Shown here: positions 1-64,000 of the stretch, piece after piece
How the letters are laid out: each line of letters starts with the position of its first letter
How positions within the stretch are numbered: the stretch's first letter is position 1
From: an uncultured Candidatus Saccharibacteria bacterium
GTDB taxonomy: Bacteria; Patescibacteriota; Minisyncoccia; Phycocordibacterales; CSBR16-119
Direction: 5' to 3'
Assembly (NCBI GenBank): GCA_964589975.1
Contig: CAZPVH010000001.1
Location: 23,214-87,213, forward strand
Length of the DNA stretch: 64,000 bases
Made by a program: the position numbers and the translations under genes
The notes under the pieces: generated by a model
Seen by the model: only the letters and a program-made list of their open reading frames with translations
Told to the model about the DNA's origin: nothing
The model's database searches: none

Positions 1-118
1 AGCGAGTGAGATGTAAGATAATTTACTCACAGAAGCGACAACTTTTTTCAAAACATTTTTTGAAAAAAATTTTTGGTCGAAAGCTGTCGTGCGATTTTAT
101 AAACTAATCACTAATTCA

Positions 119-205
119 ATGGCTAAGAAAAAAGCTAAGAAGGCTGCAAAGAAGAAGACAGCTAAGAAGTCAGCAAAGAAGAAGTCAGCAAAGCGACGAC
201 GATAG
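119..205 (+). CDS. 28-aa Lys/Ala-rich basic micro-protein (MAKKKAKKAAKKKTAKKSAKKKSAKRRR); histone-H1/ribosomal-tail-like
   Basis: ATG at 119, TAG at 203. Followed by a clean hairpin+T-tract terminator. Below the ORF-track size cutoff; read by hand. Confidence 0.35.
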   Translation: MAKKKAKKAAKKKTAKKSAKKKSAKRRR

Positions 206-222
206 TCAGAAGAACTGCCTTG

Positions 223-258
223 TAACAAAGATCCCGCTCTCGCGGGGTTTTTGTTTTT
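223..258 (+). terminator. rho-independent terminator (cccgctctcgcgggg + T-run)
   Basis: GC stem-loop followed by TTTTTGTTTTTG. Confidence 0.6.
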
Positions 259-275
259 GTGGTAATCTAGTTCCC

Positions 276-2813
276 ATGTCTATATTATCCAGCCTGAAAT
301 CGGTCTTTGGCGACGAGAACTCGTCATTCCTGAAGGGGTCAGAGAAAATAGTGGAAAAAATCAATGCTTTAGAGCAAGAGCTTTCGGCTGTCGCTACTAT
401 TGATCTGCCTAAAAAAACCCTGGAGCTTAAAGCTCGCTTGGCGGCCGGCGAGAGCCTCGATGATATTTTACCGAACGCTTTTGCTCTGGTCCGCGAGTCG
501 GCTAAAAGGACTTTGGGTCAGCGGCACTTTGATGTGCAGATGATCGGTGGATACGCCATGCATAAAGGCTACATCGCCGAGATGCGAACCGGTGAAGGAA
601 AGACTCTGGTTGCAACGCTCGCAACGTACCTGAACGCGCTCGAAGGAAAGGGCGCTCATGTTGTGACCGTAAACGACTTCTTGGCTCGTCGCGACGCTAC
701 GTGGATGGGCGAAATCTATGCCGCTCTCGGCCTCTCGGTCGGTGTCATTAACTCTCAGAATGTCTCATATATATATGACAAGACTGTTCAGGGCGAAAAG
801 GACGAGGAGCGGGATGCTATTGGCTCATTCAAGGTGGTTTATGAATTCTTAAAACCGGTCACGAGGAAAGAAGCTTACGCCGCGGACATCACATACGGTA
901 CGAATCATGAATTTGGCTTTGATTACCTTCGAGACAACCTGGCGCAGAACGCGAACGGTATTGTCCAGCGCGGGCATCACTTTGCCGTGGTGGATGAGAT
1001 CGACTCTATCCTCATCGATGAAGCTCGAACGCCGCTCATCATTTCTTCAGCCGCTGAAGATTCAAGCGACTTGTATCTAAAATTTGCCGGGATTGCTAAA
1101 ACCCTGCAGCCTGAAACTCATTATGGAATTGACGAGAAGCTTCGCGCCATCACTTTAAACGACGCTGGTATCGAGCTCGCCGAAAAGCTTCTCGGTATCG
1201 ACAATATCTATACCGAAAAAGGCATAAAATATGTTCATCACCTTGAGACGGCTATTCGAGCCGAGGCGCTCTTCAAGCTTGATAAGGAATATGTAATTCA
1301 GAACGGCGAAGTTATTATCGTCGATCAGTCGACAGGCCGCATGATGCCCGGTCGTCGCTTCAACCAGGGCCTTCACCAGGCGCTTGAGGCCAAAGAAGGC
1401 GTCGAGATCAAGCAGGAAACTAAAACGGTTGCTTCGATTACTTACCAAAACTACTTTAGGTTCTATAAAAAGCTAAGTGGTATGACCGGCACAGCCAAGA
1501 CTTCGCAAGAGGAGTTCTACACCGTATATGGCCTGGATGTCATGACCATTCCGACGAATGTTCCTGTGGCGCGTATCGATGAGCAAGACCTCATCTTCCA
1601 GACCGAGAACGGAAAATTCAAGGCTATTGCCGAAAAGATCAAGGAAGTAAACAAAACCGGCCAGCCTATTCTTATCGGTACTATCTCGATCGAACGAAAC
1701 GAGCTTCTTTCGGCGTATCTTCAGAAAGAAGGCATCTCCCACACTATCCTTAATGCCAAAAAACACGAATCAGAGGGAGAGATTGTCGCTCAGGCAGGCC
1801 GCAAAGGCGCGGTGACTATCGCGACGAACATGGCTGGCCGCGGAATCGATATCAAGCTCGGCGGCGACCCGGCAACCCCCGAAGAGCGCGAAGAAGTTAG
1901 GCGCCTCGGCGGACTCTTCGTCCTCGGAACCGAGCGTCATGAGTCGCGACGTATCGACAACCAGCTCCGCGGCCGTTCCGGACGCCAAGGCGATCCGGGC
2001 CGAACACAGTTCTACGTATCGCTTGATGACGACCTGATGCGTATCTTCGGCGGTGATCGCATGAAAGCCATGATGGGCAAGTTCGGATTGCCGGAAGATC
2101 AGCCTCTTGCAAATAAATTTGTTTCGAACGCCATTGAAAGCGCTCAGAAAAAGATTGAAGGCTTCAATTTCGACTCCCGAAAGCATACTTTGGAGTATGA
2201 CAATGTCTTGAACACCCAAAGAAAGGCGATATACGACCGTCGCCGCAAGATGCTCATGGCAGATGATGCCGAAATCCGGTCGTTCCTGGAGACCCTGTAC
2301 CCTGATCAGCAAAAGCTTAGTGAAATAATCGAAAATAAGATTACGGAAGTTGGCGCGGAAAACTTCTGGAACACGGCGCGCAGAATAATTCTTCATGTGA
2401 CGGATGTTTTATGGGTAGAGCATTTGGAAACTATGGATTATGTACGCTCTTCGGTTAACCTTCGGGCTTACGGACAGCGCGAACCGCTTATTGAGTACAA
2501 GAAAGAAGGCCTCAACTTCTTTAATCAGATGGAAACGATATTTCGCGAGCAGGTTTTGTCCCTCATTGAGACCATAAAAGCGGCAGAAGCGGCCGCTCCG
2601 GTACAGCCAGAATCGGAGAAGGAATATGTAACTTCAGGAGGCGGCGTAGAGGGCGATGCGGCCAAGACTCCGATTCAGAAATCAGAAACAGATGATATAG
2701 GCCGGAACGATTGGGTAATCATCGAAAAGGGAGGAGAAACTCAGGAAATGAAATATAAAAAGGCCGAAAGCTTTCTCGCAGACGGGTGGACGATAAAAGA
2801 AGTTAAGAGATAG
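276..2813 (+). CDS. secA: preprotein translocase ATPase SecA
   Basis: 845-aa ORF with DEAD-like motor and SecA-specific motifs (MIGGYAMHKGYIAEMRTGEGKTLVATL, GRQGDPG, C-terminal region). Confidence 0.97.
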   Translation: MSILSSLKSVFGDENSSFLKGSEKIVEKINALEQELSAVATIDLPKKTLELKARLAAGESLDDILPNAFALVRESAKRTLGQRHFDVQMIGGYAMHKGYIAEMRTGEGKTLVATLATYLNALEGKGAHVVTVNDFLARRDATWMGEIYAALGLSVGVINSQNVSYIYDKTVQGEKDEERDAIGSFKVVYEFLKPVTRKEAYAADITYGTNHEFGFDYLRDNLAQNANGIVQRGHHFAVVDEIDSILIDEARTPLIISSAAEDSSDLYLKFAGIAKTLQPETHYGIDEKLRAITLNDAGIELAEKLLGIDNIYTEKGIKYVHHLETAIRAEALFKLDKEYVIQNGEVIIVDQSTGRMMPGRRFNQGLHQALEAKEGVEIKQETKTVASITYQNYFRFYKKLSGMTGTAKTSQEEFYTVYGLDVMTIPTNVPVARIDEQDLIFQTENGKFKAIAEKIKEVNKTGQPILIGTISIERNELLSAYLQKEGISHTILNAKKHESEGEIVAQAGRKGAVTIATNMAGRGIDIKLGGDPATPEEREEVRRLGGLFVLGTERHESRRIDNQLRGRSGRQGDPGRTQFYVSLDDDLMRIFGGDRMKAMMGKFGLPEDQPLANKFVSNAIESAQKKIEGFNFDSRKHTLEYDNVLNTQRKAIYDRRRKMLMADDAEIRSFLETLYPDQQKLSEIIENKITEVGAENFWNTARRIILHVTDVLWVEHLETMDYVRSSVNLRAYGQREPLIEYKKEGLNFFNQMETIFREQVLSLIETIKAAEAAAPVQPESEKEYVTSGGGVEGDAAKTPIQKSETDDIGRNDWVIIEKGGETQEMKYKKAESFLADGWTIKEVKR

Positions 2814-2843
2814 CCTAATGCAATCGTGCTATCATTATCCTAT

Positions 2844-3782
2844 ATGAAAATGGAAGGAATGGGGGCGCAGACGCCGCAGAATCACGGCCAAGAAATGGCC
2901 GATCTTGATGTGCTCGAGCGTGAAGCCCAGGATGATGTTACGGAGGAAGGCGTTCTCACTGATACTCTAGAGGGAGCTGATGCCATGGAGCAGGTTATGA
3001 AGGCCGCTGAAGGACAGCTCTACGGCGATACGGAAGAGGGCACGAATGCAATGGATGCAGTGATGACGGAAAGCAAAGCAGCTGATGTGGCACGGATCAA
3101 TGAGATCAGGGTAGAACTCGGTCTTCCAGAGACTGAAGCGTCACTTGCGCCGAGAAGCGTCTTTGATGTAGCTTCTCGCGAAATGGCTGGATCAGCAAAC
3201 ACGGGCGTGGCAGAGTCTCTGGAAACCCCATCGGCTGAACCGGCAGAAATCGGGAATGAGGCGGCTGTAGAAACGGCACTCAAGCCAGTCATTGAGAAAA
3301 CGGACAGAGCAACAACCGACCTCGAGCAGTCCCAAGAAGGAGAACTCAAATATGCATTGGGTGGCTCTGTCGTCTATGACCGCATGCCGGCGACGAATCC
3401 CCTCGACACGAAGATCATCCTCGTCCTTAACCCGGCCAACGGTCGGTGGACGCTTCCTGAGTTTCCCGTATCTCCGGACGCGGGCGATGAAATGGCGCAG
3501 ACGAAAGCGATGATCGAAGACTTGACCGATATCAAGCTCGACATGAAAGAAAAGGTGGATGAGCTGGTCGAGGAAGACCAGAGCGGCAATACTCTCGAAT
3601 ACAACTATTATTCGGCCAAGGCCGATTCTACGGAGCCCCTCGCGGATGAGGAGATCACTCGCTGGTATACGATTCGAGATCTGCAGGAGGGAAGCGTTGA
3701 TCTTTACAAGCATGTCATGCCAGTCATCGGGAAGGCCATGGAAAAGATTATCGAGCGGGAAAATCAGGAATCAGAGAAATAA
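2844..3782 (+). CDS. highly acidic hypothetical protein (D/E-rich N-terminal half)
   Basis: Long ORF directly after secA; ends at a terminator. The track ORF begins at GTG 2826; first ATG is at 2844. Exact start uncertain. Confidence 0.55.
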   Translation: MKMEGMGAQTPQNHGQEMADLDVLEREAQDDVTEEGVLTDTLEGADAMEQVMKAAEGQLYGDTEEGTNAMDAVMTESKAADVARINEIRVELGLPETEASLAPRSVFDVASREMAGSANTGVAESLETPSAEPAEIGNEAAVETALKPVIEKTDRATTDLEQSQEGELKYALGGSVVYDRMPATNPLDTKIILVLNPANGRWTLPEFPVSPDAGDEMAQTKAMIEDLTDIKLDMKEKVDELVEEDQSGNTLEYNYYSAKADSTEPLADEEITRWYTIRDLQEGSVDLYKHVMPVIGKAMEKIIERENQESEK

Positions 3783-3794
3783 TCATCTACCAAA

Positions 3795-3825
3795 AAGGAA
3801 AGGCCCCGCAATGTGCGGGGCCTTT
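3795..3825. terminator. bidirectional terminator (ggccccgcaatgtgcggggcc + T-run)
   Basis: Perfect GC hairpin between convergent genes. Confidence 0.7.
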
Positions 3826-5088
3826 TCATTTGCCTCCTTCAAAGATGAACGTTCTGGCGGTCTCGAGCGAGCGCATCTTGTCGAGTTCATCTTGTATGGT
3901 CTCGAACTGAAGTTCGTCGAGAAGTCCATACATTTGGGCGTCAGTTAGTACTGATCCTGTATAAACCAGACAATTGCACATGCTGTTAACATCACCCCAC
4001 GGCGAGGGTGTTTGCATGTCCTTCTCGTCACGAAGCGCTTGTTTTACCTTTTTAAACCACGGGCGCGACAGCAAACGTTTATCATTCAAGACCCCGTGCT
4101 TCAGGATTTCCAAGACCTTTTCGGGGTGTTGAGTATCCACATGAAATCCAAAATGTCCGCCGTCCGGGCTCTCGAAGCTGGTCGTGAAGCCCGAATATGC
4201 CAGAGATTTCCTATGCCTGATGTCTCGAAGTAGAGGGGAGTCAGTCATGCCATGGGTAAAAATTGAACGCATCATCCATTCTTTCACCATTCTTTCCGGT
4301 GTCTCCATCCCAGCCTTCGTTGGAAAAAGTAGCTCGACAGCCGAAGAGGCTTGCTTGGTGGGTAGGATTTTTTCGGTGCCAGCCTCCCACTTCATTTGCT
4401 TTACCACAACTGCCGTTTTCCTTACGGAAACATCTGCGTGGTATGGCAAGTCACGGAATCTTGGCTTAAGCATCCGTATCACTTCCATTTCTGAAAGCGA
4501 GGTAGACATCAAGAAGATCATGCGTGACGTACTGTAGCCCTTTCGCCTTGCGAGGAGCAGGTCCTCATGAGTCATTCCGTTTAGACTCTCGAGGTTTCCG
4601 ATGACCGGATACTGCAAAGGATGATCCTTCCAGACTTCTTGCATAATGCTTTGGAACATCAAGCGTCGCGGCTTTCCAAGTCCTTCGCTAATTTCTTCGC
4701 GAATGATCTTGCGTTCAGACTCGACGTCTTTTGCCCGCAGAAGCGGGGAAGCCACCAGATCTGTCACGACATCTACTGCTAGGGTGAGGTGACTGGTCGG
4801 GACATGAGCGTTGAATTCGGTAGTGTAGTATCCCGTGGATGCACCAATATTTCCACCAGTGTTGTCGATGAGTGTCCGAAGGTTCTTATTCCTCCCGGGG
4901 TATTTTTTCGTCCCACGAAATGGAACATGCTCGAACCAGTGGTACAGTCCGGGTTTGCCGATGAACGTATCGTCAATACTTCCAGTGAGTACCGCTAGTC
5001 GGATAGCACTGTTGTGTATCCCGTCGGGCGTTTTGTTGTAGTAAACTGGAACACCGTTTATCTCGGCGATCTGTTTAAAGTCATTCAT
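3826..5088 (-). CDS. M16-family (pitrilysin/insulinase-like) zinc peptidase
   Basis: 420 aa. Inverted zinc motif HWFEH (HxxEH) near the N-terminus; size typical of M16. Confidence 0.8.
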   Translation of the reverse strand: MNDFKQIAEINGVPVYYNKTPDGIHNSAIRLAVLTGSIDDTFIGKPGLYHWFEHVPFRGTKKYPGRNKNLRTLIDNTGGNIGASTGYYTTEFNAHVPTSHLTLAVDVVTDLVASPLLRAKDVESERKIIREEISEGLGKPRRLMFQSIMQEVWKDHPLQYPVIGNLESLNGMTHEDLLLARRKGYSTSRMIFLMSTSLSEMEVIRMLKPRFRDLPYHADVSVRKTAVVVKQMKWEAGTEKILPTKQASSAVELLFPTKAGMETPERMVKEWMMRSIFTHGMTDSPLLRDIRHRKSLAYSGFTTSFESPDGGHFGFHVDTQHPEKVLEILKHGVLNDKRLLSRPWFKKVKQALRDEKDMQTPSPWGDVNSMCNCLVYTGSVLTDAQMYGLLDELQFETIQDELDKMRSLETARTFIFEGGK

Positions 5089-5118
5089 CTATGTAGGGTT
5101 GTTAGTGAGCTTTCGCGC

Positions 5119-5147
5119 ATATTAAAATAAATTTGCTCATATGTCAA
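5119..5147 (-). promoter_or_regulatory. sigma70 promoter TTGACA-N17-TAATAT for the M16 peptidase gene
   Basis: Minus strand: cTTGACAtatgagcaaatttatttTAATAT, about 30 nt upstream of the ATG. Confidence 0.6.
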
Positions 5148-5156
5148 AGAAATGAA

Positions 5157-5190
5157 AAAGGCCCCCGACGAATCGAGGGCCTTTTAGAGG
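5157..5190 (-). terminator. terminator of the small high-GC ORF
   Basis: Minus strand: ggccctcgattcgtcgggggcc then TTTTTCATTT. Confidence 0.6.
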
Positions 5191-5200
5191 AGCACGCTCC

Positions 5201-5380
5201 TCAGTTGCCGATGCGCAGGTGACGTCCCTGGGCGAGGTGCTCGCTGATCGGCATTTCGCCGACGCCATCTTCCAGGATGACGAGGGACCTGCGGCCGATG
5301 TAGCGCTTTTCACCTGCGTTGGTGATGTCGCGGGCGGCGATGTCGAAGGAGCGGAGGGACTTCTTGGCGGTAGCTTTCAT
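5201..5380 (-). CDS. 59-aa hypothetical protein (MKATAKKSLRSFDIAARDITNAGEKRYIGRRSLVILEDGVGEMPISEHLAQGRHLRIGN), high-GC3
   Basis: ORF lies between a perfect TTGACA-N16-TATAAT promoter and a terminator. Third codon positions are about 85% G/C, indicating real coding in a foreign (high-GC) codon style. Below the track cutoff. Confidence 0.55.
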   Translation of the reverse strand: MKATAKKSLRSFDIAARDITNAGEKRYIGRRSLVILEDGVGEMPISEHLAQGRHLRIGN

Positions 5381-5406
5381 GTTCGTTGGTCTTTGATTTT
5401 GCTTAT

Positions 5407-5434
5407 ATTATACACATCCTAGTAGTTTTGTCAA
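5407..5434 (-). promoter_or_regulatory. consensus sigma70 promoter TTGACA-N16-TATAAT
   Basis: Minus strand: cTTGACAaaactactaggatgtgTATAAT; 26-nt leader to the ATG at 5380. Confidence 0.65.
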
Positions 5435-5565
5435 GTTTCTATAAATTCTCCTACGTCGGACGCAGAAGCACAAAAAGATTCTCGGTAGCGATAGTTTTCT
5501 AAAAGGCTGAAAAAACATTGAAAAATATGGCCTTTATAGGCTTGACGGAGGGGTAGTTTTATGGC

Positions 5566-5594
5566 TTGACAAAAAGTTCTGGACATGCTATTAT
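5566..5594 (+). promoter_or_regulatory. sigma70 promoter TTGACA-N17-TATTAT
   Basis: cTTGACAaaaagttctggacatgcTATTAT upstream of the glucosaminidase-like gene. Confidence 0.55.
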
Positions 5595-5713
5595 ACCCTT
5601 GTAATCCCGAAAGGGGTTTTTTGTTTCCCCGAGCACTGCCCACGGGCAAGACTCTCAAAAGTCTCCTCGGACGAAATTTCTACCACGGAGTTGTCGGAGC
5701 GAAACCGTCAAAT

Positions 5714-6319
5714 ATGAACAAGTTTAAAAATAGACTTCATTCATTTATCTTGTTGCCACTACTTCTTACCAATATTCAGGCTCCGGAATTCTTCAATAAA
5801 CCGTTGATTTCGGACCAGATGGTAGAGAACCTTGGCATGAACTTTCAAAATCTAAGTAATGACGCAGTAGTGATCAGCCTCGACCCTAGGGCCGAGAAGA
5901 TCGACGCTTACTTCGCTCAGTGGGATCTCCCTATGAGTGGATACGGTGACGAGCTTGTGGCGGTCGCTGACGAATATGACCTTCCTTACAATCTCTTGCC
6001 GGCGCTTGCCATGCTTGAGACTACTGGAGGCAAGAACGTCTGTAAGAGCGAGACTGGCAAGAACAATTTCTTCGGATATGGTTCATGCAAGATCCCGTTC
6101 GCTACTCCCGAGGACTCTTTCCGAGCCGTTGCCAAGACCATCTCTGGTAACAGCGAAAAGACAGCCCACCTTTATAAAGGTAAGACTGTTGAAGAGATCC
6201 TCGAAGTATATAACCCGCCTGAGGTAGAAGGTATCATGCCTGGCTACCACAAGAAAGCTATTCGCGTCATGACTGAGATCGACAATATGGAAGTTCCCGC
6301 TACTCTGGCGCAAGCTTAA
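5714..6319 (+). CDS. secreted glucosaminidase-domain (FlgJ/LytD-like) peptidoglycan hydrolase
   Basis: Signal peptide MNKFKNRLHSFILLPLLLTNIQA. Motif ALAMLETTGG...NNFFGYG resembles Glucosaminidase PF01832 (AQAALESGWG...NNLFGIK). The track ORF start at 5585 precedes the promoter; true start taken as ATG 5714. Confidence 0.6.
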   Translation: MNKFKNRLHSFILLPLLLTNIQAPEFFNKPLISDQMVENLGMNFQNLSNDAVVISLDPRAEKIDAYFAQWDLPMSGYGDELVAVADEYDLPYNLLPALAMLETTGGKNVCKSETGKNNFFGYGSCKIPFATPEDSFRAVAKTISGNSEKTAHLYKGKTVEEILEVYNPPEVEGIMPGYHKKAIRVMTEIDNMEVPATLAQA

Positions 6320-6328
6320 TGAAACAGA

Positions 6329-6358
6329 AAGACCCCTCACATTGTGTAGGGGTCTTTT
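6329..6358. terminator. bidirectional terminator (agacccctcacattgtgtaggggtct + T-run)
   Basis: Hairpin between convergent genes. Confidence 0.65.
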
Positions 6359-6855
6359 TGTTTTGCCGGGGTGATGGCATCAAAGAGCTGGCCTTGCTTT
6401 TCCTTGAGCTTACGCACGGCACTAGGAGTCAGTCTCTTTGGAAAGAGTTTCTTCATCTGAGCACGGTCACGCAGAAGCTGTACGAAGAGTTCGAACACAG
6501 GCTTGTATCGACTATCCAAAGGACTTCTCGTTGTGCGTCTTTGAAACACTTCCATGGCCGTTTCCACGAACAATACGTCATCAGACTTAGGTGGAAAAAG
6601 TTCAGGACAAACTTCTGTCTTCTGAGCCTTCTTCTTTGCCAAGAATTTCCGACGATGTTCGTCGTATGCCGAAGGGAAATGGTTTTCTCCAATAGCAAGG
6701 ACGCAGCGTACAAGCTCTCTCATTTTACCGTGGCTGAACGGGTCTTCAGGCTTATGACTTATTTGAGCGTGGTAGTGTCTCACTAGCACCGCATCCTTTA
6801 CTGGGTCGAAAGGAATGGTGTTCGAGAGCGTGTCTGATGGCTCTTGTTTCCTCAT
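6337..6855 (-). CDS. hypothetical protein, 172 aa
   Basis: Long ORF with its own TTGACC-N16-TAAGAT promoter and a downstream terminator; no recognisable family. Confidence 0.6.
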   Translation of the reverse strand: MRKQEPSDTLSNTIPFDPVKDAVLVRHYHAQISHKPEDPFSHGKMRELVRCVLAIGENHFPSAYDEHRRKFLAKKKAQKTEVCPELFPPKSDDVLFVETAMEVFQRRTTRSPLDSRYKPVFELFVQLLRDRAQMKKLFPKRLTPSAVRKLKEKQGQLFDAITPAKQKDPYTM

Positions 6856-6870
6856 GTGTCTTTTTCTTTT

Positions 6871-6898
6871 ATCTTAATCTTTTTTTGGTATAGGTCAA
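6871..6898 (-). promoter_or_regulatory. sigma70 promoter TTGACC-N16-TAAGAT
   Basis: Minus strand: aTTGACCtataccaaaaaaagatTAAGAT, 15 nt before the ATG at 6855. Confidence 0.5.
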
Positions 6899-6907
6899 TA
6901 AAGAGAG

Positions 6908-6936
6908 AAGCCCGCCGTGAGGCGGGCTTCCATGTG
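6908..6936 (-). terminator. terminator (gcccgccgtgaggcgggc)
   Basis: GC hairpin; T-run on the minus strand. Lies downstream of dnaE and the 108-aa ORF. Confidence 0.6.
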
Positions 6937-6941
6937 TTCAG

Positions 6942-7268
6942 TTAGGCTGGCTTCCAAGCGACGACAAACTTTGTTCGGTTTCGGCCTGCTTTTAAGGTCC
7001 GGAAAGTTCTGTCGGACGGATTGAAGAAGAGTGTTTGCTCAAGTTCGTACACTCTGGAATTCAATATCGCATAACGGTTACGTTGCCAGCGGGTCATCTG
7101 TCGTGCCTTGCACTGTACTCTCATAAAACAATCGGGGGGTCCGTTTTTGACATCAGTCCATTCATTGAGGGGCCTTACCGGGCCTGTTTTTCTAGGTCTA
7201 GGTGAACCAGTGCCGGGGCCACGAGAGTCTGCGCCGAAAAATCTGTGTTCGTTGTCTGGGAAGGGCAT
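6942..7268 (-). CDS. hypothetical protein, 108 aa (possibly co-transcribed downstream of dnaE)
   Basis: ORF between the dnaE stop and a terminator; no family recognised; could be non-coding. Confidence 0.3.
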   Translation of the reverse strand: MPFPDNEHRFFGADSRGPGTGSPRPRKTGPVRPLNEWTDVKNGPPDCFMRVQCKARQMTRWQRNRYAILNSRVYELEQTLFFNPSDRTFRTLKAGRNRTKFVVAWKPA

Positions 7269-7310
7269 GTGCTGTGGTTTTCAACCACTCTATCTCAAAC
7301 TAGATTCCTG

Positions 7311-10300
7311 TCAAATTTCTTTGACGTTGTCGATTATGATAGTGCGTTCGCCTTCGCGGATGTTTACTTTGCCTTTGATGGCAACAGTCTTGTCAGGCTG
7401 GAGCATGGCGACATATGTCTTCCAGGTTTCTGGAAAAGCGACAGCCTCGATTGTGCCCGAGAGGTCTTCGAGCTTAATAAAAGCCATCTGCTGATTTTTC
7501 TTCGTTACCAGAGTCTTTGTCGTTTGGATGATGACGGCGACAGCAACGACTTCGTCATTTCTACCGGACGTTCTAATTTTCAATAGATTCATTCCGCCCT
7601 TGTCGATTTTTTCTCGGACCTTATCAAGCGGATGTCCGGAAACGTAGAGCCCGAGGAGCTCTTTCTCCCAAGCTAGCATTACATCTTTTTCTGCTGGGGC
7701 AGAATCGGTGAGCGCGAGCTTTGATTTCGGCGCCAAGTCGCCACCAAAGAGACTTCCCTGATCTTTGTCTTGTTTTGAAAAAGATTTATTGAACTCAAGC
7801 AAGCCTTCAATGTTCGCAAGTAGATTTCCGCGTTCGCCGAAAGCGTCCATAGCGCCGGATTTAATCAGGGCTTCCAAGGATTTGCGGTTCAGGTTCTTGT
7901 GAGTGACACGCTCCAGAAAGTCCGGGAGGCTCTGGAACTTGCCGCGCTCTTTGCGCTCGGCGATGATCGCGTCGGAAATGTCTGTGCCGAGGTTCTTGAT
8001 CGTGTAGAAGCCGAAGCGGATTGCGTCTTTTTGTCCGGCCTCTTCAGCCTTGATCACGGTGAATCCGCCGAAACATTCGTTCAGATCTGGCGGCAGGACT
8101 TTTACGCCCATGCGCTCGCATTCGTGGATGATTTCGGAAACTTTTTCTACATCGCCGGACTCGGCGGTCAGGATGGCTGTCATGTATGGAACAGGGAAGT
8201 TCGCTTTCATGTAGCCGGTCTGGTAAGCAACGCGGCCGTAGCTTGCGGCGTGCGCTTTGTTGAATCCGTACGCCGCGAAAGGCTCAATAAGTAGCCAGAG
8301 CGCATCAGCTTTTTCTTTTGAGAGGCCGTTTTTTATAAAACCTGAAACTAGTTTTTCTTTCTCGGCGGCCATGACCTCAGGAATTTTTTTACCCATGGCC
8401 TTTCGGAGTTTGTCGGCTTCGAGCCAGCTGTAGCCCCCAAGATGAATGGCAATCAAGAGAACGTCATCTTGGTAAGTGATGACGCCATATGATTGAGAAA
8501 GAATTTCTTTCATCCTAGGATCGAGATATTTTATGAGGTGTGGATTTTGCTTGCGACGAATATATTCAGGAATAATCTCCATTGGGCCCGGACGATAGAG
8601 AGCCACCATGGCGTTTATGTCATCAATGATTGTTGGGCGTAGTTCCTTTAGATATCTTGTCATGCCAGAGCCATTTAGCTGGAAAAGACCTATGGTTTCT
8701 CCGCGGGCCAGCATCTCATAAGTTTTTTTGTCGTCCATTGGGATGTTTTCAATATCGACAATGACGCCTTCGATTTTTTCCACCAGTTTCACCGCGTCGG
8801 CAAGGATAGCCAAGTTTCTAATTCCCAGGAAGTCGAACTTGATGAGCCCGGCCGATTCGACGGCGTGCATGTCGTACTGCGTGATTATTTTTCCTCCCTT
8901 CGGATCGAGCTGGATCGGCGCGTAGTCGTCTACGCGTGTTGGTGAGATAACGACACCCGCAGCGTGGACGGAGATGTGGCGGGCGCAGCCTTCGATTTTT
9001 TTTGCCAAGTCGATGATTTCTTTTGTCGCTTTGTCTGTGTCGTATTGCTCTTTGAGTTCTGGAACCATCTTGAGGGCTTTGTCTATGGTCATGGCGAAGC
9101 CCTGCTTACCGAGGGGAATTAGTTTAGAAATTTTGTCGCCAACACCGTAGGGATAACCTAGAGCTCTGGCGACATCGCGGACGGATCCGCGGGCCATCAT
9201 GGTTCCAAATGTTCCGATTTGGGCGACAGCATCTTTGCCATATTTCTCTCGCGCATAATCAATCACTTCATCACGCCGATTATCGGCAAAGTCCATGTCG
9301 ATATCTGGCGCTGACGGACGCTCCGGGTTTAGGAATCGCTCGAAGGGGAGTTTGAAATGTAGTGGGTCAACATTCGTGATACCGAGGAGATATGTACATA
9401 TAGAGCCGGCGACCGATCCTCGGATGTTCGTCAATATTTTATTCTCTGAAGCGAAGCGGATCAGGTCTGCCACAATGAGTAGATAAATAGAGAAGCCTTT
9501 GTTCTTGATGATTTCAAGTTCGTACTCGATGCGTTTTTCGATCTCCTCACGACTCTCACCGTAGCGTCGTGGAATGCCCGCATAAACATATTTCCTGAGT
9601 TGTGACTCGGCGTCTTCGCCCGCCTCGAGTTCGAATTTTGGAAAAACCCATTTGCCGAGCTCAAGCTCGATGTTTACCATGTCAGCGACCTTCAAAGTAT
9701 TCTCTAGTGCTTCGGGTGTGTCAGAGAAAAACTTCAAAGCATTTTCTGGGTTAATGAAAGAGTAATCTCCGCCCATCTTCATGCCAGAGCCTTGGGTGTT
9801 GATGGCAAGTAGGGTGTTGTGTGCGTCTTTGTCGTCTTCATGGAGGTAATGAGAGTCCCATGTGGCGACGATCGGAATATTAAATTCTGCCGAGAGTTTT
9901 TTTACTCCAGCCTTTAAGACTTCGTACCCCTCCACTTCAGCGTGGCCCATGAGCTCTAAGAAAAAATTTTCTTTACCGAAGATGCTTTGGTATTTTTCGA
10001 TGATAGATTTTTGTTTGAGAGGATCGTTGGCACGGATAGCGTGAGCAAGCTCTCCGGCAGGACATCCAGAAAGACAAATAACACCTTCAGAGTATTGCCT
10101 CAGGAGCTCCTCATCCATTCGTGGTTTGTAGTAGTAGCCTTCGATGAACGACATGGAAACGAGCTTCATCAGGTTTTTATATCCCGCAATATTTTTTGCA
10201 AGAAGTGTTAGATGGTAACGCTTGGAGTCGATGTTTGATTCTTTGTCATGACGCGTACGCTCTGCGATGTAGGCTTCGACGCCGATGATCGGCTTGATGC

Positions 10301-10478
10301 CAGCACTTTGGCATTCCTGATAGAACTCGATAGCTCCGTACATGGCGCCGTGATCGGTGAGAGCCATGGCAGACATGCCATGCTTTTTCGCCATAGCAAC
10401 AAGGTCGTCAATTTTCGACATCCCATCGAGTAGGGAATAGTGCGAATGCGTATGTAGATGGACGAATTTGGGCGCCAT
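7311..10478 (-). CDS. dnaE: DNA polymerase III alpha subunit DnaE (compact, 1055 aa)
   Basis: N-terminal PHP domain (HLHTHSHYSLLDG), polymerase core, and C-terminal OB fold. Shorter than E. coli DnaE. Confidence 0.97.
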   Translation of the reverse strand: MAPKFVHLHTHSHYSLLDGMSKIDDLVAMAKKHGMSAMALTDHGAMYGAIEFYQECQSAGIKPIIGVEAYIAERTRHDKESNIDSKRYHLTLLAKNIAGYKNLMKLVSMSFIEGYYYKPRMDEELLRQYSEGVICLSGCPAGELAHAIRANDPLKQKSIIEKYQSIFGKENFFLELMGHAEVEGYEVLKAGVKKLSAEFNIPIVATWDSHYLHEDDKDAHNTLLAINTQGSGMKMGGDYSFINPENALKFFSDTPEALENTLKVADMVNIELELGKWVFPKFELEAGEDAESQLRKYVYAGIPRRYGESREEIEKRIEYELEIIKNKGFSIYLLIVADLIRFASENKILTNIRGSVAGSICTYLLGITNVDPLHFKLPFERFLNPERPSAPDIDMDFADNRRDEVIDYAREKYGKDAVAQIGTFGTMMARGSVRDVARALGYPYGVGDKISKLIPLGKQGFAMTIDKALKMVPELKEQYDTDKATKEIIDLAKKIEGCARHISVHAAGVVISPTRVDDYAPIQLDPKGGKIITQYDMHAVESAGLIKFDFLGIRNLAILADAVKLVEKIEGVIVDIENIPMDDKKTYEMLARGETIGLFQLNGSGMTRYLKELRPTIIDDINAMVALYRPGPMEIIPEYIRRKQNPHLIKYLDPRMKEILSQSYGVITYQDDVLLIAIHLGGYSWLEADKLRKAMGKKIPEVMAAEKEKLVSGFIKNGLSKEKADALWLLIEPFAAYGFNKAHAASYGRVAYQTGYMKANFPVPYMTAILTAESGDVEKVSEIIHECERMGVKVLPPDLNECFGGFTVIKAEEAGQKDAIRFGFYTIKNLGTDISDAIIAERKERGKFQSLPDFLERVTHKNLNRKSLEALIKSGAMDAFGERGNLLANIEGLLEFNKSFSKQDKDQGSLFGGDLAPKSKLALTDSAPAEKDVMLAWEKELLGLYVSGHPLDKVREKIDKGGMNLLKIRTSGRNDEVVAVAVIIQTTKTLVTKKNQQMAFIKLEDLSGTIEAVAFPETWKTYVAMLQPDKTVAIKGKVNIREGERTIIIDNVKEI

Positions 10479-10524
10479 AAAGTGGGTACATTATAGCAGG
10501 GCGGGCCGTGTTACTATAGCCTTG

Positions 10525-11136
10525 ATGGAAACGAAATTTATTGTTGGAATTGATGAGGTTGGGCGTGGTCCGGTGGCAGGGCCGGTATATGTTTGCGCGT
10601 TTATAGCCGAGGCCTCAGCAATCGAAGGGATTGTCTCCGGTATAAAAGCGCCGCTTCGGGACTCGAAGAAGCTAACGCACAACATGAAAGAAAAATGGTT
10701 TGAATATCTCCAGGACTTGGCCGCCCAAAAGAAAATAAGATATGTGCTTTCTAAAACTTCGGCAAAAGAGATTGACGATCTCGGGATCGCATCTTGTATT
10801 AGAGCTTGTGTTGATAATTGCTTAGAAAAAATGGAAATTGATTTAGAAAATACAAAAGTATTCCTCGACGGTGGACTTCACGCTCACAAAAAATTCATTC
10901 AAGAAACCGTTATCAAAGGGGATGAAAATATTCCGGTAATCTCGCTTGCCTCGATCATAGCTAAAGTCTCGCGCGATAGGGAAATGACAGAACTGGCTGA
11001 GCTCAATCCGGAATATGCGTGGGAAAATAATATGGGCTACGGGACAAAGGCTCACATGGATGCTATTCGTATCCACGGGACCACACCGCTTCATAGAATC
11101 TCATTTTTAAGGAATATGACTGAAAAAGGGCAGTAG
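10525..11136 (+). CDS. rnhB: ribonuclease HII
   Basis: FIVGIDEVGRGPVAGPV motif. Start set at ATG 10525 (the track ORF overlaps dnaE). A -10-like TACTAT lies 7 nt upstream, suggesting a near-leaderless start. Confidence 0.93.
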   Translation: METKFIVGIDEVGRGPVAGPVYVCAFIAEASAIEGIVSGIKAPLRDSKKLTHNMKEKWFEYLQDLAAQKKIRYVLSKTSAKEIDDLGIASCIRACVDNCLEKMEIDLENTKVFLDGGLHAHKKFIQETVIKGDENIPVISLASIIAKVSRDREMTELAELNPEYAWENNMGYGTKAHMDAIRIHGTTPLHRISFLRNMTEKGQ

Positions 11137-11181
11137 GGTGGAAAACCCCTAAAAACCCTTTAAATACATGGCCTTTTAAGC

Positions 11182-11210
11182 TTGACTCAGAGGGTATTAT
11201 GTGATATGAT
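11182..11210 (+). promoter_or_regulatory. sigma70 promoter TTGACT-N17-TATGAT
   Basis: cTTGACTcagagggtattatgtgaTATGAT, about 45 nt upstream of the ATG at 11261. Confidence 0.55.
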
Positions 11211-11260
11211 GTAGCCAAGTGACCTTTGAGTAAAAAAACCAACAAACCTACCATAGAACG

Positions 11261-12253
11261 ATGAGAACCATCTTCACCCTCCTCGCCTTCGTGGCGACGT
11301 TCGGGCTTTGCGCCCAAAGCATTTCAGGCGACTGGAATGAATCTCACTACATCATGGGTACGCAAGGCAAGATCGAATACGACGAGTCCATCACGATCAA
11401 GCAGATCGTGAACGTCGGTAACGACTTGCCGCTCCAGCGGCGCGTCCGTTATCGGCATGGCGCCGGTGACTGGCAGTCGTTTCCTGGAGTTCCGGACACG
11501 GTCATCACCCAGAACTACACGTTCCATCGGGTGCTGAACGGCTTGTCATGGAGTCCCTACGACAACTACACTTGGGACATCGACATCCGGTACGTAAACA
11601 CTGGCGGCCAGGTGATCGAGGCGCTCCACAGCGAATGGAACAATATCGTAACCCGAGACAGTTCCAACGCAAGCATTGTGGCGTTTCCCGGTCCATACTC
11701 GAACGAATTGTATCTCCAATACGCCGTGTCCATACATAAAGACATGGGTCCCGGGATTGATACGGATGTGAACCTGCGGGCCGTTGGCCAATCATCCGGT
11801 ATGGTCTACAACGTCGAAGTCGACGTTCCGGATGCCGGACAGGAGTTCCAGACGGTTACCTTGTCTTTCACGCCTTGGTATACTGAGGACATCTGCGTGG
11901 AGATTTGGGTCGAGAGATCTGATCTCATATTCTACGACTACACCGACATCGTTGTCGGTTACGTAGATGTTTGGGTGCCCTGCACGATGTGGGACGGCAA
12001 CTCGACCGCTACCGGCGAGAAGCCTTCCATGCCTGACCTTCTGCCGTTCCCGAGCCCGACTTACGGATCCATCACGGTCCAAGAGCTTGATACGAACGAA
12101 CAGACGCTCGATGTGTACAGCCTGAACGGACAGTTGGTTGAACGTTTGCAGACCTATGGTTTGACAACAGTGACGCACGACTTCAGTAATCTGGCAGCCG
12201 GTGTTTACACCCTGCGCCAGAACGAACGTGCTGTGCGTTTCCAGAAGCTCTGA
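11261..12253 (+). CDS. secreted protein with a Por/T9SS-type C-terminal sorting domain (high-GC3 gene)
   Basis: Signal peptide ...FGLCA|QSIS. C-terminal ~70 aa (LDVYSLNGQLVERLQ...LAAGVYTLRQ...RFQKL) resembles the TIGR04183 Por secretion tail. GC and GC3 are clearly above neighbouring genes. Confidence 0.6.
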   Translation: MRTIFTLLAFVATFGLCAQSISGDWNESHYIMGTQGKIEYDESITIKQIVNVGNDLPLQRRVRYRHGAGDWQSFPGVPDTVITQNYTFHRVLNGLSWSPYDNYTWDIDIRYVNTGGQVIEALHSEWNNIVTRDSSNASIVAFPGPYSNELYLQYAVSIHKDMGPGIDTDVNLRAVGQSSGMVYNVEVDVPDAGQEFQTVTLSFTPWYTEDICVEIWVERSDLIFYDYTDIVVGYVDVWVPCTMWDGNSTATGEKPSMPDLLPFPSPTYGSITVQELDTNEQTLDVYSLNGQLVERLQTYGLTTVTHDFSNLAAGVYTLRQNERAVRFQKL

Positions 12254-12273
12254 TCTCCGCCAAGCGGAGTGAC

Positions 12274-12304
12274 GAAAGGCCCCCGAGTCTCGGGGGCCTT
12301 TTTC
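12274..12304 (+). terminator. terminator (ggcccccgagtctcgggggcc + T-run)
   Basis: Perfect hairpin and TTTTTCTTTT. Confidence 0.7.
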
Positions 12305-12337
12305 TTTTGGCTGCGCTCCCGTGTTACAATTCCTCTC

Positions 12338-13585
12338 ATGACAAATAATCCATTCCAAAATTATCTCGAGAACCTATCTCGAGCGGCCGAAGCGCTTGGT
12401 CTTAGCGCTGCCGAATTAGAACATTTGAAAGTTCCGGATCAGATCATCGAGAAAGATCTTTTGATCGAAACAGAAAAAGGCACGGAAACTTTTCCCGCAT
12501 ATCGCGTCCAGTGGAACAACGCTCGCGGGCCTTACAAGGGCGGCATCCGATTCCACCCGGCGGCGGACCTTGATGAAGTCAAATCTCTTGCCGCGCTCAT
12601 GGCGGTCAAATGCGCTGTGGTCGGGATTCCACTCGGTGGCGCCAAGGGGGGAGTAACTATTGATCCGAAAAAATACAGCGCTAAAGACCTTGAGAAAGTC
12701 TCACGCGCTTGGGCTCAGGCCATGGCACCGTTTATTGGCGTCAACAAAGATATTCCAGCGCCGGATGTATATACGAACGGCCAGACCATGGCGCACATCC
12801 TGGACGAATATGAGAAAACTGTCGGCCATGAAGAATTTGGCGTGATTACGGGAAAGCCACTTGAGCTTGGCGGATCACTCGGCCGAAATATTGCGACTGC
12901 TCAGGGTGGTGTGTACGTTCTTGAAGAATTGGTTAGAGACCTTGGCCTCAAGCTTGAAGACCTGCGCATTGCCGTTCAGGGATTCGGCAATGCTGGCTAT
13001 ACCGCCGCGTCGATACTCCACAAGATGGGGGCGAAAGTTGTCGGCGTCTCGGACTCTTCCGGCGGCCAGTATTCTGAAAATGGCCTTGATCCCGAAGAGT
13101 TGAATCGATGGAAAGAAGAAACAAAAAAAGGCCTAGCTGAATTTTCAAAAGATGGTTTGCGAGCCGTTACAAACGCGGAACTCTTAGAGCTTCCATGCGA
13201 TGTTCTGATTCCCGCCGCCATGGATAACCAGCTGACATCCGATAATTCTCAAAATGTGAAAGCAAAGATCGTGCTTGAGCTCGCGAATGGTCCGACAACC
13301 CCGGAAGCTGATAAAAAATTTATGGAAAAAGGCATAATCCTGGTACCAGATGTTTTGGCGAATGCCGGCGGCGTGACAGTTTCTTATTTTGAATGGGTGC
13401 AGAACCGTTCTGGTGACAAGTGGAGCGAAGCCTTGGTTCTTGAAAAGCTAAAAGCGATCATGGTTGAGAGCTATCGGGCAGTTCGAATGTTATCTCTCGA
13501 GAAAAAGATTGATATGAGGCTTGCGGCCTTTTCTGTTGGGGTCAAGAGAATAATTGATGCGATGAAATTGCGCGGCCGAATCTAA
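12338..13585 (+). CDS. gdhA: NAD(P)-dependent glutamate dehydrogenase
   Basis: GDH family motifs (GGAKGGV, QGFGNAGY...). Start set at ATG 12338. TACAAT -10 lies 7 nt upstream, suggesting a leaderless start. Confidence 0.92.
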   Translation: MTNNPFQNYLENLSRAAEALGLSAAELEHLKVPDQIIEKDLLIETEKGTETFPAYRVQWNNARGPYKGGIRFHPAADLDEVKSLAALMAVKCAVVGIPLGGAKGGVTIDPKKYSAKDLEKVSRAWAQAMAPFIGVNKDIPAPDVYTNGQTMAHILDEYEKTVGHEEFGVITGKPLELGGSLGRNIATAQGGVYVLEELVRDLGLKLEDLRIAVQGFGNAGYTAASILHKMGAKVVGVSDSSGGQYSENGLDPEELNRWKEETKKGLAEFSKDGLRAVTNAELLELPCDVLIPAAMDNQLTSDNSQNVKAKIVLELANGPTTPEADKKFMEKGIILVPDVLANAGGVTVSYFEWVQNRSGDKWSEALVLEKLKAIMVESYRAVRMLSLEKKIDMRLAAFSVGVKRIIDAMKLRGRI

Positions 13586-13615
13586 AAATTAAGATTTAAG
13601 AATTAAGGAAACGGG

Positions 13616-14725
13616 ATGAAAAATTATATCGTCTCGAAAAAGAAAAGCTTGGAAGAATTTCTTCGGCGCAATCATCACTTCGCGCTCCCGGCTATTCTCA
13701 TCGGCGGATTCCTTTTGGACGCCCTAACGCTTGGTCAGGCTGATCGAATATTTGACAATGTCGTTCTCATTATCCACCTACTCATCGTCGCGACGACGAT
13801 CGCCCTCCTTTTCTCCGCTGAAAGTCGTCTGGGACGGAAGCTTCGGGTTCGCGAGCGTGTTTCAACCATCACGGCCCTCATGCTCTTTTCCTTCGGCGGT
13901 CTTTTTTCTGGCTTTGCGGTCTTCTATGCTAAATCTGGGTCACTTATCTCAAGCTGGCCGTTCATTCTACTTCTCTTGGCGCTAATGGTTGGCACTGAGA
14001 TTCGCAAGAAATATTTTGAAAATTTGCTCCTGCAGATTGGTATCTTTTATATTGCCCTCTTTTCATATCTAATCTTCTCAGTGCCAGTATTGGTCAGAGA
14101 TATTGGCGCTGGAATTTATATGCTCTCCGGTGCCGCGAGTTTACTCGTCGTATCTATTTACCTCTACATTTTGTTTAAGCTGAATCCAGAAACTCTTCGA
14201 ATAAACAGGAAGAAAATAATCACGCGCGTTTTTTCTATTTTTATAATTTTTAATGTTTTATACTTCCTAAATATAATTCCTCCAATACCACTATCGCTAA
14301 AATTTCGCGCAGTCTACCATGATTTCCAGCGCATCCAGGCCATAGAGTATCGCGGCTCTTACGAGGTGCCGGAGGAATGGAGGTTTTGGGAAAAAAGAAG
14401 CCGGGTTTTTCATCGCGCTCCTGGCGAGGCCGTTTACGTTTTCAGTGAAGTTTACGCGCCGGTGAATCTTACGACAGATATTTATCACGAGTGGCAGTAT
14501 TTCGATACGGAAAAGACGCGCTGGGTTACAGCAGATCGGATCAGGATTCCAATCACAGGCGGACGCGCAGATGGCTTTCGCGGTTATTCCAAGAAGGCGA
14601 ATGTTTGGCCGGGTTCTTGGCGGGTAAAAGTCACGACGCAGCGCGGGCAGACGCTTGGACAGATAACTTTTCGTATCAAAGATCTTTTAGAGCCACTACA
14701 AACAAAGGAAGAGGTTTTTCGATAA
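13616..14725 (+). CDS. polytopic membrane protein with a C-terminal soluble beta-rich domain
   Basis: About 6 predicted TM helices, then a roughly 130-aa hydrophilic C-terminal domain. Confidence 0.7.
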   Translation: MKNYIVSKKKSLEEFLRRNHHFALPAILIGGFLLDALTLGQADRIFDNVVLIIHLLIVATTIALLFSAESRLGRKLRVRERVSTITALMLFSFGGLFSGFAVFYAKSGSLISSWPFILLLLALMVGTEIRKKYFENLLLQIGIFYIALFSYLIFSVPVLVRDIGAGIYMLSGAASLLVVSIYLYILFKLNPETLRINRKKIITRVFSIFIIFNVLYFLNIIPPIPLSLKFRAVYHDFQRIQAIEYRGSYEVPEEWRFWEKRSRVFHRAPGEAVYVFSEVYAPVNLTTDIYHEWQYFDTEKTRWVTADRIRIPITGGRADGFRGYSKKANVWPGSWRVKVTTQRGQTLGQITFRIKDLLEPLQTKEEVFR

Positions 14726-14754
14726 GTTTTACACAGAATAAATAGCAAGGTCTA

Positions 14755-16293
14755 TTGTATGTTGCTAAAATGTATCTAATGAAAAATCCTAAAAAAGGGG
14801 CGACAAAAAGGCTTGCCTATGGTGGAGTAGTTTTATTATTTATACTGGGTATGGCCGCGCTTGCAGCGTCGAGCTTTGGCCGAGATGCCTCACAACAGGC
14901 TGCAATTAGGATAAGTACAGATTCCCGCGAAACGCTCTGTACAGCGACTACCCCTCAATATTGCGGACGTATTGTTATTAGGAAAATTGTCAGCCCCTCT
15001 AGTTATCAGGACTTCTATTTCACACATAATGTCCCCGGCGTTACTTCTCCGTTAACTCTCGATGATGACGCAACTCTTTCAAGTCCTTCGGTACTAAGCA
15101 ATAGCTCTGTCCTCTTAACTCCGTTCAACGGGGTATTTTCTGTAGCAGAGATTACTGATCCTAATTACGAAACCTCTATTACTTGCACTGATCCATCTGG
15201 CGGTACAACGTCGAGCGGCTCTTCCGTGTCTATCAATATCTTGAATGGAGAGACGGTTCAGTGTGTGTTTACGAATACGAGAGTTATTGGGCAGGTGCCG
15301 ACCGGTACGGGTCCGACTACGAACCCGACGGATCCAGGAACACCTGGTACCGTCCTTACGAGCCCGAGCCCGGACAAAGTAAAAGCATGTCAATCAAATA
15401 CATGGACGCAGAGGGCAGACCTGCCTGGCATTCGAGCACAAAGTGCAGGCTTTTCGGTCGGTAGCAAAGGATATATTGGCACTGGATTTGCGTCTAGTCA
15501 GCTTACCGAATCATTTTTCCAGTATGATCCTGTCACGAACACCTGGACCCAAAAAGCGAATTTCGGAGGCGGTATTCGACACTCGGCAGTAGGTTTCTCG
15601 ATCGGCAGCATGGGTTATCTCGGTTTAGGCAAGAATGGATATGCAACAGTCCAGGATATGTGGGAGTATGATCCTGCTACCAATGTCTGGACCCAAAAGG
15701 CTGACTTTCCTCCAGGAGGACCGAGAACAGGGGCAACAGGTTTCTCTATTGGTACGAAAGGCTATGTAGGTCTCGGTAGGAATGCTTATTCAGCAACGCA
15801 GGATATGTGGGAGTATGATCCTGCTACAAATGTCTGGACGATCAAAGGATTCTTCGGTGGAGGGCCACGAATAGATCCCGTGTCCTTTTCAATCGGAAGC
15901 AAGGCTTATGTCGGTACAGGACTCGATGGAGCAACATTTAAGGATGATTTCTGGGAGTATGACCCTACCCAAGGAAGTCTCGGTACATGGACTCAAAAGG
16001 CTGATTTTGCTGGAGGAAATAGGGCTGAAGCCGCTGGATTCTCTATAGGCACCAAGGGATATGTCGGAATAGGGCGTGTAGCATATGACACCTCTGTATC
16101 TGTCAATGATTTTTGGGAGTATGATCCGGCTACCAATACCTGGACTCAAAAGGCGAATTTTGGAGGCACAGCCCGAAGTGCGGCGGTCGGTTTCTCAATC
16201 GGTTTGAGGGGCTATATGGGTACGGGTATTCCGACCGGTGTTGTAACTGCGGATGGTGGAATGTACAGAGATTTCTGGGAATATTGTCCGTAA
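14755..16293 (+). CDS. cell-surface protein: N-terminal anchor, prealbumin/CnaB-like domain, seven-bladed Kelch-type beta-propeller
   Basis: Seven repeats of about 49 aa (W.YDP.TN.WTQKA.F.GG.R....GFSIG.KGY.G.G). Start may be downstream (ATG 14770 or 14779). Confidence 0.8.
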   Translation: MYVAKMYLMKNPKKGATKRLAYGGVVLLFILGMAALAASSFGRDASQQAAIRISTDSRETLCTATTPQYCGRIVIRKIVSPSSYQDFYFTHNVPGVTSPLTLDDDATLSSPSVLSNSSVLLTPFNGVFSVAEITDPNYETSITCTDPSGGTTSSGSSVSINILNGETVQCVFTNTRVIGQVPTGTGPTTNPTDPGTPGTVLTSPSPDKVKACQSNTWTQRADLPGIRAQSAGFSVGSKGYIGTGFASSQLTESFFQYDPVTNTWTQKANFGGGIRHSAVGFSIGSMGYLGLGKNGYATVQDMWEYDPATNVWTQKADFPPGGPRTGATGFSIGTKGYVGLGRNAYSATQDMWEYDPATNVWTIKGFFGGGPRIDPVSFSIGSKAYVGTGLDGATFKDDFWEYDPTQGSLGTWTQKADFAGGNRAEAAGFSIGTKGYVGIGRVAYDTSVSVNDFWEYDPATNTWTQKANFGGTARSAAVGFSIGLRGYMGTGIPTGVVTADGGMYRDFWEYCP

Positions 16294-16302
16294 TTAAAAC
16301 AT

Positions 16303-16653
16303 ATGCAAAATATAAAAATAATAATTTTGGGAGTGCTAGTTCTGGTGGGAGTTGGATACGCCGCGTTTACAAAATTTCACAACACCGAAAAAGACGCTCC
16401 GAATCCGTATGAGAATTCTGAGATTATAGTAAATACTTTCGAGGAAGATACTGGCTGGGGCTATGACGTCATGATCGATGGCAACCTCTATGTCCATCAG
16501 CCGAACATTCCTGCTCTGGGTGGGAACAAAGGCTTCAAGACCGAAGCGGATGCTCGCGCGACAGGGAATCTCGCCACCCAAAAGATTCGTGACGGCATCA
16601 TTCCGCCGACCCTTACAGTTGAAGAACTGAAGCAAATCGGAGTTGTTCAGTAG
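16303..16653 (+). CDS. small membrane-anchored protein, DUF4907-like
   Basis: N-terminal TM, then GWGYDVMIDGNLYVHQPNIPALGGNKGF...ELK, resembling the Bacteroidetes DUF4907 family. Called from memory, not searched. Confidence 0.55.
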   Translation: MQNIKIIILGVLVLVGVGYAAFTKFHNTEKDAPNPYENSEIIVNTFEEDTGWGYDVMIDGNLYVHQPNIPALGGNKGFKTEADARATGNLATQKIRDGIIPPTLTVEELKQIGVVQ

Positions 16654-16763
16654 TCTTGATTGTTCCTTCAGACTTTACGCGGTATTATAGAGTTGCGAGT
16701 AAGTTTTTACTATCGTCGAGATGGTGAGAGGATTCGTTTTAATAAGAATTAGCGAAAAATAAA

Positions 16764-17042
16764 ATGTATAACGATCGAAATGACAGCGGAGGACAAGGTG
16801 GAGGGGGAGGATACCGAGGTGGTGGCGGAGGCGGAGGATATTCGTCAGCGCCTCGCCAGATGTTTACAGGAAATTGGACTTGTGGAACTTGCGGACAGCC
16901 AATAACAGAGCTCCCATTCGAACCAGATCCAGCGCGGCTTGGAACTCTCAAGTGCCGAGACTGCCACAAGAAATCTCGCCAGGACCGACCAGATTTCCGA
17001 AGCGGCGGCGGACAGGGCGGAGGAGGGTACCGACGTTTCTAA
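16764..17042 (+). CDS. Gly/Arg-rich (RGG/YGG) protein with central C-x2-C-x19-C-x2-C zinc ribbon
   Basis: GGGGGYRGGGGGGGY ... WTCGTCGQ...CRDCHKK ... GGGQGGGGYRR; own terminator downstream. Confidence 0.6.
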   Translation: MYNDRNDSGGQGGGGGYRGGGGGGGYSSAPRQMFTGNWTCGTCGQPITELPFEPDPARLGTLKCRDCHKKSRQDRPDFRSGGGQGGGGYRRF

Positions 17043-17057
17043 TATTCATTAAAAAGA

Positions 17058-17086
17058 AAAACTCCCGCAAGGGAGTTTTTCTTTTA
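17058..17086. terminator. bidirectional terminator (aactcccgcaagggagtt + T-runs)
   Basis: Hairpin with A-run upstream and T-run downstream. Confidence 0.65.
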
Positions 17087-17851
17087 GACAATTAGGAAGA
17101 AAAATAGCAGAGCAAGCAGTATTCGGTAAACGCCGAAAGGAATAAAATTGTTATTTTTTACATAACGCAAAAGGAATTTTATGGAAATGATGGCGACAAC
17201 GAAAGCTGCTACAAAGCCGACGGAGAGAAGTGGCAGATTCCCGTTGGAAAAAATTCCAGGATTGTTATAGATATCAAGCGCGCTGGCGCCGGCGATGGTC
17301 GGTACAGCGAGCAGGAAAGAGAATTCTACGACAGTCCTGCGTGGAATGCCCATCAGTAGACCTCCGATAATGGTTGCAGCAGAACGAGATACTCCTGGGA
17401 TGACTGCTAAAACCTGGAAGAGGCCGATAAAAAATGCTTGTGAGTAAGTGACTTCATAAATTTCTTCTTCGGGTACGTCCGGTCCGCGATATATGAGTTC
17501 AAATAGTATGAGCAGGAGACCGCCGATAAGCATCGCCCAGATAACAATGTTTTCCGAGCCGAGTAGATCGTTTTTTATTATCTTGTACAGCCCAAGGCCA
17601 ATAATGGCAGTAGGTAGGGTGCCAATAATAATCTTTTTTAAGTCAGCGGCTTTAAAGAATGAGTTAAAATAAAGTACAATGACGGCCGCGATCGCCCCAA
17701 GTTGGATAATAATCTCAAAACTTTTTAGAAAGTCGGTTTCAGGCAAGCCCAGAACTTGGCTGGTCAAGATTAAGTGTCCGGTCGAAGAGATCGGCAAAAA
17801 TTCGGTGAATCCTTCAACTATGCCAAGAATTATTGCGTCTAAGAATTCCAT
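17084..17851 (-). CDS. uppP: undecaprenyl-diphosphatase UppP/BacA
   Basis: Signature EGFTEFLPISSTGHL; polytopic; 255 aa. Confidence 0.95.
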   Translation of the reverse strand: MEFLDAIILGIVEGFTEFLPISSTGHLILTSQVLGLPETDFLKSFEIIIQLGAIAAVIVLYFNSFFKAADLKKIIIGTLPTAIIGLGLYKIIKNDLLGSENIVIWAMLIGGLLLILFELIYRGPDVPEEEIYEVTYSQAFFIGLFQVLAVIPGVSRSAATIIGGLLMGIPRRTVVEFSFLLAVPTIAGASALDIYNNPGIFSNGNLPLLSVGFVAAFVVAIISIKFLLRYVKNNNFIPFGVYRILLALLFFFLIV

Positions 17852-17948
17852 ACAAATTAGAGTATATCATGTGGATAAAGAATACTGAGCTAGAGAATAA
17901 GGTGGTATTATTTGAATAATTCATTAGAAGTTAATCTATATTTTTTAT

Positions 17949-19823
17949 ATGGCTAAAAAACAAGCTCTACAACCGATTCACAGGCACGTCATGGGAATGG
18001 CGCTCGTTGCTATTTTAGCAACAGTATTTGGTTTGGTTGTTTATCCTAAAATGGCGATTCTTGCAGAATTGCCAACAAAACCGCAGAGCTTGTCGCTGCA
18101 GTCAGACTCTGAAGATGTAAGGGCTACCTGGGTAGCTCCAGCTCTCAGCGGAGACACTCCAGTCATTGGATATAACATATATTATTATCCGACTTCTAAG
18201 CCCGGAGACGCTACTACAGATTCAGTGGACGATAGGACGCTAGAGTATTCTATAGCGTTATCGAATCTTGAGCCTAATACAGAGTATACGTTTGAGGTTA
18301 GGGCGTCGAATTCTGGTGGCGAAGGCGATCCAAATACTGCTGTATTTAGTACTCCATCCGTGGCAATACCTACTGCCCCTGTAGATTGCTCTGCTACGCC
18401 AGGTGACACAGAGGTTAGTATAGTTTGCTCCAACCCAACAGATTTGGCTGGCGGGTCCTTGGTCTCATACCTCATATATTACGGAACAAAGGAGTATGTC
18501 AGAATAGAAGTGCCTTCTACAAAAAACCTTTCATATTCTGTAACATCTCTTAATAATGGCGTGGAATATAATTTCTATGTTACTGTGATAAATTCAAATG
18601 ACATAGAGGGGGAGGCTTCGACCATATTCACGGCCACCCCAGTTGCTGCTGGAGGGGGTGGAGATCCTCTAGAGATTTCAACAGAACCAACAGTTACGAC
18701 TACTTCAACTACTGCAACCATACATTGGACAACCAACAGAGAGGCTTCATCCATAGTCTATTATGGTCCGACAGAGAATATTAAGGGTATTAGTCCAGAG
18801 CAGAACACCACCCCAAGGGTCCAGAATCACCAGACTCAGATCACAGGGCTTGTTAGTTGTATGAAGTATTGGTTTAAGTCAGAGTCCTATGATGCGGATG
18901 GTAATTCTGTCCAGAGTCTCGGTGGAGAATTTAAGACAGCTGGGTGTAAAGGTGATTCATCCATCGTTGTGTCAGATGTAAAGACCGTTACTCCAGTTGC
19001 TGGTGCGACTGCTTCGGCAAAGATTGGTGGCAAGGGTATTGAAGTTGTGGCGCCAGCCGGGATAAAAGATGGTTTTGATGTTGCGATTGAAGCTTTAAAA
19101 CTTGAACGAAACAAGGTTGCGGGCGAGATAAATTCACCGACTGGTAAGAGTTGGGTCGGAGATAATGCGTACTCTTTGAAGGCGCTCGAAGATGAAGTCA
19201 CTGAAGTTGATGGCAGTTTTGATCAGTCAGTAAGTGTGTCTATCGACTATACTGACGCAGATCTGAACGGCTTTGATCCCAATACGCTAAAAATATATCA
19301 CTATGAAGATGGCTCAGGTTGGATGTCTCTTACAAACTGTTCGAATAGTTATAATGGTGTAACAGGGACAGGAACAGTTACGTGTGATACAACATCATTC
19401 TCAATCTTCGGTTTGTTTGGTGAGGCGCCAAGCTCAGGAAGCTCGTCTACTGGCGGTTACAAAGATTCTACAGCCGTAATAAACACAAATCCGGTTGGCG
19501 CAACTACTCCAACCACGGATCCTGTAAATTCTGCTGACGATCTTCCTTCTTATAGCTTCCAAAAGGATTTGGCTTTAACCATGGAAGATCCTGATGTTAA
19601 GATGCTGCAGAAATTCCTAAACAGTATCGGCTTTAGTCTTGCGCCAAGTGGATTTGGCTCCGCGGGATCAGAGACAACATATTTCGGACCGAGAACTCAC
19701 GCAGCTCTAATAAAATTCCAAGAAGCTTATAGGGCGGATATTCTTGCGCCGCAGGGACTTATGCATGGCACAGGATTCTTTGGTCAGAGTACGCGCGCTT
19801 TCGTAAACTCTATGCTCAAATAA
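17949..19823 (+). CDS. membrane-anchored surface protein with fibronectin-III domains and a C-terminal peptidoglycan-binding (PG_binding_1) domain
   Basis: N-terminal TM, FN3-like repeats, and a C-terminal DPDVKMLQKFLNSIGF...GPRTHAALIKFQ PG-binding-like module. Confidence 0.75.
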   Translation: MAKKQALQPIHRHVMGMALVAILATVFGLVVYPKMAILAELPTKPQSLSLQSDSEDVRATWVAPALSGDTPVIGYNIYYYPTSKPGDATTDSVDDRTLEYSIALSNLEPNTEYTFEVRASNSGGEGDPNTAVFSTPSVAIPTAPVDCSATPGDTEVSIVCSNPTDLAGGSLVSYLIYYGTKEYVRIEVPSTKNLSYSVTSLNNGVEYNFYVTVINSNDIEGEASTIFTATPVAAGGGGDPLEISTEPTVTTTSTTATIHWTTNREASSIVYYGPTENIKGISPEQNTTPRVQNHQTQITGLVSCMKYWFKSESYDADGNSVQSLGGEFKTAGCKGDSSIVVSDVKTVTPVAGATASAKIGGKGIEVVAPAGIKDGFDVAIEALKLERNKVAGEINSPTGKSWVGDNAYSLKALEDEVTEVDGSFDQSVSVSIDYTDADLNGFDPNTLKIYHYEDGSGWMSLTNCSNSYNGVTGTGTVTCDTTSFSIFGLFGEAPSSGSSSTGGYKDSTAVINTNPVGATTPTTDPVNSADDLPSYSFQKDLALTMEDPDVKMLQKFLNSIGFSLAPSGFGSAGSETTYFGPRTHAALIKFQEAYRADILAPQGLMHGTGFFGQSTRAFVNSMLK

Positions 19824-19892
19824 ATAGACTATTGCGTTTCCAGCATCGACCCCGTGGTAGTACAATAGAAGAAAACCAAAAGATCTTTCCAA

Positions 19893-20699
19893 ATGAGAGC
19901 TCTGGTGTCGGTGTTTATGCTGGCCGTACTAACAAGTCCGGTCGGCGCGCAGAAGTTGCAGCTCGAAACTATTTTACGGCAGCCGCCGAAAGACTCCGTG
20001 CAGGTGGTGTGCGAAGTTTCCGCGCATCTCAAATTGACGCATGTGAAGCCCTCGACCATCTACAAGATGCAAACAAAGACAATGTCTTTGGTGCCAGACG
20101 AGAAGCCGAAAGACTATCGCTGTTTGCCAAAGGGTCGCATGGGTTTGCTTGTCAACACCAAAGCCGATCCTTATGCCGTTCTGCAGCCGCATATCTTTTT
20201 CGAGATCGCGGGGTTACCGACGCATTTGTCGACAAAGATGGCTGTCGGGGTGATGGACAGGAACATGGGTTTTGCCTGTGGAGTGTTCACCGGCCAGTAC
20301 ATGAGGAGGGTTGATGACTATGGCGATGTTACCTATCGCGCCAAGCAATTTGAAGCGGGATGGCATCGCGGTCTCTACCTCTTTGCCGATCAGCCTGGAT
20401 TCGTTTTCTTTTTCTCGTATGCGAGAGAGAAGACTTTCCATTATTTCGACACGTCGATCGGATGCAAAGCCGGAGAAATGTTGCGATTAGGGCCAGCGCT
20501 TTCTGGTCTGGGTGTCCAGGCGGAATTCGAGTCTTATCTCGGAGCCGGCGGGGGCCTGTCGTACCGATTGCCTAGTGGTAAATTTTCCGGCAGTATCTCG
20601 TATCTGGTTCCAGGCCTCGCTGAGATCAATCGCGAACGAGCCATTGGTCTCATTGTCGAAAACGGACTTCTGGTCCGTCTCCGAGCTCTTTGCTTCTAG
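19893..20699 (+). CDS. secreted protein, possible beta-barrel/OMP-like (high-GC3 gene)
   Basis: Signal peptide ...SPVGA|QKLQ; C-terminus ...LRALCF (terminal Phe); GC-rich with C-ending codons. Confidence 0.55.
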   Translation: MRALVSVFMLAVLTSPVGAQKLQLETILRQPPKDSVQVVCEVSAHLKLTHVKPSTIYKMQTKTMSLVPDEKPKDYRCLPKGRMGLLVNTKADPYAVLQPHIFFEIAGLPTHLSTKMAVGVMDRNMGFACGVFTGQYMRRVDDYGDVTYRAKQFEAGWHRGLYLFADQPGFVFFFSYAREKTFHYFDTSIGCKAGEMLRLGPALSGLGVQAEFESYLGAGGGLSYRLPSGKFSGSISYLVPGLAEINRERAIGLIVENGLLVRLRALCF

Positions 20700-20701
20700 C
20701 A

Positions 20702-20740
20702 TTGCTGAAGCCCCCGCGCCGTGGCGCGGGGGCTTTTTCG
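20702..20740 (+). terminator. terminator (gcccccgcgccgtggcgcgggggc + T-run)
   Basis: Long GC hairpin. Confidence 0.7.
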
Positions 20741-20773
20741 TTATTAATCCGCGTGGTATACTCTCCTACCTAT

Positions 20774-22192
20774 ATGGAAAATCTATTTGAAAAGAGCGCA
20801 AAAATTGTTGCCACTATTGGTCCGGCCTCGGCTAAGTTGGAAATATTGGAGAAAATGTTCAAAGCGGGCCTAAATGTCATACGGATGAATTTTAGCCACG
20901 GAGATCACGCCTCACATCTTTCCAATCTTTTGCTGGCTAAAAAAGCAGCAAAGAAAGCTGGTGTTCGAATGGCCATCCTCCAAGACCTGTCGGGTCCCAA
21001 GATTCGCATTGGAGATTTTACCGAGGGAAAGGCGGTGCTTCGCGCTGGGGCGACATTTACGCTAACGACCAAAAAAGTTCCGGGTGATAGCAGTATCGCT
21101 TACATAAATTATGCAACTCTCCCAAAAGAAGTTGAGAGGGGGTCGACGATTATGATTTATGACGGGAAGCTTCGGCTCACAGTTTTAAAGACGACGGCAA
21201 CAGATGTCATTTGCCGAGTTATTGTTGGCGGGGAGATTGGGGGTAGAAAAGGGGTGAATATCCCCGGAGCAAACCTTTCTATTCGTTCGTTGACTGAAAA
21301 GGACCGAGCGGATGTAGTGTTCGGAATAGAGCAAAAAGTTGAATTTGTCGCGCTCTCGTTTGTTCGTCGGGCAAGCGATATCTTGGAACTTCGAGAAATT
21401 CTAAGGAAAGGCAAATCAAAAGCCATGATCGTGGCAAAGATTGAAACCGTTGAAGCCGTGGAAAATATTGATGAAATCCTGGCTGTTACCGACGCAGTGA
21501 TGGTGGCCAGAGGTGACCTCGCCGTCGAAGTTGGTCCAGAGAACGTGCCGATGATCCAGAAATCCGTCATCCAAAAAGCGAACAAGCTTGGCAAGCCGGT
21601 GATTACTGCAACGCAGATGCTAGATTCTATGGAGCATTCGCCAGTGCCGACGCGTGCTGAAGTTTCCGATGTCGCAAATGCTATTTTTGATGGTACCGAT
21701 GCCATCATGCTTTCCGGCGAGACGGCGACGGGGGAGTATCCTCTTGAAACTATTGAGACAATGGCTCGAATTGCTGTGGCCGCAGAGCATTCGCGCCAAA
21801 AACGCCAGTTTGTCGATATCACAAGCTCCGATGATGTAATTGATGCGGTAACGCTCTCTGTCGTTAGGGTTCTCGAGGACATAAAGGGCAAAGCCGTGAT
21901 TGCTCTCACAGAGTCCGGTCTGACTGCCAGAATGATCTCTCGTTTCCGCGCGCCGTTCCCGGTTATCGCTATCAGTCCGTCAGAAATATCTTGCAATCAG
22001 CTTCTGTTGTCGTATGGCGTTTTCCCGATCAAGATGACGCTGTCGAAAAACATCGACGCTTTTACCGGACAAGTGGCGAAATTTGTCCGCGAGCAAAAGA
22101 TTGCCAAAAAGGGAGACAAAATAGTTCTCTCGGCCGGTATGCCATTTGGCAAAGTCGGCTCGACGAATACGCTGTTCGTTCTCAATATTTAA
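20774..22192 (+). CDS. pyk: pyruvate kinase
   Basis: KIVATIGPAS...NVIRMNFSHG and other PK motifs. Start at ATG 20774. Extended -10 TGgTATACT lies 11 nt upstream. Confidence 0.95.
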   Translation: MENLFEKSAKIVATIGPASAKLEILEKMFKAGLNVIRMNFSHGDHASHLSNLLLAKKAAKKAGVRMAILQDLSGPKIRIGDFTEGKAVLRAGATFTLTTKKVPGDSSIAYINYATLPKEVERGSTIMIYDGKLRLTVLKTTATDVICRVIVGGEIGGRKGVNIPGANLSIRSLTEKDRADVVFGIEQKVEFVALSFVRRASDILELREILRKGKSKAMIVAKIETVEAVENIDEILAVTDAVMVARGDLAVEVGPENVPMIQKSVIQKANKLGKPVITATQMLDSMEHSPVPTRAEVSDVANAIFDGTDAIMLSGETATGEYPLETIETMARIAVAAEHSRQKRQFVDITSSDDVIDAVTLSVVRVLEDIKGKAVIALTESGLTARMISRFRAPFPVIAISPSEISCNQLLLSYGVFPIKMTLSKNIDAFTGQVAKFVREQKIAKKGDKIVLSAGMPFGKVGSTNTLFVLNI

Positions 22193-22214
22193 TCTGTGTT
22201 AAAATTATCTGCAC

Positions 22215-23168
22215 ATGAGTGAATCTGTAATTTCCATAAAAAATCTTTCGAAATCTTTTAAAGACGTCAAAGTCTTGGAAGATATCAATCTAGAGGTGGA
22301 AAAGGGTACAATGCTGGCGCTTCTCGGGCCAAATGGCGCCGGCAAGACTACGACAGTGAGGATTCTTTCGACCCTTCTTTCTCCTGACGCTGGAGAGGTT
22401 CGTGTTGCCGGGTATGATGTGGTGAAAGACGGCAATTCTGTGCGCGGAGCCATTGGCCTTACAGGACAATATGCGGCGGTGGACGAGCTACTTACGGGCG
22501 AAGAGAATCTCATCATGATGGGACGTCTCTACCATCTATCAAAAGATGATGCCAAACGTCGTGCCGCAGACCTCTTGGCTGAATTTGATCTTGTGGAGGC
22601 GAAAGATCGCGCGGCTAAAAACTATTCCGGCGGTATGCGCCGCCGCCTCGACTTGGCACTCTCCCTCATAGCAACGCCTGAGATACTTTTCCTCGATGAA
22701 CCAACGACAGGACTTGATCCCAGGAGCCGCCTGCGGATCTGGGAGATCATTGAGCGATTGATGGCAAATGGTACAACGATACTTCTCACGACACAATATC
22801 TCGAAGAAGCTGATAAGCTAGCTGATACGGTTGCAGTCTTAGATCATGGGAGGATCATTGCCCTTGGTACTCCTGATGAGCTAAAAGCTCGCGCGGGACG
22901 GGAGAGGCTTGAGATAATCGTCGACAAGGGAAGCGATTTTAACGCGGCCCTCAGCGTCATGGACGGTCCGGCCCAAAGCGCCGACCCGGATGACCGACGA
23001 ATTAGTATGGAAACAGGGGGCAAGGTTACTGATCTTAAACTAGTGCTTGATCGATTGTCAGAGAAGGGAATTGAAGTTGAGTCGCTGTCGCTCCACAAGC
23101 CAACACTTGATGATGTCTTTATGAAATTGACGGGAAAACCTCGAGAAGAAAAAAAGATCGAAGAATAA
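22215..23168 (+). CDS. ABC transporter ATP-binding protein (ABC-2/DrrA-like)
   Basis: Walker A GPNGAGKTT, signature LSGGMRRRL, Walker B ILFLDEPTTGLD. Confidence 0.9.
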   Translation: MSESVISIKNLSKSFKDVKVLEDINLEVEKGTMLALLGPNGAGKTTTVRILSTLLSPDAGEVRVAGYDVVKDGNSVRGAIGLTGQYAAVDELLTGEENLIMMGRLYHLSKDDAKRRAADLLAEFDLVEAKDRAAKNYSGGMRRRLDLALSLIATPEILFLDEPTTGLDPRSRLRIWEIIERLMANGTTILLTTQYLEEADKLADTVAVLDHGRIIALGTPDELKARAGRERLEIIVDKGSDFNAALSVMDGPAQSADPDDRRISMETGGKVTDLKLVLDRLSEKGIEVESLSLHKPTLDDVFMKLTGKPREEKKIEE

Positions 23169-23238
23169 TATACGTGTCCTGCTTAAGTTTCAGTAAATGA
23201 AATTAAGGTCGGATATGTTAGAGGAATAATAAATTGAC

Positions 23239-24081
23239 ATGGATAAAATAAATAAAAACTTAGGCAGGATGGAAACTTCTATTTCAAAAATTGAAAAAGC
23301 AAAAGGCGGAAAGCTCTACTGGGCAGTTTCGGATACGCTAGTTCTGGTAAAGCGAAGCATTATGCATATTTTCAAGCATATGGACCAGATCCTCTCTATC
23401 ATCCTGTCGCCCATAATGTTCATGCTCTTGTTTCGTTACGTTTTCGGCGGCGCCATTGATACTGGCGGAACGACATACGTGAATTTTCTAGTTGCCGGCA
23501 TTTTGGTACAAACTCTCGCGTTTGGCGCGAACACCACAGCCATTGCTGTTGCCTCTGATCTCAAAAAGGGAATTGTGGAGAGGCTAAAGACCATGCCGAT
23601 TACGAGCGCCGGGCTTATGATCGGACACGTGACGGCCGACCTGGTCCGGAATTTTCTTTCTTCTATCGTTATGGTTGGTATTGCGCTCTTGGTCGGTTTC
23701 AGGCCAGTTGCTAGCTTCGGTGAATGGATAATTATCCTCGCAATTCTCATGCTTTTCACTTTCGCTTTCTCCTGGCTTTCGGCCATCATGGGACTCCTCG
23801 CCAAATCTGTCGAAGCGGTGCAGTGGATGGGTTTCGTTCTGGTTTTCCCACTTACATTTGCTTCGAGCGCTTTCGTGCCCACGGACGGCATGCCGTCAGG
23901 ACTCAAGTTTTTTGCCGAGAATCAGCCGGTGACGCACGTGATAGAGGCGACTCGCGCGCTCATGAACGGCACGCCGGTAGGGAATCACGCCACGCTCTCC
24001 ATCATCTGGTGCGCTGGGTTCACTATCATCGCTATTCCGCTTGCCGCGTATCTTCTCCGGAAGCATAAAGGGATAAAATAA
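23239..24081 (+). CDS. ABC-2 family transporter permease
   Basis: 6-TM protein immediately downstream of the ATPase. Confidence 0.8.
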   Translation: MDKINKNLGRMETSISKIEKAKGGKLYWAVSDTLVLVKRSIMHIFKHMDQILSIILSPIMFMLLFRYVFGGAIDTGGTTYVNFLVAGILVQTLAFGANTTAIAVASDLKKGIVERLKTMPITSAGLMIGHVTADLVRNFLSSIVMVGIALLVGFRPVASFGEWIIILAILMLFTFAFSWLSAIMGLLAKSVEAVQWMGFVLVFPLTFASSAFVPTDGMPSGLKFFAENQPVTHVIEATRALMNGTPVGNHATLSIIWCAGFTIIAIPLAAYLLRKHKGIK

Positions 24082-24094
24082 TTTGGGTTAAGGA

Positions 24095-24130
24095 AAAGCC
24101 CCGGCGCTCACGCGCCGGGGCTTTTGTTTG
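24095..24130 (+). terminator. terminator (gccccggcgctcacgcgccggggc + T-run)
   Basis: Hairpin; the T-run overlaps the next promoter's -35. Confidence 0.7.
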
Positions 24131-24155
24131 ACAAAGAGGTAGCCAAGAGTAATAT
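24128..24155 (+). promoter_or_regulatory. sigma70 promoter TTGACA-N16-TAATAT
   Basis: tTTGACAaagaggtagccaagagTAATAT; ATG 24174 lies about 12 nt after the predicted TSS. Confidence 0.6.
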
Positions 24156-24173
24156 TCAAACAAATTCAGATAC

Positions 24174-24584
24174 ATGGACAAACAGACAGCCCTTGCCAGA
24201 ATTGATGAGATATTCAAGCTGGCATTCGAGCAAAACAAAGAACTTTACGCTGCTTGGAAAGATTGGAACGAAAGTTCTTCATCTGATGAAGTGAAGTACC
24301 GGGTCCTCGTGCAGCTCGTTCATCCGGCCGACGGTATAGCAATCGGTATGCCGCTTGCCTATTCACCTAAGGTCAGCCTATGGAGAGCCTGTGATGTTAT
24401 CCAAAAGGTGATCGCTGCAGACAAGCTGATTGCTGATTGGAAGTTTGTGGAGTTCCTCTTGAAGGATGACAAAGACTCCAGATTTTTTCTGAACGACTAT
24501 TTCAGGACATCGCCAAAAGAAAAGATGCTCGACGGGATACCAAGCCTCCAGAACAGATTGCTTGGCCAAGTCAAAGCATCTTGA
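24174..24584 (+). CDS. hypothetical protein, 136 aa
   Basis: ORF with its own promoter and terminator; no family recognised. Confidence 0.6.
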   Translation: MDKQTALARIDEIFKLAFEQNKELYAAWKDWNESSSSDEVKYRVLVQLVHPADGIAIGMPLAYSPKVSLWRACDVIQKVIAADKLIADWKFVEFLLKDDKDSRFFLNDYFRTSPKEKMLDGIPSLQNRLLGQVKAS

Positions 24585-24595
24585 TGCAGAGATCA

Positions 24596-24630
24596 TGAAA
24601 AGCCCTGAAATCTCGGGGCTTTTTTGCTAT
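24596..24630 (+). terminator. terminator (agccctgaaatctcggggct + T-run)
   Basis: Hairpin + TTTTTTG. Confidence 0.65.
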
Positions 24631-24675
24631 GCATCTCGACAAGAAAATTCACTCATGTCGTTTTGATATCCACAG

Positions 24676-24705
24676 TTGCATAGTGAACGTTCGTTCACGT
24701 ATACT
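24676..24705 (+). promoter_or_regulatory. SOS promoter TTGCAT-N18-TATACT with a LexA (Cheo) box GAACGTTCGTTC at 24685-24696 in the spacer
   Basis: gTTGCATagtGAACgttcGTTCacgTATACT directly upstream of the micro-ORF and lexA. Confidence 0.6.
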
Positions 24706-24744
24706 CCATGCAGGTCGATTAATCAAATAAAACTTTTTAAATAT

Positions 24745-24933
24745 ATGACACGTTCACAATACATCCGAACCATCGAAGGCGAGATCAAGAGATTGAACCG
24801 CCGGATCGATCAGAAGATTCTCCGAGGCGAGAATTACTTCTTTGACTCCATCCGCCACAAGTTTCTCTTGAAGCAGCTAAAGAAGCACCAGGGAGACGGC
24901 ATCCTTACCAAGCTTTTCCCAGCCTTCTTCTAA
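24745..24933 (+). CDS. 62-aa basic coiled-coil protein under the LexA box
   Basis: ATG 24745, after the predicted TSS; ends 6 nt before lexA. No TM segment and no recognised family. Candidate SOS-induced small protein. Confidence 0.45.
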   Translation: MTRSQYIRTIEGEIKRLNRRIDQKILRGENYFFDSIRHKFLLKQLKKHQGDGILTKLFPAFF

Positions 24934-24939
24934 ATTTAT

Positions 24940-25506
24940 ATGGATAACAATTACAAAGAAAAATTAAGCGATTTCTATCATGCCAAAAAGCGCATGCCTT
25001 CTTATTCGGAGATGATGAAGCTCTTTGGCTTCAAGTCGAAAAACGCCGTCTTTCGTTTGGTTGAGAAATTTGTGGACGCGGGGATTGTGGCAAAGGATAA
25101 ACTTGGCCGCCTCATTCCGGAAAAGCTCCTTGGCGAGGTGCCGCTTCTCGGCGCGGTCAAAGCTGGCTTCCCGTCTCCTAACGAGGAAGATCTTTCCGAG
25201 ACTATCAGCCTCGACGACTATTTGATTGAAAAGAAAGAGGCGACGTACATGCTCGAAGTCGATGGAGACTCTATGATCGACGCGCATATAGAGAAAGGCG
25301 ATATGGTTATTGCCGAACGTCGAACCACCGCTAAAGATGGTGAGATAGTCATTGCGGAAGTTGATGGAGAATTTACCATGAAATATTTCAGATCAAGCGG
25401 CGGGCGCGTTTGGCTCGAGCCGGCGAACAAGAATTACCCGAACATCTATCCGGAAGGCGACCTCAGGATCTGCGCCGTAGTCAAAGGGGTTATCAGAAAG
25501 TATTAA
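24940..25506 (+). CDS. lexA: LexA repressor (S24 peptidase)
   Basis: N-terminal wHTH; cleavage-site-like VKAG|F; catalytic VDGDSM Ser and Lys (MKYF...). Confidence 0.92.
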   Translation: MDNNYKEKLSDFYHAKKRMPSYSEMMKLFGFKSKNAVFRLVEKFVDAGIVAKDKLGRLIPEKLLGEVPLLGAVKAGFPSPNEEDLSETISLDDYLIEKKEATYMLEVDGDSMIDAHIEKGDMVIAERRTTAKDGEIVIAEVDGEFTMKYFRSSGGRVWLEPANKNYPNIYPEGDLRICAVVKGVIRKY

Positions 25507-25511
25507 ATCTT

Positions 25512-26774
25512 ATGCCGATATCAATAAGAAAATTTCCTCGGGCGATTGTTCATGTCGACGGGGATTCTTTCTTTGTCTCATGTGAGCTCGCGAGTCGGCC
25601 GGATTTAGTTGGCAAACCAGTAGTGACTGGCGAAGAGCGCGGGATTGCGACTGCCATGAGTCCCGAGGCGAAAAGGCTCGGAGTTACTCGCGGCATGCCG
25701 GTTCACCAGATCCGGCGCGAATTCCCATCTGTCGTGATCCTTCCTTCGGATTATGAAAGCTACGCCATGTATTCTCGCCGAATGAAAGATATAGTTCTTC
25801 GCTATACCCCCGAAGTTGAAGAGTACTCGATCGATGAATGCTTTGCCGATATTTCCGGGCTTCGACGGAGTCTTAATATGTCTTATGAAGAGATTGCCGC
25901 CGCGATAAAGATTGACCTTCAAGCGGAGCTCGGCATGACTTTTTCCGTAGGCTTATCAGTCACGAAAGTCTTAGCAAAGGTAGCTTCCAAATGGGACAAA
26001 CCGGACGGTCTAACTTTTATTCCTGGATACAAGATAGAAGAGTTTTTACAAAAACTTCCTGCAAAAGATGTTTGGGGCATCGGGCCTAATACATATTTAT
26101 ATCTTGAGAAGCTTGGGATTAAAACAGCTCTTGATTTAGCAAAGAAAGATTTGGAGTTTGTTAGAACATATTTTACAAAACCCTTAGAGGAAATTTGGCG
26201 AGAGCTTCGCGGTGAACACATACTCCAACTCTCCGTCGGCAAGAAGACTGAATACCGGTCCATCATGAAGACTCGAACATTCACACCGGCGTCATCTGAG
26301 ATATCTGTCATTCTGGCGGAGATATCTCGAAACATTGAATCTGCATGCGCTCGCCTCCGTCTACATGATCTTTATGCCAAAGAAGCAATTTTTTATATCA
26401 AAAGCCAGGATTTTCGTCATCATGGATTAGAAATCAAATTCCCAATCCCGATCGCGACACCAGACAGAATGATTCGCTTGGTTGAAGAAAATTTTCATAA
26501 AGTTTATGAAAAAGGAAAAACATATAGAGCCACGGGAATTATTTTGAAACAAATCACGCCAGGACGAGCGGTAAGTCCGGATCTATTCGGCGAGTTCGTG
26601 AGAGGGGAAGAGGTAAGAAAGATTTATGATGAGATTGATGCGCTTTCCAAAAAATTCGGTCAATCGATCGTGACGCTCGGATCAAGCATGATGGGAAAAA
26701 ACTCCACTACAATCCATCAGAGGAAGCTTGTTAACAGAATATTGCCGCTACCACTTCTCGGGAAGGTCCACTAA
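25512..26774 (+). CDS. dinB: Y-family DNA polymerase IV (DinB)
   Basis: HVDGDSFFVSCE active-site motif. Start set at ATG 25512, immediately after the lexA stop. Confidence 0.9.
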   Translation: MPISIRKFPRAIVHVDGDSFFVSCELASRPDLVGKPVVTGEERGIATAMSPEAKRLGVTRGMPVHQIRREFPSVVILPSDYESYAMYSRRMKDIVLRYTPEVEEYSIDECFADISGLRRSLNMSYEEIAAAIKIDLQAELGMTFSVGLSVTKVLAKVASKWDKPDGLTFIPGYKIEEFLQKLPAKDVWGIGPNTYLYLEKLGIKTALDLAKKDLEFVRTYFTKPLEEIWRELRGEHILQLSVGKKTEYRSIMKTRTFTPASSEISVILAEISRNIESACARLRLHDLYAKEAIFYIKSQDFRHHGLEIKFPIPIATPDRMIRLVEENFHKVYEKGKTYRATGIILKQITPGRAVSPDLFGEFVRGEEVRKIYDEIDALSKKFGQSIVTLGSSMMGKNSTTIHQRKLVNRILPLPLLGKVH

Positions 26775-26822
26775 AAAGAAGAAGCCCTGCAAGCAAGGCT
26801 TCTCTTCTGATTCGCACCGCGC

Positions 26823-27659
26823 TTAGGTCTTCACGACCAGTTCCTTCTTCTTGTCCTTCGGGGTCCTTTTTGCGGTTATGATCTGAAAGCTAATCCCCGC
26901 AGGAGATTCACTCATGACTGGAACTCCGCTGTATTCAGGGTCAATCAATGTCCCAACCCCGGGCAGGAGGCTTACTGCCCCAGCCAGGTTTCCTTTGACG
27001 TTCATGTCGAACACGCGAATTGGCATATGGTTCTCGCGGCAGAGGGTAAAAGAGGTCAGGTCCATCACGCCAAGATTTTTGTCATAAACCTCGCCGAAGC
27101 TGACATGTTCGTAGCGCAAGGTGTTTTTGTCCTGCTCTGGATCCGCCGTATACACTCCGCCAACCCGGGTTCCCTTGAGAACTATATCGGCTTTGATTTC
27201 GACCGCCCGTAGCGCGGCTGCGGTGTCGGTCGTGAAATAAGGATTGCCGGTACCCATTCCGAAGATTATGACACGGCCTTTCTCCAGATGCCTGACGGCG
27301 CGCCGGAAGATGAATGGTTCGGCAATCTGCTCCATCTTCAGCGCCGACAGGAGACGCGTGGCCTGTCCTCGGGTTTCAAGAGCGCTTTGCAGCGCCAAGC
27401 TGTTGATCATCGTCGCCAGCATGCCCATGTGGTCGCCCTGAACACGGTCAATGCCGTTTGACTCGGCTTGCTTGCCTCGGTAAATGTTACCGCCGCCGAC
27501 TATGATCGCGAGCTGTATACCTTGTTTGCTTACCGCTATGATCTCTTCGGCGTAAGCGCTAATGACGGAATCGTCGATCCCATACTCTTTTTCGCCCATG
27601 AGGCTTTCGCCGGATAGTTTCAAAAGAACTCGTTTCGCTGGCTGGGTGGTTTCGGCCAT
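26823..27659 (-). CDS. pyrH: UMP kinase PyrH (with an ~40-aa basic C-terminal extension)
   Basis: [15 protein letters not shown] motifs; 278 aa. Confidence 0.92.
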
Positions 27660-27913
27660 GATTTTGGGGTTTTTGGTTTTTTGAAAGGAAGAGGGTGCAA
27701 ACTTGTCGAGGTGCCTCTAAAGTATCAGTGTACCACGCCGGCTTTTATCACCGCAAACCGAGTGTATGATGAGGTCATGATATATAAAAAATTTGTTGTT
27801 GGTTGTCGTTTGACATAATCATTTTTATAGCCACAAACACCCTTTTAATAAGTCAGTATGGAGAGAGGATATTCGGATTTTACAAACAGAGAGCTGGATA
27901 TTAGGGAAAGAAA

Positions 27914-27938
27914 AAATCCCCTGATTGGGGATTTTTTC
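27914..27938. terminator. bidirectional terminator (aaaatcccctgattggggatttt)
   Basis: Hairpin flanked by A-run and T-run. Confidence 0.65.
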
Positions 27939-27946
27939 TTTCTGGC

Positions 27947-28078
27947 TTAGGCAGCCGGAGTCGCTTCGGGGGCCATAGGGGTTTCTTCTTCAGGTTTCAT
28001 TTCTGTACCTTCAGCAGCGCCTTCCTGGGCCTCTTCCATTCCTTCCTTTTTTGTTTCTTCTGTTGTTGAATCTGTCAT
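27947..28078 (-). CDS. 43-aa acidic micro-protein (MTDSTTEETKKEGMEEAQEGAAEGTEMKPEEETPMAPEATPAA)
   Basis: ATG 28078 to TAA 27947; terminator immediately downstream; below the track cutoff. Confidence 0.4.
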   Translation of the reverse strand: MTDSTTEETKKEGMEEAQEGAAEGTEMKPEEETPMAPEATPAA

Positions 28079-28145
28079 ATGGTTGAAATTACTGATAATG
28101 ATGATTATATCACAGATTTCCTTACTTTTCTAACGAGTATATTCT

Positions 28146-28295
28146 CTAGTTTTCGTCGTCCTCTCTTACTTCATCGGCCTTTTCTTCTAGGGCGTCCGCT
28201 TTATCTTCCATGGCATCCGCGGCTTCTTCTTGGGCGTCTTCAATCCGATCTTCGGCTTCGTTAATTCGCGCGTCTTGTTCGCTTGTATCTGCCAT
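28146..28295 (-). CDS. 49-aa acidic coiled-coil micro-protein (MADTSEQDARINEAEDRIEDAQEEAADAMEDKADALEEKADEVREDDEN)
   Basis: ATG 28295 to TAG 28146, in tandem with the 43-aa ORF; below the track cutoff. Confidence 0.4.
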   Translation of the reverse strand: MADTSEQDARINEAEDRIEDAQEEAADAMEDKADALEEKADEVREDDEN

Positions 28296-28352
28296 AAAAT
28301 TTGAAATTAAACTGATAACCCTAAACTCATATTAACATAGTATAATGGCGGG

Positions 28353-28988
28353 ATGGAAATAATCGCCTTATCATGCTCGCCGTCCCGCGGCAGAAATTCT
28401 GACCAGATGCTGGACCACTTTATTTTGGGAGCGAAAGAGATCTCGGGAATACAGATCGAAAAAATTTACCTCAGTGATATTCCGATTGATTATTATTCTT
28501 ATGAAAATAGTCGCGGTACAGGTGTACACGAGGAAAAATTCGCCGCTCTATCGGAGAGGATTAAAAAAGCCGAAGGACTTGTGATTGCCACACCAACATA
28601 TAATTTTTCGGTGCCAGCTCATCTCAAGAATTTTATCGACCGTATACGTTTCATCGCGCTAGACTTGAATCATAAGAACGGTCTCGGGCAGCCGGTAGGG
28701 AAGCTTGGCCACTTGCGAACCTATTTCCTTGTTTCGGGAGGCACGCCGACCTGGGCGGAAAAAATTCTATTCTTCGCCTTTCCGGCCTTTTGGCTTCGCG
28801 GGGTATTTCTGTATTTTGGAGCGAAAGTCATGGGTGCTATATACACCGGAAATGTCAGATCATTCGAGGATAAATCTCTTCATGAGAAATGTCGCAAAGC
28901 TGGAAAGAAATATGCTCAAAAAGTTTTGACTGGTCACAGCCATGGATTCCTCGAAGACATCTTCTGGCGTCCGCCACAGGTTAAATAA
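28353..28988 (+). CDS. NAD(P)H-dependent FMN reductase-like flavoprotein
   Basis: LVIATPTYNFSVPAHLKNFIDR matches the FMN_red motif. TATAAT -10 lies 12 nt upstream of the ATG. Confidence 0.7.
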   Translation: MEIIALSCSPSRGRNSDQMLDHFILGAKEISGIQIEKIYLSDIPIDYYSYENSRGTGVHEEKFAALSERIKKAEGLVIATPTYNFSVPAHLKNFIDRIRFIALDLNHKNGLGQPVGKLGHLRTYFLVSGGTPTWAEKILFFAFPAFWLRGVFLYFGAKVMGAIYTGNVRSFEDKSLHEKCRKAGKKYAQKVLTGHSHGFLEDIFWRPPQVK

Positions 28989-28990
28989 AA

Positions 28991-29404
28991 TTACCCGAAT
29001 CTCTCGTTATATTTTTCTTTACTGAGTTCTATGAGCCTATTTAGTCTGCCGTCCATGCCGCTGCCATTTAATAGGTGTCGCAAGAATAGACTGTCATCAT
29101 AATTTGAACTGTTTTGAGGCAGGACGTAAATATTATTCATTTCTGTATCGTCACCAAAAACTATCTTGATGCCTTCGTCCTTCATTCTCTCGATGATCTT
29201 GTCTACTGGCGTGGCAAGTCCCGGGTAGCCCTCGAATTTTTCTTCTTCGGCTTTTATCTCGGCATACAAGGCCGGCTCAATCCCAGGAAAAGGGAAACCA
29301 TCAGCCGACTCTTTTAGCTCTGAAGCAAGCATTACGAATTCACGCTTATTTGCCCATTCCTTCTTTTCTTCTTTCTTCGGTAACCCCGGACCTTTTTCAT
29401 TCAT
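28991..29404 (-). CDS. hypothetical protein, 137 aa
   Basis: Clean ORF; no family recognised. Confidence 0.6.
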   Translation of the reverse strand: MNEKGPGLPKKEEKKEWANKREFVMLASELKESADGFPFPGIEPALYAEIKAEEEKFEGYPGLATPVDKIIERMKDEGIKIVFGDDTEMNNIYVLPQNSSNYDDSLFLRHLLNGSGMDGRLNRLIELSKEKYNERFG

Positions 29405-29427
29405 GTGACAAATTATACCAAAGAAAA

Positions 29428-29456
29428 AGGCCCGCCGTACGGCGGGCCAAAGTCTT
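29428..29456 (-). terminator. terminator (ggcccgccgtacggcgggcc)
   Basis: GC hairpin after the HAD gene stop. Confidence 0.65.
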
Positions 29457-29458
29457 CT

Positions 29459-30103
29459 TCAGAGACCGGCTATGAACTCGGGGGTAACTTCAGCGAGAGA
29501 CGTTACCAGGTGCTGGGTTGGATATTTCAGTGTCTTGTCCCTCACAAGTCCGATACATCTCATTCCGGCTCGTCTTGCGGCTTCCATGCCGCTTATGCCA
29601 TCCTCGAAGACCAGGCATTGGCTAGGCGGGACGCGAATTTCGCTGGCCGCACACAAGAAGATCTCAGGATCAGGTTTGCCCCTCTCAACCATGTCGCCGC
29701 AGATAATTGTCTGAAAATGATCGCGCAGGTAGAGCTTGTAGAGTACGCACCTAACGTACTCGGTAACTGAGGCCGATCCTACGGCCAGTGGTCCCTCAAA
29801 GAACAGCCTGTTGATAAGTGCGGTCGCCCCAGGAACCTCTTCCACTGAATCGTGCGCGAGCGCAGTCATGCGTTGCCACTTTTCGTCCATGAGCGCGTCC
29901 ATGTCGAATGTCTGACCAGTTGGCGTCAGGAGATCGGTCATGAAGTCACGGGTTCGCACACCGGAGTATCTGATGGTTATCTCTTGCGGCGTCAATGCAA
30001 CACCGAAGCGCGACAGAAGCTCTGATTCAACTCGCGAGTGCAGTTTCTGAGTGTCGGAAACGACTCCGTCGAGATCAAAAATATATCCTCGTATTCTGGT
30101 CAT
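29459..30103 (-). CDS. HAD-IA hydrolase (beta-phosphoglucomutase/phosphatase-like)
   Basis: N-terminal DxD motif YIFDLDGVVSDT plus other HAD motifs. Confidence 0.85.
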   Translation of the reverse strand: MTRIRGYIFDLDGVVSDTQKLHSRVESELLSRFGVALTPQEITIRYSGVRTRDFMTDLLTPTGQTFDMDALMDEKWQRMTALAHDSVEEVPGATALINRLFFEGPLAVGSASVTEYVRCVLYKLYLRDHFQTIICGDMVERGKPDPEIFLCAASEIRVPPSQCLVFEDGISGMEAARRAGMRCIGLVRDKTLKYPTQHLVTSLAEVTPEFIAGL

Positions 30104-30165
30104 GTTGCGATTGGTTTTTAAAGATACTATCTATATCCATAAAAAAGTAAAGGAAATTAAAAAGC

Positions 30166-30192
30166 CCTCCGGGAGTGGGGTCCGGAGGGCTT
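30166..30192 (-). terminator. intrinsic terminator on the minus strand (gccctccgga-ccccactc-ccggagggc + TTTTT)
   Basis: Perfect 9-bp stem; T-run on the minus strand. Confidence 0.65.
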
Positions 30193-30362
30193 TCAGTGCC
30201 AGGCGCTTTACCAGCTCAATTTCTTGCCGCAGGCGCATCTTATATTTTCATGGGTCACCCGCCTCTTTTCGGGCGGATGGGGGCATGGCGGATTCTGAGA
30301 AGGAACAGGTCGGATTCGGTGAATCCGGAGGGGGAATAGCTTTATGGGCATTTGTTTGGTTT
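30193..30362 (-). ncRNA. candidate ~170-200-nt small RNA / antisense RNA (unclassified)
   Basis: Bounded by the consensus promoter at 30369-30396 and the terminator at 30166-30192 on the minus strand. Internal hairpins (cggattcaccgaatccg; ccgcccgaaaagaggcgg). Only a Pro-rich 47-codon ORF inside. Confidence 0.4.
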
Positions 30363-30368
30363 TTTGCG

Positions 30369-30396
30369 ATATTACATTATTTTATGGATATGTCAA
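30369..30396 (-). promoter_or_regulatory. consensus sigma70 promoter TTGACA-N16-TAATAT
   Basis: Minus strand: tTTGACAtatccataaaataatgTAATAT. Confidence 0.6.
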
Positions 30397-30403
30397 ATAA
30401 ATG

Positions 30404-30432
30404 AAAAGCCCGCCATACGGCGGGCGTTCATT
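30404..30432 (-). terminator. terminator (gcccgccgtatggcgggc + T-run on minus strand)
   Basis: Directly after the stop of the Cys-rich protein gene. Confidence 0.65.
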
Positions 30433-30772
30433 TCCGGGTTAGGTCTGCCAGCTTCTCTTTATCAAGTCGCGCTAATACGTTAGGAGATAGACCAGGGATA
30501 CAGGAGATACAGTATCCGAGCTGTGTTTCCATGTCCATTACCAGGTAAGCGTGATTGGTAAGCTCTGCACACGGTCCATCGCATGTGGAACATGACTCGT
30601 GATCGATATTGTCGAACCAGCTGCCGTCACCTGCTACGGTCTCACATGTGTCACAGCAGCCACTCGTATAGCAGTCTTTGCAGTGGGTATCTGGACCACA
30701 AGTTTCTCCAAGTTTGGTCTTTTGGTACCAAACATAACCATCTTCGTTAGCCATGGGGGATCGTTTTTCCAT
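30428..30772 (-). CDS. cysteine-rich small protein (11 Cys in 114 aa)
   Basis: CGPDTHCKDCYTSGCCDTCE...CSTCDGPC...YCISC; no signal peptide; likely metal-binding. Confidence 0.6.
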   Translation of the reverse strand: MEKRSPMANEDGYVWYQKTKLGETCGPDTHCKDCYTSGCCDTCETVAGDGSWFDNIDHESCSTCDGPCAELTNHAYLVMDMETQLGYCISCIPGLSPNVLARLDKEKLADLTRK

Positions 30773-30853
30773 ATCTTACCCTAATAATCTAAATTAGAAA
30801 GGGTTATTGACTTGTATGCCTTTTTATGTTAAACAATACCAAAAGAAAACCAA

Positions 30854-31390
30854 ATGCAGAAGCTCACTTACAGACATCTTCAGGTCGGCAAGGTGTATAA
30901 CAGGGTCTATACGGGACCGAACGAAGCCTACGCTGCAATCAACGGCAAGGAGACGTTTCGTGTCATCTCAGTCGAGCCGAATCTCGTCTGCCAGATCCTC
31001 TTCGATCAGTTCGGCAGCCCGATGGAGAAAGAGATCACCGGCGGTCACATTACGTTCCCCGTGCCAGAAAAAGCCTTCGAGGAGTTCGACATCTTTACAG
31101 CGCCTGACCGGAACGACTGGTTCATCAAGTCGGCCATCATGACGGTCGCCGATGCCTTGGAGCAGGGGTTCATCACGATGGATATGGCCAAGCAGTCCGC
31201 GCTTCACGTGACTTGCTATAACTGGGGCGATGCGTTCTACATGTCGTGCCAAGTTGACGAAAGTCGTCGCCCGAAGCAGAACCCGTACTTGCAAACTGTC
31301 TTCTTCGTCTGGAAGAGCCACAAGGAAATGGAGGACGATCTCTTGGAGAACAAGGTGGCAACACGTGTTAAATCCAAGGCAGAGTCTTAG
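30854..31390 (+). CDS. hypothetical protein, 178 aa (GC-rich gene)
   Basis: ORF with C-ending codon bias; terminator downstream. Confidence 0.6.
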   Translation: MQKLTYRHLQVGKVYNRVYTGPNEAYAAINGKETFRVISVEPNLVCQILFDQFGSPMEKEITGGHITFPVPEKAFEEFDIFTAPDRNDWFIKSAIMTVADALEQGFITMDMAKQSALHVTCYNWGDAFYMSCQVDESRRPKQNPYLQTVFFVWKSHKEMEDDLLENKVATRVKSKAES

Positions 31391-31412
31391 CTCATCCACA
31401 CAAACACAACGA

Positions 31413-31445
31413 AAGTAAAAAGCCCGCCTTCCGGCGGGCTTTTCT
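31413..31445. terminator. bidirectional terminator (gcccgccttccggcgggc)
   Basis: GC hairpin between convergent genes. Confidence 0.7.
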
Positions 31446-31446
31446 C

Positions 31447-31947
31447 TTATCCGTTAAAGGCTTTATCAAGATCGGCAATGATGATTTTCTTCATGCCGAG
31501 CATGGCTTCCGTAGCGCGTTTTTCAGCGGGGGAGTTGCCACCGAGCCATTTGCTCATTGGCGGAACAATCTGCCAAGAGTAACCCCATTTGTCCTTGCAC
31601 CAGCCGCACTGGCTCTCCATACCATCCTTTGTTATAGCATTCCAGAAGTGGTCTATTTCTTCCTGAGTAGCGCAGTCAACTAGGAAAGACACCGATTCAT
31701 TTGGCTTGAAAATTGGTCCGCCGTCGAGTGCCATAAATGTTTGTCCTTCGAGCTCGAATACTCCGGTCAAAACTTTTCCTTCCATGCCGGCCATCGGTCC
31801 TTCGGTTATGCCTCCGGGGTAGCGTTTGATCGTAACAATTTTTGACTCGGATTTCTTTGCAGGGTTTCCGTTAAATAAATTTACATAAAAATTCATCGCT
31901 TCTTCTGTGTCTTTATCGAACCACATGAATGGGGTTATTTTTTGCAT
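31447..31947 (-). CDS. VOC-family protein, PhnB / 3-demethylubiquinone-9 3-methyltransferase-like
   Basis: MQKITPFMWFDKDTEEAMNFYVNLF... matches the PhnB-like VOC N-terminal signature. Confidence 0.75.
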   Translation of the reverse strand: MQKITPFMWFDKDTEEAMNFYVNLFNGNPAKKSESKIVTIKRYPGGITEGPMAGMEGKVLTGVFELEGQTFMALDGGPIFKPNESVSFLVDCATQEEIDHFWNAITKDGMESQCGWCKDKWGYSWQIVPPMSKWLGGNSPAEKRATEAMLGMKKIIIADLDKAFNG

Positions 31948-31969
31948 AAATATTTTAATTATTAAATTA

Positions 31970-32800
31970 CTAATTTATTTCACACTGCGTGACCTGACCT
32001 GTCTCGTAGCCTCTGTCAAAGGCCGCCAGCCTCTGCGCCGAGGATCCGTGCGTCCATGATTCCTGATCTACGCGCCCGGTAGTCTTCTGCTGGATCCTGT
32101 CGTCGCCGACAGCCGCGGCGGCATCCATGGCTTCGTTGATTTCTCCCGGCTCAAAAACCCCCAAGTCCCGGATCGAATACGCCCAGAGTCCGGCGAAGCA
32201 GTCGGCTTGGAGTTCAACTTTTATCGAATCGGCATTCGACTGGCTTCCGTCCAGTATTCCTAACTCATTCTGCACATGGTGGCCGACTTCGTGGGCAATG
32301 ACGTACGCTTCAGCGACATCGCCGCCTTCGGCTCCGAGCTTGATTTCAAGCTCTTCAAAAAATGTTTCGTCGAGATAAATATTATTATCGGCCGGACAGT
32401 AGTGCGGACCAACGTAGCTCATTGCGCCGCCGCAGCCGGACTCTGTACCGCCGCGAAAGAGCACCAGGCTCGGTTCGGTATAAGAAAGACTATTTCTTGC
32501 GAACACGTCCGACCACATGTCGTTTGCGGATCCGAGTACTGTGGAAGCGAAGACTTCGTATGAGTCGAGTCCCTCAAAGTCCGAAGTATCGTAAGAATCC
32601 GTTGGGGCGAGCTGTGACTGTTCAAGCGTGGTCAGCACATCAGTCAAATCTCCGCCGCCTAATATATTGAGAAGAAGGATTATGGCGATACCGGCAATGC
32701 CAAGACCGCCTCCGATCATTTGCGGACTGCCTCTTCGGTCAAAAACTTTTCCACGGCTTCCAATTTTATCCCACATTGCCATAGCCTCATTATGGCACAA
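31970..32800 (-). CDS. YpfJ-family putative neutral zinc metallopeptidase
   Basis: HEVGHHVQ zinc motif; N-terminal TM. The track start is TTG; true start likely ATG a few codons in (about 32782). Confidence 0.75.
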   Translation of the reverse strand: MCHNEAMAMWDKIGSRGKVFDRRGSPQMIGGGLGIAGIAIILLLNILGGGDLTDVLTTLEQSQLAPTDSYDTSDFEGLDSYEVFASTVLGSANDMWSDVFARNSLSYTEPSLVLFRGGTESGCGGAMSYVGPHYCPADNNIYLDETFFEELEIKLGAEGGDVAEAYVIAHEVGHHVQNELGILDGSQSNADSIKVELQADCFAGLWAYSIRDLGVFEPGEINEAMDAAAAVGDDRIQQKTTGRVDQESWTHGSSAQRLAAFDRGYETGQVTQCEIN

Positions 32801-32811
32801 AAGGAGTTAGT

Positions 32812-33273
32812 CTAGAATTGGCTGACTGTTTGGAATTCCTGCTCTGGCGGAACGTATTCAGGACTTCCTTCCTCGAATTCTTTTCTTTGAACAAGATACT
32901 TGGATTCTGACTTTACGACTTTGTAATATCGTCCAAATCCGGCGTAGTAGCAAATGATCATAGTTGAATCCTTGTAGACATCCTTGTCTGCTTCGGGGTA
33001 CTCGTTACAACCACCTTCGATAGTTTCAATTTCTTTTGTTCGCGTCTCGCCACCAGGATATGTTGCCGTGAGGCTAATGGTGGAGTGGGGGATGAAATTT
33101 TTTTCTACGGGTTCTGAATAGTCCCAGGTAAAAATTGGCTCGCCTCGCGGTACAGATTCTTCCGTCGCGGTAGGATTTTCATTTGCTGGACTTGTCGTAT
33201 TCAAATTCGCTTTGACGATAATCGCTCCGACGATGATGACGATAATAATGATGAGGTAATGTTGTTTTTTCAT
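32812..33273 (-). CDS. membrane-anchored hypothetical protein, 153 aa
   Basis: N-terminal hydrophobic anchor (IIIIVIIVGAIIV). Confidence 0.6.
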   Translation of the reverse strand: MKKQHYLIIIIVIIVGAIIVKANLNTTSPANENPTATEESVPRGEPIFTWDYSEPVEKNFIPHSTISLTATYPGGETRTKEIETIEGGCNEYPEADKDVYKDSTMIICYYAGFGRYYKVVKSESKYLVQRKEFEEGSPEYVPPEQEFQTVSQF

Positions 33274-33326
33274 TTTATCAGTATAGCTACCGTAGCGGGG
33301 AAGTCCAAATTTGCTAAAATGTCCCT

Positions 33327-33563
33327 ATGAATATGCCGCATAAATTACCTTCTGATTTGCAGAAAGCCATAATTTCTAATAAGTCAGCATTTGCTATCTG
33401 GGAAGACATTACGCCACTCGCTCGGAACGAGTGGATTTGCTGGGTCACGTCAGGGAAGAAAGAAGAGACTAGGGGGATTCGTATAAAGAAAGCCGTTTCA
33501 AAGCTTTCAGGCGGTATGCGTCGCCCGTGCTGCTGGGCCGGATGTCCGCACAGGTCTAAATAA
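33327..33563 (+). CDS. YdeI/OmpD-associated (OmdA) family protein
   Basis: PSDLQKAIISNKSAFAIWEDITPLARNEWICWVTSGKKEETRGIRIKKAV matches the PF13376 pattern. Confidence 0.7.
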   Translation: MNMPHKLPSDLQKAIISNKSAFAIWEDITPLARNEWICWVTSGKKEETRGIRIKKAVSKLSGGMRRPCCWAGCPHRSK

Positions 33564-33567
33564 AAAC

Positions 33568-33600
33568 CACCCGACCGAAACCGGGCGGTTTTCATCGGGT
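33568..33600. terminator. terminator (ccacccgaccgaaaccgggcggtt + T-run)
   Basis: Hairpin + TTTTCATC. Confidence 0.6.
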
Positions 33601-33608
33601 GGTGTTGA

Positions 33609-33839
33609 TCAGTTCAGAACTTCAAGCTCAGTCGGTTCGTATGTCTGCTCCGTGCCATCCGCATGTCGGACGTCGTAGCAGAGGCCGTGCGAGTCGTGGT
33701 GAGTGACCACGGTACCTTCCACGCCCCATTGACAATTGGTTCTGGCGCCCTCTATGTATTGACTTGCGGCAGTGGGGTCTTCCTGGGTTGTTTTCACCTT
33801 TGTTCCAGGAGCGATCGGGGGATAGGGTTTCTGTTCCAT
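33609..33839 (-). CDS. small beta-rich hypothetical protein, 76 aa (SH3-like, DUF1918-like)
   Basis: G.KV...G.EGTVV....G..Y.V.H.DG pattern. An alternative overlapping frame (33628-33861) was rejected. Confidence 0.45.
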   Translation of the reverse strand: MEQKPYPPIAPGTKVKTTQEDPTAASQYIEGARTNCQWGVEGTVVTHHDSHGLCYDVRHADGTEQTYEPTELEVLN

Positions 33840-33857
33840 GTTTGGTTTTGGTTTGGG

Positions 33858-34181
33858 TCAACGTTTGAGTACTTCGACATAGTCTGCGATTCCTTGTTCC
33901 CAGCGAGGATTAAACTCGGGCTGGTCAAAAGTTGCTCTGTAGCGCGGATGAAGATCTTCGCCAGTATTATGGTACGCATCCTTTTCATCGAGAACAACTA
34001 CTTCTGGAGATCCGAAACCGGCTTCACGAGCGAGTCTGTAAGCTTCAACGGCGCTCGGAATTTTCTTCATGCCCATAAGGAGACCGACAACGTTTGGAGC
34101 CTTCATGCCGTTACATCCAGCGACGATCTTCAGTTTGACCTTGTCGTCCTGGGTTATGGTAACAATACCTTGTGTTGCCAT
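33858..34181 (-). CDS. hypothetical protein, 107 aa
   Basis: ORF with TTGACT-N17-TATAAA promoter upstream. Confidence 0.55.
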   Translation of the reverse strand: MATQGIVTITQDDKVKLKIVAGCNGMKAPNVVGLLMGMKKIPSAVEAYRLAREAGFGSPEVVVLDEKDAYHNTGEDLHPRYRATFDQPEFNPRWEQGIADYVEVLKR

Positions 34182-34223
34182 GCGTTTTTGTTTTAGTAAG
34201 TGAGCTGAAAAGAACTTGGTATT

Positions 34224-34252
34224 TTATACCTCAATTATAGTTTTTAGTCAAG
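34224..34252 (-). promoter_or_regulatory. sigma70 promoter TTGACT-N17-TATAAA
   Basis: Minus strand: cTTGACTaaaaactataattgaggTATAAA. Confidence 0.5.
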
Positions 34253-34278
34253 CTCAATCCTGACCTAGAATAATTTTT

Positions 34279-34707
34279 CTAATTCTCTGGAGAAAATTCA
34301 ATTATCCACTCGATGCCGAATTTGTCTCGAAACATTCCAGCATATGTGCCCCAAGGACTCTGGTCCATGGACATCTCGACTGTTCCGTCCACAGAAAGAC
34401 CAGCGAATATTCTATCAGCCTCTTCTTTGCTTTCCGCTTTTATTAAGATCTTGCTTCTGTTTTCGTTTTCATTAACTTTTCCCATAATCTCGGGAACATC
34501 ATTTGCGATCAAAATATTGCTTTTGCCAATAGGCAATGCAATATACATTATTTTATTTTCCTCCTGTTCTGCGACAGGGAACTCAGCACTTGCAATATCT
34601 TTAAAACGCACAATTTTTGTAAATTCAGTACCGAAGACCGATTTATAAAATGTAAATGCCTCGAAGGCGTTCCCGTTAAAGTTAATCCAAGGATTAATTG
34701 TTGTCAT
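34279..34707 (-). CDS. VOC-family protein, PhnB-like (second copy)
   Basis: MTTINPWINFNGNAFEAFTFYKSVFG... signature. Confidence 0.75.
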   Translation of the reverse strand: MTTINPWINFNGNAFEAFTFYKSVFGTEFTKIVRFKDIASAEFPVAEQEENKIMYIALPIGKSNILIANDVPEIMGKVNENENRSKILIKAESKEEADRIFAGLSVDGTVEMSMDQSPWGTYAGMFRDKFGIEWIIEFSPEN

Positions 34708-34722
34708 GGGTTATATAGTTGA

Positions 34723-35103
34723 TTAAGCTTCCACGATCGGCTTGAAACCTCCGACAGCAAACCTTTTCATATCAACCGGCATATCCTTTGGATCAAAATT
34801 TTTCATGCTCGGATCATTCATAACTTTTTTATTTACTTCGTCCCGGTGGGCGCGGGATTTGTAGACTATCCATGAGAAAATAACAGTTTCGTCAGCCTTA
34901 AGTCCCGCAAGCTTCATGAATCCTTTCTGTGGCATTCCTTTTTTAATTTTTAGGTCATCTCCAACGCATTCAAAATACTCCAAGGCGCCGTTCTTTTTCC
35001 ACATCTTGGCTCCCCATACTGCCATCTTTTTATAAGCCGCCAAATCTTTCTTCTTTATTGGTATTACAAAACCATCTACATATTTTGTGCCTTTCGTGTT
35101 CAT
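34723..35103 (-). CDS. DUF1428-family protein
   Basis: YVDGFVIPIKKKDLAAYKKMA...VIFSWIVYKSRAHRDEVNKKVM matches DUF1428. Confidence 0.7.
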   Translation of the reverse strand: MNTKGTKYVDGFVIPIKKKDLAAYKKMAVWGAKMWKKNGALEYFECVGDDLKIKKGMPQKGFMKLAGLKADETVIFSWIVYKSRAHRDEVNKKVMNDPSMKNFDPKDMPVDMKRFAVGGFKPIVEA

Positions 35104-35135
35104 GAGCCAATTATATCAAAAACTGAAACTATGTG

Positions 35136-35207
35136 CTCCCCGGGTAGGGATCGAACCTACGACCTTAGAGTTAACAGCTCTCTGCTCTACCGCTGAGCTA
35201 CCGGGGA
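35136..35207 (-). tRNA. tRNA-Asn (anticodon GUU)
   Basis: Reverse complement folds as a cloverleaf: acceptor UCCCCGG/CCGGGGA, U8, D-arm GCUC..GAGC, anticodon loop CUGUUAA, T-arm GUAGG-UUCGAUC-CCUAC, discriminator G. U1:A72 as in E. coli tRNA-Asn. CCA not encoded. Confidence 0.9.
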
Positions 35208-35285
35208 ATACAGGGGGAATATTAGCAAATAAAGCCCAAAAAGCCAATAAGGAGACACTAGATCTTTTTGGTATAATTCCTCCAC

Positions 35286-35687
35286 ATGGGCAAACTTTTG
35301 GTCACAATTGTCGAGAAACTCAAAAGGGTATTTCAGTGCAAGACGTATCATGTCGAGACTGCTTTCGTGGCCGTCCTTTTGGCTGTTGGGGTAATTCTCT
35401 CCGACGGAGGATATATTGAATGGCTTGGCGCGTTTGCGGTCCTACTTACCTTCGGACACGCCTCGGTTGCCGACAGGCTTGCCGAGGTCCAGGCTGAGAA
35501 ACCAGTCGATCAGGTAGAAGTTTCCTGCTTTTATAAATTGAAGCGTTATTACTACGGTAAAGAGATTCTCTGGCTCGCTTATTTTGTACTTCTTCATGCT
35601 TGGTCGGCGCTTATTGGCGTCTTTGTCTTTATGCTTTACGTCCCGTGGCGCAGGCTTTGGCGAAAGTATCATTCGAGAAAGAAATAG
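35286..35687 (+). CDS. small membrane protein, 133 aa
   Basis: 3-4 TM helices. Confidence 0.55.
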   Translation: MGKLLVTIVEKLKRVFQCKTYHVETAFVAVLLAVGVILSDGGYIEWLGAFAVLLTFGHASVADRLAEVQAEKPVDQVEVSCFYKLKRYYYGKEILWLAYFVLLHAWSALIGVFVFMLYVPWRRLWRKYHSRKK

Positions 35688-35693
35688 GATTGT

Positions 35694-36011
35694 ATGAACT
35701 TACTGGAATCTATAGAAAAAATTCCGGACATGATCATGCCTGACCTTCAGGCATACAGTAGCAGTCTTTATTTTATCTGGAGGGAGGTGTGTCATATTGT
35801 CGGGTCTGTGGCGCTGATAGTCGTTTCGTATGTTCTTTCTGTCTGGATCGGACACGATGTAAAGCCGATCATTTTTGTGGCGCTGCTCGTTTGGATGACG
35901 TATCAGGAATTTGTCCTTCATCCTAGGAAATACGGCCAAAAGCTTTCAAAGGGGATAATAGACTGGCTAGCCTGGGTGGCTCCATTCGCAATATATTTGG
36001 CAATGGTATAA
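35694..36011 (+). CDS. small membrane protein, 105 aa
   Basis: 3 TM helices. Confidence 0.55.
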   Translation: MNLLESIEKIPDMIMPDLQAYSSSLYFIWREVCHIVGSVALIVVSYVLSVWIGHDVKPIIFVALLVWMTYQEFVLHPRKYGQKLSKGIIDWLAWVAPFAIYLAMV

Positions 36012-36050
36012 TAGATCAAACGCAATTATTAATTTAAAAAACTAATATTC

Positions 36051-36191
36051 ATGTCACTCATTACTGTCGCAGAAATCGTATTTTTCTTGGTGTACGGCAT
36101 AAGCCGTTTTTATCCATTCAAGCATTCAGATAAAGTGAGCGCGATCGCGGCTATTGTTGTCGGCGTACTTCTTCTTATCGGATATTACTAA
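36051..36191 (+). CDS. 46-aa membrane micro-protein (MSLITVAEIVFFLVYGISRFYPFKHSDKVSAIAAIVVGVLLLIGYY)
   Basis: Two hydrophobic helices; below the track cutoff; read by hand. Confidence 0.35.
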   Translation: MSLITVAEIVFFLVYGISRFYPFKHSDKVSAIAAIVVGVLLLIGYY

Positions 36192-36228
36192 TACAGGATT
36201 TACATTATTAAATAGCAAAAATATTCAT

Positions 36229-36597
36229 ATGTCTAAAGGCTGGAAGATCACTTTTTATATTTCAACAATCCTATTATCACTCAGCATGCTCTGGGGCGGT
36301 TTCTTGGACGCATCGAAGAATGAGTTGGCTGTTGCCGGCATTGTGTCCCTTGGTTACCCTGTATACTTCGCCGTTATTATTGGCGTTGCAAAGATCCTGG
36401 GTGTCGTCGGCATTTGGCAGAATAAAGTAAAGTGGCTGAAGAGCTGGGCGTATGCAGGATTCGTCTTTGATACTCTGGGCGCTACCATTTCAACTCACGC
36501 GGCTGGCTTCCCGATCATGCTCGCCTTTCCTGCGATCTTGAGTCTCATAATCGTTCTCATTTCCTTTGCTTCAGCGCGAAAGCTTGGCCGGGTCTAG
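36229..36597 (+). CDS. DoxX-like membrane protein
   Basis: 4 TM helices. Start set at ATG 36229 (MSKGWKITFYIS...). Confidence 0.5.
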   Translation: MSKGWKITFYISTILLSLSMLWGGFLDASKNELAVAGIVSLGYPVYFAVIIGVAKILGVVGIWQNKVKWLKSWAYAGFVFDTLGATISTHAAGFPIMLAFPAILSLIIVLISFASARKLGRV

Positions 36598-36606
36598 TTT
36601 TATTTT

Positions 36607-36885
36607 ATGGAATTTCAGGCCCACATTGCAGCCGTAAAGCCTCTAACCGCACTCATAGTTTTTGTCATCTATGTTCTTGTAGACGGAATGTATGCGTACT
36701 ATACACTTGAGGTTACGAAGCGGCGCCCTTACTCTGCCGCAAGCATTGCAGCGCTGATGCATTTTTTGCTTGCGTATGGCGTTATTAACTATACCGAAAA
36801 CTACGGATATATAATTCCGCTTGCTTTGGGCTCATGGGTAGGGACTTTTATCGTCGTCAGAAGAGAGCAAGCCCTAAAAAATTAA
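36607..36885 (+). CDS. small membrane protein, 92 aa
   Basis: 2-3 TM helices; abuts ddl. Confidence 0.5.
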   Translation: MEFQAHIAAVKPLTALIVFVIYVLVDGMYAYYTLEVTKRRPYSAASIAALMHFLLAYGVINYTENYGYIIPLALGSWVGTFIVVRREQALKN

Positions 36886-37740
36886 ATGACCGCTGTTGCT
36901 ATTATTACTGGCGGAGAATCTGCCGAACGGGATGTATCTATCAAATCTGCAGAAAATGTGCGGCTAAATATTGATTTTGCCGATGTGCAAATATTTACTT
37001 TTCCTGCAGAACGAGAAAAGTTTATTGCTGGTTACAAAGAGTTTGATATTGTCATCCCGATGATTCACGGTGTTGGCGGGGAAGACGGAGAGCTTCAAAC
37101 TCTTCTAGGGTCTTTGAATTTGCCGTATATATTTTCTGAACCAGACGCTCATGCAAAGGGGATAGATAAAAAGAGGACAAAAGAAATTGCGGCGGATGTC
37201 GGCATAAAATCTCCAAAAGAAACTAACGCCTTTCCACTGTTTGCAAAACCTCGCTTTGGCGGCTCTTCTGTTGCGTCAAAAGTTTGTAATTCGAAAGAAG
37301 AATTAGAGAAATTGATGCTCGAAAATCCTGGAACTGAGTTTATGCAAGAAGAAATAATCCGGGGTAAGGAAATGACGGTTGGAATCGTTGAATTTAGGGG
37401 GGAAGTAATAGCATTGCCGATCATAGAAATAATTCCAAAAAGTGGATTTTTCGATTTTGAGAACAAATATAATCCAGAAAAGCTCGCCGAGGAAATTTGT
37501 CCGGCAGAAATTGATGCGGGGCTTGAAGCGGAACTAAAAAGCCAGGCGCTTCTCATCCATCAAAAAATTGGTGTTAGGCACATCTCCAGATCTGATTTTA
37601 TTGTAGCGCCTTCGGGTGATATTTATTTCCTGGAAATTAATACTATTCCCGGCATGACGGAAACCTCACTCGTTCCAAAGATGTTAAAAACCGCAGGAAT
37701 CAATCTATCAACATTACTCAAGGAATGGTGTAAAATGTAG
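36886..37740 (+). CDS. ddl: D-alanine--D-alanine ligase (compact, 284 aa)
   Basis: ATP-grasp fold; EINTIPGMTETSLVPKM C-terminal motif. Confidence 0.9.
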   Translation: MTAVAIITGGESAERDVSIKSAENVRLNIDFADVQIFTFPAEREKFIAGYKEFDIVIPMIHGVGGEDGELQTLLGSLNLPYIFSEPDAHAKGIDKKRTKEIAADVGIKSPKETNAFPLFAKPRFGGSSVASKVCNSKEELEKLMLENPGTEFMQEEIIRGKEMTVGIVEFRGEVIALPIIEIIPKSGFFDFENKYNPEKLAEEICPAEIDAGLEAELKSQALLIHQKIGVRHISRSDFIVAPSGDIYFLEINTIPGMTETSLVPKMLKTAGINLSTLLKEWCKM

Positions 37741-37742
37741 TC

Positions 37743-37955
37743 ATGAGAAAATTTTGGACAATTTTAATAATACTCGTCGTCGTGTTCTTTTTCCCGAAGC
37801 CGTTTCAATCGAGTCCGGGGTTTACAACGCCTGAGTATGCGCAGAACTTTGAGGCGAATAAAAAGCATTGCGCCGGCTTTGAGATACTTACGAACGCGGA
37901 GCAAATGGCCGCAGATGCTCCGGGCAAGAGCCTGTGTTTCGGCTGGCTTTACTAA
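37743..37955 (+). CDS. small secreted/membrane protein, 70 aa
   Basis: N-terminal hydrophobic segment. Confidence 0.45.
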   Translation: MRKFWTILIILVVVFFFPKPFQSSPGFTTPEYAQNFEANKKHCAGFEILTNAEQMAADAPGKSLCFGWLY

Positions 37956-37970
37956 TTAATCAAAATTCTT

Positions 37971-38486
37971 ATGAACGAAGAACATAAAAGCATGTCGCCG
38001 CTTACCGCTCTTATCCTCGGGCTTTCCGGTATCATCATTGCAGCCATAATTGTGGGTGGAGTTGTGGCGAACAAGGGACTTGAGAAGATCGATGACCCAG
38101 AGGCGTTCGTCGAGAATCTGGAAAATCAGTATGAGGGAATTGGCGGCAATGGTCCGAGTATTGATGAGGCAAAAGATTTCGTGAACACGAACTGGTCTGA
38201 TTTGGCTTCAGGGATTCCAAATTGCGAAGATGGAGCAGAAGTATGTCCGAGTATCATGGTAGGCGTTAGCGCAAAGTATAATGACAGGACTGGCAGAATG
38301 TTTAACTACATTACCGCCGAGGTTGTTGGTTTTGGAGATGATTCATATGCGGGATATGGCCGAGAAGCGTCTGTTAAAAGGGTTGGTGATTCGTGGGTCT
38401 ACACTTCCGAAGGGTCATATGCTTACACCAGCTTCAAGCTGTGCCGCAACATGCAGAGATATCCGGAAGGTGCTTCTTGCCCTTAA
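37971..38486 (+). CDS. membrane-anchored hypothetical protein, 171 aa
   Basis: N-terminal TM, then a hydrophilic domain with 4 Cys. Confidence 0.6.
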   Translation: MNEEHKSMSPLTALILGLSGIIIAAIIVGGVVANKGLEKIDDPEAFVENLENQYEGIGGNGPSIDEAKDFVNTNWSDLASGIPNCEDGAEVCPSIMVGVSAKYNDRTGRMFNYITAEVVGFGDDSYAGYGREASVKRVGDSWVYTSEGSYAYTSFKLCRNMQRYPEGASCP

Positions 38487-38566
38487 TATAAGGTCTAAAT
38501 AAGGGCTGGCGGGCGGATTCGGGGGTGTGATAAAATAGAATATTAGAAGTTTAATTCAATAATCCT

Positions 38567-38968
38567 ATGAATATAAACATCAAGGCCAGAAATATAGACC
38601 TAACCTCCGAGATAAAGGATTACGTAAACGAAAAGTTTGATTCTCTCCATAAATTCCTTCCGCGCACGAGCGACGGCGTATTGTTCGTGGAGATCGGCAA
38701 AGATTCTAATCATCATCAAAACGGGGAAGAATTGTTCAAATGCGAGCTTCGATTTAGCATGAACGGCAAAGATATTTTTGTTGAAGATTCAAGCGCCGAA
38801 TTATTTGCTGCGGTTGATTTGGTTCGCGATGAAGCCATTCGCGAGATAAAAGAAAAGAAAGAAAAATCTCAGACGCTTTTCGTCCGCGGCGCCAGGAAAA
38901 TTAAAAAAAGAATCAAAGGCATGAAGCCGTGGTGGCCATTTAGCGGTAAAGAAGTAAAAGAAGAATAA
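38567..38968 (+). CDS. hpf: ribosome hibernation promoting factor / RaiA family
   Basis: MNINIKARNIDLTSEIKDYVNEKFDSLHKF matches the sigma-54 modulation/RaiA fold. Confidence 0.85.
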   Translation: MNINIKARNIDLTSEIKDYVNEKFDSLHKFLPRTSDGVLFVEIGKDSNHHQNGEELFKCELRFSMNGKDIFVEDSSAELFAAVDLVRDEAIREIKEKKEKSQTLFVRGARKIKKRIKGMKPWWPFSGKEVKEE

Positions 38969-38971
38969 AAG

Positions 38972-39005
38972 CAAAAGCCCTGGCATACGCCGGGGCTTTG
39001 CAATG
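38972..39005. terminator. bidirectional terminator (aagccctggcatacgccggggctt)
   Basis: Hairpin between convergent genes. Confidence 0.6.
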
Positions 39006-39899
39006 CTAGGTCTTGTAAATTTCTTCCAAGACTTCATGATAGAACACAATAAGTCCGACCAAAAGCGATGTCTGCTGGCAGGCGCCATCAACGTTGTGGC
39101 ACGAAAACCCTTCGTCCAAGATATTGCCCATGGCGTAATGATCGGCCGCTAAATTGCAGGCATTACTTGGAACATCCAGAAAGAATCCGACATTTCCAAT
39201 CTCTACCCGGCATGATGGGTCGCTGCGGGTGGGCATGATGTGGCTGTAGGTAGCCTTCATGGCTTTTAGCGCTTTCGGGAAGTCGGTCTGTCTGTAGCCC
39301 GGTATGGCGTCGTACTTTTTCTTTAGCGTCATGCATGCCTCCGAAAACCAGGTACTCATTTCTCCGCCTATCGGCGCGCTACCCTTGATATGGGTTACGA
39401 CATCGATCAGGAGGTCCTGGGATTCTGCGAATTTCTTTTCGTCAAGAAAAACGCAGTACAGATACCACAAGAGAAGCGAAAGAGATTCGATAGTTCGGCC
39501 TATCGAAACCGGAGGATCTAATCGGGCTTTCTTTGTGCCATAGCATTCGAAGCATTTCCTGCCTTCTATGACGTCGTCCTGACCGGTTCCGCCGCAATTA
39601 GGACACGGATCATTGGAATAAATCCAGTAGGGCGGAATGGCGAAAGCTATCCTCAGGAATCCGTCCTTGAATCCGCGGTTTATGGAGGTTCCCTCGAATC
39701 CCCAATTTTTCTCGAATGAATTCTCGAAAGGAAGATCTCCTCGCCGGTGCTTGGCTTTTATTATGAGACCCTCTTTTACTCCAACTCTTTTAGTTGCCTC
39801 AAGCAGGTCTTCTCGGATATGGACAACGATTGTCGGTACGGGCTTTCTTTCGTATGTCAGGTAATAAGCCTGACGCAACAGGTGTTCTTTCAGGCTCAT
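39006..39899 (-). CDS. hypothetical protein with DnaJ-type zinc-finger repeats (CPNCGGTG / CFECYGTK)
   Basis: 297 aa; two CxxCxGxG-type repeats 17 residues apart; no other recognised domain. Confidence 0.6.
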   Translation of the reverse strand: MSLKEHLLRQAYYLTYERKPVPTIVVHIREDLLEATKRVGVKEGLIIKAKHRRGDLPFENSFEKNWGFEGTSINRGFKDGFLRIAFAIPPYWIYSNDPCPNCGGTGQDDVIEGRKCFECYGTKKARLDPPVSIGRTIESLSLLLWYLYCVFLDEKKFAESQDLLIDVVTHIKGSAPIGGEMSTWFSEACMTLKKKYDAIPGYRQTDFPKALKAMKATYSHIMPTRSDPSCRVEIGNVGFFLDVPSNACNLAADHYAMGNILDEGFSCHNVDGACQQTSLLVGLIVFYHEVLEEIYKT

Positions 39900-39974
39900 G
39901 TGAATGTTCGGTTAGGTTTAGGGAGATTTTACAGGAAATAGGAAAAAGCGAAAGGCCCGCAGAGAGGACCTTTC

Positions 39975-40784
39975 TTAGACGTCTATTTCGGTTTTTCCTT
40001 CCGGAATAATTTTCTTGATGACAAATTTGTCGTTTTCAAAAGAGGCGAGTGTAACTTTGTTGCGTTTACCATTGTCAAAATAGAAAACCCCGGGCCAGCC
40101 GAAGTAGGCGCGGTATTTGCGCCATTTTGTAAGATCAGAATCGGTTGCGAGAAGTTCTCCGTCAGCTTTATTAACTTTTCCGCAATGTGTCGCCAAAGTT
40201 TCGTCCTGTTCCACAAGTTCTATCTCTTTAGACATATAGCGGGGAAGTGTTTCGAGCAGGAGTTCGCCGCCCATGTCGGTTAATCGTTCCTTGAGCTCCG
40301 GCGTCGTTACCTCATTATCAATCGGAAGTTCTTTTACGGCGACAATTGGTCCGGCATCGAGTTTGAAAACGAGTTTCTGGATAGCGACCCCAGTTTTATC
40401 ATCCCCATTCAGGATGGCTTGTTCTACGGGAGAAGCACCACGGTATTTGGGCAGAAGAGAATAATGGATGTTCAGCATGCCAAGCGGAAAGGCGTCGATG
40501 ACTGATTGAGGCAGAATTTTGCCGTATGCAACGACGATTCCGATATCGGCATCGATTGGCAAAATGCTACTTACTTTTTCCGGCTGGAGAATAGGAAGAC
40601 CGAGCTTTTCCGCCAATACTTTCACAGGGGACGGGGTCATGACATGCTTTCGGCCGACAGGCGCGTCAGGGTTCGTGACCACGGCAGAAATATTGTAACC
40701 GGCGTCAAAAAGTTTCTGCAGAATAGATGCAGAAACAGGCGGTGTGCCGAAAAAAATAATTTTAGAGTTCGGTGTTGGTGTCAT
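39975..40784 (-). CDS. fmt: methionyl-tRNA formyltransferase
   Basis: Formyltransferase motifs (IHYSLLPKYRGASP); overlaps the def 3' end by 23 nt. Confidence 0.9.
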   Translation of the reverse strand: MTPTPNSKIIFFGTPPVSASILQKLFDAGYNISAVVTNPDAPVGRKHVMTPSPVKVLAEKLGLPILQPEKVSSILPIDADIGIVVAYGKILPQSVIDAFPLGMLNIHYSLLPKYRGASPVEQAILNGDDKTGVAIQKLVFKLDAGPIVAVKELPIDNEVTTPELKERLTDMGGELLLETLPRYMSKEIELVEQDETLATHCGKVNKADGELLATDSDLTKWRKYRAYFGWPGVFYFDNGKRNKVTLASFENDKFVIKKIIPEGKTEIDV

Positions 40785-41274
40785 CGTCTTTTGCTTTTCT
40801 TACGTTTGTGGCTTTGTCAGTAAAGAGTATTCCGTCCAAGTGATCGATCTCGTGCTGGAAAATGCGCGAGAGGAGCCCTGTCGCTTTTTTTGTTGCTGGA
40901 TTTCCATTGACATCGAGGTAATCTATGGAAACAGTCGCATGGCGTTTGACCATGCCGTATAGATTCGGGATTGAAAGACAGCCTTCTTCAGCTATGACAA
41001 GCTTTCGTGATTTCTTTACTATGACAGGATTGATGAAATACTCGTCTGCTGGAGCTGGCTTGCCTTCCTTTTTCCAAATCTTACCTGACACCACGAAAAC
41101 TCGTTCGTTGATCGCGATCTGGGGAGCCGAAAGGCCAACGCCGTCATCGCGGGTGGCCATGGATTTAGAAAGTTCCTCGAGTAGTTTCTGGAACTTGTCA
41201 GAAGTTACTTCTTTGGCAGAAACATCCTTGGAGACTTTTCTTAGCGCGGGATGCGGGATGGTAACGATCTCCAT
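40762..41274 (-). CDS. def: peptide deformylase
   Basis: GVGLSAPQI, EGCLSIP, QHEIDHL motifs. Confidence 0.94.
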   Translation of the reverse strand: MEIVTIPHPALRKVSKDVSAKEVTSDKFQKLLEELSKSMATRDDGVGLSAPQIAINERVFVVSGKIWKKEGKPAPADEYFINPVIVKKSRKLVIAEEGCLSIPNLYGMVKRHATVSIDYLDVNGNPATKKATGLLSRIFQHEIDHLDGILFTDKATNVRKAKDDDTNTEL

Positions 41275-41279
41275 GTGAC

Positions 41280-42587
41280 TTATTTTAATTTCTTAAGATA
41301 GTCGGCGAGCTTGTCGATAGAAACAGTTTTTTGAGAACGGTTTTCCATATCACGAACGATTACGGAATTTTCCAGAGCCTCTTTCTGGCCGAAGATAATT
41401 GTATAGGGAAGGCCGAGTTTCTCTGCAACAGCAAGCTGTGAACCCAAACTATCCTTCGCCAAAGCGTGCGTGACGGGAATCTTCGCTTCACGGAGAGTCT
41501 CGATGATGTTCATGCTCTTCATTTTGGCCTCGGAGCCGAGCTGGATGAAGTAAACCTTTTCTTTGCGCTTGATCTTCGGTAGAAATCTCTTGTCGGTCGC
41601 CTCCAGGATCCTGTCGACGCCGAGACCGAAGCCGACGCCAGGGATGTTTTTCTTGTAGCCCATGGACTTGGCCAGGTAGTCGTAGCGTCCGCCGCCTCCA
41701 AGAGCAATCTCACGGGTTTCTTCGGCCGCGCCGTCAGTTCCCGCAACTTTCTTCTCGCCGAAGAATTCGAAAACTGTGTGGGCGTAATAGTCGAGTCCCC
41801 GGACCAATGTGTGGTCAAGCTCGTAGTCAATATTCATTTCGTTTAGGTATTCCAAAACCTCCTTGAAGTGTTTCTTTGAAACGGCATTCAAGTAACTGAC
41901 GGACTGTGGCGCGCCGGCATTTATCTCAGCAATCTTTTCGTCTTTTGAATCGAGGATTCGCATCGGGTTAGACTTTAGGCGTTCGCGGTCAGTCGGACCC
42001 ATTTTGTTGATGAATTTTCGGTAATATGCGACAAGCTCCTTTAGGTAGTCCTTTCGACTTTCAGTGTCGCCGATGGAGTTAATTTTTACTCGGACATTCT
42101 TTATACCTGCCTCGCCAAGGATGATGAGAGCGATCTTGATCGTCATGGCATCAACAATGCTCTTTGTGCTGCCGAGGTTTTCGATTCCGAATTGATAGTG
42201 GTCTCTATAGCGCCCCTTTTGCGGTTTGTCGTGGCGATACATCTGTTCAAAGAAGTAGAGCTTTACCGGCTGTGGCCTGGATTGCATACCGTGCTCAATG
42301 TACGCGCGCATAACGCCAGCGGTATCTTCGGGCCGAAGCGCCAAGCGATCACCGCCCTTTGTTCTAAGACAGTAGATTTCCTTATCGACAATGTCAGTGC
42401 CTTCGCCGACTCCTTTTAGAAAGACTTCCTCGTGCTCTAGCACTGGTGTTTGGATAGGGGTGTAGCCGTAGTATTCGCAAACTTCCTGAGCCTTCTCAAA
42501 GAATCCCTGGTAGTTATAAAAAGTCTCGCCCTCCAGGTCCCGCATTCCGCGGGGAGCCTGCAAAAAATCTTTCTTTTCTTCTGACAT
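41280..42587 (-). CDS. hisS: histidyl-tRNA synthetase
   Basis: Class II aaRS motifs (RGMRDL, GGGRYD) and an anticodon-binding domain. Confidence 0.95.
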   Translation of the reverse strand: MSEEKKDFLQAPRGMRDLEGETFYNYQGFFEKAQEVCEYYGYTPIQTPVLEHEEVFLKGVGEGTDIVDKEIYCLRTKGGDRLALRPEDTAGVMRAYIEHGMQSRPQPVKLYFFEQMYRHDKPQKGRYRDHYQFGIENLGSTKSIVDAMTIKIALIILGEAGIKNVRVKINSIGDTESRKDYLKELVAYYRKFINKMGPTDRERLKSNPMRILDSKDEKIAEINAGAPQSVSYLNAVSKKHFKEVLEYLNEMNIDYELDHTLVRGLDYYAHTVFEFFGEKKVAGTDGAAEETREIALGGGGRYDYLAKSMGYKKNIPGVGFGLGVDRILEATDKRFLPKIKRKEKVYFIQLGSEAKMKSMNIIETLREAKIPVTHALAKDSLGSQLAVAEKLGLPYTIIFGQKEALENSVIVRDMENRSQKTVSIDKLADYLKKLK

Positions 42588-42627
42588 AATTAATTATTAT
42601 TTTAATACTCCAATAATCCGAGCGCCA

Positions 42628-43233
42628 CTACTCGCTGTAATGGTACTCTCCAGGATTAATGTCTAGGGTGTCTACAGGAAGGAGGCGAATCAGGGCCTTG
42701 CCGACAATGTTCTTTCTAGGAAGCACTCCCCATGTTCGTGAATCAGAACTCGCTATGCGGTTATCACCCATAACAAAGTATTCATCATCTTTTAATTCAA
42801 CAGACATGGTGTCGTGACTCTCTCTTTCCATATCGAGATATGGCTGATCCAGGATGAAGTCTTCTCCATCTGCCTTAGTGATCGTGATGGCGCCCTGCTT
42901 AATGGATATCGTCTCGTTAGGCATGCCTATGACCCTTTTTATGAAAAACTTAGACGGATCAAGAGGGTATTTGAAAATAACGACATCGCCGCGAGCTGGC
43001 TCTTCGAATCTGTATGAAATCTGGTCGACGATTAGATACTGATTGTCTTTGAAGGTCGGAAACATTGAAGACCCAGAAACTATAAAAGGCTGAGCTACCA
43101 GCATGCGGATAGGGAGGACAACTATGATGGCGATAAAGATGAAACGGAGGAGTTCCCAGAAGCCGTCTTTGCTTGCCGGCTTAGCCGGAAGCTCATTTGT
43201 GGGTTCTCTGTATTGATTTTCTTGGTCTATCAT
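42628..43233 (-). CDS. lepB: signal peptidase I
   Basis: S26 motifs SGSSMFPT and GDNRIASSDSR. Confidence 0.9.
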   Translation of the reverse strand: MIDQENQYREPTNELPAKPASKDGFWELLRFIFIAIIVVLPIRMLVAQPFIVSGSSMFPTFKDNQYLIVDQISYRFEEPARGDVVIFKYPLDPSKFFIKRVIGMPNETISIKQGAITITKADGEDFILDQPYLDMERESHDTMSVELKDDEYFVMGDNRIASSDSRTWGVLPRKNIVGKALIRLLPVDTLDINPGEYHYSE

Positions 43234-43258
43234 GGCGATATTATATCACGAAAAAGAC

Positions 43259-43367
43259 GCTCCGCAAAACCTAAATTTTCCTCACCCTGCGGGCCGTAAA
43301 CGCCCTCACGCTCCTAAACGTCGCTTCGGGAAGGTCCTCGGGATTCGGAAAATTTAGGTTTCGACTC
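43259..43367. repeat. imperfect inverted repeat (cgcaaaacctaaattttcc ... ggaaaatttaggtttcgactccgcaag) enclosing a ~55-nt GC-rich loop
   Basis: 15-nt perfect complementary arms plus a CTCCGCAA direct repeat, in the lepB/pth divergent intergenic region. Confidence 0.5.
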
Positions 43368-43408
43368 CGCAAGAAGGAAAAACGATAGGTGGGTGTATTT
43401 TTCAAAGG

Positions 43409-43439
43409 CTGGTCACTAGAAGCTATAAGCTGGTATACT
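43409..43439 (+). promoter_or_regulatory. pth promoter with extended -10 TGgTATACT; near-leaderless
   Basis: -10 ends 6 nt before ATG 43446; weak -35 (TGGTCA). Confidence 0.45.
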
Positions 43440-43445
43440 TTTCAT

Positions 43446-44042
43446 ATGCACTTAATCATAGGACTTGGGAATCCGGGAGAAAAATATTTGAAGTCGCGTC
43501 ACAACGCGGGCTTCATCGCGCTCCGCGCTGTCGTCGGCGACACTTGGACTAGCGAAAGTCACGAGAAATCTCTCATCTCTCACGAAACTTTTTTGGATCG
43601 CGAGCTTCTATACGCCATGCCGCAGACTTTTATGAATAACTCTGGGCTTGCCGTGAAGACGCTTCAGAAAAAACACGGAGTCTCACCTGAGAATATCATC
43701 GTAATTCATGACGACATTGATCTGCCATTTAGCACTATGAAAATCCAATTTGGACGCGGCTCCGGCGGGCACAATGGTGTGCAGTCGATTATTGATCATA
43801 TTGGCACAAATGAATTCATTCGGATCAAGATCGGCATTGCGCCAAAGGATGCTGATGGCAAAGCTATTAAGCCAAGGCCCGGAATTTTCCAGAGCCAGAA
43901 AGCGGCGGTTTCAAAATACGTTCTCAAAGATTTTTCAAAAAGCGAGCTTGATGTGATGAAAGAAATGAAGGAAAAGATTCATACAACAATTACAACCATT
44001 GTGAAAGATGGCAGGCAAGTGGCGATGAATAAGTTTAATTAA
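43446..44042 (+). CDS. pth: peptidyl-tRNA hydrolase
   Basis: MHLIIGLGNPG...HNAG motif. Start set at the internal ATG 43446. Confidence 0.93.
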   Translation: MHLIIGLGNPGEKYLKSRHNAGFIALRAVVGDTWTSESHEKSLISHETFLDRELLYAMPQTFMNNSGLAVKTLQKKHGVSPENIIVIHDDIDLPFSTMKIQFGRGSGGHNGVQSIIDHIGTNEFIRIKIGIAPKDADGKAIKPRPGIFQSQKAAVSKYVLKDFSKSELDVMKEMKEKIHTTITTIVKDGRQVAMNKFN

Positions 44043-44054
44043 TCCCATGCGAAA

Positions 44055-44083
44055 GCCCCCGACGTGAGTCGGGGGCTTTGATC
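44055..44083. terminator. bidirectional terminator (gcccccgacgtgagtcgggggc)
   Basis: Perfect hairpin with flanking A/T runs. Confidence 0.7.
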
Positions 44084-44795
44084 ATGCATGTACTGCTTCG
44101 GCCATGGCTTTCACCAGTACGGGATCAAGTGACGTAAAAGAAGAACTCATACCGGTGGCTACGATAAAGCAGTCGGCATACGGCTTGAACAGTTCCACAT
44201 TGTCCGGCGTCATGCCGCTCGCGATGGCGAGCGGATGAGTAGGGCCGATCGCATCGCGTATCGTAGCGATCTTTGGCAATGGCGGCATCAGGCCGGTCTT
44301 GTCACCGCTTGTGGTGATGATGTCGATGTGGTCCTTGGCGAGCCTAGCGCCACCAAAGAGATCTTTGATCTGCACCTGATGCTTGAAGGCATATCCACCG
44401 AAGTGGAGACCGTTCCACCCCAAAGTCTTGCGATCATTACGGAAATCTTCCGCAACAAACGAAACACTTGGTTCCCCGTTTTCTGTTTCATAAATGAAGC
44501 CCTGGTCGGTCCAGAGGCCTGGGCATCCGCGGGGCATGCACCCTAGGGCAGAATCGATATTGAGACCAAGCATGTTGATACCCAACCAATGCTTTTTCTT
44601 GGTGTCCATGCGTTGGCGCACCGCTTCATAAACGGACAAAAGATGTCCGTGGCTATGATGATGATTGATCAGGAACACACCGTCAGCGCCATTTTCAAAG
44701 GCGACTTCGGTGTTGTGGTATGCCTGGTCAATGCTTTCTACGTGGACTACCGCGATCAGACTGTGTTTCTGTGGGAATATGTCTTTGTACGCCAT
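44082..44795 (-). CDS. BtpA/SgcQ-family TIM-barrel protein
   Basis: LIAVVHV...GADGVFLINHHH ... LGINMLGLNID ... TTSGDKTG...AIASGMTPDNV pattern typical of PF03437. Confidence 0.55.
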   Translation of the reverse strand: MAYKDIFPQKHSLIAVVHVESIDQAYHNTEVAFENGADGVFLINHHHSHGHLLSVYEAVRQRMDTKKKHWLGINMLGLNIDSALGCMPRGCPGLWTDQGFIYETENGEPSVSFVAEDFRNDRKTLGWNGLHFGGYAFKHQVQIKDLFGGARLAKDHIDIITTSGDKTGLMPPLPKIATIRDAIGPTHPLAIASGMTPDNVELFKPYADCFIVATGMSSSFTSLDPVLVKAMAEAVHA

Positions 44796-44913
44796 GGTCT
44801 TTTGTTTAGGTCCTGTTTTTGGGCTACATTATGTCATTTCTCTTAAAAAAGCCAGAGCCTTGAAAAAACGCGTGATAAGCGTAATATGTGGGCGAACCAA
44901 CCCGCACCCCCAC

Positions 44914-45765
44914 ATGATGCATAAACCCTACATCGGTATTACCGATTTCATGACGGCCCAGCAAGTCGACGACACTCTACATTGGATGAATGTGAATCGG
45001 GTCGAGTCCCCGATACCCAGGGCGCTCGGAGTCGGAGTGATGATGAGCTACAAGACCCTGAACGGGATCAAGACCCAATGGTCCGAAGCTTTCCCGAAGA
45101 AGCAAGATGTTGCGAGTATTTTCATCAAACATCCGAAGGCTTACAATGTGCTGCACTACGCTGACATGGAAGGCATCGATCTTCTCACAAACCTCGAACA
45201 GGCTCGTTTTTTCGGCGGTAGCAATTTGCATGCTATGCAGCTCGACATGGTCTGGCCTGATAGCCGAGAAGTGTATCGCTTCAAGCAATCGAACAGGGAT
45301 ATCGATCTCATCCTGCAGATTGGAACGAAGGCGTTCGAGTTGGTCGGTAACGATCCTGAGAAATTTCTCATGAAGCTCGACGAGTATGGTGAAAGCCTTG
45401 AAGCTGTGCTGCTTGATAAAAGCATGGGCAAGGGGCTCGGCATGGACGCGCAAGCGCTGCTTCCGTTCGTCCGGGCAATCACTGATCGTTTTGGTAACAA
45501 TATCCGCATCGTGGTGGCCGGCGGACTCGGACCAAACAGCATTGATCTGGTAGAGCCAATCGCGCGCGAATTCCCGCTCATCTCGATTGATGCGCAAGGA
45601 AGACTGCGTCCGAGCGGGAATGCGCTGGATCCGATCGATTGGTCTATGGCATCTGAATATGTCTGGAAAGCAGAGAAGTTGTTCAGCCGTTGTGTCGATG
45701 AATATCGCATTCAGGCCGACCTGGGTCGCAAGCAAGATCTTTCATGGGAGAAAGCCACCTACTAA
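44914..45765 (+). CDS. TrpF-like (phosphoribosylanthranilate isomerase fold) TIM-barrel protein
   Basis: Alignable blocks: KPYIGITDF, HAMQLDMVWPD, LLDKSMGKGLGMD, VVAGGLGPNSI...ISIDAQGRLRPSGN. Start set at ATG 44914 (the track ORF overlaps the divergent gene). Confidence 0.5.
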   Translation: MMHKPYIGITDFMTAQQVDDTLHWMNVNRVESPIPRALGVGVMMSYKTLNGIKTQWSEAFPKKQDVASIFIKHPKAYNVLHYADMEGIDLLTNLEQARFFGGSNLHAMQLDMVWPDSREVYRFKQSNRDIDLILQIGTKAFELVGNDPEKFLMKLDEYGESLEAVLLDKSMGKGLGMDAQALLPFVRAITDRFGNNIRIVVAGGLGPNSIDLVEPIAREFPLISIDAQGRLRPSGNALDPIDWSMASEYVWKAEKLFSRCVDEYRIQADLGRKQDLSWEKATY

Positions 45766-45782
45766 GAAGTCTCCAAAAGCAG

Positions 45783-45812
45783 AAGGCCCCGACAAGTCGG
45801 GGCCTTTACTTT
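45783..45812 (+). terminator. terminator (ggccccgacaagtcggggcc + T-run)
   Basis: Perfect hairpin. Confidence 0.7.
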
Positions 45813-45856
45813 TTTGTTGTACAGAGTAGTATTGGTAAAAACAATACCCGGAGATC

Positions 45857-46102
45857 ATGGTAACAGCAAAGTTTGCGCTCAAAGTAGTACGAGGAGTCAT
45901 TGTCAGCAGTTACAAGGAGATCCTCCTAGTCATCGTTGTACTGACAAGCATTTGGACGCTAGGAGCTTGGATGGTAGTAGGAGATTTCATGCGAGCCCTA
46001 CGGATTGGATTCATTTGCGGAAGCTCGCTGACGTTTGCCGCAGCCGTGGTCGGGTGGATAATTGGGATGGTAAGGTTCAGCAGGAAACATCCAGGACACT
46101 GA
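45857..46102 (+). CDS. small membrane protein, 81 aa
   Basis: 2 TM helices. Confidence 0.5.
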   Translation: MVTAKFALKVVRGVIVSSYKEILLVIVVLTSIWTLGAWMVVGDFMRALRIGFICGSSLTFAAAVVGWIIGMVRFSRKHPGH

Positions 46103-46112
46103 TTCTAAAGCA

Positions 46113-46147
46113 AAAGGCGCACCGCTAGGTGCGCCTTCGCTGTTTTT
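46113..46147. terminator. bidirectional terminator (ggcgcaccgctaggtgcgcc + T-run)
   Basis: Hairpin between convergent genes. Confidence 0.65.
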
Positions 46148-46148
46148 A

Positions 46149-47216
46149 TTATTTGTTTTCTACGAATGCGAGCGTCATCTTCTGATCTTTTGGTTCGAAG
46201 ATATTGATCTGGAAGTTGTATGACTTCCCGAGCTCGAGAGATTCTCGGAGCTTTTCTTCTGTGCCAAATGATGAGTTGTGAACGAGTCCGGCAACGCCGT
46301 CCTTGATAGAAACCAAGGCGCCGTGCTTGTTGAACTTGATAACAACGCCAGAGACGATGTCGCCCTTCTTCAATTTGCCATCAAACTCATGCCAGGGATT
46401 TTCCTTGAAAGCCTTGAGGGAGAGGGAAATCTTACCGTCCTTGATCTCGATGATTCGAGCCTTGACCTTGTCGCCAACCTTGAAGAGTTTTCGAGGGTCT
46501 TCGATGAGTCCCCAGTCGATCTCAGAGATGTGGACGAGTCCTTCGAGGCCGTCTTCAATCTTGAGGAAGATGCCGAAGTCTACGACGCCAGCAACTTCGC
46601 ACTCCAGGTCATCGCCAACAGTGTACTTCTCGACAACTTCTTTGCGCTCTTCCTGGTTTGTCGCTTTCTCGGAGAAGACAAGTTTGTCTTCCTGAGGATT
46701 GATACCGATGATGATGACTGCAAGTTTCTCACCGACGAATTTTCGGAGCTCGGTTAGAATCTTGTCCTTGTCAGAACCTTCAACTCGTGGATAGTGCTCA
46801 GGTTTGAGCTGAGAAGCCGGAAGGAATCCCTGTATGCCTCGCCATTCAATGATAAGTCCACCCTTGTTCGCTTCTTTAACTGGAAGGTCTAAGACTTCTT
46901 GCTTCTTCATGTATTCCTCGGCCTCCTTCCAGACCAGAGCCTGGCGAGCCTCCTTTAGAGAGAGCTCAGAGTAGCCTTCGGCATTCTGCACTTCGACGAC
47001 CTTTGCTTTGATTGTGTCGCCGATTCTAATATTTTTGATGATGTCGCGGGCGTTCAGGTATTCCTTTCCGTAAATAATGCCCGAGCCGAAAAGTCCGAGG
47101 TCGATAAAGACAGCCGCCTTTCGGATGTCCAAAACCTGGCCTTCGACAATAGAACCCGCGTGTATATTGAACGCCGATTCTTCCAATGTCTTTTTTAATT
47201 CTTCTGTCATTTCCAT
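46149..47216 (-). CDS. rpsA: 30S ribosomal protein S1 (4 S1 domains, 355 aa)
   Basis: Four tandem S1 OB-fold repeats. Confidence 0.93.
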   Translation of the reverse strand: MEMTEELKKTLEESAFNIHAGSIVEGQVLDIRKAAVFIDLGLFGSGIIYGKEYLNARDIIKNIRIGDTIKAKVVEVQNAEGYSELSLKEARQALVWKEAEEYMKKQEVLDLPVKEANKGGLIIEWRGIQGFLPASQLKPEHYPRVEGSDKDKILTELRKFVGEKLAVIIIGINPQEDKLVFSEKATNQEERKEVVEKYTVGDDLECEVAGVVDFGIFLKIEDGLEGLVHISEIDWGLIEDPRKLFKVGDKVKARIIEIKDGKISLSLKAFKENPWHEFDGKLKKGDIVSGVVIKFNKHGALVSIKDGVAGLVHNSSFGTEEKLRESLELGKSYNFQINIFEPKDQKMTLAFVENK

Positions 47217-47330
47217 AAAAATATCCGCTTTTAAAGCGGATTCATAAACTGTTTCTAGGGTTTAGTCGCTCGTGCCACATGGCCGGTTGCTTCTAAGGTT
47301 AGCCTAAAAATCCAACTTGCTAATGAACGC

Positions 47331-47358
47331 ATATTACTATAAAGACAGTTTTTTGCAA
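47331..47358 (-). promoter_or_regulatory. rpsA promoter TTGCAA-N16-TAATAT with a ~115-nt leader containing a hairpin (ccgctttaaaagcgg) just upstream of the start
   Basis: Minus strand: tTTGCAAaaaactgtctttatagTAATAT. Confidence 0.5.
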
Positions 47359-47445
47359 CCATCGCGATAATCCACATATATATAGAACGAATCTCTTCAC
47401 AACTTGATATAATTAATGCGTTATATTTAACCCTATTTTTTCTAT

Positions 47446-47811
47446 ATGAAAAATACACCAGATTATTATTCGAGGGCGACCCAAAGTGTCTTTATTGTTG
47501 CTGGGATTCTTATGCTAGTAACTTTCCCGTATTTCTTTAAGCAGTTTGAGTTTGGGACATTCGCCATTTTGGCCGTGATCGTATTGGTTGCTATCGGCGC
47601 AGGCTGGGCTACCGGCAGTAACCTGATGACCAGGAAGCTAAATGTTTTAATCGCCATCGCTGGCTGCGCGATAGCCTCATTCAAAGCCGTTAGTCTTTTC
47701 TTTAATGGCGTTGAAGAGCCACTCGCCATATTCTCTTTCTGGGTTCTCCAGCTCCTGTCACTTCTATTTTTCTTTGCAATCTACTTCAGCATAAAGGCGA
47801 GCCGACGATAA
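47446..47811 (+). CDS. membrane protein, 121 aa (4 TM)
   Basis: Hydrophobic ORF immediately upstream of the T4CP-like ATPase. Confidence 0.55.
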   Translation: MKNTPDYYSRATQSVFIVAGILMLVTFPYFFKQFEFGTFAILAVIVLVAIGAGWATGSNLMTRKLNVLIAIAGCAIASFKAVSLFFNGVEEPLAIFSFWVLQLLSLLFFFAIYFSIKASRR

Positions 47812-47828
47812 GGTGCTAGAATATATGC

Positions 47829-49880
47829 ATGGCGGCAGACACGGTAACATACTTCGCTGAAACTGATTTTCGCGGAGAAAAAAGATCATTCGGAATCAAG
47901 AACGAGGACAGATCTCGGCATGTTTATGTTATTGGAAAGACCGGTATGGGTAAGTCGACACTCCTCGAGAACTTGGCCGCCCAGGATATTCAAAACGGCG
48001 AGGGTATGTGCTTCATCGATCCTCACGGCTCGGCAATCGACACACTGCTAGAATATATTCCCGAGGAGCGCATAAAAGATGTCGTCTATTTCGCGCCGTT
48101 TGACTCTGACTTTCCGATTTCATTTAACGTTATGGAAGACGTGGGCGCTGATCAGCGCCACCTAGTTGTGTCGGGGCTCATGTCTGCCTTTAAAAAAATC
48201 TGGGTCGACGCCTGGTCGGCCAGAATGGAACACATTTTGAATAATACAATTCTCGCGCTTTTGGAGTACCCGGGCTCGACCTTGCTTGGCGTGAACCGGA
48301 TGTACGCGGACAAGGGCTTCCGCGAAGAAGTCGTTTCAAAAGTCACCGACCCTGGAGTTAAAAGCTTTTGGAACGAAGAGTTCGCCAAATGGGATGAAAG
48401 ATTCATGCGCGAAGCGACGGCTGCTATTCAAAACAAGATCGGCCAATTTACTTCTAATCCTCTCATTCGAAACATTGTCGGCCAAGGACATTCGAGTTTC
48501 GATATCCGAAAGCTGATGGACGAAAAGAAGATATTCTTAGTGAACCTTTCAAAAGGACGCATCGGCGAACAGAATGCCGGACTTCTTGGCGCCATGATCG
48601 TAACGAAAATCTACTTGGCGGCTATGTCCCGCGCTGACGTTACCAAGTCCGCTATGTCGCAATTACCTCCGTTTTTCCTTTTTGTCGACGAATTCCAAAA
48701 CTTTGCAAACGACTCCTTCTCCGATATTTTGGCGGAGGCGCGAAAGTATAAATTAAATCTAACAATCGCGCACCAATACATTGAACAGATGGAAGAATCT
48801 GTTCGCGATGCTGTATTCGGCAACGTCGGTACAACCATTTCTTTTCGCGTTGGACCACTCGATGCGGAGGTCCTTGAGAAGATTTTCTTGCCGACATTTA
48901 CAGCTGAAGACATTGTCAATCTGGGTAAATACCAGATCTATCTGACGCTGATGATTGATGGAGTTGGGTCAAAGCCGTTCTCGGCAACCAACATGGCGCC
49001 GCTAAAGAAGAAGACAGTCACTTATAGAAATGAGGTTATTGAATTTTCTCGCGCGACGTATGCTCATAACCGCGGTGAGGTTCAAGGCGGAATCGAAGCT
49101 TGGCATGCAAATAATTATGAAACCGGAAAGGATAAAAAGGAACGCGAAAAGAAAGAAGCGTATCTAGCCGAGAAGGCTCAAAAAGAAAAATTACTTTATG
49201 GTGATAATCCGCCTCCTCCCGGGCCAGCCAAGATTCAAATCCCAGATGATATTGTTAAGAAGATTTCTGAAAAGCGCCCTCCGGGATCTACTGAGTACGG
49301 CAGCCGACCGCGCGAAGAAAAGCCGGTCGCTTCACCAAGCCGCGACAATCGACCTTTCCAGAAAGCGCTGACTGAAATTAGGTCTACGCCTCAAAACATA
49401 CCAAAACCTAATGTTTCTCTTGACGGGTCTAGTGGTCGCGTGAGTCAGGGGGGAGGCGCTGTTCAGCAGCACAATAATTTGAATAGGCCACGGGTAGATG
49501 TTCCTCGCCCCGCAAGTAATCAGCCGGCCCAGAATCAGCCATTTAGAAAGCTTGATCCGAAAATCGCTACCGACAAGAATAAAAGCCTTTTGAAGGATGT
49601 ACTTTCGCGCGCGCTTGAAAAGATGCCAGCCGCACAAAAAATCGCGCAAGCGGAAAATACTTCTGAAAATAAATCGACTTCTTCGATTGACATTGTCGCT
49701 CCCATAAATCAGCCAGAAATTACTCCAATCAAAAAAGATGCTCCGGCGCAGCTTAACGCCAATGCTCCTACAAATCTCGATTTTTCAAAACGAGAAGAGG
49801 ACAAGAGAACTGAAGAGTCAGATAAGCCGAAAAAACCTAGAGAAATTCCTGAAGATGTTCTAAAACAAATATTGGAATAA
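47829..49880 (+). CDS. VirD4/TraG/TraD-like type IV coupling-protein-family ATPase (FtsK/HerA superfamily), soluble, with a ~280-aa disordered C-terminal tail
   Basis: Walker A VIGKTGMGKSTL, Walker B FLFVDEFQNF, T4CP-like all-alpha region. No N-terminal TM. C-terminus Pro/Lys/Glu-rich. Confidence 0.7.
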   Translation: MAADTVTYFAETDFRGEKRSFGIKNEDRSRHVYVIGKTGMGKSTLLENLAAQDIQNGEGMCFIDPHGSAIDTLLEYIPEERIKDVVYFAPFDSDFPISFNVMEDVGADQRHLVVSGLMSAFKKIWVDAWSARMEHILNNTILALLEYPGSTLLGVNRMYADKGFREEVVSKVTDPGVKSFWNEEFAKWDERFMREATAAIQNKIGQFTSNPLIRNIVGQGHSSFDIRKLMDEKKIFLVNLSKGRIGEQNAGLLGAMIVTKIYLAAMSRADVTKSAMSQLPPFFLFVDEFQNFANDSFSDILAEARKYKLNLTIAHQYIEQMEESVRDAVFGNVGTTISFRVGPLDAEVLEKIFLPTFTAEDIVNLGKYQIYLTLMIDGVGSKPFSATNMAPLKKKTVTYRNEVIEFSRATYAHNRGEVQGGIEAWHANNYETGKDKKEREKKEAYLAEKAQKEKLLYGDNPPPPGPAKIQIPDDIVKKISEKRPPGSTEYGSRPREEKPVASPSRDNRPFQKALTEIRSTPQNIPKPNVSLDGSSGRVSQGGGAVQQHNNLNRPRVDVPRPASNQPAQNQPFRKLDPKIATDKNKSLLKDVLSRALEKMPAAQKIAQAENTSENKSTSSIDIVAPINQPEITPIKKDAPAQLNANAPTNLDFSKREEDKRTEESDKPKKPREIPEDVLKQILE

Positions 49881-49903
49881 TTATAATTAAATAAAAGTTT
49901 TAT

Positions 49904-51331
49904 ATGTTTGATAGAAACATTATCTTCAAAGCTTTATTAATAGGTGGGTTTTTGGTGTTACCGATAATTACTCGAGCTGAAGTTTTAGTCACAGAGCTTG
50001 CTTGGATGGGTACGACAGTTTCTGCAAATGACGAATGGATTGAGATATATAACAGTGGTGGAGAGTCGGTAAGTCTTACCGGTTGGACACTCACGGCTTC
50101 AGACGGAACTCCAAGCATTACATTGTCTGGCTCAATCGGCGCGGGAGAATACAAACTACTGGAACGTACAGACGATACAACATATCCGGGGATTACGGCC
50201 CATCAGATATTTACTGGAGCACTCGCAAATGAAGGAGAGAATCTCTCGCTCAAAGATAACGGAGCAGTGGTCCAATCAATGCCATTTTCTAGCGGATGGC
50301 CAGCAGGTGATTCGGTCACAAAGAAAACGATGCAATGGACGGGCTCTGCTTGGGTAACCGCTGATGAAACTGCGGGAAGCGCTACAACTGCTACATCAAG
50401 TGAGGAAGAAGAGGAGAATCAAGAAGAAGAGACAGGCGGAGAAGAAGAGGAGAATAATGAAGAGGAAGATGAGGAAGAGGTTGTAACTATAGCAACCGGA
50501 AGTCATACTGCACCAAAGCGAACGGTCTATGATGATATGGTTTTCGAACTTGATTTCCCGACGCGAGCTGTGGCAGGTAGCCCTGTGCGTTTTAGCGCTC
50601 AAGCTCTTGATTTTGATCGCACGAAACTCAGAAAAGGGAAATATATTTTCAACATGGGCGATGGAACTGTCCGAACTTTCAGTAAGGACTGGAACGGTAA
50701 GAGTGTCGGTTTCTTTTATCATGCGTATGATCACCCCGGTACGTATCAGATCTCGATAAAATACTACATGACAGTTTTCGAGGATTTACCGCCAGAAGTA
50801 GAAGATACTTGGACAATCGAAGTTTTGGCGCCGAGTATTTCTATTTCAAGAATCATGAATGATGGTTCAGTCGAGATGAAGAATATGTCGACTGGGGCTG
50901 TAGATATTTCTAAATGGGTTCTTTCTGATAATTCGGGTAGGAAATTCGAAATCCCCGACGGCTCGGTGATATTGGGAGGCAAGACCGTCGTCTTTGATTC
51001 CAGCACGACGCATTTCGTGGCGGGCGGGATTATTAGCCTCTCAACACCAACCGCCGCTCACGTGGCTTCTTCCATGGCGCTAAGGCCGGTTTCTTCTTAC
51101 AAGCCGACCAGCGTAAAATCCAAAACAGAACAGAAGGAAACCACGGGTGAAGTATTGGGAGTTAGTTCAGCTAGCCCTGCCGAAGATACCGCTATTGCAG
51201 AAGTAAAAGAAAAACCCGGCGCTTTAGTCTGGGTTCTTCTCTTTATAATTCTGGTCTTGGCATCCGTCATTGCCGTTCTTCTCTTGAAAAGGGAAGAACA
51301 CAAAGAAGAATATCTTCTAATCGACGAATAA
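49904..51331 (+). CDS. lamin-tail-domain (LTD) surface protein with an acidic E-rich linker and a C-terminal TM anchor
   Basis: Signal peptide; LTD 1 ITELAWMGT..NDEWIEIYNSG..VSLTGWTL; poly-Glu linker; LTD 2 with KWVLSDNSG; C-terminal TM + basic tail. Confidence 0.75.
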   Translation: MFDRNIIFKALLIGGFLVLPIITRAEVLVTELAWMGTTVSANDEWIEIYNSGGESVSLTGWTLTASDGTPSITLSGSIGAGEYKLLERTDDTTYPGITAHQIFTGALANEGENLSLKDNGAVVQSMPFSSGWPAGDSVTKKTMQWTGSAWVTADETAGSATTATSSEEEEENQEEETGGEEEENNEEEDEEEVVTIATGSHTAPKRTVYDDMVFELDFPTRAVAGSPVRFSAQALDFDRTKLRKGKYIFNMGDGTVRTFSKDWNGKSVGFFYHAYDHPGTYQISIKYYMTVFEDLPPEVEDTWTIEVLAPSISISRIMNDGSVEMKNMSTGAVDISKWVLSDNSGRKFEIPDGSVILGGKTVVFDSSTTHFVAGGIISLSTPTAAHVASSMALRPVSSYKPTSVKSKTEQKETTGEVLGVSSASPAEDTAIAEVKEKPGALVWVLLFIILVLASVIAVLLLKREEHKEEYLLIDE

Positions 51332-51332
51332 T

Positions 51333-52583
51333 TTAGTTATTGCTTTTTATGGCAGAAGCTTCGGTCTTTGTGGAATTCGCTTTGGCCAGATCCAGTTCTT
51401 TAAGATGTATATGAGTCTCAATCTCGGAGGCAATGCGGTTTACTTCCTGGGCAAGGGAGAGGGATTCGCGCCACTCTTCTTCGTTGTAAAGTCTAGTAGC
51501 TTCTTTTAGTAGGTCTTCGGCGAGCTTTAGTCTTGATTCAATATTGAATTCCTGGATTACAACTTGGTCTTCTGTGGTAGCGACAGTAGCTTTGTCTAGG
51601 GAAATACTTGATGGAGAGATGCCCACTGGCGCAGACATTTCTGTTTTGATGTTTACAGTATTACTTTCGACTGGCAAATTAATTTCCGCGTCGGTTTCGA
51701 TTTTGGCATCCAAAACGGTCTGACGCTCTTCGATCATACGGATCTTTTCTCGGGCAGAGTCTATACGAGACTTAACCAAGTCCTTTATATCGTCGTTTAT
51801 TTCATTGATAGTTTCTTTGGCATTCTTTTTTATTTCGCTCTGAAGGTCCTCCGCCTTAGCCATCATGGTTGCAACTACGGCGTCAGTTTCAGCCTCGCCT
51901 GATACGTCAGCTATGGTTTCATTCTCCTCGTTTTCAACAGCCTTGATTCCATCCTCAACTTTGGCTATTAGATTCTCAGCGCCGTTATTTTCACCTTCGT
52001 CACCAGATTTTTCCAAGATTTCTTTGTGAGCTTCCATGACAGGGGCTAGCTTTGCTGTTGTCTCAAGCACTAGTTCGACTTCGCCGTCCTCGCGCAACGC
52101 CGCGATGCCTTCTTCAAGCTCTTCAATGTGCTCTTCGATTTGGGCAATAACGATTTTCTGATTATCTGCAGAAAGCTTGTTTGTCTTGGCAAGTGTCTGC
52201 GCTTCCTCAAGACGTCGCTCGACTTTCTTTGACTGGACGGCAACTTTAGCTTCCGGAGATCGGGCGAACCCTTCTTCAATAGCTTCGTTTACATTAACCT
52301 TTATGCTGTAAAGAGTTTCGCCGGGAAGAGAATTTTGCGCGGCATAAGAAACACCGGACCCTCCAGCAACAACGGCGATTATAAGAAGGAAGGCCGCCGC
52401 TTTCACGAAAGAGCGGACTTCGAATATTGAAATATAATTTTTCTCTCTAAGCGCTGGCATCTTGCCGCGGATCGGATTATAAGCAATGAATTCAAGAATT
52501 TTTGCACGCAAAGTATTCTTCTCGTTTTCCGAGAGTCGTTCTAGTTTGGCGCGCTTTATGAAATTTTTTATTTCTTTATTCAT
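51333..52583 (-). CDS. membrane-anchored anti-sigma factor-like protein (DUF5667-like coiled-coil ectodomain)
   Basis: Immediately downstream (4-nt gap) of the ECF sigma; N-terminal cytoplasmic segment, one TM, long helical acidic C-terminal domain. Confidence 0.5.
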   Translation of the reverse strand: MNKEIKNFIKRAKLERLSENEKNTLRAKILEFIAYNPIRGKMPALREKNYISIFEVRSFVKAAAFLLIIAVVAGGSGVSYAAQNSLPGETLYSIKVNVNEAIEEGFARSPEAKVAVQSKKVERRLEEAQTLAKTNKLSADNQKIVIAQIEEHIEELEEGIAALREDGEVELVLETTAKLAPVMEAHKEILEKSGDEGENNGAENLIAKVEDGIKAVENEENETIADVSGEAETDAVVATMMAKAEDLQSEIKKNAKETINEINDDIKDLVKSRIDSAREKIRMIEERQTVLDAKIETDAEINLPVESNTVNIKTEMSAPVGISPSSISLDKATVATTEDQVVIQEFNIESRLKLAEDLLKEATRLYNEEEWRESLSLAQEVNRIASEIETHIHLKELDLAKANSTKTEASAIKSNN

Positions 52584-52587
52584 TTTA

Positions 52588-53103
52588 TTAGTAGTATTCT
52601 CGCATTACTTTCTTCAATTTGTCGATCGACCGGTGAATCTTTACGGATACGTTATTCGGGGTCATTCCTGTGGCTTCGCTGATTTCCTTGATCGAGAGCT
52701 CGTTGACGTACCTCATGGTGAGCATCTCTCGGGCCTCTTCGTCTAGCTCATCTAATTTTCCGATCACGAATTTCTTGTCGAACTCAAGCTCTGTCACCTC
52801 TATCTCATCTTCTCCACTAAACTCTACTCCGGTTTCAGTGATGGCGTCCAAGGAGTAGGTCTTTTTCTTCCGCCGGTAATCGATTATGAGGTTTTTGGCG
52901 ACTTTGTATAAAAAGGCTTTGATGTTGTCTATGTCCTTGCCGTCTGACAAATATCCCCATGTTTTCATGAAAGTGTCTTGAACCATATCGACTGCAACCT
53001 CTCGGTTCGAAGTCTGGAAATGGCAATAGCGAAGAATTGCATCCGAATGGTCTTCGTAGCTCTTCATGAAAATATCCTTAATTTCTATATGATCTTTCGC
53101 CAT
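52588..53103 (-). CDS. ECF-type sigma-70 family RNA polymerase sigma factor
   Basis: Region 2 (DMVQDTFMKTWGY) and region 4 HTH (LSIKEISEATGMTPNNVSVKIHR). Confidence 0.85.
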   Translation of the reverse strand: MAKDHIEIKDIFMKSYEDHSDAILRYCHFQTSNREVAVDMVQDTFMKTWGYLSDGKDIDNIKAFLYKVAKNLIIDYRRKKKTYSLDAITETGVEFSGEDEIEVTELEFDKKFVIGKLDELDEEAREMLTMRYVNELSIKEISEATGMTPNNVSVKIHRSIDKLKKVMREYY

Positions 53104-53156
53104 ATATGACGTTTCGGGGCCCTAATTATTACAAATTAGATACTAACATATTAACG

Positions 53157-53183
53157 CTAAAACCCCTTATTTTCAGGGGTTTT
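53157..53183. terminator. hairpin/terminator (aaaacccct-tattttc-aggggtttt)
   Basis: Palindrome with A/T runs on both sides. The arm ttttcaggggttttt recurs as a direct repeat at 53288-53309. Confidence 0.45.
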
Positions 53184-53358
53184 AGCAATACGTATCGCTA
53201 TTTTTTGAACCTCCATCCTTCCAGGCGGTAATCCTTGCAGAAATAGCAAAGTGTCCAGAATGCCGGGGTGATTACCAAGATTTCCATGTTTTCAGGGGTT
53301 TTTGTTTCGGTTCGGCTTTTATGACGACACAAATTTGCCAATCTTACAATCCTTAATT

Positions 53359-53922
53359 TCAGATCTTTTGTAGGATGAGCGAGATCTTTTTGAAATCTTC
53401 TATCAGGGTGTCCCTCATTGAGCCGTTATACAAAGCAGCAGCGGGATGGTAAAGAGGGAAGAAGTACTCGGTTTCAAACCCTTTGATTTTTTTGTGCAAA
53501 AGTTTGCCATGAACGAGCGAGATTTTCTCTGTTGGAAAAAATCTCTGCATGGCGTGGCGGCCGAGAAAAATAATAATTTTTGGCTCGATGAAATTTAACT
53601 CTTCCATTAGCCAGGGCAGGCAAGCTTCGATCTCGTCCGGCTCGGGGTCCCGATTATTTGGCGGGCGATACTTCACAACGTTCGTGATATAGATTTCTTC
53701 TCGCTTCATCTTTATGGTCTCGAGCATTTCAGCCAAGAATTTTCCCGAGCGTCCGACGAAAGGTCGGCCCTGGATGTCTTCGTCTTTTCCCGGAGCTTCG
53801 CCAATGAAAACAATTTGTGAAGCGGGGTTTCCATCTCCAAAGACAGGCTGAGTCGCCAAAGGCTTCAACTTACAATCATTTTGTTTATGCCATTTTTGGT
53901 GGAGTTCCAGGAGTTTTTGCAT
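53359..53922 (-). CDS. udg: family-4 uracil-DNA glycosylase
   Basis: GEAPGKDEDIQGRPFVGRSGKFL motif. Confidence 0.88.
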   Translation of the reverse strand: MQKLLELHQKWHKQNDCKLKPLATQPVFGDGNPASQIVFIGEAPGKDEDIQGRPFVGRSGKFLAEMLETIKMKREEIYITNVVKYRPPNNRDPEPDEIEACLPWLMEELNFIEPKIIIFLGRHAMQRFFPTEKISLVHGKLLHKKIKGFETEYFFPLYHPAAALYNGSMRDTLIEDFKKISLILQKI

Positions 53923-53959
53923 GTAGCAATTCTAATACAGTTCTGCTAATATTTCACGC

Positions 53960-54241
53960 ATGGGTCACGTTAGAGATAATAAATTTTATTATGTTTACGT
54001 GCTCAGGAGTTTGAAAGATGTTAAGTGGTATATCGGATATACGAGTAACCTACGGGAACGCTTCGTCGAACATGGTAAAAATATCCGAGGTTGGACGAAA
54101 GGAAAAGGGCCATTTGAAATTATTTATTATGAAGCATCTATCGACGACGAGGATGCACGGTCGAGGGAATTATATATAAAAACTGGGATGGGGCGCAGAT
54201 ATCTAAACAATAGATTAAAGCGCTTTCTATCTCTAACGTGA
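53960..54241 (+). CDS. GIY-YIG nuclease-family small protein
   Basis: FYYVYVLRSLKDVKWYIGYTSNLRERFVEH. TAATAT -10 lies 7 nt upstream (leaderless-like). Confidence 0.75.
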   Translation: MGHVRDNKFYYVYVLRSLKDVKWYIGYTSNLRERFVEHGKNIRGWTKGKGPFEIIYYEASIDDEDARSRELYIKTGMGRRYLNNRLKRFLSLT

Positions 54242-54474
54242 TGGGAATCAAAGATTTTTTTATGAAGAAAATGCTCGGGAGCCAGCTCAAGAAGTCTGGT
54301 TTGCCTGAAGCGCAGCAGGAGAAGGTGATGAACGCTATGATGGCGAACCCAGAACTCTTTCAGAAGATCGCAAAAGAGATAAAAGAGCTTGAAAAGGGAG
54401 GCAAGAATCAAATGTTTGCTTCCATGGAAGTTATGAAGAAATACCAAAGTGAACTTCAGAAAATAATGCAGTGA
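54241..54474 (+). CDS. Met-rich (14% Met) helical small protein, 77 aa
   Basis: Stop/start overlap (gTGATGg) with the GIY-YIG gene suggests translational coupling; terminator follows. Confidence 0.55.
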   Translation: MGIKDFFMKKMLGSQLKKSGLPEAQQEKVMNAMMANPELFQKIAKEIKELEKGGKNQMFASMEVMKKYQSELQKIMQ

Positions 54475-54805
54475 GAATGAAAGAAAATCCCTCCACAAAA
54501 GGGATTTTCTTTTTGGGTTGGGTAAATAGTGTATCAGCTTGACAAATAAGCATTTTTTTACCACTAGATAAATACGAGAGCATTTCGTTCAGGGCTTGTT
54601 CAAAAGTTTGACCTTCGAATCTGAATTCCTGGCTTTTGGATTCAGGCCAAAGTTCGATCCCGTTTGCGCCGTTGATCAAGAATAGTCCAGCGGAGGTTAT
54701 CTCAATCGAGATAAAATTCATTGCGACTTTGCTCTTAGATCGAAGAGTCTTTTGTAGCTTCCACAGGAGAACTCGAGCCTCTTCTTGATTCGTAACCTTT
54801 TTCAT
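54431..54805 (-). CDS. hypothetical protein, 124 aa (uncertain; its 3' end overlaps a convergent gene and a terminator)
   Basis: ORF present, but the C-terminal 40 codons run through the terminator hairpin and antisense to the Met-rich gene. Confidence 0.3.
   Translation of the reverse strand: MKKVTNQEEARVLLWKLQKTLRSKSKVAMNFISIEITSAGLFLINGANGIELWPESKSQEFRFEGQTFEQALNEMLSYLSSGKKMLICQADTLFTQPKKKIPFVEGFSFILTALFSEVHFGISS
54483..54516 (+). terminator. terminator (aaaatccctccacaaaagggatttt + T-run)
   Basis: Hairpin. Confidence 0.65.
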
Positions 54806-54878
54806 CAGCGGTGTTTTTCTTCACTCTACTCAAGTAGAAACAATTGTCAAACCGTCGATTTTCGGCTATATTTCATCC

Positions 54879-55973
54879 ATGCAAATTGGAATCGTGGGTT
54901 TACCAAATGTCGGGAAGAGCACTCTTTTCAACGCACTTACAAAAAAGGGCGTTTTGGCGGCAAATTACCCGTTTGCGACCATCGATCCGTCTGTCGGTAT
55001 TGTGCCGGTTCCGGATGAAAGGCTCGAGAAGCTTTCAGCTTTTTCTGAATCCAAGAAGACCATTCCAGCCGTGATCGAATTCGTCGACATTGCCGGACTC
55101 GTCGAAGGCGCGTCGAAGGGCGAAGGTCTCGGGAACAAATTCCTAACCCACATTCGTGAAGTGGACGCAATATTACAGATGGTGCGAATTTTTCCACTTG
55201 AAACTTCCGGAACCGAAATTATTCACGTGTATGGCAACATTGATCCACTTCGAGATATTAAAGTTATAAACATGGAGCTAATCCTCGCCGATCTCGAGTC
55301 TGTCGATAAAAGAATTGGAAATATCTCGCGTGATGCGAAGCGTGGTGAAAAAACAGCTGTTGCCGAAGATGCTGTGCTTCAGAAAGTAAAAAAAGTTCTC
55401 GAAGAAGAAAAGATGGCGAACACTCTCGAGCTAACTGAAGCCGAAGAGAAAATTTTGAAGAGCATGAATCTCCTGACATCAAAGAAAATGATTTTTGGAC
55501 TCAATAAAAAGTCAGGCGTGCAAAATCTCGACGCCACAGATCCAGCAAAATTCGCTGAGCTTACGAAACATATCGAAGACTCAGGCTATGAATATGTCTT
55601 GATTGACGCAAAGACCGAAGATGAGCTTCGCGACATGACAGTCGATGAGAAAAAAGAATTTCGTGAGGGAAGTGATGACGGAATAAATGAACTCATTTTG
55701 AAAAGCTATAAACTCCTAGGGCTTATGACATATCTTACGACCGGCCCCGAAGAATCTCGAGCTTGGACAGTGAAAATTGGTTCAACTGCACCACAAGCTG
55801 GCGCTGCAATTCACACAGACTTCCTGACGAAATTCATTCGCGCGCAGGTGATAAATTGGCAGGATTTACTCGATGCCGGTTCGATTGGAAACGCTCGAAG
55901 CAAAGGACTCCTTCGGACAGAAGGCAAGGAATATGTCGTCAAAGATGGGGATGTGATCGAGTTCATGGTGTAA
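54879..55973 (+). CDS. ychF: ribosome-binding ATPase YchF (Obg family)
   Basis: G1 GLPNVGKST and a C-terminal TGS domain. Confidence 0.95.
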   Translation: MQIGIVGLPNVGKSTLFNALTKKGVLAANYPFATIDPSVGIVPVPDERLEKLSAFSESKKTIPAVIEFVDIAGLVEGASKGEGLGNKFLTHIREVDAILQMVRIFPLETSGTEIIHVYGNIDPLRDIKVINMELILADLESVDKRIGNISRDAKRGEKTAVAEDAVLQKVKKVLEEEKMANTLELTEAEEKILKSMNLLTSKKMIFGLNKKSGVQNLDATDPAKFAELTKHIEDSGYEYVLIDAKTEDELRDMTVDEKKEFREGSDDGINELILKSYKLLGLMTYLTTGPEESRAWTVKIGSTAPQAGAAIHTDFLTKFIRAQVINWQDLLDAGSIGNARSKGLLRTEGKEYVVKDGDVIEFMV

Positions 55974-55984
55974 ATATTTAATTG

Positions 55985-56015
55985 AAAAGCCCCCGACACG
56001 TGTCGGGGGCTTTGG
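55985..56015. terminator. bidirectional terminator (gcccccgacacgtgtcgggggc)
   Basis: Perfect hairpin. Confidence 0.7.
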
Positions 56016-56026
56016 CTTACAGCTTG

Positions 56027-56419
56027 TCATATGGTCGACTCGTTATCTGCGTCAGCAGGTCTGGCAATCAGCTTCTTGCCGGGTGTGATCGAAGTCGAGT
56101 AACCCTGCTCGGACTTGTACATCTGGATGGGGTCGTCTACAACGAAGAGGCTGATCTCGGTACCGACCGGAAGAGGATCTCCTTCGAAGAAGATCGGACC
56201 AACCTTGTCCATGAAGTCGTCGTAGTAATAGGCTTGGCTGGGCCAGCCACCGATCGCCATATAGAAGTTCGTATCGAGCGGATTCTTCTTCAGCGTGTAT
56301 GTTTTTTCGCTGAAGTAAGGCTTCATGGTCGAAGTTTTGGACTCCATGACCGAAACGGACTCATGACTTCCGCAGCTTGCGAGGAGTGCTATGCATGCAG
56401 TGAAAAGGACTGTTCTCAT
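56027..56419 (-). CDS. lipoprotein (lipobox LLASC), high-GC3 gene
   Basis: Signal peptide with L-A-S-C lipobox; GC-rich codon usage. Confidence 0.6.
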   Translation of the reverse strand: MRTVLFTACIALLASCGSHESVSVMESKTSTMKPYFSEKTYTLKKNPLDTNFYMAIGGWPSQAYYYDDFMDKVGPIFFEGDPLPVGTEISLFVVDDPIQMYKSEQGYSTSITPGKKLIARPADADNESTI

Positions 56420-56470
56420 GTGTGTTTGTTTTGCCCTCTATTTTGCATATCAAAACTCATTTGTCAAAGA

Positions 56471-56500
56471 AAAGACCCCCAGCCATGCCGGGGGTCTTCT
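56471..56500 (-). terminator. terminator (gacccccggcatggctgggggtc)
   Basis: Hairpin; followed on the minus strand by TTGACA. Confidence 0.6.
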
Positions 56501-56512
56501 AAAGTTCTGTGG

Positions 56513-57052
56513 CTACTTCTCCCGCTCAACGAGCTGGATGGTGTATGTGTCCTTGTCATGCATCGGATCATAGAGGAATCTGTGCCCCTCGAGTCCCGTC
56601 ATGTTCGTCATGAGACGCGTTCGGTTCATCGCCGGCGACTTTGTCCCGTCTTTGTCCGAGATGAAGGCCATGTCGCACATCGAGCAGTAATGGAACGTTG
56701 AGTCTGGCGCAATGGCGAAGCCGAGCGTATCCGAAGTCTGGGCATCCGGATCCTTGAAGTAGAGGTCGTAATCATAAACGCCTTTGCTCACGAATTTCGG
56801 TCGCGCGAAGATCTGGCAGCGGAAAGGGAAGCAGGCGTAGAGCGTGTCCCCAGTTTGCGGATCGCGGAGTCCGAAGAAGTTCGGATGTCCGGCGCTCTGC
56901 TTTTTCAGCCTAAGTTCCTTCCAGCCGTTCGTGGTGTCTGCGCCGAGCGTCTGGGGCTTCGGCAGGTCCGGGTTGGTTTGAGCGTTTGCCACAAGAGGGA
57001 AAAGAGAGGCGAGCCCAACGACGAGAGCGATTTCTGCTAACAGGTTTTTCAT
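56513..57052 (-). CDS. secreted protein, 179 aa, high-GC3 gene
   Basis: Signal peptide ...LVANA|QTNP; 4 Cys; GC-rich. Confidence 0.6.
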   Translation of the reverse strand: MKNLLAEIALVVGLASLFPLVANAQTNPDLPKPQTLGADTTNGWKELRLKKQSAGHPNFFGLRDPQTGDTLYACFPFRCQIFARPKFVSKGVYDYDLYFKDPDAQTSDTLGFAIAPDSTFHYCSMCDMAFISDKDGTKSPAMNRTRLMTNMTGLEGHRFLYDPMHDKDTYTIQLVEREK

Positions 57053-57070
57053 GTGAACTGGTTTACTCTG

Positions 57071-57098
57071 ATTATACGTATGAAAGTCTTTTTGTCAA
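57071..57098 (-). promoter_or_regulatory. consensus sigma70 promoter TTGACA-N16-TATAAT
   Basis: Minus strand: tTTGACAaaaagactttcatacgTATAAT. Confidence 0.6.
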
Positions 57099-57099
57099 A

Positions 57100-57127
57100 T
57101 ATAAAAGGCCCCCGCGAAGCGGGGGCC
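57100..57127 (-). terminator. terminator (ggcccccgcgaagcgggggcc)
   Basis: Perfect hairpin. Confidence 0.65.
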
Positions 57128-57323
57128 CATAGTACTTGAGTAGAACTTATTGATCACCCAACCTGAGACCGATCATTGCGAGAACATATATTGCGATGTT
57201 CCGCAGATTCTTCAGGCCATACTTCCTGACTCGTTTCCAATCCCAATCAAGTATCGGGACCGGCTGCCAGACTTGCCTCCTTCTCACGGCCATATCCGAC
57301 GAGTGTTTGGTGTTCTGGTCAGA

Positions 57324-57731
57324 TCAGAGTTCGTCCGGCTTCTTCGACTTCATGCGGACGTTGTCTTGGCCGCTTTGATCTTCGAAGATGAGGCTCTCGT
57401 CTCCGTAGGGGAGCGCTTGGCAGTCGCGCGCTTCGCGTTCCGCCTCTTCGCATACCTCGGGCGAATCGCTCCATGTGTCGAGCTCCTTGTCGCCATCGGT
57501 GTCGACGGCATAGGTGAATGCGGGGCGTTCTTCGACGACTCCATTCTCAAAGCGGATGGTGTCGATCCAATGCACGTATTCCTGACCGGTCTGGTTGAAG
57601 AGATAGGTCGGAGCGCATGCCGTCTGATGACGGTGCTCGATGGTGATGTCGCCTTGGGCTTTGCTGCTCAAGAGCGCTGCGGCCAGGGCGGTAACGCACA
57701 GGGCGCGAAGCATGATGCTGTTGGTTTTCAT
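57324..57731 (-). CDS. secreted protein, 135 aa, high-GC3 gene
   Basis: Signal peptide ...LLSSKA|QGDI; acidic; 4 Cys. Confidence 0.6.
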   Translation of the reverse strand: MKTNSIMLRALCVTALAAALLSSKAQGDITIEHRHQTACAPTYLFNQTGQEYVHWIDTIRFENGVVEERPAFTYAVDTDGDKELDTWSDSPEVCEEAEREARDCQALPYGDESLIFEDQSGQDNVRMKSKKPDEL

Positions 57732-57752
57732 TGTCCTAATGGTTTTGCTCGT

Positions 57753-57780
57753 ATTATAGCATATATACGTTATTTGTCAA
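57753..57780 (-). promoter_or_regulatory. consensus sigma70 promoter TTGACA-N16-TATAAT
   Basis: Minus strand: cTTGACAaataacgtatatatgcTATAAT. Confidence 0.6.
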
Positions 57781-57912
57781 GGATAAGAATGGTTGAAAAT
57801 TCCTTTATCCGCAAACCTATTTTTTGTTGGTTCTATGAACATGCGCCATCGGCGCGATCAAAAATAGGTGTGCGGGCTTTGAGAAAAAGCCTATTTTTGG
57901 TAAAATCCTGCC

Positions 57913-58536
57913 ATGGTTATCCAACATTTTGGCAAGCAGTTTTTTAAGATTTCCCAGGGAGATTTTACCGTAGCTGTAAATCCGGTTTCAAAGGATTCCG
58001 GAGATTTCAATAAGGCTAAATTCGGTTCCAATGCCGTGCTCATTACCACAAATCATCCTGACTACAATGGCATCGATAACGCGACTTTTGGTGAGAATTC
58101 GCCGTTCGTGATTGACGGTCCCGGCGAATATGAAGTCGGCGACATGTACGTTCAGGGATTTGAATCTAAAGCCGAGATCGACAAGAAAGAATATATAAAT
58201 TCAATTTATCTCATCACCCTCGAAGAGATCAAAATTGTTTTCATCGGCGCGCTCACAAGTCGCGACTCTATTCCAAAGAGCTTCGTCGAAGCTGTTGATG
58301 AGCCGGATCTCTTCTTTGTGCCCATCGGTGGAAAGTCGACGATCGACGCTGAAACCGCGCACAAGCTCGCAAACTCTTTCAATGCAAAGGTTGTTGTGCC
58401 GATGGATTATGATGCCGCATCGCTCAAGTCTTTCCTCAAAGAATCCGGAGCCGAAGGCGTGAAGCCGGTCGACAAGCTGACGATCAAGAAAAAAGATTTT
58501 CTTGGCAAAGCAGGAGAGGTTGTTATTTTAGAATAA
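57913..58536 (+). CDS. metallo-beta-lactamase-fold hydrolase-like protein (UPF0173/Lactamase_B_3-like), possibly a degenerate metal site
   Basis: Overall pattern of UPF0173 proteins. The HxHxDH motif is reduced to NHPDYNG. TAAAAT -10 lies 6 nt upstream of the ATG. Confidence 0.5.
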   Translation: MVIQHFGKQFFKISQGDFTVAVNPVSKDSGDFNKAKFGSNAVLITTNHPDYNGIDNATFGENSPFVIDGPGEYEVGDMYVQGFESKAEIDKKEYINSIYLITLEEIKIVFIGALTSRDSIPKSFVEAVDEPDLFFVPIGGKSTIDAETAHKLANSFNAKVVVPMDYDAASLKSFLKESGAEGVKPVDKLTIKKKDFLGKAGEVVILE

Positions 58537-58540
58537 GCGT

Positions 58541-58819
58541 ATGGGGCTTCTCGAAGATGCTAGATCAAAGTCGGCGTCAGAAAAGAATAAGATTGCGCTC
58601 ATCACTGCGGCGGTCCTGACGGCGCTAATCGTTGGGATCTGGTACTTGGCTCTCAGGGATGTGCCCGAAGACACAGCGGTCAAAGAAAATTCGACCGCAG
58701 AGAGTCTTAAGCCGCTCTTTTTAATCTTCAAGGGGGCAAAAGAAGAGATGACCGAGATAAGGAAAGATGTGAAGAATTATAAAGAAGAGTCCAAAGAAAA
58801 GAAGCCACTAACCGAATAA
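58541..58819 (+). CDS. small membrane protein, 92 aa
   Basis: One TM helix; directly upstream of gyrA. Confidence 0.5.
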
Positions 58820-58824
58820 AATAT

Positions 58825-61290
58825 ATGGCAAAAGAAAAAGAAAAAATAATCGAAAGTGTCGGAGGAAGCGACAAGATCATCGGGGCAAATATCGTTTCCG
58901 AGATGAAAGACTCGTACCTGGCGTACGCCATGTCGGTTATCACTAGCCGAGCTCTTCCTGACGTTCGCGACGGCCTAAAGCCGGTGCATCGCCGTATTCT
59001 TTATACTATGCACAAGATGGGCATTACCTCACAGGCTAAATTCGTGAAGTCCGCCAGAATCGTCGGAGAAGTTCTCGGTAAATATCACCCGCATGGAGAC
59101 TCTTCTGTTTATGACGCCATGGTTAACACTGCTCAAGAATTTTCTTTCCGCTATCCTTTGGTCCTTGGTCAAGGAAACTTTGGCTCGATCGACGGCGACT
59201 CAGCCGCGGCCATGCGATATACCGAGGCCAAAATGTCAAAAATTTCTTCTGAGCTTCTTGCTGATATAGAGAAAAACACTGTCGACTTCCGTCCAAATTA
59301 TGATGATACCTTGAAAGAGCCGACCGTGCTCCCATCTGCCGTTCCGGCGCTACTTTTGAATGGAACTCTTGGAATTGCCGTCGGTATGGCAACAAACATT
59401 CCTCCGCACAATCTACGCGAAGTCGTCGACGCAACGATCCATCTCATCGATAATCCGAAAGCAACAACAGAAGAACTGACAGAGTTTATCCAGGCCCCAG
59501 ATTTTCCAACTGGCGGAATTGTGTATAACAAAAAAGATCTTTTGACCGCCTATTCCACAGGTCGTGGTGGTGTTGTTACGCGCGGAGAAGCGGAAATAGT
59601 AGAGACGAAGCTTGGTCAGTCTCAGATCATCATCAAGTCACTGCCATTTCGTGTCGTGAAGTCGAATCTGGTTGAGCAGATTGCTGATTTGGTTCGAGAG
59701 AAAAAAATCATCGGTCTCAAGGACCTGAGAGACGAGTCAACAGACGACACTCGTGTCGTTATTGAGCTCAAGAGTTCGGCGCATCCGCAGAAAATATTGA
59801 ACTACCTCTACAAGCATACTCAGCTAGAGCAGAATTTTAACTTCAACATGGTCGCTCTTGTCGACGGCGTACCACAAACTCTTGCTCTAAAAGATTTCCT
59901 TTCAGAATTTATCGGTCACCGCGAGATTGTTGTTAGGCGCCGAACGCAGTTTGACCTCGACAAGGCTTTGGCCCGCGAGCACATCTTGCTTGGTCTCAAA
60001 ATTGCCCTTGATCATATTGATGAAATCATCAAGGTTATCCGCGCATCAAAGGATGTTGCTGAAGCGAAAGTAAACCTCATGAAGAAGTGGAAATTCTCTG
60101 ATCTCCAAGCGCAGGCAATCCTTGAAATGCGCCTCCAAAAGCTTGCCGGACTCGAGAGAAAGGCTATCGAAGAAGAGCTCAAAGAGAAGCAGGCTTTGAT
60201 TGCGCATCTCCGAGATCTCCTTTCCAGCGCGAAAAAGATCCTGAAGGTCATCAGTAATGAACTCAAAGAAATTCGAGAGAAGCACGGTGATGATCGTCGA
60301 ACTAAATTCGTGAAAGGCGGCGTCCGCGAAATTTCTGAAGAAGATCTGATTCCTGAGTCGGAATCAGTCCTCGTGTTTACGGCCGGAGGTTACGTCAAGC
60401 GAACTGATCCGAATGAATACCGCGCCCAAAAGCGTGGCGGTGTTGGAGTCGTTGATCTCGAGACCAAAGAAGAAGACGTGGTGACGCACCTTCTCACGAC
60501 TTCGACTCATAGCGACCTCTTGTTCTTCACCAATCGCGGCAAGGCATATCAGCTAAAGATGTACGACATACCTGAAGGTCGCCGCGCAACCAAGGGCAAG
60601 TCTGTTATGAACTTCCTTCAGCTCTCGGCTGATGAGAAAGTGACGTCCATCGTTCCGATGGAGAAAGATATGAAGGCCAATAGTCCGTTTCTTCTATTAG
60701 TTACCAGGAAGGGTGTGGCGAAAAAGATGGAAGCCGAATCATTCAAGGATGTCCGCCGTTCCGGGCTTATCGCTATCAAGCTAGACGACGGCGACGAGCT
60801 TCTTTCTGCGAATTTCCTCGACAAATCTGATGAGATTATCATGGCGACCAAGATGGGCCAATCAATCCGCTTCAAAGAAGCAGATGTTCGCGCCATGGGC
60901 CGCGCGGCTGGCGGCGTCAGAGGCATCAAGCTTGTGAAAGCGAGCGATAATGTAGTCGGCGTGTCTGTCGTCAATAAAAAAATGACCGATGCGTCATTCT
61001 TGGTCATTTCTGAAAATGGTCTTGGTAAAAGGAGCGAAATGGATGAATACAAAACTCAGGGCCGAGGCGGTTCAGGAATTAAAACTTTCAAGATCACGCC
61101 AAAGACCGGGAATGTTGTGGCAGCCGGCGTAGTGACGCCGGAGATGACAGAACTCATTGCCATGTCGAAGAAAGGCCAAGTCATCCGTGTTTCAATATCT
61201 GATGTGCCGGTCCAGTCTCGTTCGACTCAGGGCGTAAAGATCATGCGTCCGCGCGAAGGCGACACCCTGGCTTCGATTACATTCTTATAA
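58825..61290 (+). CDS. gyrA: DNA gyrase subunit A
   Basis: [26 protein letters not shown], active-site Tyr region, and C-terminal beta-pinwheel repeats. Confidence 0.97.
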
Positions 61291-61299
61291 AATAAAACA

Positions 61300-61326
61300 G
61301 AAAGCCCCGATACTTCGGGGCTTTCT
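61300..61326. terminator. bidirectional terminator (gccccgatacttcggggc)
   Basis: Hairpin + T-run. Confidence 0.65.
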
Positions 61327-61330
61327 CGTA

Positions 61331-61477
61331 TTACGCGGAGGCGCCTGGCCTTGGCGCGCCAAAGATCATGATAGCGATAACACCAATTCCCGTAACCGCC
61401 AGGGAAAAGAGTCGTCCGACTATCAGCAAGATGATCGTCACTTGGATCGCTTCCAAAACCGGTTCGGGAATGTTCAT
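61331..61477 (-). CDS. 48-aa hydrophobic micro-protein (MNIPEPVLEAIQVTIILLIVGRLFSLAVTGIGVIAIMIFGAPRPGASA)
   Basis: ORF convergent with gyrA; one long hydrophobic segment; below the track cutoff. Confidence 0.3.
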   Translation of the reverse strand: MNIPEPVLEAIQVTIILLIVGRLFSLAVTGIGVIAIMIFGAPRPGASA

Positions 61478-61479
61478 GG

Positions 61480-61507
61480 TTGCAGGTTCTGGCAAGAATA
61501 GTAACAT
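61480..61507 (+). promoter_or_regulatory. uvrC promoter TTGCAG-N16-TAACAT; -10 ends 8 nt before the ATG (leaderless-like); contains the degenerate palindrome TAACATGTTT
   Basis: gTTGCAGgttctggcaagaatagTAACATgtttcaatATG. Confidence 0.45.
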
Positions 61508-61515
61508 GTTTCAAT

Positions 61516-62778
61516 ATGGAGCGTAAGAGTATAAGCAATTTGCCGGGCGGTCCGGGCGTGTATCTTTTCAAGAAGGGCGCCAAGATCCTATACATCGGCA
61601 GAGCCACTAGTCTAAAAAGCCGCGTTGCGAGCTATTTTCGAAATGACTTGTTGGAGACTCGCGGCACGCGGCTTGTCGATATGGTCACGCTTTCCGAGAA
61701 AGTTGATTTCTTTGAAACCGATTCGGTTTTGGAGGCCATTATTCTGGAGGCGAACCTTATAAAGAAGCATCAGCCGCATTACAATACGCTGGAGAAAGAC
61801 GACAAGAGCTTTAACTATGTTGTCGTGACCAAAGAAGAGTTCCCGAAAGTGATTGTCATTCGCGAACGAGAACTCGAGAACGCACTGGCTGGAGTAGATT
61901 CTTTTGGCCTACCAGCCCATGCTCTCAAGGCCAAAGCTATCTTCGGCCCGTTTCCGCAAGGCGGTACTATCCGGGAAGGCTTACGTATCATTCGAAAGAT
62001 TTTTCCATTCCACGATGACAGCTCGTACAAGAAAGACCAGGTGGAATTTTACAGGCAGATCGGCCTGACGCCGGACTTGTCTCAAGAAACTGTCAGACAG
62101 AATTACAAGAAAAATATCCGAAATATTATTCTGTTTTTCCAAGGCAAAAAAGAGCGAGTCATAAAGAATCTAGAAAAAGATATGAAATACTTTGCGAATC
62201 GCAAGGAGTTCGAGATGGCCGGTCTGATGCGAAATCGGATCTTTGCTCTGAAGCACATTCACGACGTTTCGCTAATCAAAAGGGAGGAACTTATGTCTAA
62301 AGCCGGGAGTTTTCGGATTGAGGCCTATGACGTCTCGCATATCTCCGGCACAAGCATGGCGGGTGTCATGACGGTGGTGGTAGACGGCCGGCCGGACAAG
62401 AATGAGTATAGGAAATTCCGCATTCGCGGGTTCGACAGCTCAAACGATGTCGGCGCGCTTGAGGAAATGATGAAGCGACGGCTCGGACACCCCGAGTGGT
62501 TGTTTCCGAACCTGGTTGTCGTCGATGGCTCGACAGCGCAAAAGCGCCGCGTTGAAACTTTGTTCAATCAGCTCGGCGTCCAGATTCCGGTTGTGGCCCT
62601 GGTAAAGAATGAAAGACATAAACCGAAAGCAATACTCGGCCCAAAAGAGCTGTCGACTAAATACGAAAAAGAAATAGTTTTAGCCAACGCGGAGGCGCAC
62701 CGGTTCAGTGTGGCTTATCACCAGTACCTTCGCGGTAAAATGTCAGGAATACCCCGGGCTAAGAAAAAATTATTTTAA
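61516..62778 (+). CDS. uvrC: excinuclease ABC subunit C (short form lacking the C-terminal HhH2)
   Basis: N-terminal GIY-YIG (GVYLFKKGAKILYIGRATSLKSRV), central region, RNase H-like endonuclease domain; 420 aa. Confidence 0.9.
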   Translation: MERKSISNLPGGPGVYLFKKGAKILYIGRATSLKSRVASYFRNDLLETRGTRLVDMVTLSEKVDFFETDSVLEAIILEANLIKKHQPHYNTLEKDDKSFNYVVVTKEEFPKVIVIRERELENALAGVDSFGLPAHALKAKAIFGPFPQGGTIREGLRIIRKIFPFHDDSSYKKDQVEFYRQIGLTPDLSQETVRQNYKKNIRNIILFFQGKKERVIKNLEKDMKYFANRKEFEMAGLMRNRIFALKHIHDVSLIKREELMSKAGSFRIEAYDVSHISGTSMAGVMTVVVDGRPDKNEYRKFRIRGFDSSNDVGALEEMMKRRLGHPEWLFPNLVVVDGSTAQKRRVETLFNQLGVQIPVVALVKNERHKPKAILGPKELSTKYEKEIVLANAEAHRFSVAYHQYLRGKMSGIPRAKKKLF

Positions 62779-62781
62779 AAA

Positions 62782-62815
62782 GAAAAGGGCCCGCTTGCGC
62801 GGACCCTCATTACCG
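62782..62815. terminator. bidirectional terminator (gggcccgcttgcgcggaccc)
   Basis: Near-perfect hairpin flanked by A/T runs. Confidence 0.55.
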
Positions 62816-62820
62816 GAAAG

Positions 62821-63099
62821 TCAGTTTGAAACCCGGTACTTTCTCTTCCTCATTCTGAGCAAGACCACGAGGAATGCGAGCATTCCTGTTGCCCAGAGCA
62901 CTTGGCCCATACTCAGAAATGGGGAAACGTTTTTCGTCACCCGACCAATGGCTCCCCAGCCATCATCGGATCCGATCGCCAACACCACAGCACCTGCGCT
63001 ATCCGGCCAGACCATTGCTAGTGTGCAGAGTATTCCTGTCCCCAGGGCTACTTTGCTGACCAGTCCGCGCTTGTCCAACGACACTCTCTTTCTCATCAC
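62821..63099 (-). CDS. small membrane protein, 92 aa (2 TM)
   Basis: Hydrophobic ORF convergent with uvrC. Confidence 0.45.
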   Translation of the reverse strand: MMRKRVSLDKRGLVSKVALGTGILCTLAMVWPDSAGAVVLAIGSDDGWGAIGRVTKNVSPFLSMGQVLWATGMLAFLVVLLRMRKRKYRVSN

Positions 63100-63226
63100 T
63101 ACTACTTTTTTGGGTTTTATTTGACTTTCCTTCGAAAAGAACGACTTACATTGTAATCAAAATTATATTTTTGTCAAAATCTGTGAAATGTTGAAAACCG
63201 CGCGGGCGCCGGTGGTAAAATGCATT

Positions 63227-64000
63227 CATGCATATAGATGACAAGATTCGCGTCGGCGTTCTCCGCGGCGGACTCGGACCTGAATATAATATATCTTTGG
63301 AAACCGGATCGTATGTCCTGACGCATTTGCCGCGTGAAAAATATCGCCCAGTCGATATATTGATTGACCGCGATGGTATTTGGCATCAGAATGGAGTAGC
63401 AATGAAACCGGACGCTCTGCTTGATCATGTGGACATTATTTTCAATGCGCTACATGGTATTGACGGAGAAGACGGCAGGATCCAGAAATTTTTGGAAGAA
63501 AAAGGGGTTCCCTTTATTGGATCAGACTCGCTTTCATCGGCTCTAACCGGATTTAAGCATGTGGCGAAAGATAGATTGAAAGCAATTGGCTACCAAACAC
63601 CAAAATATGCCGTTTTAAAGGGGCTCTTTATCCAGGCTAATGAAGCTGAACGTCTAAATCATATTCGCAGAAAGGCCATGGAAGTGTTCAAGAAAATGCC
63701 AGGACCTTGGATTGTTAAGCCAATTCTCGGTTCTGCCTCGACACACACGTATCTCGTAACAACTTTTGCCGAACTCGTTTCAATTCTTCAGCATATTTCT
63801 GAGTCGTTCAGTGAAATTTTGGTAGAGGAGTATGTTGAAGGAAAAGAAGTGGCATCGGCCATACTCGAAGGTTATCGAGGAGAGGATCATTACGTTATGC
63901 CGGTTCATGAAGTCGCGCGAAAGAATATTTCGGAAAACGAAGGACCAAAGTCTCTGGGTCTGCACAGGGTTTATGTTGTTGGTAATACTCTGGAGCACAA
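63227..64000 (+). CDS. second D-Ala-D-Ala ligase-like ATP-grasp enzyme (3'-truncated by the window edge)
   Basis: IRVGVLRGGLGPEYNISLETG, DIIFNALHGIDGEDGRIQ, WIVKPILGSAS, VEEYVEGKEV. The reading frame is open to the end of the window. Confidence 0.75.

Follow-up and report, generated by a model that had tools for sequence, protein, structure and literature searches.

A probably native, recombining gene for a putative surface protein with a T9SS-type C-terminal domain in a Paceibacteria-like Patescibacterium

The gene unit at positions 11182–12304 of the 64,000-nucleotide stretch of DNA analysed here (the window) is probably native to a Paceibacteria-like Patescibacterium (CPR) and inherited vertically, a transcription unit of one gene that codes for a fast-evolving, recombining protein, putatively of the surface or host contact, which ends in a C-terminal sorting domain (CTD) of T9SS type A. 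An earlier note on this DNA had placed the gene with six other high-GC3 ORFs and read all seven as horizontally acquired cargo; the Bacteroidetes-like hallmarks that it described (Gln at +1 of the mature protein and the T9SS-type CTD) and the GC contrast stood up to analysis, recent horizontal acquisition did not. As far as can be judged from sequence, the seven cassettes most likely code for native, recombining surface or host-interaction proteins. Judged by its proteins, the window is that of a Paceibacteria-like Patescibacterium: the relatives of its YchF (80% and 67–68% identity) are named as Patescibacteria group, Ca. Paceibacterota and Ca. Nomurabacteria, its glutamate dehydrogenase (GDH) is at most 53% identical to that of any GTDB species representative in a contig scan, and it carries typical CPR content (LTD, DUF2914 and a T4SS coupling ATPase). 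With the closest named YchF relatives patescibacterial, the host does not appear to be a diderm of the Bacteroidota/FCB type. The features of the unit are as follows.

11182..11210, + strand: sigma70-type promoter (TGTGATATGAT), −35 TTGACT, 17-nt spacer, extended −10 TATGAT with upstream TG
11217..11260, + strand: A/C-rich 5' leader of about 44 nt, its start coordinate deduced from the −10 box
11261..11314, + strand: Sec/SPase I signal peptide, aa 1–18 (MRTIFTLLAFVATFGLCA)
11315..11317, + strand: codon of Gln19, predicted +1 of the mature protein (Q-rule position), an invariant column
11318..12010, + strand: two fast-evolving FN3/Ig-like beta-sandwich passenger domains, about aa 20–135 and 136–250
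12013..12015, + strand: recombination breakpoint near codon 251, at the passenger/CTD junction, placed by maximum chi-square and incongruent segment identities
12038..12250, + strand: T9SS type A C-terminal sorting domain, about aa 260–330, a 7-stranded beta-sandwich
12255..12269, + strand: small hairpin CTCCGC-caa-GCGGAG immediately 3' of the stop codon, read from the sequence
12274..12310, + strand: intrinsic terminator, 13-bp stem with 8 GC pairs and then a T-run, conserved in orthologs

Word-indexed homology searches brought up only two relatives for the CTD protein (for the 179-aa cassette described below, none), and orthologs were recovered through synteny and an exhaustive HMM search, which gave a clade-restricted family of about 14 members including the window gene. 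Five lineages were compared at the GDH locus (the window, L002, L003, L091 and L094) and in all five the CTD gene immediately precedes the GDH gene; in the window and L003 it sits between RNase HII and GDH, in L091 and L094 TruB intervenes at the locus, and the L002 contig ends upstream of the CTD gene. The window gene order is found in an identical Logan assembly as well as in the four further lineages. Conservation extends to the control elements. The promoter and terminator that had been claimed for the unit are both real (TTGACT-17-TATGAT and a 13-bp hairpin plus T-run), the former matching the consensus at 10 of 12 positions in addition to the TG. L002 and L003 have a nearly identical promoter stretch, and a −10 box can also be made out in L091 and L094. 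From the promoter through the leader and the signal-peptide codons, and again at the last codons and the terminator, the window, L002 and L003 can be aligned at the DNA level, and the terminator, recognisable in L091 and L094 too, is kept in the five orthologous loci with compensatory changes in four pairs; the position of the small post-stop hairpin is occupied in L091 and L094 by hairpins of other sequence. As the promoters are the lineage's own and conserved, the mismatch that had been seen between sigma70 promoters and Bacteroidetes-like genes is gone. No Shine-Dalgarno motif was found in the leader (11217–11260), and RNAalifold on five orthologs gave no conserved 5'-UTR structure (0 consensus pairs), the leader being predicted to be unstructured.

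The protein itself has diverged far more than its neighbours. Across lineages its identity is 27–46% as against 67–94% for the flanking proteins (DnaE 81–94%, GDH 74–86%, DUF2914 67–87%) and its dN is 0.49–0.65 as against 0.03–0.15 for the flanking genes, the passenger changing 4–15 times faster than neighbouring proteins. As dS is saturated (at synonymous sites of the flanking genes it is >2 or not computable), dN/dS does not separate diversifying selection from relaxed constraint. What stays constant in the family are the control elements, the signal peptide, the +1 Gln, two Cys and the CTD: Ala at −1 of the signal peptide is nearly invariant in the 14-member alignment, Gln19 is one of only 11 invariant columns (14 family members at 21–46% identity), and between P0001 and P0003 the CTD is 71% and the passenger 33% identical. 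A mosaic test at the passenger/CTD junction gave a maximum chi-square of 53, reached by 0 of 1000 permutations, and the identities of gene segments are incongruent between alleles. On these alignments the CTD gene is a recombination mosaic whose alleles have been shuffled between lineages at that junction. No homolog of the passenger domains was found outside the family among 1.84 billion representatives. Of two scans of metagenome contigs with DUF2914, one gave no match and the other a single distant locus (L095) that has no family gene; in this more distant relative DUF2914 is present and the GDH/family gene pair absent.

The earlier description of the C-terminus as TIGR04183-like is borne out by two curated HMMs, a PDB sequence match and the fold. 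Over aa 263–324 the domain scores 35.7 bits with PF18962 and 28.5 bits with TIGR04183, above the curated cut-offs of 27 and 23 bits respectively, and it reaches the last residue of the protein, where it aligns with the C-terminus of 5jvk_A. The motifs FPxPT.G, DVY..G.LV, AGVY.LRQ and RFQKL are kept in P0001–P0003, the closest members of the family, and the GxY core is invariant in 14/14. T9SS type A CTDs are seven-stranded Ig-like 3+4 beta-sandwiches (PMC11285876), which is the fold found for the CTD of the window gene; the structures that match it best are T9SS CTDs of Tannerella, Porphyromonas and Flavobacterium. The structural comparisons used an AF2 model built from the 14 sequences; this replaced a model from 3 sequences that was poor (pLDDT 46) and whose Foldseek matches to Fabs were meaningless. 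We conclude that the C-terminal seven-stranded sandwich is genuinely homologous to T9SS type A CTDs and that the gene product is a three-domain all-beta protein, with two FN3/Ig-like passenger domains preceding it. The HMM search of 1.84 billion representatives also gave about 680 CTD-only matches, at the C-termini of unrelated proteins, while within about 190 kb of clade DNA the CTD is found in one gene only.

The other six ORFs are genes of the same kind, namely small, orphan, strongly promoted and individually terminated accessory genes, which occupy variable gaps between conserved genes and four of which code for exported proteins.

19893..20699, + strand: 268-aa secreted protein (VGA|QK), GC3 0.60, weak promoter 19837–19866, strong terminator 20707–20736
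56027..56419, − strand: 130-aa lipoprotein-type protein (LLAS|C), GC3 0.66, promoter 56467–56440
56513..57052, − strand: 179-aa secreted protein (ANA|QT), GC3 0.73, perfect promoter 57098–57071
57324..57731, − strand: 135-aa secreted protein (SKA|QG), GC3 0.74, perfect promoter 57780–57753, terminator 57128–57106
5201..5380, − strand: 59-aa ORF without signal peptide, GC3 0.83, perfect promoter 5434–5407, terminator 5185–5156
30854..31390, + strand: 178-aa ORF without signal peptide, GC3 0.74, terminator 31417–31444

Pfam and NCBIfam gave no match for six of the seven cassettes. The two ORFs without signal peptide, which are placed with the others provisionally, by composition and architecture alone, likewise matched nothing (30854–31390 no family in Pfam, NCBIfam or PHROGs; 5201–5380 no homolog in these and further searches). 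The consensus promoter that had been reported before every cassette holds for five of the seven (10/12 for 56027–56419); 19893–20699 has only 9/12 and none was flagged for 30854–31390. Perfect 12/12 promoters number three in scans of window positions 1–60000, and each of them precedes a cassette. The terminal Phe of 19893–20699, which had been taken as a hallmark of OMP barrels, loses its meaning: no OMP family or PDB sequence match was found (Pfam and NCBIfam at E<=1; PDB) and the L091 ortholog, which is 31% identical, has G|Q and adjoins BacA, ends in Leu (...WVQLL). The islet between the YchF and Lactamase_B_3 genes is variable, with three cassettes in the window, two each in three relatives and none in L089; its occupants in three of the four relatives are orthologs at 29–37% identity, as against 86–93% for YchF. 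Thus 56027–56419 has an ortholog in L087 (30%), 57324–57731 has orthologs in L085 (37%) and L084 (29%), and 56513–57052 has positional counterparts in L084 (34% over the full length) and in L085 and L087, where only the signal peptide and the 'AQT..DLP' start can be aligned.

The compositional contrast of the seven ORFs is real, their GC3 being 0.60–0.83 (0.71 for the CTD gene) as against a mean of 0.504 (sd 0.065, maximum 0.64) for the 54 other window genes; the Mann-Whitney p of 1.2e-5 is post hoc, the ORFs having been picked for GC3 by the earlier note. At four-fold sites of the cassettes C and G are both raised. Every ortholog of the CTD gene has a GC3 of 0.62–0.71 against genome backgrounds of about 0.45–0.56, and as the synonymous sites of the flanks are saturated an un-ameliorated foreign composition would have decayed. 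Since it persists in orthologs across saturated dS and different genome GC, the high GC3 appears to be a maintained property of this class of genes and not the leftover of a transfer, and may have its source in GC-biased gene conversion at the recombining loci, in expression-linked codon selection, or in both. It is rather unlikely that translational selection in very highly expressed genes explains it by itself, with consensus promoters, enhancer-like CA-rich leaders and strong terminators marking top expression. All three perfect promoters do belong to cassettes, C-ending two-fold codons reach 0.72–0.90 in six of the seven (ribosomal protein S1 0.78, PyrH 0.72), and PyrH and HAD, the other genes with A/C-rich leaders, have raised GC3 likewise. 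At four-fold sites, however, S1, HisS and DnaE raise C while G stays low (0.09–0.15), whereas five of the seven cassettes raise four-fold G (0.22–0.38) and G-ending two-fold purine codons too, a profile that argues against simple translational selection; highly expressed proteins are, moreover, usually slow-evolving and these evolve fastest. As a point of method, outlying GC3 does not by itself mark DNA as foreign: in this case it is stable over saturated divergence and coincides with intragenic recombination.

The A|Q sites described earlier (CA|QS, GA|QK, NA|QT and KA|QG) are all present, giving +1 Gln in 4/4 SPI-type cassettes, and +1 Gln is invariant in 14/14 members of the CTD-gene family. 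In clade DNA 12 of 38 predicted sites have Gln at +1 as against 4 of 109 in control loci (p=1.7e-5), with a crude predictor that is blind to the +1 residue and a small sample that includes orthologs of the same proteins. The absence of +1 Gln from host-like secreted proteins, on which the case for foreign cargo had partly been made and whose failure had been named as counting against it, holds inside the window but breaks down in part in relatives, where ordinary low-GC3 secreted proteins (LTD and T4SS-pilin-like) carry A|Q. The Q-rule has been described as Bacteroidetes-specific, not extending even to the whole FCB group (Bochtler et al. 2018, PMC5837995; mBio 2023, PMC10653852). Our data provide a lead that it may extend to a CPR clade. 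The product would be exported by Sec and then cut by signal peptidase I, and the exposed Gln may be converted to pyroglutamate, shielding the N-terminus from aminopeptidases as in Bacteroidetes. No glutaminyl cyclase match, whether PF05096 or M28-type, was obtained with Pfam for the seven cassettes and 30 further window proteins.

Recent horizontal transfer from Bacteroidota, with high GC3, +1 Gln and CTD as un-ameliorated traits of the donor, would account for the cassettes being GC3 outliers, for the homology of the CTD to T9SS CTDs, for the +1 Gln that, as in Bacteroidetes (PMC5837995), roughly one in two CTD-only relatives shows where a signal peptide is predicted, and for the empty YchF islet of L089. 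We nevertheless regard it as very improbable, and for the CTD gene it is already contradicted by syntenic orthologs in five lineages with saturated flank dS. A recent island would be absent or displaced in relatives, yet the CTD gene is in place in all five lineages and the islet is filled in three of four relatives; the composition is atypical, but its persistence over saturated dS means that it is no evidence of recent arrival. Conservation at the DNA level extends to native promoters and terminators, no passenger homolog occurs outside the clade among the 1.84 billion representatives, and native low-GC3 proteins of relatives show +1 Gln too. At the cassettes there are no mobility genes or flanking repeats, the only repeats being the promoters themselves, and PHROGs gave no match; the only tRNA in the window, at 35135–35207, is the sole Rfam match. 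Synteny, conserved control DNA, persistent GC3, lack of an outside passenger homolog and native +1 Gln together overturn the idea of horizontally acquired cargo as a recent event. That Bacteroidota fragments were stitched into a CPR contig during assembly or binning would explain the compositional contrast only and has a negligible probability, being already refuted by the recurrence of the same junctions in the independent Logan assembly and, among relatives, in five or more further samples; the intergenic DNA is also continuous and conserved.

An ancient capture, in which the CTD module and perhaps whole secreted-protein genes passed from a Bacteroidota-like donor into the ancestor of the subclade and have since been domesticated under native promoters, is quite conceivable though open to some doubt, and as it concerns origin only it is compatible with a native transcription unit. 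CTD scores above curated thresholds, with Bacteroidota T9SS CTDs as best structural matches, a single CTD gene in the clade DNA, and the presence in L095 of DUF2914 without the GDH/family gene pair all speak for it; against it, the HMM search found no donor-like full-length homolog, and Ig-like sandwiches can be very old.

Fold and evolutionary pattern suggest that the CTD protein of this unit acts at the cell surface or in host contact, in the manner of an adhesin, and is under diversifying selection; its CTD may serve as an anchoring or recognition module. The bacterium is tiny and probably host-attached. That the CTD is more conserved than the passenger and has kept its canonical motifs implies a conserved partner and would fit a clade with a sorting pathway of its own that depends on the CTD, T9SS-like or otherwise, in which a translocon or sortase of the CPR envelope recognises the CTD. 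We think this highly unlikely, as no T9SS family match was found in the seven cassettes (Pfam and NCBIfam) or 30 further window proteins (Pfam only) and these 64 kb of genome and about 150 kb from relatives showed neither a T9SS component nor a PorU-like sortase or glutaminyl cyclase. Literature searches, too, turned up no link of Patescibacteria to T9SS, Por_Secre_tail or glutaminyl cyclase. CPR cells are described as having no outer membrane, and T9SS is not known outside the diderms of the FCB group. Rather speculatively, and with small probability, a CPR subclade living on Bacteroidota hosts might have adopted the extracytoplasmic 'grammar' of its hosts, with +1 Gln secretome-wide and a T9SS-type CTD on a hypervariable adhesin. 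A pyroglutamate cap would then protect the surface proteins of the epibiont from the host's abundant exopeptidases, and the CTD, of no use for secretion in cells that have no outer membrane, would bind the T9SS shuttle and attachment proteins that the host displays on its surface (PorV/PorU/PorZ), so that imitation of host cargo would serve attachment. If true, a Q-rule would be seen for the first time in a group other than Bacteroidetes, and the sequence would carry a readable clue to the host range of CPR bacteria. Apart from a few Saccharibacteria in culture and one Paceibacteria-type strain that parasitises an archaeon, almost no Patescibacteria have known hosts or attachment mechanisms. 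Combining a conserved CTD with an invariant +1 Gln, the clade-restricted family of strongly expressed-looking putative surface proteins, Ig-like and recombining, offers a concrete candidate for host-contact machinery, and the role of a T9SS sorting domain in a cell type thought to be without an outer membrane is a further lead.

Among known systems, the predicted sites of this CPR clade resemble those of the Bacteroidetes Q-rule in that SPase I cleavage exposes Gln; the difference is in the host, and in the clade the pattern is known from predicted sites only. The closest known proteins are T9SS cargo with type A CTDs (PF18962/TIGR04183) such as T. forsythia mirolase, P. gingivalis RgpB and PorZ, and F. 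johnsoniae NucA. The window gene differs from these Bacteroidota cargo proteins in belonging to a Patescibacterium, in its native sigma70-type promoter, in its passenger, a clade-restricted FN3/Ig-like pair without homologs elsewhere, and in being the only CTD gene in about 190 kb of window-clade DNA, whereas Bacteroidota carry tens of CTD genes per genome. Both passenger domains are similar at the level of fold to Vibrio cholerae RbmA (Foldseek E 2.6e-5) and to matrix and adhesion proteins of the staphylococcal Bap type, but with passenger identities of 9–12% (no sequence similarity) and low TM-scores the resemblance is that of beta-sandwiches in general and does not amount to membership. The hypervariable antigen-type loci of host-dependent bacteria share with the window family a rapidly diverging middle, flanked on one side by promoter and signal peptide and on the other by a C-terminal module, all three conserved, as well as mosaic alleles, a breakpoint at a domain junction and a fixed chromosomal position; they differ in that the window is without silent donor copies or repeats, so that exchange of the CTD gene appears to take place between lineages rather than within a genome.

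One complete transcription unit fills positions 11182-12304 of the window, and its parts are arranged as follows.

11182-11210, plus strand: promoter, TTGACT-17 nt-TATGAT with TG upstream
Between the promoter and 11261: leader of about 44 nt, A/C-rich, without a Shine-Dalgarno (SD) motif
11261-12253, plus strand: open reading frame of 330 aa (the CTD gene)
12274-12302, plus strand: 13-bp GC-rich terminator, preceded by a small hairpin

The GC3 of this gene is 0.71 as against 0.43-0.55 in its neighbours (RNase HII, GDH, DUF2914 and DnaE). Its product is a beta protein of three domains, the last a genuine C-terminal sorting domain (CTD) of T9SS type, so that the earlier claim of such a domain holds in full: residues 263-324 match PF18962 (35.7 bits, gathering cut-off 27) and TIGR04183 (28.5 bits, cut-off 23), and the family profile matches the C-terminus of PDB 5jvk_A (E 1.4e-5). 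An AlphaFold model built from 14 family members (mean pLDDT 82.9) predicts two FN3/Ig-like passenger domains and, at the C-terminus, a sandwich of seven strands; at the level of fold only, the passenger resembles tandem FN3/Ig proteins (RbmA, Bap, cytokine receptors). The small hairpin between stop codon and terminator (12255-12269) keeps its place in the distant orthologs at loci L091 (~11032-11052) and L094 (~11077-11095) with a changed sequence, and was not resolved by MAFFT/RNAalifold alignment.

This gene is one of seven cassettes that the earlier note had singled out by their composition, and their high GC3 is real (0.60-0.83 versus a mean of 0.504 ± 0.065 and a maximum of 0.64 in the 54 other window genes; the test was post hoc, yet the two sets hardly overlap). 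At four-fold sites the cassettes have both C and G raised, whereas the putatively well-expressed S1, HisS and DnaE genes have C only. A consensus promoter, which had been ascribed to every cassette, is present in five: the three perfect 12/12 sigma70 matches in the first 60 kb all lie 5' of cassettes and two further cassettes score 10/12, but for 19893-20699 and 30854-31390 the scans gave a weak promoter or none. A GC-rich hairpin terminator lies directly 3' of six of the seven, the exception being 57324-57731, where the nearest is about 200 nt downstream. All four SPase-I-type signal peptides end in A|Q as described, and 56027-56419 carries a lipobox. The most extreme GC3 (0.83, with C at 74% of four-fold sites) belongs to the 59-aa ORF 5201-5380 (minus strand; unit 5156-5434), which lies between a perfect 12/12 promoter and a strong terminator; it has no signal peptide, gave no homolog, and could encode a small protein or be a non-coding transcript. 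Thus the observation was confirmed in all essentials; its interpretation as horizontally acquired, Bacteroidetes-like cargo is partly supported, the hallmarks being real and the recent acquisition not.

Several lines of evidence stand against recent acquisition. Only two close homologs of the CTD protein were found among 5.8 billion indexed proteins, and when 1.84 billion representatives were searched exhaustively by HMM, about 14 full-length family members (~330 aa each) came up, together with about 680 further proteins matching via the CTD alone. In all five lineages looked up (the window, L002, L003, L091 and L094, from different samples) the gene lies directly upstream of GDH-DUF2914; its upstream neighbour is RNase HII in the window and in L003, TruB is interposed in L091 and L094, and in L002 the contig breaks off on the upstream side. 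An assembly chimera is ruled out because an independent assembly (L001) is identical to the window across 8.9 kb. The family protein is 27-46% identical between lineages as against 67-94% for the flanking proteins (dN 0.49-0.65 versus 0.03-0.15), and synonymous sites in the flanks are saturated. The promoter, leader, signal-peptide codons, last codons and terminator can nevertheless be aligned as DNA in the three closest genomes, with an almost invariant promoter core and terminator pairing kept by compensatory changes. In every lineage the family gene has a GC3 of 0.62-0.71, in surrounding genomes of about 0.45, 0.49, 0.50, 0.55 and 0.56, and as a foreign composition could not outlast such synonymous turnover this high GC3 must be actively maintained.

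The promoters point the same way. The host is in line with Patescibacteria both by YchF (54879-55973), whose relatives are labelled 'Patescibacteria group bacterium' at 80% identity and Ca. Paceibacterota and Ca. Nomurabacteria at 67-68%, and by gene content (an LTD protein, DUF2914, a T4SS coupling-ATPase-like protein and many small N-terminally anchored proteins). SD-like motifs precede only four of 49 window genes (12.6% at random positions), and the genome appears not to use them. Of 49 ordinary genes, 24 have a -10-like hexamer ending 4-13 nt 5' of their ATG (7% at random positions), so that about half look leaderless; examples are as follows.

28330-28355: leaderless-looking start
29404-29420: leaderless-looking start
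43233-43250: leaderless-looking start
57895-57915: leaderless-looking start

The sigma70 promoters are therefore the lineage's own, and all that sets the cassettes apart is that their promoters match best and are followed by a short leader without structure. Genomic GC3 ranges from 0.29 (L089) to 0.68 (L084) in genomes with YchF 85-93% identical to that of the window, and base composition seems to evolve unusually fast inside the clade (loci L084, L087, L089, L091, L094, L003 and L085).

Nor does +1 Gln seem to mark foreign genes, as had been supposed. This residue is described as specific to Bacteroidetes and not even to the whole FCB group (Bochtler et al., PMC5837995), and a later study (PMC10653852) ties it to the stability of extracytoplasmic proteins. 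Gln19 is among only 11 invariant columns in the 14-member alignment, and A|Q also occurs in relatives' proteins outside GC3-rich cassettes (in L084 in the LTD protein, in L087 and L089 in several T4SS-pilin-like proteins, the A|Q proteins of L089 having a GC3 of only 0.20-0.29), which partly refutes the earlier reading. With a crude, purpose-written signal-peptide finder that ignores the +1 residue, Gln was found at 12 of 38 predicted sites in clade DNA (plus four near-misses with an AQ site adjoining the predicted one) versus four of 109 in 1.29 Mb of unrelated control loci (Fisher p=1.7e-5); as the sample is small and includes orthologs this is a lead and not proof. Gln stands at +1 in 24 of the 49 signal peptides predicted among the CTD-only matches, which fits a Bacteroidota origin of the closest CTDs.

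Up to about codon 251 the window allele is nearer L002 (171 versus 99 informative sites) and beyond it nearer L003 (69 versus 15), with a maximum chi-square of 53 that was reached in none of 1000 permutations. The incongruence persists with more members (domain 2 pairs family proteins P0001 with P0002 and P0003 with P0131, the CTD pairs P0001 with P0003 at 71%), and shuffling of the family among lineages has therefore taken place where passenger and CTD meet. GC-biased gene conversion at recombining cassette loci would raise G and C at silent sites, matching the observation, and expression-linked codon choice may add to it.

The other cassettes show similar behaviour. The islet between YchF and Lactamase_B_3 holds three in the window, two each in L084, L085 and L087 and none in L089, with orthologs 29-37% identical while YchF is 86-93% identical; the 179-aa family in L085 and L087 is alignable only in the signal peptide and first mature residues (AQT..DLP). 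No mobility genes, PHROG matches, tRNA targets or flanking repeats were found for the cassettes, and within the islet only the promoter is repeated. Here the cassettes (56440-57790) are spaced at 631 and 682 nt, with a near-identical -35 region at each start (TTGACAAAT, minus strand) directly 3' of the preceding terminator, and such regular head-to-tail promoter-gene-terminator modules are seen in relatives too. The 268-aa cassette 19893-20699 has an ortholog adjoining BacA in L091 (31% identical, G|Q site) that does not keep the terminal Phe; as there was also no Pfam/NCBIfam or PDB sequence match, its proposed likeness to outer-membrane barrels has no support. Downstream of dnaE there is another variable islet (6337-7314), where the 108-aa ORF 6942-7268 (minus strand; 10/12 promoter 7314-7287, strong terminator 6931-6906) is replaced in L003 by an unrelated 143-aa ORF of GC3 0.71; the adjacent 172-aa gene 6337-6855 (minus strand) is 45% identical to its L003 ortholog (DnaE 94%).

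The CTD gene thus has a strong promoter of the lineage's own and an unstructured leader without an SD motif, encodes a Sec signal peptide with a conserved Ala|Gln site, and combines a fixed locus with fast passenger divergence and allelic recombination. Its product would be exported via Sec and cleaved by signal peptidase I, the mature protein presumably starting with pyroglutamate; it would act at the surface or in contact with a host, under diversifying selection, and its CTD would have a conserved partner. The search for T9SS components and glutaminyl cyclase proposed in the earlier note covered the seven cassettes plus 30 other proteins of the window and found none, and in about 190 kb of DNA from the clade a local CTD HMM detected no CTD gene besides this one. 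Two other regions deserve mention. The stretch 14755-16653 encodes a membrane-anchored Kelch-repeat/SpaA-like protein (14755-16293) and, after it, a small DUF4907 protein (16303-16653, E 1.3e-19); DUF4907 is mostly annotated in Bacteroidota and this protein may be another Bacteroidota-type link. A conserved block at 47829-53103, also in L084, L087 and L089, encodes T4SS coupling-ATPase-like, LTD/PKD surface and DUF5667 proteins and an ECF sigma factor, and is followed in L087 and L089, past gyrA, by runs of T4SS-pilin-like (PF18895) secreted proteins, several with A|Q.

CPR cells are generally described as lacking an outer membrane, and classical T9SS export is therefore an improbable function of the CTD. 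The domain may instead serve as an anchor or, more speculatively, may imitate the cargo of a Bacteroidota host and dock on that host's T9SS attachment complex. The literature searched held no paper linking T9SS-type CTD or Q-rule proteins with Patescibacteria, and CTD-bearing, Q-rule secreted proteins appear new for a phylum in which neither is known to have been described.

Follow-up and report, generated by a model that had tools for sequence, protein, structure and literature searches.

The window analysed here, that is the whole 64-kb stretch of DNA, carries at 16764..17042 of the forward strand (stop codon included) a gene for a protein of 92 amino acids. The reading frame starts with ATG at 16764, ends with TAA at 17040-17042 and translates as MYNDRNDSGGQGGGGGYRGGGGGGGYSSAPRQMFTGNWTCGTCGQPITELPFEPDPARLGTLKCRDCHKKSRQDRPDFRSGGGQGGGGYRRF. 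This agrees with the open reading frame described in the first-pass annotation, and all strings quoted there were found in it, namely GGGGGYRGGGGGGGY (aa 12-26), GGGQGGGGYRR (aa 81-91), TCGTCGQ and CRDCHKK. The protein consists of three parts. An N-terminal arm (aa 1-32; 16764..16859) contains the tip MYNDRN, a glycine spacer (G5-Y-R-G7-Y) and a PRQ(M) lead-in to the finger. It is followed by a putative zinc-binding core (aa 33-70; 16860..16973) which reads MFTGNW-C40-GT-C43-GQPITELPFEPDPARLGTLK-C64-RD-C67-HKK, with its cysteine codons at 16881-16883, 16890-16892, 16953-16955 and 16962-16964. The C-terminal arm (aa 71-92; 16974..17039) is composed of the basic segment SRQDRPDFRS, the glycine spacer GGGQGGGG and the tip YRRF-COOH.

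Compared with six syntenic orthologues, the 92-aa frame showed a pN/pS of 0.08-0.29 (0.14-0.29 for L001-L006), with synonymous sites near saturation, and all length differences in the glycine arms were in frame. Therefore, the forward frame is under purifying selection and the ORF is a real gene. Lack of conservation of the frame, which had been raised at first pass as a possible objection, was examined in this comparison, and the frame is kept. Moreover, all orthologues in the upstream alignment begin with the same ATG-TAT. As the antisense strand is free of stop codons over the entire gene in the window, one might suspect a spurious ORF arising from GC-rich glycine-codon repeats, or a real poly-proline gene on the opposite strand. 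However, the longest antisense stop-free stretch varies between 42 and 91 codons among orthologues. The poly-proline ORF is not conserved and is a by-product of the glycine codons, as the earlier reader had assumed. The low pN/pS and the in-frame indels of the forward strand also speak against a spurious or antisense origin, as do the thousands of known homologues and the glycine-coding DNA itself, which is not a clean tandem repeat; there is next to no chance that this explanation holds, and we consider it already refuted. Similarly, a recent origin of the glycine arms by slippage was dropped, since just a marginal 22-nt GAGGCG array with a score of 30 was detected.

Using the non-glycine core as a query, 56 homologous clusters with proteins of 50-95 aa were retrieved. 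The exact 92-aa sequence was absent from a collection of 15 billion proteins, and the nearest cluster (P0006), which is 87 % identical, carries no name. In a motif-limited scan with one genome per species, 379 species genomes contained relatives. For the analysis of genomic context 80 loci were listed, whose records carry the label of a Patescibacteria lineage or just 'bacterium', with the exception of L048, which is labelled Nanoarchaeota. Within the 64-kb window no paralogue of the gene was found. The sole other Cys4 pattern in the window, at 30581-30655 on the reverse strand, lacks the family motif.

Upstream of the gene we identified a promoter-like element (16660..16688, forward strand) with a -35-like TTGTTC at 16660-16665, a 17-nt spacer and a -10-like TATTAT at 16683-16688. 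A TTGATT at 16656-16661 overlaps this -35-like hexamer. In the alignment with six orthologous loci the pair TTGAC(T)-17 nt-TAT(c)AT/GATAAT is conserved upstream of the gene. Altogether about 120 nt upstream are conserved among orthologues despite different upstream genes, which encode a DUF4907 protein in the window and in L003 and a DUF2914 protein in the other aligned orthologous loci. A consensus scanner made no call on the element at 16660..16688, and we infer its promoter function from the conservation. The adjoining leader of about 75 nt (16689..16763, forward strand) is rich in A and T, contains the conserved short blocks GCGAGT, GTCGA, TTCGT and AATAAATT, and has no obvious Shine-Dalgarno sequence. 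A structured 5' leader or riboswitch was considered and rejected, as RNAalifold predicted 0 pairs and hence no conserved secondary structure on the leader alignment, and the search against Rfam yielded no family for the leader but generic terminator-hairpin matches alone.

Downstream, a hairpin at 17052..17085 combines a 15-bp stem with a CTCCC/GGGAG core, a GCAA loop and flanking A- and T-tracts. Its folding energy is -21.3 kcal/mol (z = -8.0), and of 200 shuffled sequences none folded equally well. The consensus scanner missed this terminator because of pairing between the A tract and the T tract. The convergent uppP gene (PF02673, BacA; 17084..17851, reverse strand) ends in a stop codon that overlaps the hairpin, and the latter is therefore a shared, bidirectional intrinsic terminator. 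A comparably strong hairpin with a T-run at most 80 nt past the stop codon was present in 71 of 78 family loci compared with 30 of 397 random 80-mers. The family gene is typically a self-contained transcription unit, and the former description of the gene as monocistronic with its own terminator was confirmed.

The four cysteines of the core (Cys 40, 43, 64 and 67) are arranged as CxxC-x20-CxxC. A central four-Cys site flanked by the two arms had been recognised before; the spacing of 19 residues given for it has to be corrected to 20. This spacing is nearly constant in the subfamily, with few exceptions among the 80 genomic relatives, and the residues W38, C40, C43, I47, E49, L50, P51, F52, P54, C64 and C67 were invariant in 57 sequences. 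To model the structure, AlphaFold2 was run on the full protein with 57 sequences and on the core with 130 sequences, the core model reaching a mean pLDDT of 82. Both models agree on a hairpin formed by strands 34-39 and 46-50 with C40 and C43 in the turn, and in both of them C64 and C67 are located at the N-terminus of a helix (residues 65-73). A short helical turn precedes C64 at 55-57 in the core model and at 56-61 in the full-length model. With one Cys pair in a knuckle and the other at a helix N-terminus the predicted geometry is that of a treble clef and not of a zinc ribbon. No solved structure was significantly similar to the 92-aa protein, so that the fold class rests on prediction. 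The 'classic zinc ribbon' of the first-pass annotation was thus not borne out, given the helical position of the second Cys pair and the alignment with PF23477 and TIGR04272 described below. Besides, there was no zinc-ribbon family among the five Pfam matches of the ORF at E <= 10, and in multi-copy relatives the zinc-ribbon matches PF14599, PF13717 and PF09723 were sub-cut-off or of zero stretch. The pairs C40/C43 and C64/C67 should jointly hold one Zn2+ ion.

Residues 31-72 matched the entire model (1-37 of 37) of two families, PF23477 (zf_Tbcl_2, 'probable treble clef zinc finger') with E = 1.3e-4 and the NCBIfam entry TIGR04272 (cxxc_cxxc_Mbark, 'CxxC-x17-CxxC domain') with E = 4.9e-5. Both scores were below threshold, with 22.0 bits compared with a cut-off of 27 for PF23477 and 23.0 bits compared with 36 for TIGR04272. 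A comparison with the canonical x17 repeats by hhalign resulted in a probability of 97.9 % (E = 4.1e-13 over 37 columns) and aligned LPFEP of the 92-aa protein to VPFKP of the canonical repeats. The family definition specifies exactly 17 residues between the Cys pairs, whereas the 92-aa protein has 20. Among family representatives the spacer is of variable length, with x18 in 103, x20 in 49 and x17 in 32 domains. Relative to the canonical repeat there are two additional residues (NW) ahead of C40, a one-residue insertion following CGxx and a two-residue insertion ahead of C64, and it is because the x20 subfamily carries such small insertions that the PF23477 and TIGR04272 scores remain below the cut-offs. 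Shared features are the two CxxC pairs, the (V/L)PFxP loop, the C(R)DC second pair, the PRxM lead-in, the free-standing architecture, the Gly/Arg arms and the RR[FY] C-terminus. The 92-aa protein is therefore almost certainly a member of the x20 Patescibacteria subfamily of the PF23477/TIGR04272 domain family.

This family is large. At least 2,475 clusters matched the x20 profile and at least 4,756 the canonical x17 profile, and the members listed from both searches were overwhelmingly free-standing proteins of 44-125 aa, many of them with Gly/Arg arms like those of the 92-aa protein. An exhaustive search yielded 279 representatives at 50 % identity. Several members bear the name 'CxxC-x17-CxxC domain-containing protein' or 'zinc-binding protein' at source, and canonical examples with Gly/Arg arms were found in Thermoplasmatota, DPANN archaea, Methanomassiliicoccales, Gemmatimonadales and Patescibacteria. 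The view that such an architecture is rarely seen as a free-standing bacterial protein does not hold given these numbers. Fusions are rare and place the domain C-terminal to a TIR domain, to an ECF sigma factor or to a membrane-anchored protein. An origin from a defence system was rejected, PADLOC giving no matches, and so was a phage origin, for which the PHROGs matches were insignificant (E >= 0.03).

Both arms are predicted to be disordered. In the full-length AlphaFold2 model the mean pLDDT was 45, 46 and 54 for residues 1-10, 11-20 and 21-30, with residues 6-16 and 21-24 below 50, and 61, 47 and 55 for residues 71-80, 81-90 and 91-92, with residues 81-88 below 50. The C-terminal arm has a net charge of +3 and the whole protein one of +5 (pI 9.3). 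The arms had been described as RGG/YGG-rich. They are indeed of low complexity and made of Gly, Arg and Tyr; the canonical repeats, however, are not there, since we counted one RGG, one RG, three GGY and no YGG. The arms are better called poly-Gly punctuated by Tyr and Arg than RGG boxes. Among close orthologues the length of the glycine runs ranges from none to about 12, and the tips MYN(D) and GGYRRF are fixed. Glycine-run variation with kept tips was also seen across the family. Here, Phe or Tyr is the last residue of 89 of 111 canonical (x17) and 23 of 33 x20 proteins, and 72 and 21 of them, respectively, end in [RK][FY]. An aromatic residue occupies position 2 or 3 in 66 of the 111 canonical and 24 of the 33 x20 proteins, and a PRxM-like lead-in precedes the finger in 90 and 30, respectively. 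Glycine runs of three or more were found in just 28 % of the canonical and 64 % of the x20 proteins and are therefore optional. The 92-aa protein represents a glycine-rich extreme, as only 2 of 132 representatives equal or exceed its Gly fraction outside the domain. Basic tails, on the other hand, are usual in the family: Arg makes up 32 % and Gly 14 % of the C-terminal tails, the pI has a median of 9.2, and a net positive charge outside the domain was found for 77 % of the 132 representatives. In multi-copy members the fingers are set in RG/RD/RS-rich linkers.

The common layout of the family, found in thousands of free-standing relatives, consists of an M[AY][FY]ND.. start, a Gly/Arg arm, the finger and a basic tail ending in RR[FY]. 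Examples are P0402 (MYDERRGGGGGGGYRDRPPREMH-finger-QKRRPKRY), P0365 (MAYGPRGGGGYGGPREMH-finger-...AGGGGGFRR) and P0367 (...finger-HRPPREGGFGGGRGGGYGGGRGGGGYGGGGGRRF). The conserved unit of the family is the entire mini-protein, with conserved tips and variable glycine tethers, beyond the finger alone.

A literature search on the motif and on the family accessions found nothing, and the only experimental work on the family that we found in the literature is a study of Methanosarcina mazei (PMC12704099). Its authors detected eight small CxxC-x17-CxxC proteins with high confidence by proteomics and, for A00184 and A01980 of these eight, demonstrated zinc binding of the purified protein by ICP-MS. 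Moreover, top-down proteomics of the M. mazei homologues revealed dehydro-Cys forms, which the authors reinterpreted as zinc coordination (PMC12704099). We compared A00184 and A01980 with the 92-aa protein at their termini only, as recovered by translating the cloning primers given in that study, which yielded MAFNDRN... at the start and ...RENRRY or ...PRENRY at the end. Like the 92-aa protein, both are free-standing, and their start MAFNDRN and end RRY or NRY correspond closely to MYNDRN and YRRF. With this match of the tips the resemblance covers the whole protein, across the divide between bacteria and archaea. They differ in being archaeal, in the x17 spacer, in the presence of eight paralogues per genome and in that zinc binding was measured there. 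Small haloarchaeal zinc-finger mu-proteins of the C(P)xCG type, such as HVO_2753 and HVO_0758, were cited as comparators in the same study (PMC12704099). They are likewise free-standing, shorter than 100 aa and equipped with Cys4-Zn sites, but their C(P)xCG knuckles are typical of zinc ribbons and no sequence relationship to the 92-aa protein was detected.

A eukaryotic counterpart in layout is found in the FET proteins FUS, EWS and TAF15, which contain a module of RGG, RanBP2-type zinc finger and RGG. We take the two to be alike in the Cys4 finger between disordered arms of Gly, Arg and Tyr, the first knuckle of the form G-[ND]-W-x-C-x-x-C and the basic-aromatic C-terminus. Nevertheless, PF00641 (RanBP2-type) did not match the 92-aa protein at E <= 10, and the spacer is x20 instead of x10. 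In addition, the second Cys pair is predicted to sit on a helix and not in a second knuckle, and there is a single RGG compared with the multiple RGG/RG repeats of the FET arms. The resemblance is an analogy of layout, not homology.

Gene context was investigated as a further source of information. The neighbours in the window are mutually unrelated and comprise glutamate dehydrogenase, a DUF2914 membrane protein, a Kelch propeller, DUF4907, UppP, an FN3/peptidoglycan-binding protein and pyruvate kinase. It had been proposed to look for conservation next to uppP in relatives. This gene lies somewhere in the flanks of about 10-16 of the 80 loci, and immediate adjacency was restricted to the closest relatives. 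The linkage is kept mainly in L001-L006 and a few other loci and reflects inherited gene order only; uppP was rejected as a functional link. In an unbiased census of neighbours, thiol-redox genes were most frequent, with TrxR-like genes at 21, Grx-like at 12 and DsbA-like at 12 of the 80 loci. About 22 of the 80 loci have the co-oriented order DsbA-like, zinc protein, Grx-like and TrxR with gaps of 80-880 nt. This linkage is limited to one sub-clade, in which TrxR is 49-70 % identical. No match to TrxR, Grx or DsbA was found within the 64-kb window, the linkage was absent at the three archaeal/other canonical loci examined, and the archaeal neighbourhoods examined contained no recurrent partner gene. 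Synteny gives no functional handle on the family.

An RNA-binding role of the 92-aa protein is plausible. More specifically, we consider it quite possible, if short of probable, that the protein binds nucleic acid, most likely RNA, via glycine-tethered basic-aromatic tips. RNA or nucleic acid is the likeliest ligand because of the positive charge, the composition of Arg, Gly and aromatic residues and the RG-rich linkers in multi-copy relatives. The spacer-and-tip arrangement is suggested since the tips are conserved while the glycine runs vary in length from none to about 12. We infer both the RNA binding and this arrangement from such features. In the proposed mechanism a folded Cys4 treble-clef core of about 40 residues with one Zn2+ would display the invariant ITELPFxP loop, and two disordered tails would carry the conserved tips MYNDRN (N-terminal) and YRRF-COOH (C-terminal). 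The glycine runs would serve as spacers of freely variable length which join the tips to the core. The net-basic, aromatic-tipped tails may contact nucleic acid, RNA being the likeliest, without much sequence specificity, and the zinc core may provide a second, rigid surface for contact. This would make the protein a small RNA-binding or chaperone-type factor. It would be expressed independently and probably strongly, independent expression being suggested by the conserved promoter-like element and by the terminator that directly follows the gene at 71 of 78 loci. Several observations count against RNA as the ligand. Among family members the domain was never seen fused to a known RNA-binding, helicase or cold-shock domain, the gene context is uninformative in bacteria as well as in archaea, and there is a single RGG motif. 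Moreover, the invariant acidic/hydrophobic ELPFEPD loop resembles a protein-contact surface more than an RNA-contact surface.

This loop is also an argument for a protein-docking adaptor or regulator. Its tips and ELPFxP loop would dock on a protein partner of transcription or translation (for instance RNA polymerase, a sigma factor or some ribosomal factor), with the glycine runs as tethers, and any binding of nucleic acid would be incidental. The loop is strictly conserved (I47, E49, L50, P51, F52 and P54 are invariant), and the terminal aromatic residues are conserved. In one member (P0302) the domain follows an ECF sigma factor as a C-terminal fusion, several sequences of the family carry the source name 'DNA-directed RNA polymerase', and a role in transcription was suggested, as a speculation, for the M. 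mazei proteins (PMC12704099). However, the polymerase names were probably carried over from unrelated RpoP/Rpb12 zinc ribbons, the sigma fusion is a single case and none of the conserved neighbours encodes a candidate partner, and we regard docking as unlikely. The order of redox genes at about 22 of the 80 loci and the dehydro-Cys forms of the M. mazei homologues (PMC12704099) would fit a thiol/zinc redox switch or a client of the thioredoxin system, whose Cys4-Zn site releases zinc and forms disulfides under oxidative stress. We find this very doubtful: only one sub-clade has the linkage, which is missing both in the window and at the archaeal loci examined, and the M. mazei signal was reread by its authors as zinc coordination (PMC12704099). 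In addition, 71 of 78 genes have a terminator of their own ahead of the downstream gene, so that co-transcription with the redox neighbours is unlikely.

A small, basic and zinc-binding family with disordered extensions, independent and probably strong expression and a wide distribution in CPR and DPANN could also comprise ribosome-associated or ribosomal-protein-like factors of these reduced-genome lineages. There is a weak resemblance of the GxWxCxxCG knuckle to the ribosomal protein eL43/L37Ae (E = 0.2-2). The eL43 matches are limited to this first knuckle and not significant, though, and the gene never occurred in ribosomal-protein operons at the loci examined. High-resolution work on the Methanosarcina ribosome found aS36, a new ribosomal protein, and the Sri factors, and the passages of that paper on the M. 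acetivorans ribosome structure which we consulted make no mention of such a protein or of the family (PMC13454478); taken together, a ribosomal role is improbable. A lead to the ribosome hibernation factors SriA/SriB, based on a weak Foldseek match (PDB 9znf), was rejected, since according to these passages the Sri proteins group with CBS-domain proteins (PMC13454478). Finally, glycine runs with Cys and Ser close by and a weak match to the NCBIfam family microcin_B17 (NF041037) might point to a glycine-rich RiPP precursor of the microcin B17/TOMM type. The match reached 9.7 bits compared with a cut-off of 70 (E = 1.3), genes for a cyclodehydratase, a dehydrogenase or an exporter were not found nearby, and the cysteines belong to a conserved folded domain outside the glycine runs; this origin has hardly any probability left and is already effectively refuted.

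Returning to nucleic-acid binding as the preferred reading, one may ask what it would mean for the whole family. It is a speculative and rather unlikely extension that the PF23477 mini-proteins are ancient and abundant cross-domain factors which bind RNA or form condensates, or which act as an accessory factor of translation or transcription. If this were true, they would represent a prokaryotic functional counterpart of the RGG-ZnF-RGG module or an accessory of these machineries that has been especially kept in CPR and DPANN. The M[AY][FY]ND.. and RR[FY]-COOH tips would then be the working ends and the glycine runs tunable tethers.

The 92-aa ORF alone adds little, as it is a further member of a named family whose domain is already present in Pfam and NCBIfam and for which zinc binding has been shown in archaea. 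The family itself is very widespread, with thousands of clusters in bacteria and archaea and robust detection at the protein level in Methanosarcina, and a function assigned to one member by an assay would annotate very many 'hypothetical' genes at once. The curated thresholds miss the whole single-domain x20 subfamily of Patescibacteria. Its proteins, the 92-aa protein included, lie below both cut-offs, and annotation pipelines therefore leave them as 'hypothetical protein'. Tandem two-domain relatives, which are 60-76 % identical to the core, pass the PF23477 cut-off.

The cloning primers of the zinc-verified Methanosarcina mazei proteins give the termini MAFNDRN... and ...RRY/NRY (PMC12704099), which match the tips MYNDRN... 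and ...RRF of the zinc mini-protein in the window (16764-16784 and 17028-17039). Bacteria and archaea share these conserved protein tips, with the Gly spacers free to vary. Elsewhere in the window, a CxxC-x(14-24)-CxxC pattern occurs just once more (30581-30655, minus strand, CDTCETVAGDGSWFDNIDHESCSTC), and there the PFxP loop of the family is missing.

In the leader of the gene (16689-16763, plus strand) we found the short blocks GCGAGT, GTCGA, TTCGT and AATAAATT conserved across seven orthologous loci. No conserved structure was predicted for this leader and it contains no Shine-Dalgarno-like sequence ahead of the ATG. Further upstream, a Kelch-propeller protein with a SpaA-like prealbumin domain (512 aa) and a DUF4907 protein (116 aa) are encoded at 14755-16653 on the plus strand. 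Among the syntenic loci, the window and L003 alone have these genes separating the DUF2914 gene from the zinc mini-protein gene; the DUF2914 gene immediately precedes the zinc mini-protein gene in L001, L002, L004, L005 and L006. The pair looks like a two-gene insertion. A 268-aa ORF (19893-20699, plus strand) without any Pfam match shares 31-33 % identity with counterparts that lie close to this neighbourhood in L001, L003 and L004. Across the 64-kb window, ARAGORN and Rfam detected no RNA gene apart from a single tRNA-Asn (GTT) at 35135-35207 on the minus strand.

About 22 of the 80 Patescibacteria loci have a DsbA-like gene ahead of the zinc mini-protein gene and glutaredoxin-like and thioredoxin-reductase-like genes after it, all co-oriented. 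These loci fall within the range L010-L079, for example L064 (5980-6162 and flanks), L017, L031 and L061, and their thioredoxin reductases share 49-70 % identity. The window lacks this arrangement, which is clade-specific.

The PF23477 finger also occurs as a C-terminal fusion, which is rare in the family (P0286, P0302, P0290 and P0280). One fusion partner is a TIR domain and another an ECF sigma factor (Sigma70_r2/r4); the others are a membrane-anchored protein and an unassigned domain of about 210 aa. A family locus in a bin labelled Nanoarchaeota (L048:2266-2808) codes for a protein that has two domains and a linker of 13 Gly. The Patescibacteria members L033 and L054 are highly similar to this protein, and the locus could reflect either mis-binning or lateral transfer. 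On one Methanomassiliicoccales contig we identified two PF23477 mini-protein genes separated by 3.2 kb (L081:4001-4180 and 7404-7604). Multiple paralogues of such mini-proteins have been reported in M. mazei (PMC12704099), and the gene pair fits this multi-paralogue state.

Follow-up and report, generated by a model that had tools for sequence, protein, structure and literature searches.

The locus analysed here is best explained as the chromosomal SOS master operon of Candidatus Saccharibacteria, in which a 62-aa micro-ORF, lexA and a Y-family translesion DNA polymerase gene follow one another behind a promoter whose spacer is filled by a predicted LexA operator. The micro-ORF is conserved beside lexA in one LexA clade, and its product is a promising candidate for a novel checkpoint protein of the DNA-damage response or a partner of LexA.

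Anatomy and boundaries of the lexA operon

Coordinates refer to the window, the whole 64-kb stretch of DNA that was analysed. The operon and its borders are made up of the following features:

24598-24625, + strand: terminator-like hairpin and T-run (AAAGCCC-loop-GGGGCTTTTTT), read from the sequence; it terminates the preceding gene (24174-24584) and sets the operon apart
24666-24674, + strand: DnaA-box-like 9-mer ATATCCACA, immediately ahead of the -35 and matching TTATCCACA at 8 of 9 positions
24676-24681, + strand: -35 element TTGCAT, read from the sequence; at this position relatives have TTGACT, TTGACA or TTGCAT
24683-24698, + strand: predicted LexA operator, palindrome GTGAAC-GTTC-GTTCAC, filling the promoter spacer, with the Cheo-type core GAACGTTCGTTC (GAAC-N4-GTTC) at 24685-24696
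24700-24705, + strand: -10 element TATACT, read from the sequence, 1 nt past the operator; consensus of 41 promoters TATAcT
24712-24744, + strand: predicted 5' leader, A/U-rich, unstructured and with no Shine-Dalgarno sequence; start site placed from the -10
24745-24933, + strand: micro-ORF, 62 aa, predicted helical hairpin with an aromatic tail (dN/dS, homologs, AF2 model and lexA linkage)
24940-25506, + strand: lexA, 188 aa, winged-HTH N-domain and S24 autopeptidase domain, with Ala75-Gly76, Ser111 and Lys148
25512-26774, + strand: Y-family translesion DNA polymerase (DinB/Pol IV-like), 420 aa; IMS E = 9.5e-41, IMS_C E = 3.8e-11
26779-26804, no strand assigned: terminator hairpin with an 11-pair stem at the operon end, listed on the - strand by the scan; the + strand reads AAGAAGCCCTGCAAGCAAGGCTTCT

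The second gene encodes a protein that passed the LexA equivalog model TIGR00498 (119.4 bits against a cut-off of 110.95, residues 14-187) and contains a Peptidase_S24 domain (E = 5.6e-29), and its A75-G76 cleavage site and S111/K148 dyad are invariant in 14 orthologs; its C-domain also scores above the cut-off of the UmuD subfamily model (114.7 versus 110 bits). The third gene combines the IMS core with the little-finger domain IMS_C and therefore encodes a Y-family polymerase. The label dinB given to it by an earlier reading made from the sequence only (the sequence-only reading) corresponds to this Y-family assignment: the best NCBIfam match, a Pol IV model, reached 206.7 bits (cut-offs 256-371) and UmuC 178.1 bits (cut-off 431), so that the protein falls below every NCBIfam Pol IV and UmuC equivalog cut-off.

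The three genes are closely packed. Both gaps had been put at 6 nt, a figure that holds between the micro-ORF and lexA but becomes 5 nt between lexA and the polymerase, where the lexA stop codon ends at 25506 and the ATG follows at 25512. The earlier statement that the operon has no internal terminators stands, as our scan of the window gave no convincing candidate; the sole weak + strand match, at 24979-24996 within lexA, lies within shuffle expectation (6 hits found, 5.5 expected). The same scan did not list the hairpin at 24598-24625, and different hairpin and T sequences stand at the equivalent site in three relatives (L002, L003 and L009). At the other end, the hairpin is common to the operon and the convergent pyrH gene (26823-27659, - strand; identified by its AA_kinase domain). 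Housekeeping genes are found throughout the window and the setting is chromosomal; tblastn with the micro-ORF found no match in phages or plasmids, and a prophage or plasmid origin was rejected on these observations.

A promoter with a predicted LexA operator and a DnaA-box match

A Cheo-type LexA box, GAAC-N4-GTTC overlapping the promoter of an SOS gene, had been placed by the sequence-only reading at 24685-24696 inside the promoter spacer, and it is borne out both by direct reading of the coordinates and by a phylogenetic footprint of 41 distinct promoters. The true palindrome, GTGAAC-N4-GTTCAC, exceeds this core within the 18-nt spacer (24682-24699). Promoter and operator are kept across the footprint, with the arms GTGAAC and GTTCAC invariant or nearly so and the central 4 nt variable. 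The flanking G, T and C were left free in our search pattern and are kept in 40-41 of the 41 promoters. The full 16-mer is found at a single place in the window; calculated analytically, 12 specified palindromic bases are expected ~0.004 times in 64 kb. The bare GAAC-N4-GTTC is not significant alone (3 sites against 1.1 expected, a count that 11 of 100 shuffles reach), and the other two sites, at 3904 and 24266, fall in coding regions, are without the extended arms and do not exceed chance. Translated traces of the operator, reading ERSFTYT, are seen where the gene calls of distant homologs are over-extended.

The -35 and -10 elements had been described as a near-consensus promoter. They are real, in that relatives agree at both, but the description was overstated: TTGCAT agrees with TTGACA at 3 of 6 positions, which is why the -35 is absent from the promoter-scan listing, and we regard it as genuine because TTGACT or TTGACA stands there in relatives. 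The footprint and the LexA equivalog match also support the earlier claim that the micro-ORF, lexA and the polymerase gene form an operon with a LexA box overlapping its promoter.

From this arrangement we infer that LexA would occupy GTGAAC-N4-GTTCAC between the -35 and -10 and block RNA polymerase, lexA thereby being autoregulated through its own operator, and that DNA damage would lead LexA to cleave itself at Ala75-Gly76 via Ser111 and Lys148. A single mRNA would then carry the micro-ORF, lexA and, in this lineage, the Y-family translesion polymerase. The core operator, the predicted autoregulation of lexA and the presence of a translesion polymerase in the operon resemble the Gram-positive type LexA regulon and its lexA-dinB operons, whereas here the arms reach further, to GTGAAC/GTTCAC, the -35 is flanked by a DnaA-box match, and the operon has one more conserved small gene.

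The DnaA-box match was not mentioned in the sequence-only reading. The motif TTATCCACA, which is the DnaA-box consensus, is matched at 8 or more of 9 positions immediately ahead of the -35 in 32 of the 41 distinct promoters (21 of them perfect), with the same orientation in 31 of the 32, against a chance background of 1.3% per 45-nt window. With at most one mismatch and with position and orientation kept, the element here is a DnaA box at the sequence level. Where the micro-ORF is missing, most lexA promoters have no such motif (L041, L044, L046, L048, L050 and L058); one locus without the micro-ORF, L039, has kept a perfect box. Binding of DnaA next to the -35 would probably add an input of replication status, and the conservation of a DnaA box beside a LexA operator suggests that one promoter integrates replication status with DNA damage.

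The predicted leader opens with AGGTCGATT, which is kept in close relatives. It folds less well than shuffled sequences (z = +1.37) and Rfam gave no family above noise for it; a leader RNA or riboswitch was rejected on these results. A Shine-Dalgarno sequence is present in just 2 of 47 window genes, and translation of the micro-ORF would proceed without one, like that of nearly all genes of this genome.

The micro-ORF and its linkage to lexA

Several lines of evidence indicate that the micro-ORF is a real, strongly conserved gene, under purifying selection along the whole protein. Its dN/dS is 0.04-0.13, with synonymous sites saturated, and 13 close homologs extend by profile search to 220 family representatives of ~65 aa. 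Five residues (M1, N18, I21, D22 and H38) are invariant among 125 sequences whose mean column identity is 30%. The translation is exactly as quoted in the sequence-only reading, the start coordinate being corrected to an ATG at 24745.

That the protein matches no recognised family was confirmed. Pfam gave no family for the window protein at E values up to 1 and, across 125 family members, only scattered coiled-coil noise with no consistent family; the single NCBIfam match, to a group II RT/maturase model, is noise (12.7 bits against a cut-off of 300), and a PDB profile search with the family found only a haemagglutinin coiled-coil at E > 1. By these searches the family appears undescribed, with no relative in Pfam, NCBIfam or the PDB, and our literature search, which paired Saccharibacteria or CPR bacteria with LexA or SOS, turned up no relevant work. 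The study of Sanchez-Osuna et al. 2017 reportedly covers the SOS network of Patescibacteria, and the micro-ORF may already be listed there.

AlphaFold (AF2) predicted a hairpin of two helices (residues 3-27 and 32-49) followed by a flexible, Phe/Trp-rich C-terminal tail of low pLDDT; pLDDT was 85.5 and 85.9, with 88-98 over residues 1-49. The earlier description of a basic protein without a TM segment agrees with our results, as the window protein has a pI of 10.5, a net charge of +8 and a maximum Kyte-Doolittle 19-residue window of -0.09. Family values are similar (median pI 10.4 and net charge +8 in 154 members), and only 1 of the 154 reaches the hydropathy threshold of 1.6. The tail is 22% Phe/Trp, compared with 2% in the body, and is modestly amphipathic (0.35 versus 0.25 shuffled), and the C-terminal residue is Phe in 76 of the 154 members. 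Together with the low pLDDT of the tail, these features are as expected for a partner-binding, membrane-binding or degron segment.

Co-occurrence with lexA was measured in an unbiased, lexA-seeded sample of loci. Within one LexA clade 25 loci could be assessed, and 21 of them have the micro-ORF next to lexA; outside the clade none of ~38 loci does. In every micro-ORF locus that we looked up, lexA is directly adjacent and the flanking genes are unrelated. Gaps between the two genes are -8 to +16 nt in most loci, with stop and start codons overlapping in some (ATGA, ATGCATAA). The sequence-only reading saw the micro-ORF as the first SOS-induced product and asked whether it always lies upstream of lexA. 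It does not: the order is reversed in L037, L045 and L049, where the micro-ORF follows lexA, and adjacency has been kept through two independent order flips. The conserved feature is thus adjacency to lexA, not first position. Four clade loci have lexA without an intact micro-ORF (L024, where it is degraded, L039, L044 and L046), which indicates that LexA can do without the micro-protein. The polymerase, which had been counted as part of the SOS cassette, does not belong to the conserved unit. It is absent from most micro-ORF loci, and operons of lexA and polymerase are common in loci that have no micro-ORF; the link between polymerase and lexA is separate from, and wider than, that between micro-ORF and lexA.

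An additional small ORF lies between the micro-ORF and lexA in L013 (63 aa) and L017 (about 60 aa); it looked by eye like a micro-ORF duplicate, but HMM and BLASTP detected no similarity. Likewise, a second 62-aa ORF in L002 (4308-4496) is not a member of the family.

Possible functions of the micro-protein

By analogy with other SOS systems, the micro-protein may be a cytoplasmic, SOS-induced checkpoint effector, the reading that we prefer and hold at somewhat below even confidence. It would slow division or replication during repair as the functional counterpart of non-homologous lexA-adjacent inhibitors (YneA, SosA, ChiZ and DivS; PA3008 in Pseudomonas), the hairpin serving as the folded body and the aromatic tail making contact with a protease, the membrane or a target. 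SOS division inhibitors that are unrelated to one another recur beside lexA, synteny has been used to predict function, and the characterised Gram-positive lexA-adjacent inhibitors all have a single TM domain (PMC6851548). In P. aeruginosa, the sulA-like gene PA3008, a putative division inhibitor, adjoins lexA and is induced together with it, its transcript rising with that of lexA (PMC1250226). The idea of a division inhibitor is reasonable on these analogies: the micro-ORF stands beside lexA under a LexA box, and, like YneA, SosA, ChiZ/Rv2719c and DivS, it is small, fast-evolving, lineage-restricted and associated with a Cheo-type box. Those genes are, however, divergently transcribed and encode proteins with a single TM helix and often LysM that act from outside the membrane, whereas the micro-ORF is co-transcribed with lexA and its soluble, basic product has no TM segment, no LysM or other Pfam domain and no sequence similarity to them. 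SulA, in turn, is a protein of ~160 aa with a RecA-like fold encoded downstream of lexA and, in the case of PA3008, co-transcribed with it in one operon, and neither the window protein nor, consistently, the 125 family members gave a SulA or other Pfam match. Both the lack of a TM segment across the family, where all characterised Gram-positive inhibitors have one, and the lack of homology to SulA or any Pfam family count against an effector. Because the micro-ORF is co-transcribed with lexA and often overlaps it, its product should also be present at whatever basal level the autoregulated lexA promoter allows. Such basal production sits badly with an inhibitor and is at least equally compatible with a stoichiometric partner of LexA.

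Among checkpoint proteins, Sda of B. subtilis (46 aa; PDB 1PV0), which acts in a replication and DNA-damage checkpoint, is a helical hairpin of similar size. Its promoter has DnaA boxes and its C-terminal residues form a degron, features that parallel the DnaA-box match and the exposed C-terminal tail here. Homology was rejected (hhalign probability 6%, 13 aligned columns), and Sda has no lexA linkage; its targets are sporulation kinases, and Saccharibacteria are not expected to have these.

The micro-protein might instead bind LexA, possibly at its acidic C-terminal domain, and tune operator binding or RecA-stimulated autocleavage, which we rank second and consider possible but unlikely. Strict adjacency in either order, with short gaps and codon overlaps, is the pattern of translationally coupled subunits, the micro-ORF is restricted to one LexA clade, and the charges are complementary, the basic micro-protein facing a LexA of pI 5.6 with a C-terminal domain of pI 4.6. 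There are precedents: gp7 of phage GIL01 acts on host LexA, and DdrR works with UmuDAb in Acinetobacter. Both are small helical proteins (gp7 has 50 aa) that pair with a LexA-type repressor and are encoded beside a LexA-like gene, as gp7 (ORF7) is beside the LexA-like ORF6; the micro-ORF differs from gp7 in being chromosomal, clade-wide and not phage-borne. Homology to gp7 was, however, rejected (hhalign probability 0.2%), the four clade loci with lexA and no intact micro-ORF argue against an obligate pairing, and effectors that do not bind LexA also typically adjoin lexA (PMC6851548). An improbable alternative is a small basic nucleic-acid-binding protein, acting as a DNA or RNA factor for replication or the nucleoid or reading TTATCCACA in place of DnaA. 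The basic charge of the family and the co-occurrence of the motif with the micro-ORF are consistent with it, but this co-occurrence may merely reflect shared ancestry, L039 has the perfect box without the gene, and no DNA-binding fold was recognised in the micro-protein. The motif itself is single, asymmetric, fixed in orientation and identical to the DnaA-box consensus, and therefore suits the monomeric domain IV of DnaA better than a small hairpin dimer.

Two further explanations fare worse. An accessory of a mobile or error-prone-polymerase cassette, an umuDC-like or YolD-like helper serving the polymerase and not LexA, would account for the match of the LexA C-domain to the UmuD model and for the Y-family polymerase that directly follows, but the polymerase is missing from most micro-ORF loci, many lexA-polymerase operons lack the micro-ORF, and the setting is chromosomal and housekeeping, with no phage or plasmid relatives; this very improbable reading is largely refuted by distribution. 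A non-functional leader peptide or upstream ORF, coupled to or controlling lexA translation, could be suspected from the 6-nt gap immediately upstream of a lexA that has no Shine-Dalgarno sequence. That absence is shared by nearly all window genes, however, and whole-protein purifying selection, residues invariant against low column identity, a confidently predicted fold and a position downstream of lexA in three loci all speak against it, so that, as far as sequence evidence goes, this least credible reading is refuted.

In its widest form our proposal is an undescribed, clade-wide SOS component of Saccharibacteria and their close relatives: a ~65-aa helical hairpin with an aromatic tail, genetically tied to lexA under a DnaA-box/LexA-box promoter, with a mechanism unlike that of known SOS effectors. 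We put it forward tentatively and, on balance, with some doubt. It could take the form of a TM-less cytoplasmic checkpoint protein that reads replication status and DNA damage, or that of an endogenous LexA cofactor that sets the response threshold in minimal, epibiotic cells.

Saccharibacteria belong to the Candidate Phyla Radiation and have small genomes in which few regulators are kept, so that a micro-ORF under strong purifying selection beside lexA throughout one LexA clade is likely to matter. If it is a checkpoint effector, no SOS inhibitor of division or replication would have been proposed for CPR bacteria before it, and its soluble type would set it apart from the membrane-anchored Gram-positive inhibitors. 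Binding to LexA would instead make it a chromosomal, host-encoded LexA cofactor, a role familiar mainly from phage gp7 and Acinetobacter DdrR. Saccharibacteria-host co-culture systems are now genetically tractable, and the family should be easy to test because it is short and well defined and has five invariant residues.

The tail sequence itself brings to mind a MinD/FtsA-like amphipathic membrane anchor, a beta-clamp-binding motif or a protease degron. It could also be compared with the FtsZ C-terminal peptide, as a mimic in which LFPAFF would correspond to the I-P-x-F-L core.

Anatomy of the operon

The 62-aa micro-ORF stands at the head of an operon that continues with lexA and a Y-family polymerase gene. 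Promoter elements were read from the sequence, genes are ORF calls and the closing hairpin comes from a terminator scan.

Elements of the operon and its borders (window coordinates)
24598–24625, +, terminator-like hairpin with T-run, closing the upstream gene 24174–24584
24666–24674, +, DnaA-box-like 9-mer ATATCCACA
24676–24681, +, –35 element TTGCAT
24683–24698, +, palindrome GTGAAC-GTTC-GTTCAC inside the 18-nt spacer; its Cheo-type core GAAC-N4-GTTC is 24685–24696
24700–24705, +, –10 element TATACT
39-nt A/U-rich stretch, +, followed by the ATG at 24745
24745–24933, +, micro-ORF, 62 aa
24940–25506, +, lexA, 188 aa
25512–26774, +, Y-family polymerase gene, 420 aa
26779–26804, hairpin common to the operon end and the convergent pyrH

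The sequence-only reading had the coordinates and the 62-aa translation right apart from small corrections, and the LexA-type box that it placed within the promoter spacer is indeed there. The promoter and ORF elements that it described are present, but three details change: the position of the ATG, the second intergenic gap (5 nt between lexA and the polymerase gene, after 6 nt between the micro-ORF and lexA) and the –35, which agrees with TTGACA at only 3/6 positions and for this reason was not listed by a promoter scan. Bare GAAC-N4-GTTC sites are not significantly enriched in the 64 kb (3 vs 1.1 expected), and the full 16-mer operator occurs once in the window. A chance GAACGAAAGTTC lies at 24266 inside the 136-aa ORF at 24174–24584; this ORF, without a match in Pfam or NCBIfam, sits between an ABC transporter and the operon, and among the homologous loci retrieved from other genomes it is found in L001, whereas L002, L003 and L009 lack it at the corresponding place.

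With 119.4 bits the 188-aa protein clears the cut-off of the LexA equivalog model (110.95), and it also matches Peptidase_S24; Ala75-Gly76, Ser111 and Lys148 are kept in 14 orthologs. The 420-aa protein carries IMS and IMS_C domains and is therefore a Y-family polymerase; it reaches neither the Pol IV nor the UmuC equivalog cut-off, so that the name dinB given to it is approximate only.

An undescribed protein family encoded beside lexA

The micro-ORF is a genuine gene, and its family has not been described. Thirteen homologs of 61–62 aa with 66–94% identity came from a word-seeded search, and 1.84 billion representatives searched with a profile yielded 220 proteins at E ≤0.001, nearly all of 60–90 aa. 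Among close relatives dN/dS is 0.04–0.13, with synonymous sites saturated. Across 125 members, at a mean column identity of 30%, M1, N18, I21, D22 and H38 are invariant and I25, G28, Y31 and L41 nearly so. Pfam, NCBIfam and the PDB do not contain the family, every source labels its members hypothetical, and a TM-grade hydrophobic window occurs in 1 of the 154 members over which family-wide properties were counted, in line with the earlier description of a protein lacking both a TM segment and a recognised match. These proteins are basic (median pI 10.4, net charge +8) and end in a modestly amphipathic tail, the last 14 residues being 22% Phe/Trp vs 2% in the body and the C-terminal residue being Phe in 76/154. 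AlphaFold2 gave the same model from two different alignments, a confident hairpin of helices 3–27 and 32–49 (pLDDT 88–98) followed by a low-confidence tail (residues 50–62). Fold searches with this model returned generic hairpins only, so the fold gives no functional hint.

No ribosome-binding site precedes the micro-ORF. This is no argument against its translation, because a Shine-Dalgarno-like motif is found in 2/47 window genes (ORFs ≥150 aa) and many of the window genes have a TAnAAT/TATACT-type –10, often with TG, 7–12 nt before the ATG, a pattern which suggests that leaderless or Shine-Dalgarno-independent translation is widespread in the genome. The micro-ORF leader is unstructured (fold z = +1.37) and a search of it against Rfam gave no family match.

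In every locus retrieved via the micro-ORF, the neighbouring next gene encodes an S24 LexA of 187–193 aa, and the genes flanking the pair are wholly different between loci. Against ascertainment bias, a metagenome scan was seeded with a LexA alignment (80 loci) and followed by a six-frame scan with the family HMM. A neighbour-joining tree of the 80 LexA proteins places all carriers in one clade, where 36/40 assessable members (21/25 in the lexA-seeded subset) have the micro-ORF; outside the clade, about 38 loci gave no hit in the six-frame scan. The four exceptions are losses in L039, L044 and L046 and a degraded copy in L024. In this copy (514–643) the N-terminal MSQAQYTAL runs into a deletion or frameshift inside the gene, and the sequence of the C-terminal half (LLLKKVRYHTRRNFAQRIFNLFFRK) can be read in a different frame; the copy is a pseudogene, or else the assembly is in error.

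Where the micro-ORF comes first, as it usually does, it is mostly separated from lexA by –8 to +16 nt, some loci overlapping at ATGA or ATGCATAA. The order is reversed in L037 (2178–2934), L045 (2501–3255) and L049 (2501–3249), with gaps of 8–20 nt and a LexA box directly before lexA, and these loci fall in two distinct parts of the LexA tree. The conserved property is therefore co-transcription with lexA and not first place, and the micro-ORF is neither always upstream of lexA nor, as a conserved feature, the first SOS-induced product. An extra small ORF lies between micro-ORF and lexA in L013 (2976–3167, 63 aa) and L017 (about 4213–4395, about 60 aa); it looks like a duplicate that has diverged, an idea rejected when neither BLASTP nor the HMM (E up to 10) showed any similarity.

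The polymerase is absent from the majority of micro-ORF loci, and lexA-polymerase pairs are frequent outside the clade. A Y-family polymerase lies directly 3' of lexA without a micro-ORF in many Patescibacteria-type loci (L028, L039, L041, L044, L048, L051, L052, L058, L061–L064, L068 and others). The lexA-polymerase operon is thus wider than the micro-ORF and probably older. Overall, the LexA-box operon anatomy and the real, unrecognised protein of the sequence-only reading stand; the first position and the polymerase as part of a conserved unit do not.

A common promoter with a DnaA-box match

A common design recurs in 41 distinct promoters: a –35 (TTGACN/TTGCAT), the operator, one base and TATAcT. 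The arms GTGAAC/GTTCAC are invariant or nearly so, and the arm G, T and C, which the search pattern did not force, are kept in 40–41/41; the centre varies around a GATC consensus. A dimeric repressor that occludes RNA polymerase is expected to leave just such a footprint. In distant homologs, gene calls that reach too far upstream translate operator and –10 as 'ERSFTYT'.

Directly 5' of the –35, positions 24666–24674 match 8/9 of the DnaA-box consensus TTATCCACA, a feature missed by the earlier reading. Matches of at least 8/9 occur in 32/41 distinct promoters (21 perfect, 31/32 in the same orientation), at a background rate of 1.3% per 45-nt window. The match also lies in the promoters of L003, L009, L015, L018, L020 and L022–L056. 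It mostly co-occurs with the micro-ORF, being missing from most lexA promoters of loci that lack it and present in L039. DnaA may bind at 24666–24674. Two further stretches are conserved among close relatives in the aligned upstream regions (alignment A2), TGTCGTTTTGA (24650–24660) 5' of the match and AGGTCGATT (24713–24721) at the predicted transcription start.

Possible roles and genomic setting

Operon anatomy and conservation support well a scheme in which LexA would repress the operon from the operator within its promoter, DNA damage would lift repression through LexA self-cleavage, and a single mRNA would yield micro-protein, new LexA and, in this lineage, translesion polymerase; a replication-status input from DnaA at the promoter is plausible. 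This frame matches a known one (Cheo-type box, autoregulated lexA, translesion polymerase in the operon), within which the small gene would be a lexA-linked SOS accessory gene. Its product is new in matching no described family, and may already stand as a hypothetical SOS gene in the Patescibacteria SOS-network literature. The micro-ORF is of interest for its strong clade-wide conservation, its tie to lexA in minimal-genome bacteria and the unexpected conserved DnaA-box match in its promoter.

Two readings of the micro-protein compete, and our tentative choice is that it could be an SOS checkpoint effector. Non-homologous division inhibitors, YneA, SosA, ChiZ and DivS, repeatedly adjoin lexA (PMC6851548), and a sulA-like gene of P. 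aeruginosa adjoins lexA and is induced together with it (PMC1250226); the aromatic tail is exposed and would be suited to touching a target, a protease or the membrane. The family, however, lacks the TM segment, the one defining feature of the Gram-positive inhibitors that could be tested, and co-translation with lexA implies basal synthesis. Family and homology comparisons found no relationship of the micro-protein to SulA, to gp7 of phage GIL01 or to Sda of Bacillus subtilis. That it acts by a mechanism not yet described is a real possibility, though less likely than not.

A role as LexA cofactor, for which gp7 and DdrR of Acinetobacter are small-protein precedents, would fit the tight coupling of the two genes, whichever comes first and with overlaps at some loci, the confinement to one LexA clade and the opposite charges of the partners (pI 10.5 vs 5.6 for LexA). 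The missing homology to gp7 and the four loci that keep lexA without the micro-ORF speak against such a role, which we rank a little below that of a checkpoint effector. Nucleic-acid binding is improbable and a polymerase accessory role highly so; a mere leader peptide is scarcely credible, since the protein is under selection and the gene comes after lexA at some loci.

Searches of phages and plasmids with the micro-ORF found no relatives. The relatives found in genomes carry the label of uncultured Candidatus Saccharibacteria or Patescibacteria, and chromosomal housekeeping genes occur all along the window (SecA, DnaE, RNase HII, pyruvate kinase, PyrH, Ddl, Fmt/Def, HisRS, GyrA). At 47829–51328, a TraG/VirD4-like coupling-protein ATPase (weak matches to TraG-D_C, TrwB and T4SS-DNA_transf) precedes a lamin-tail-domain protein; the two may form a module for DNA transfer or type IV secretion. 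Por_Secre_tail, the C-terminal sorting domain of T9SS and unexpected outside Bacteroidota, is present in a 330-aa protein at 11261–12250 (E = 1.1e-8).
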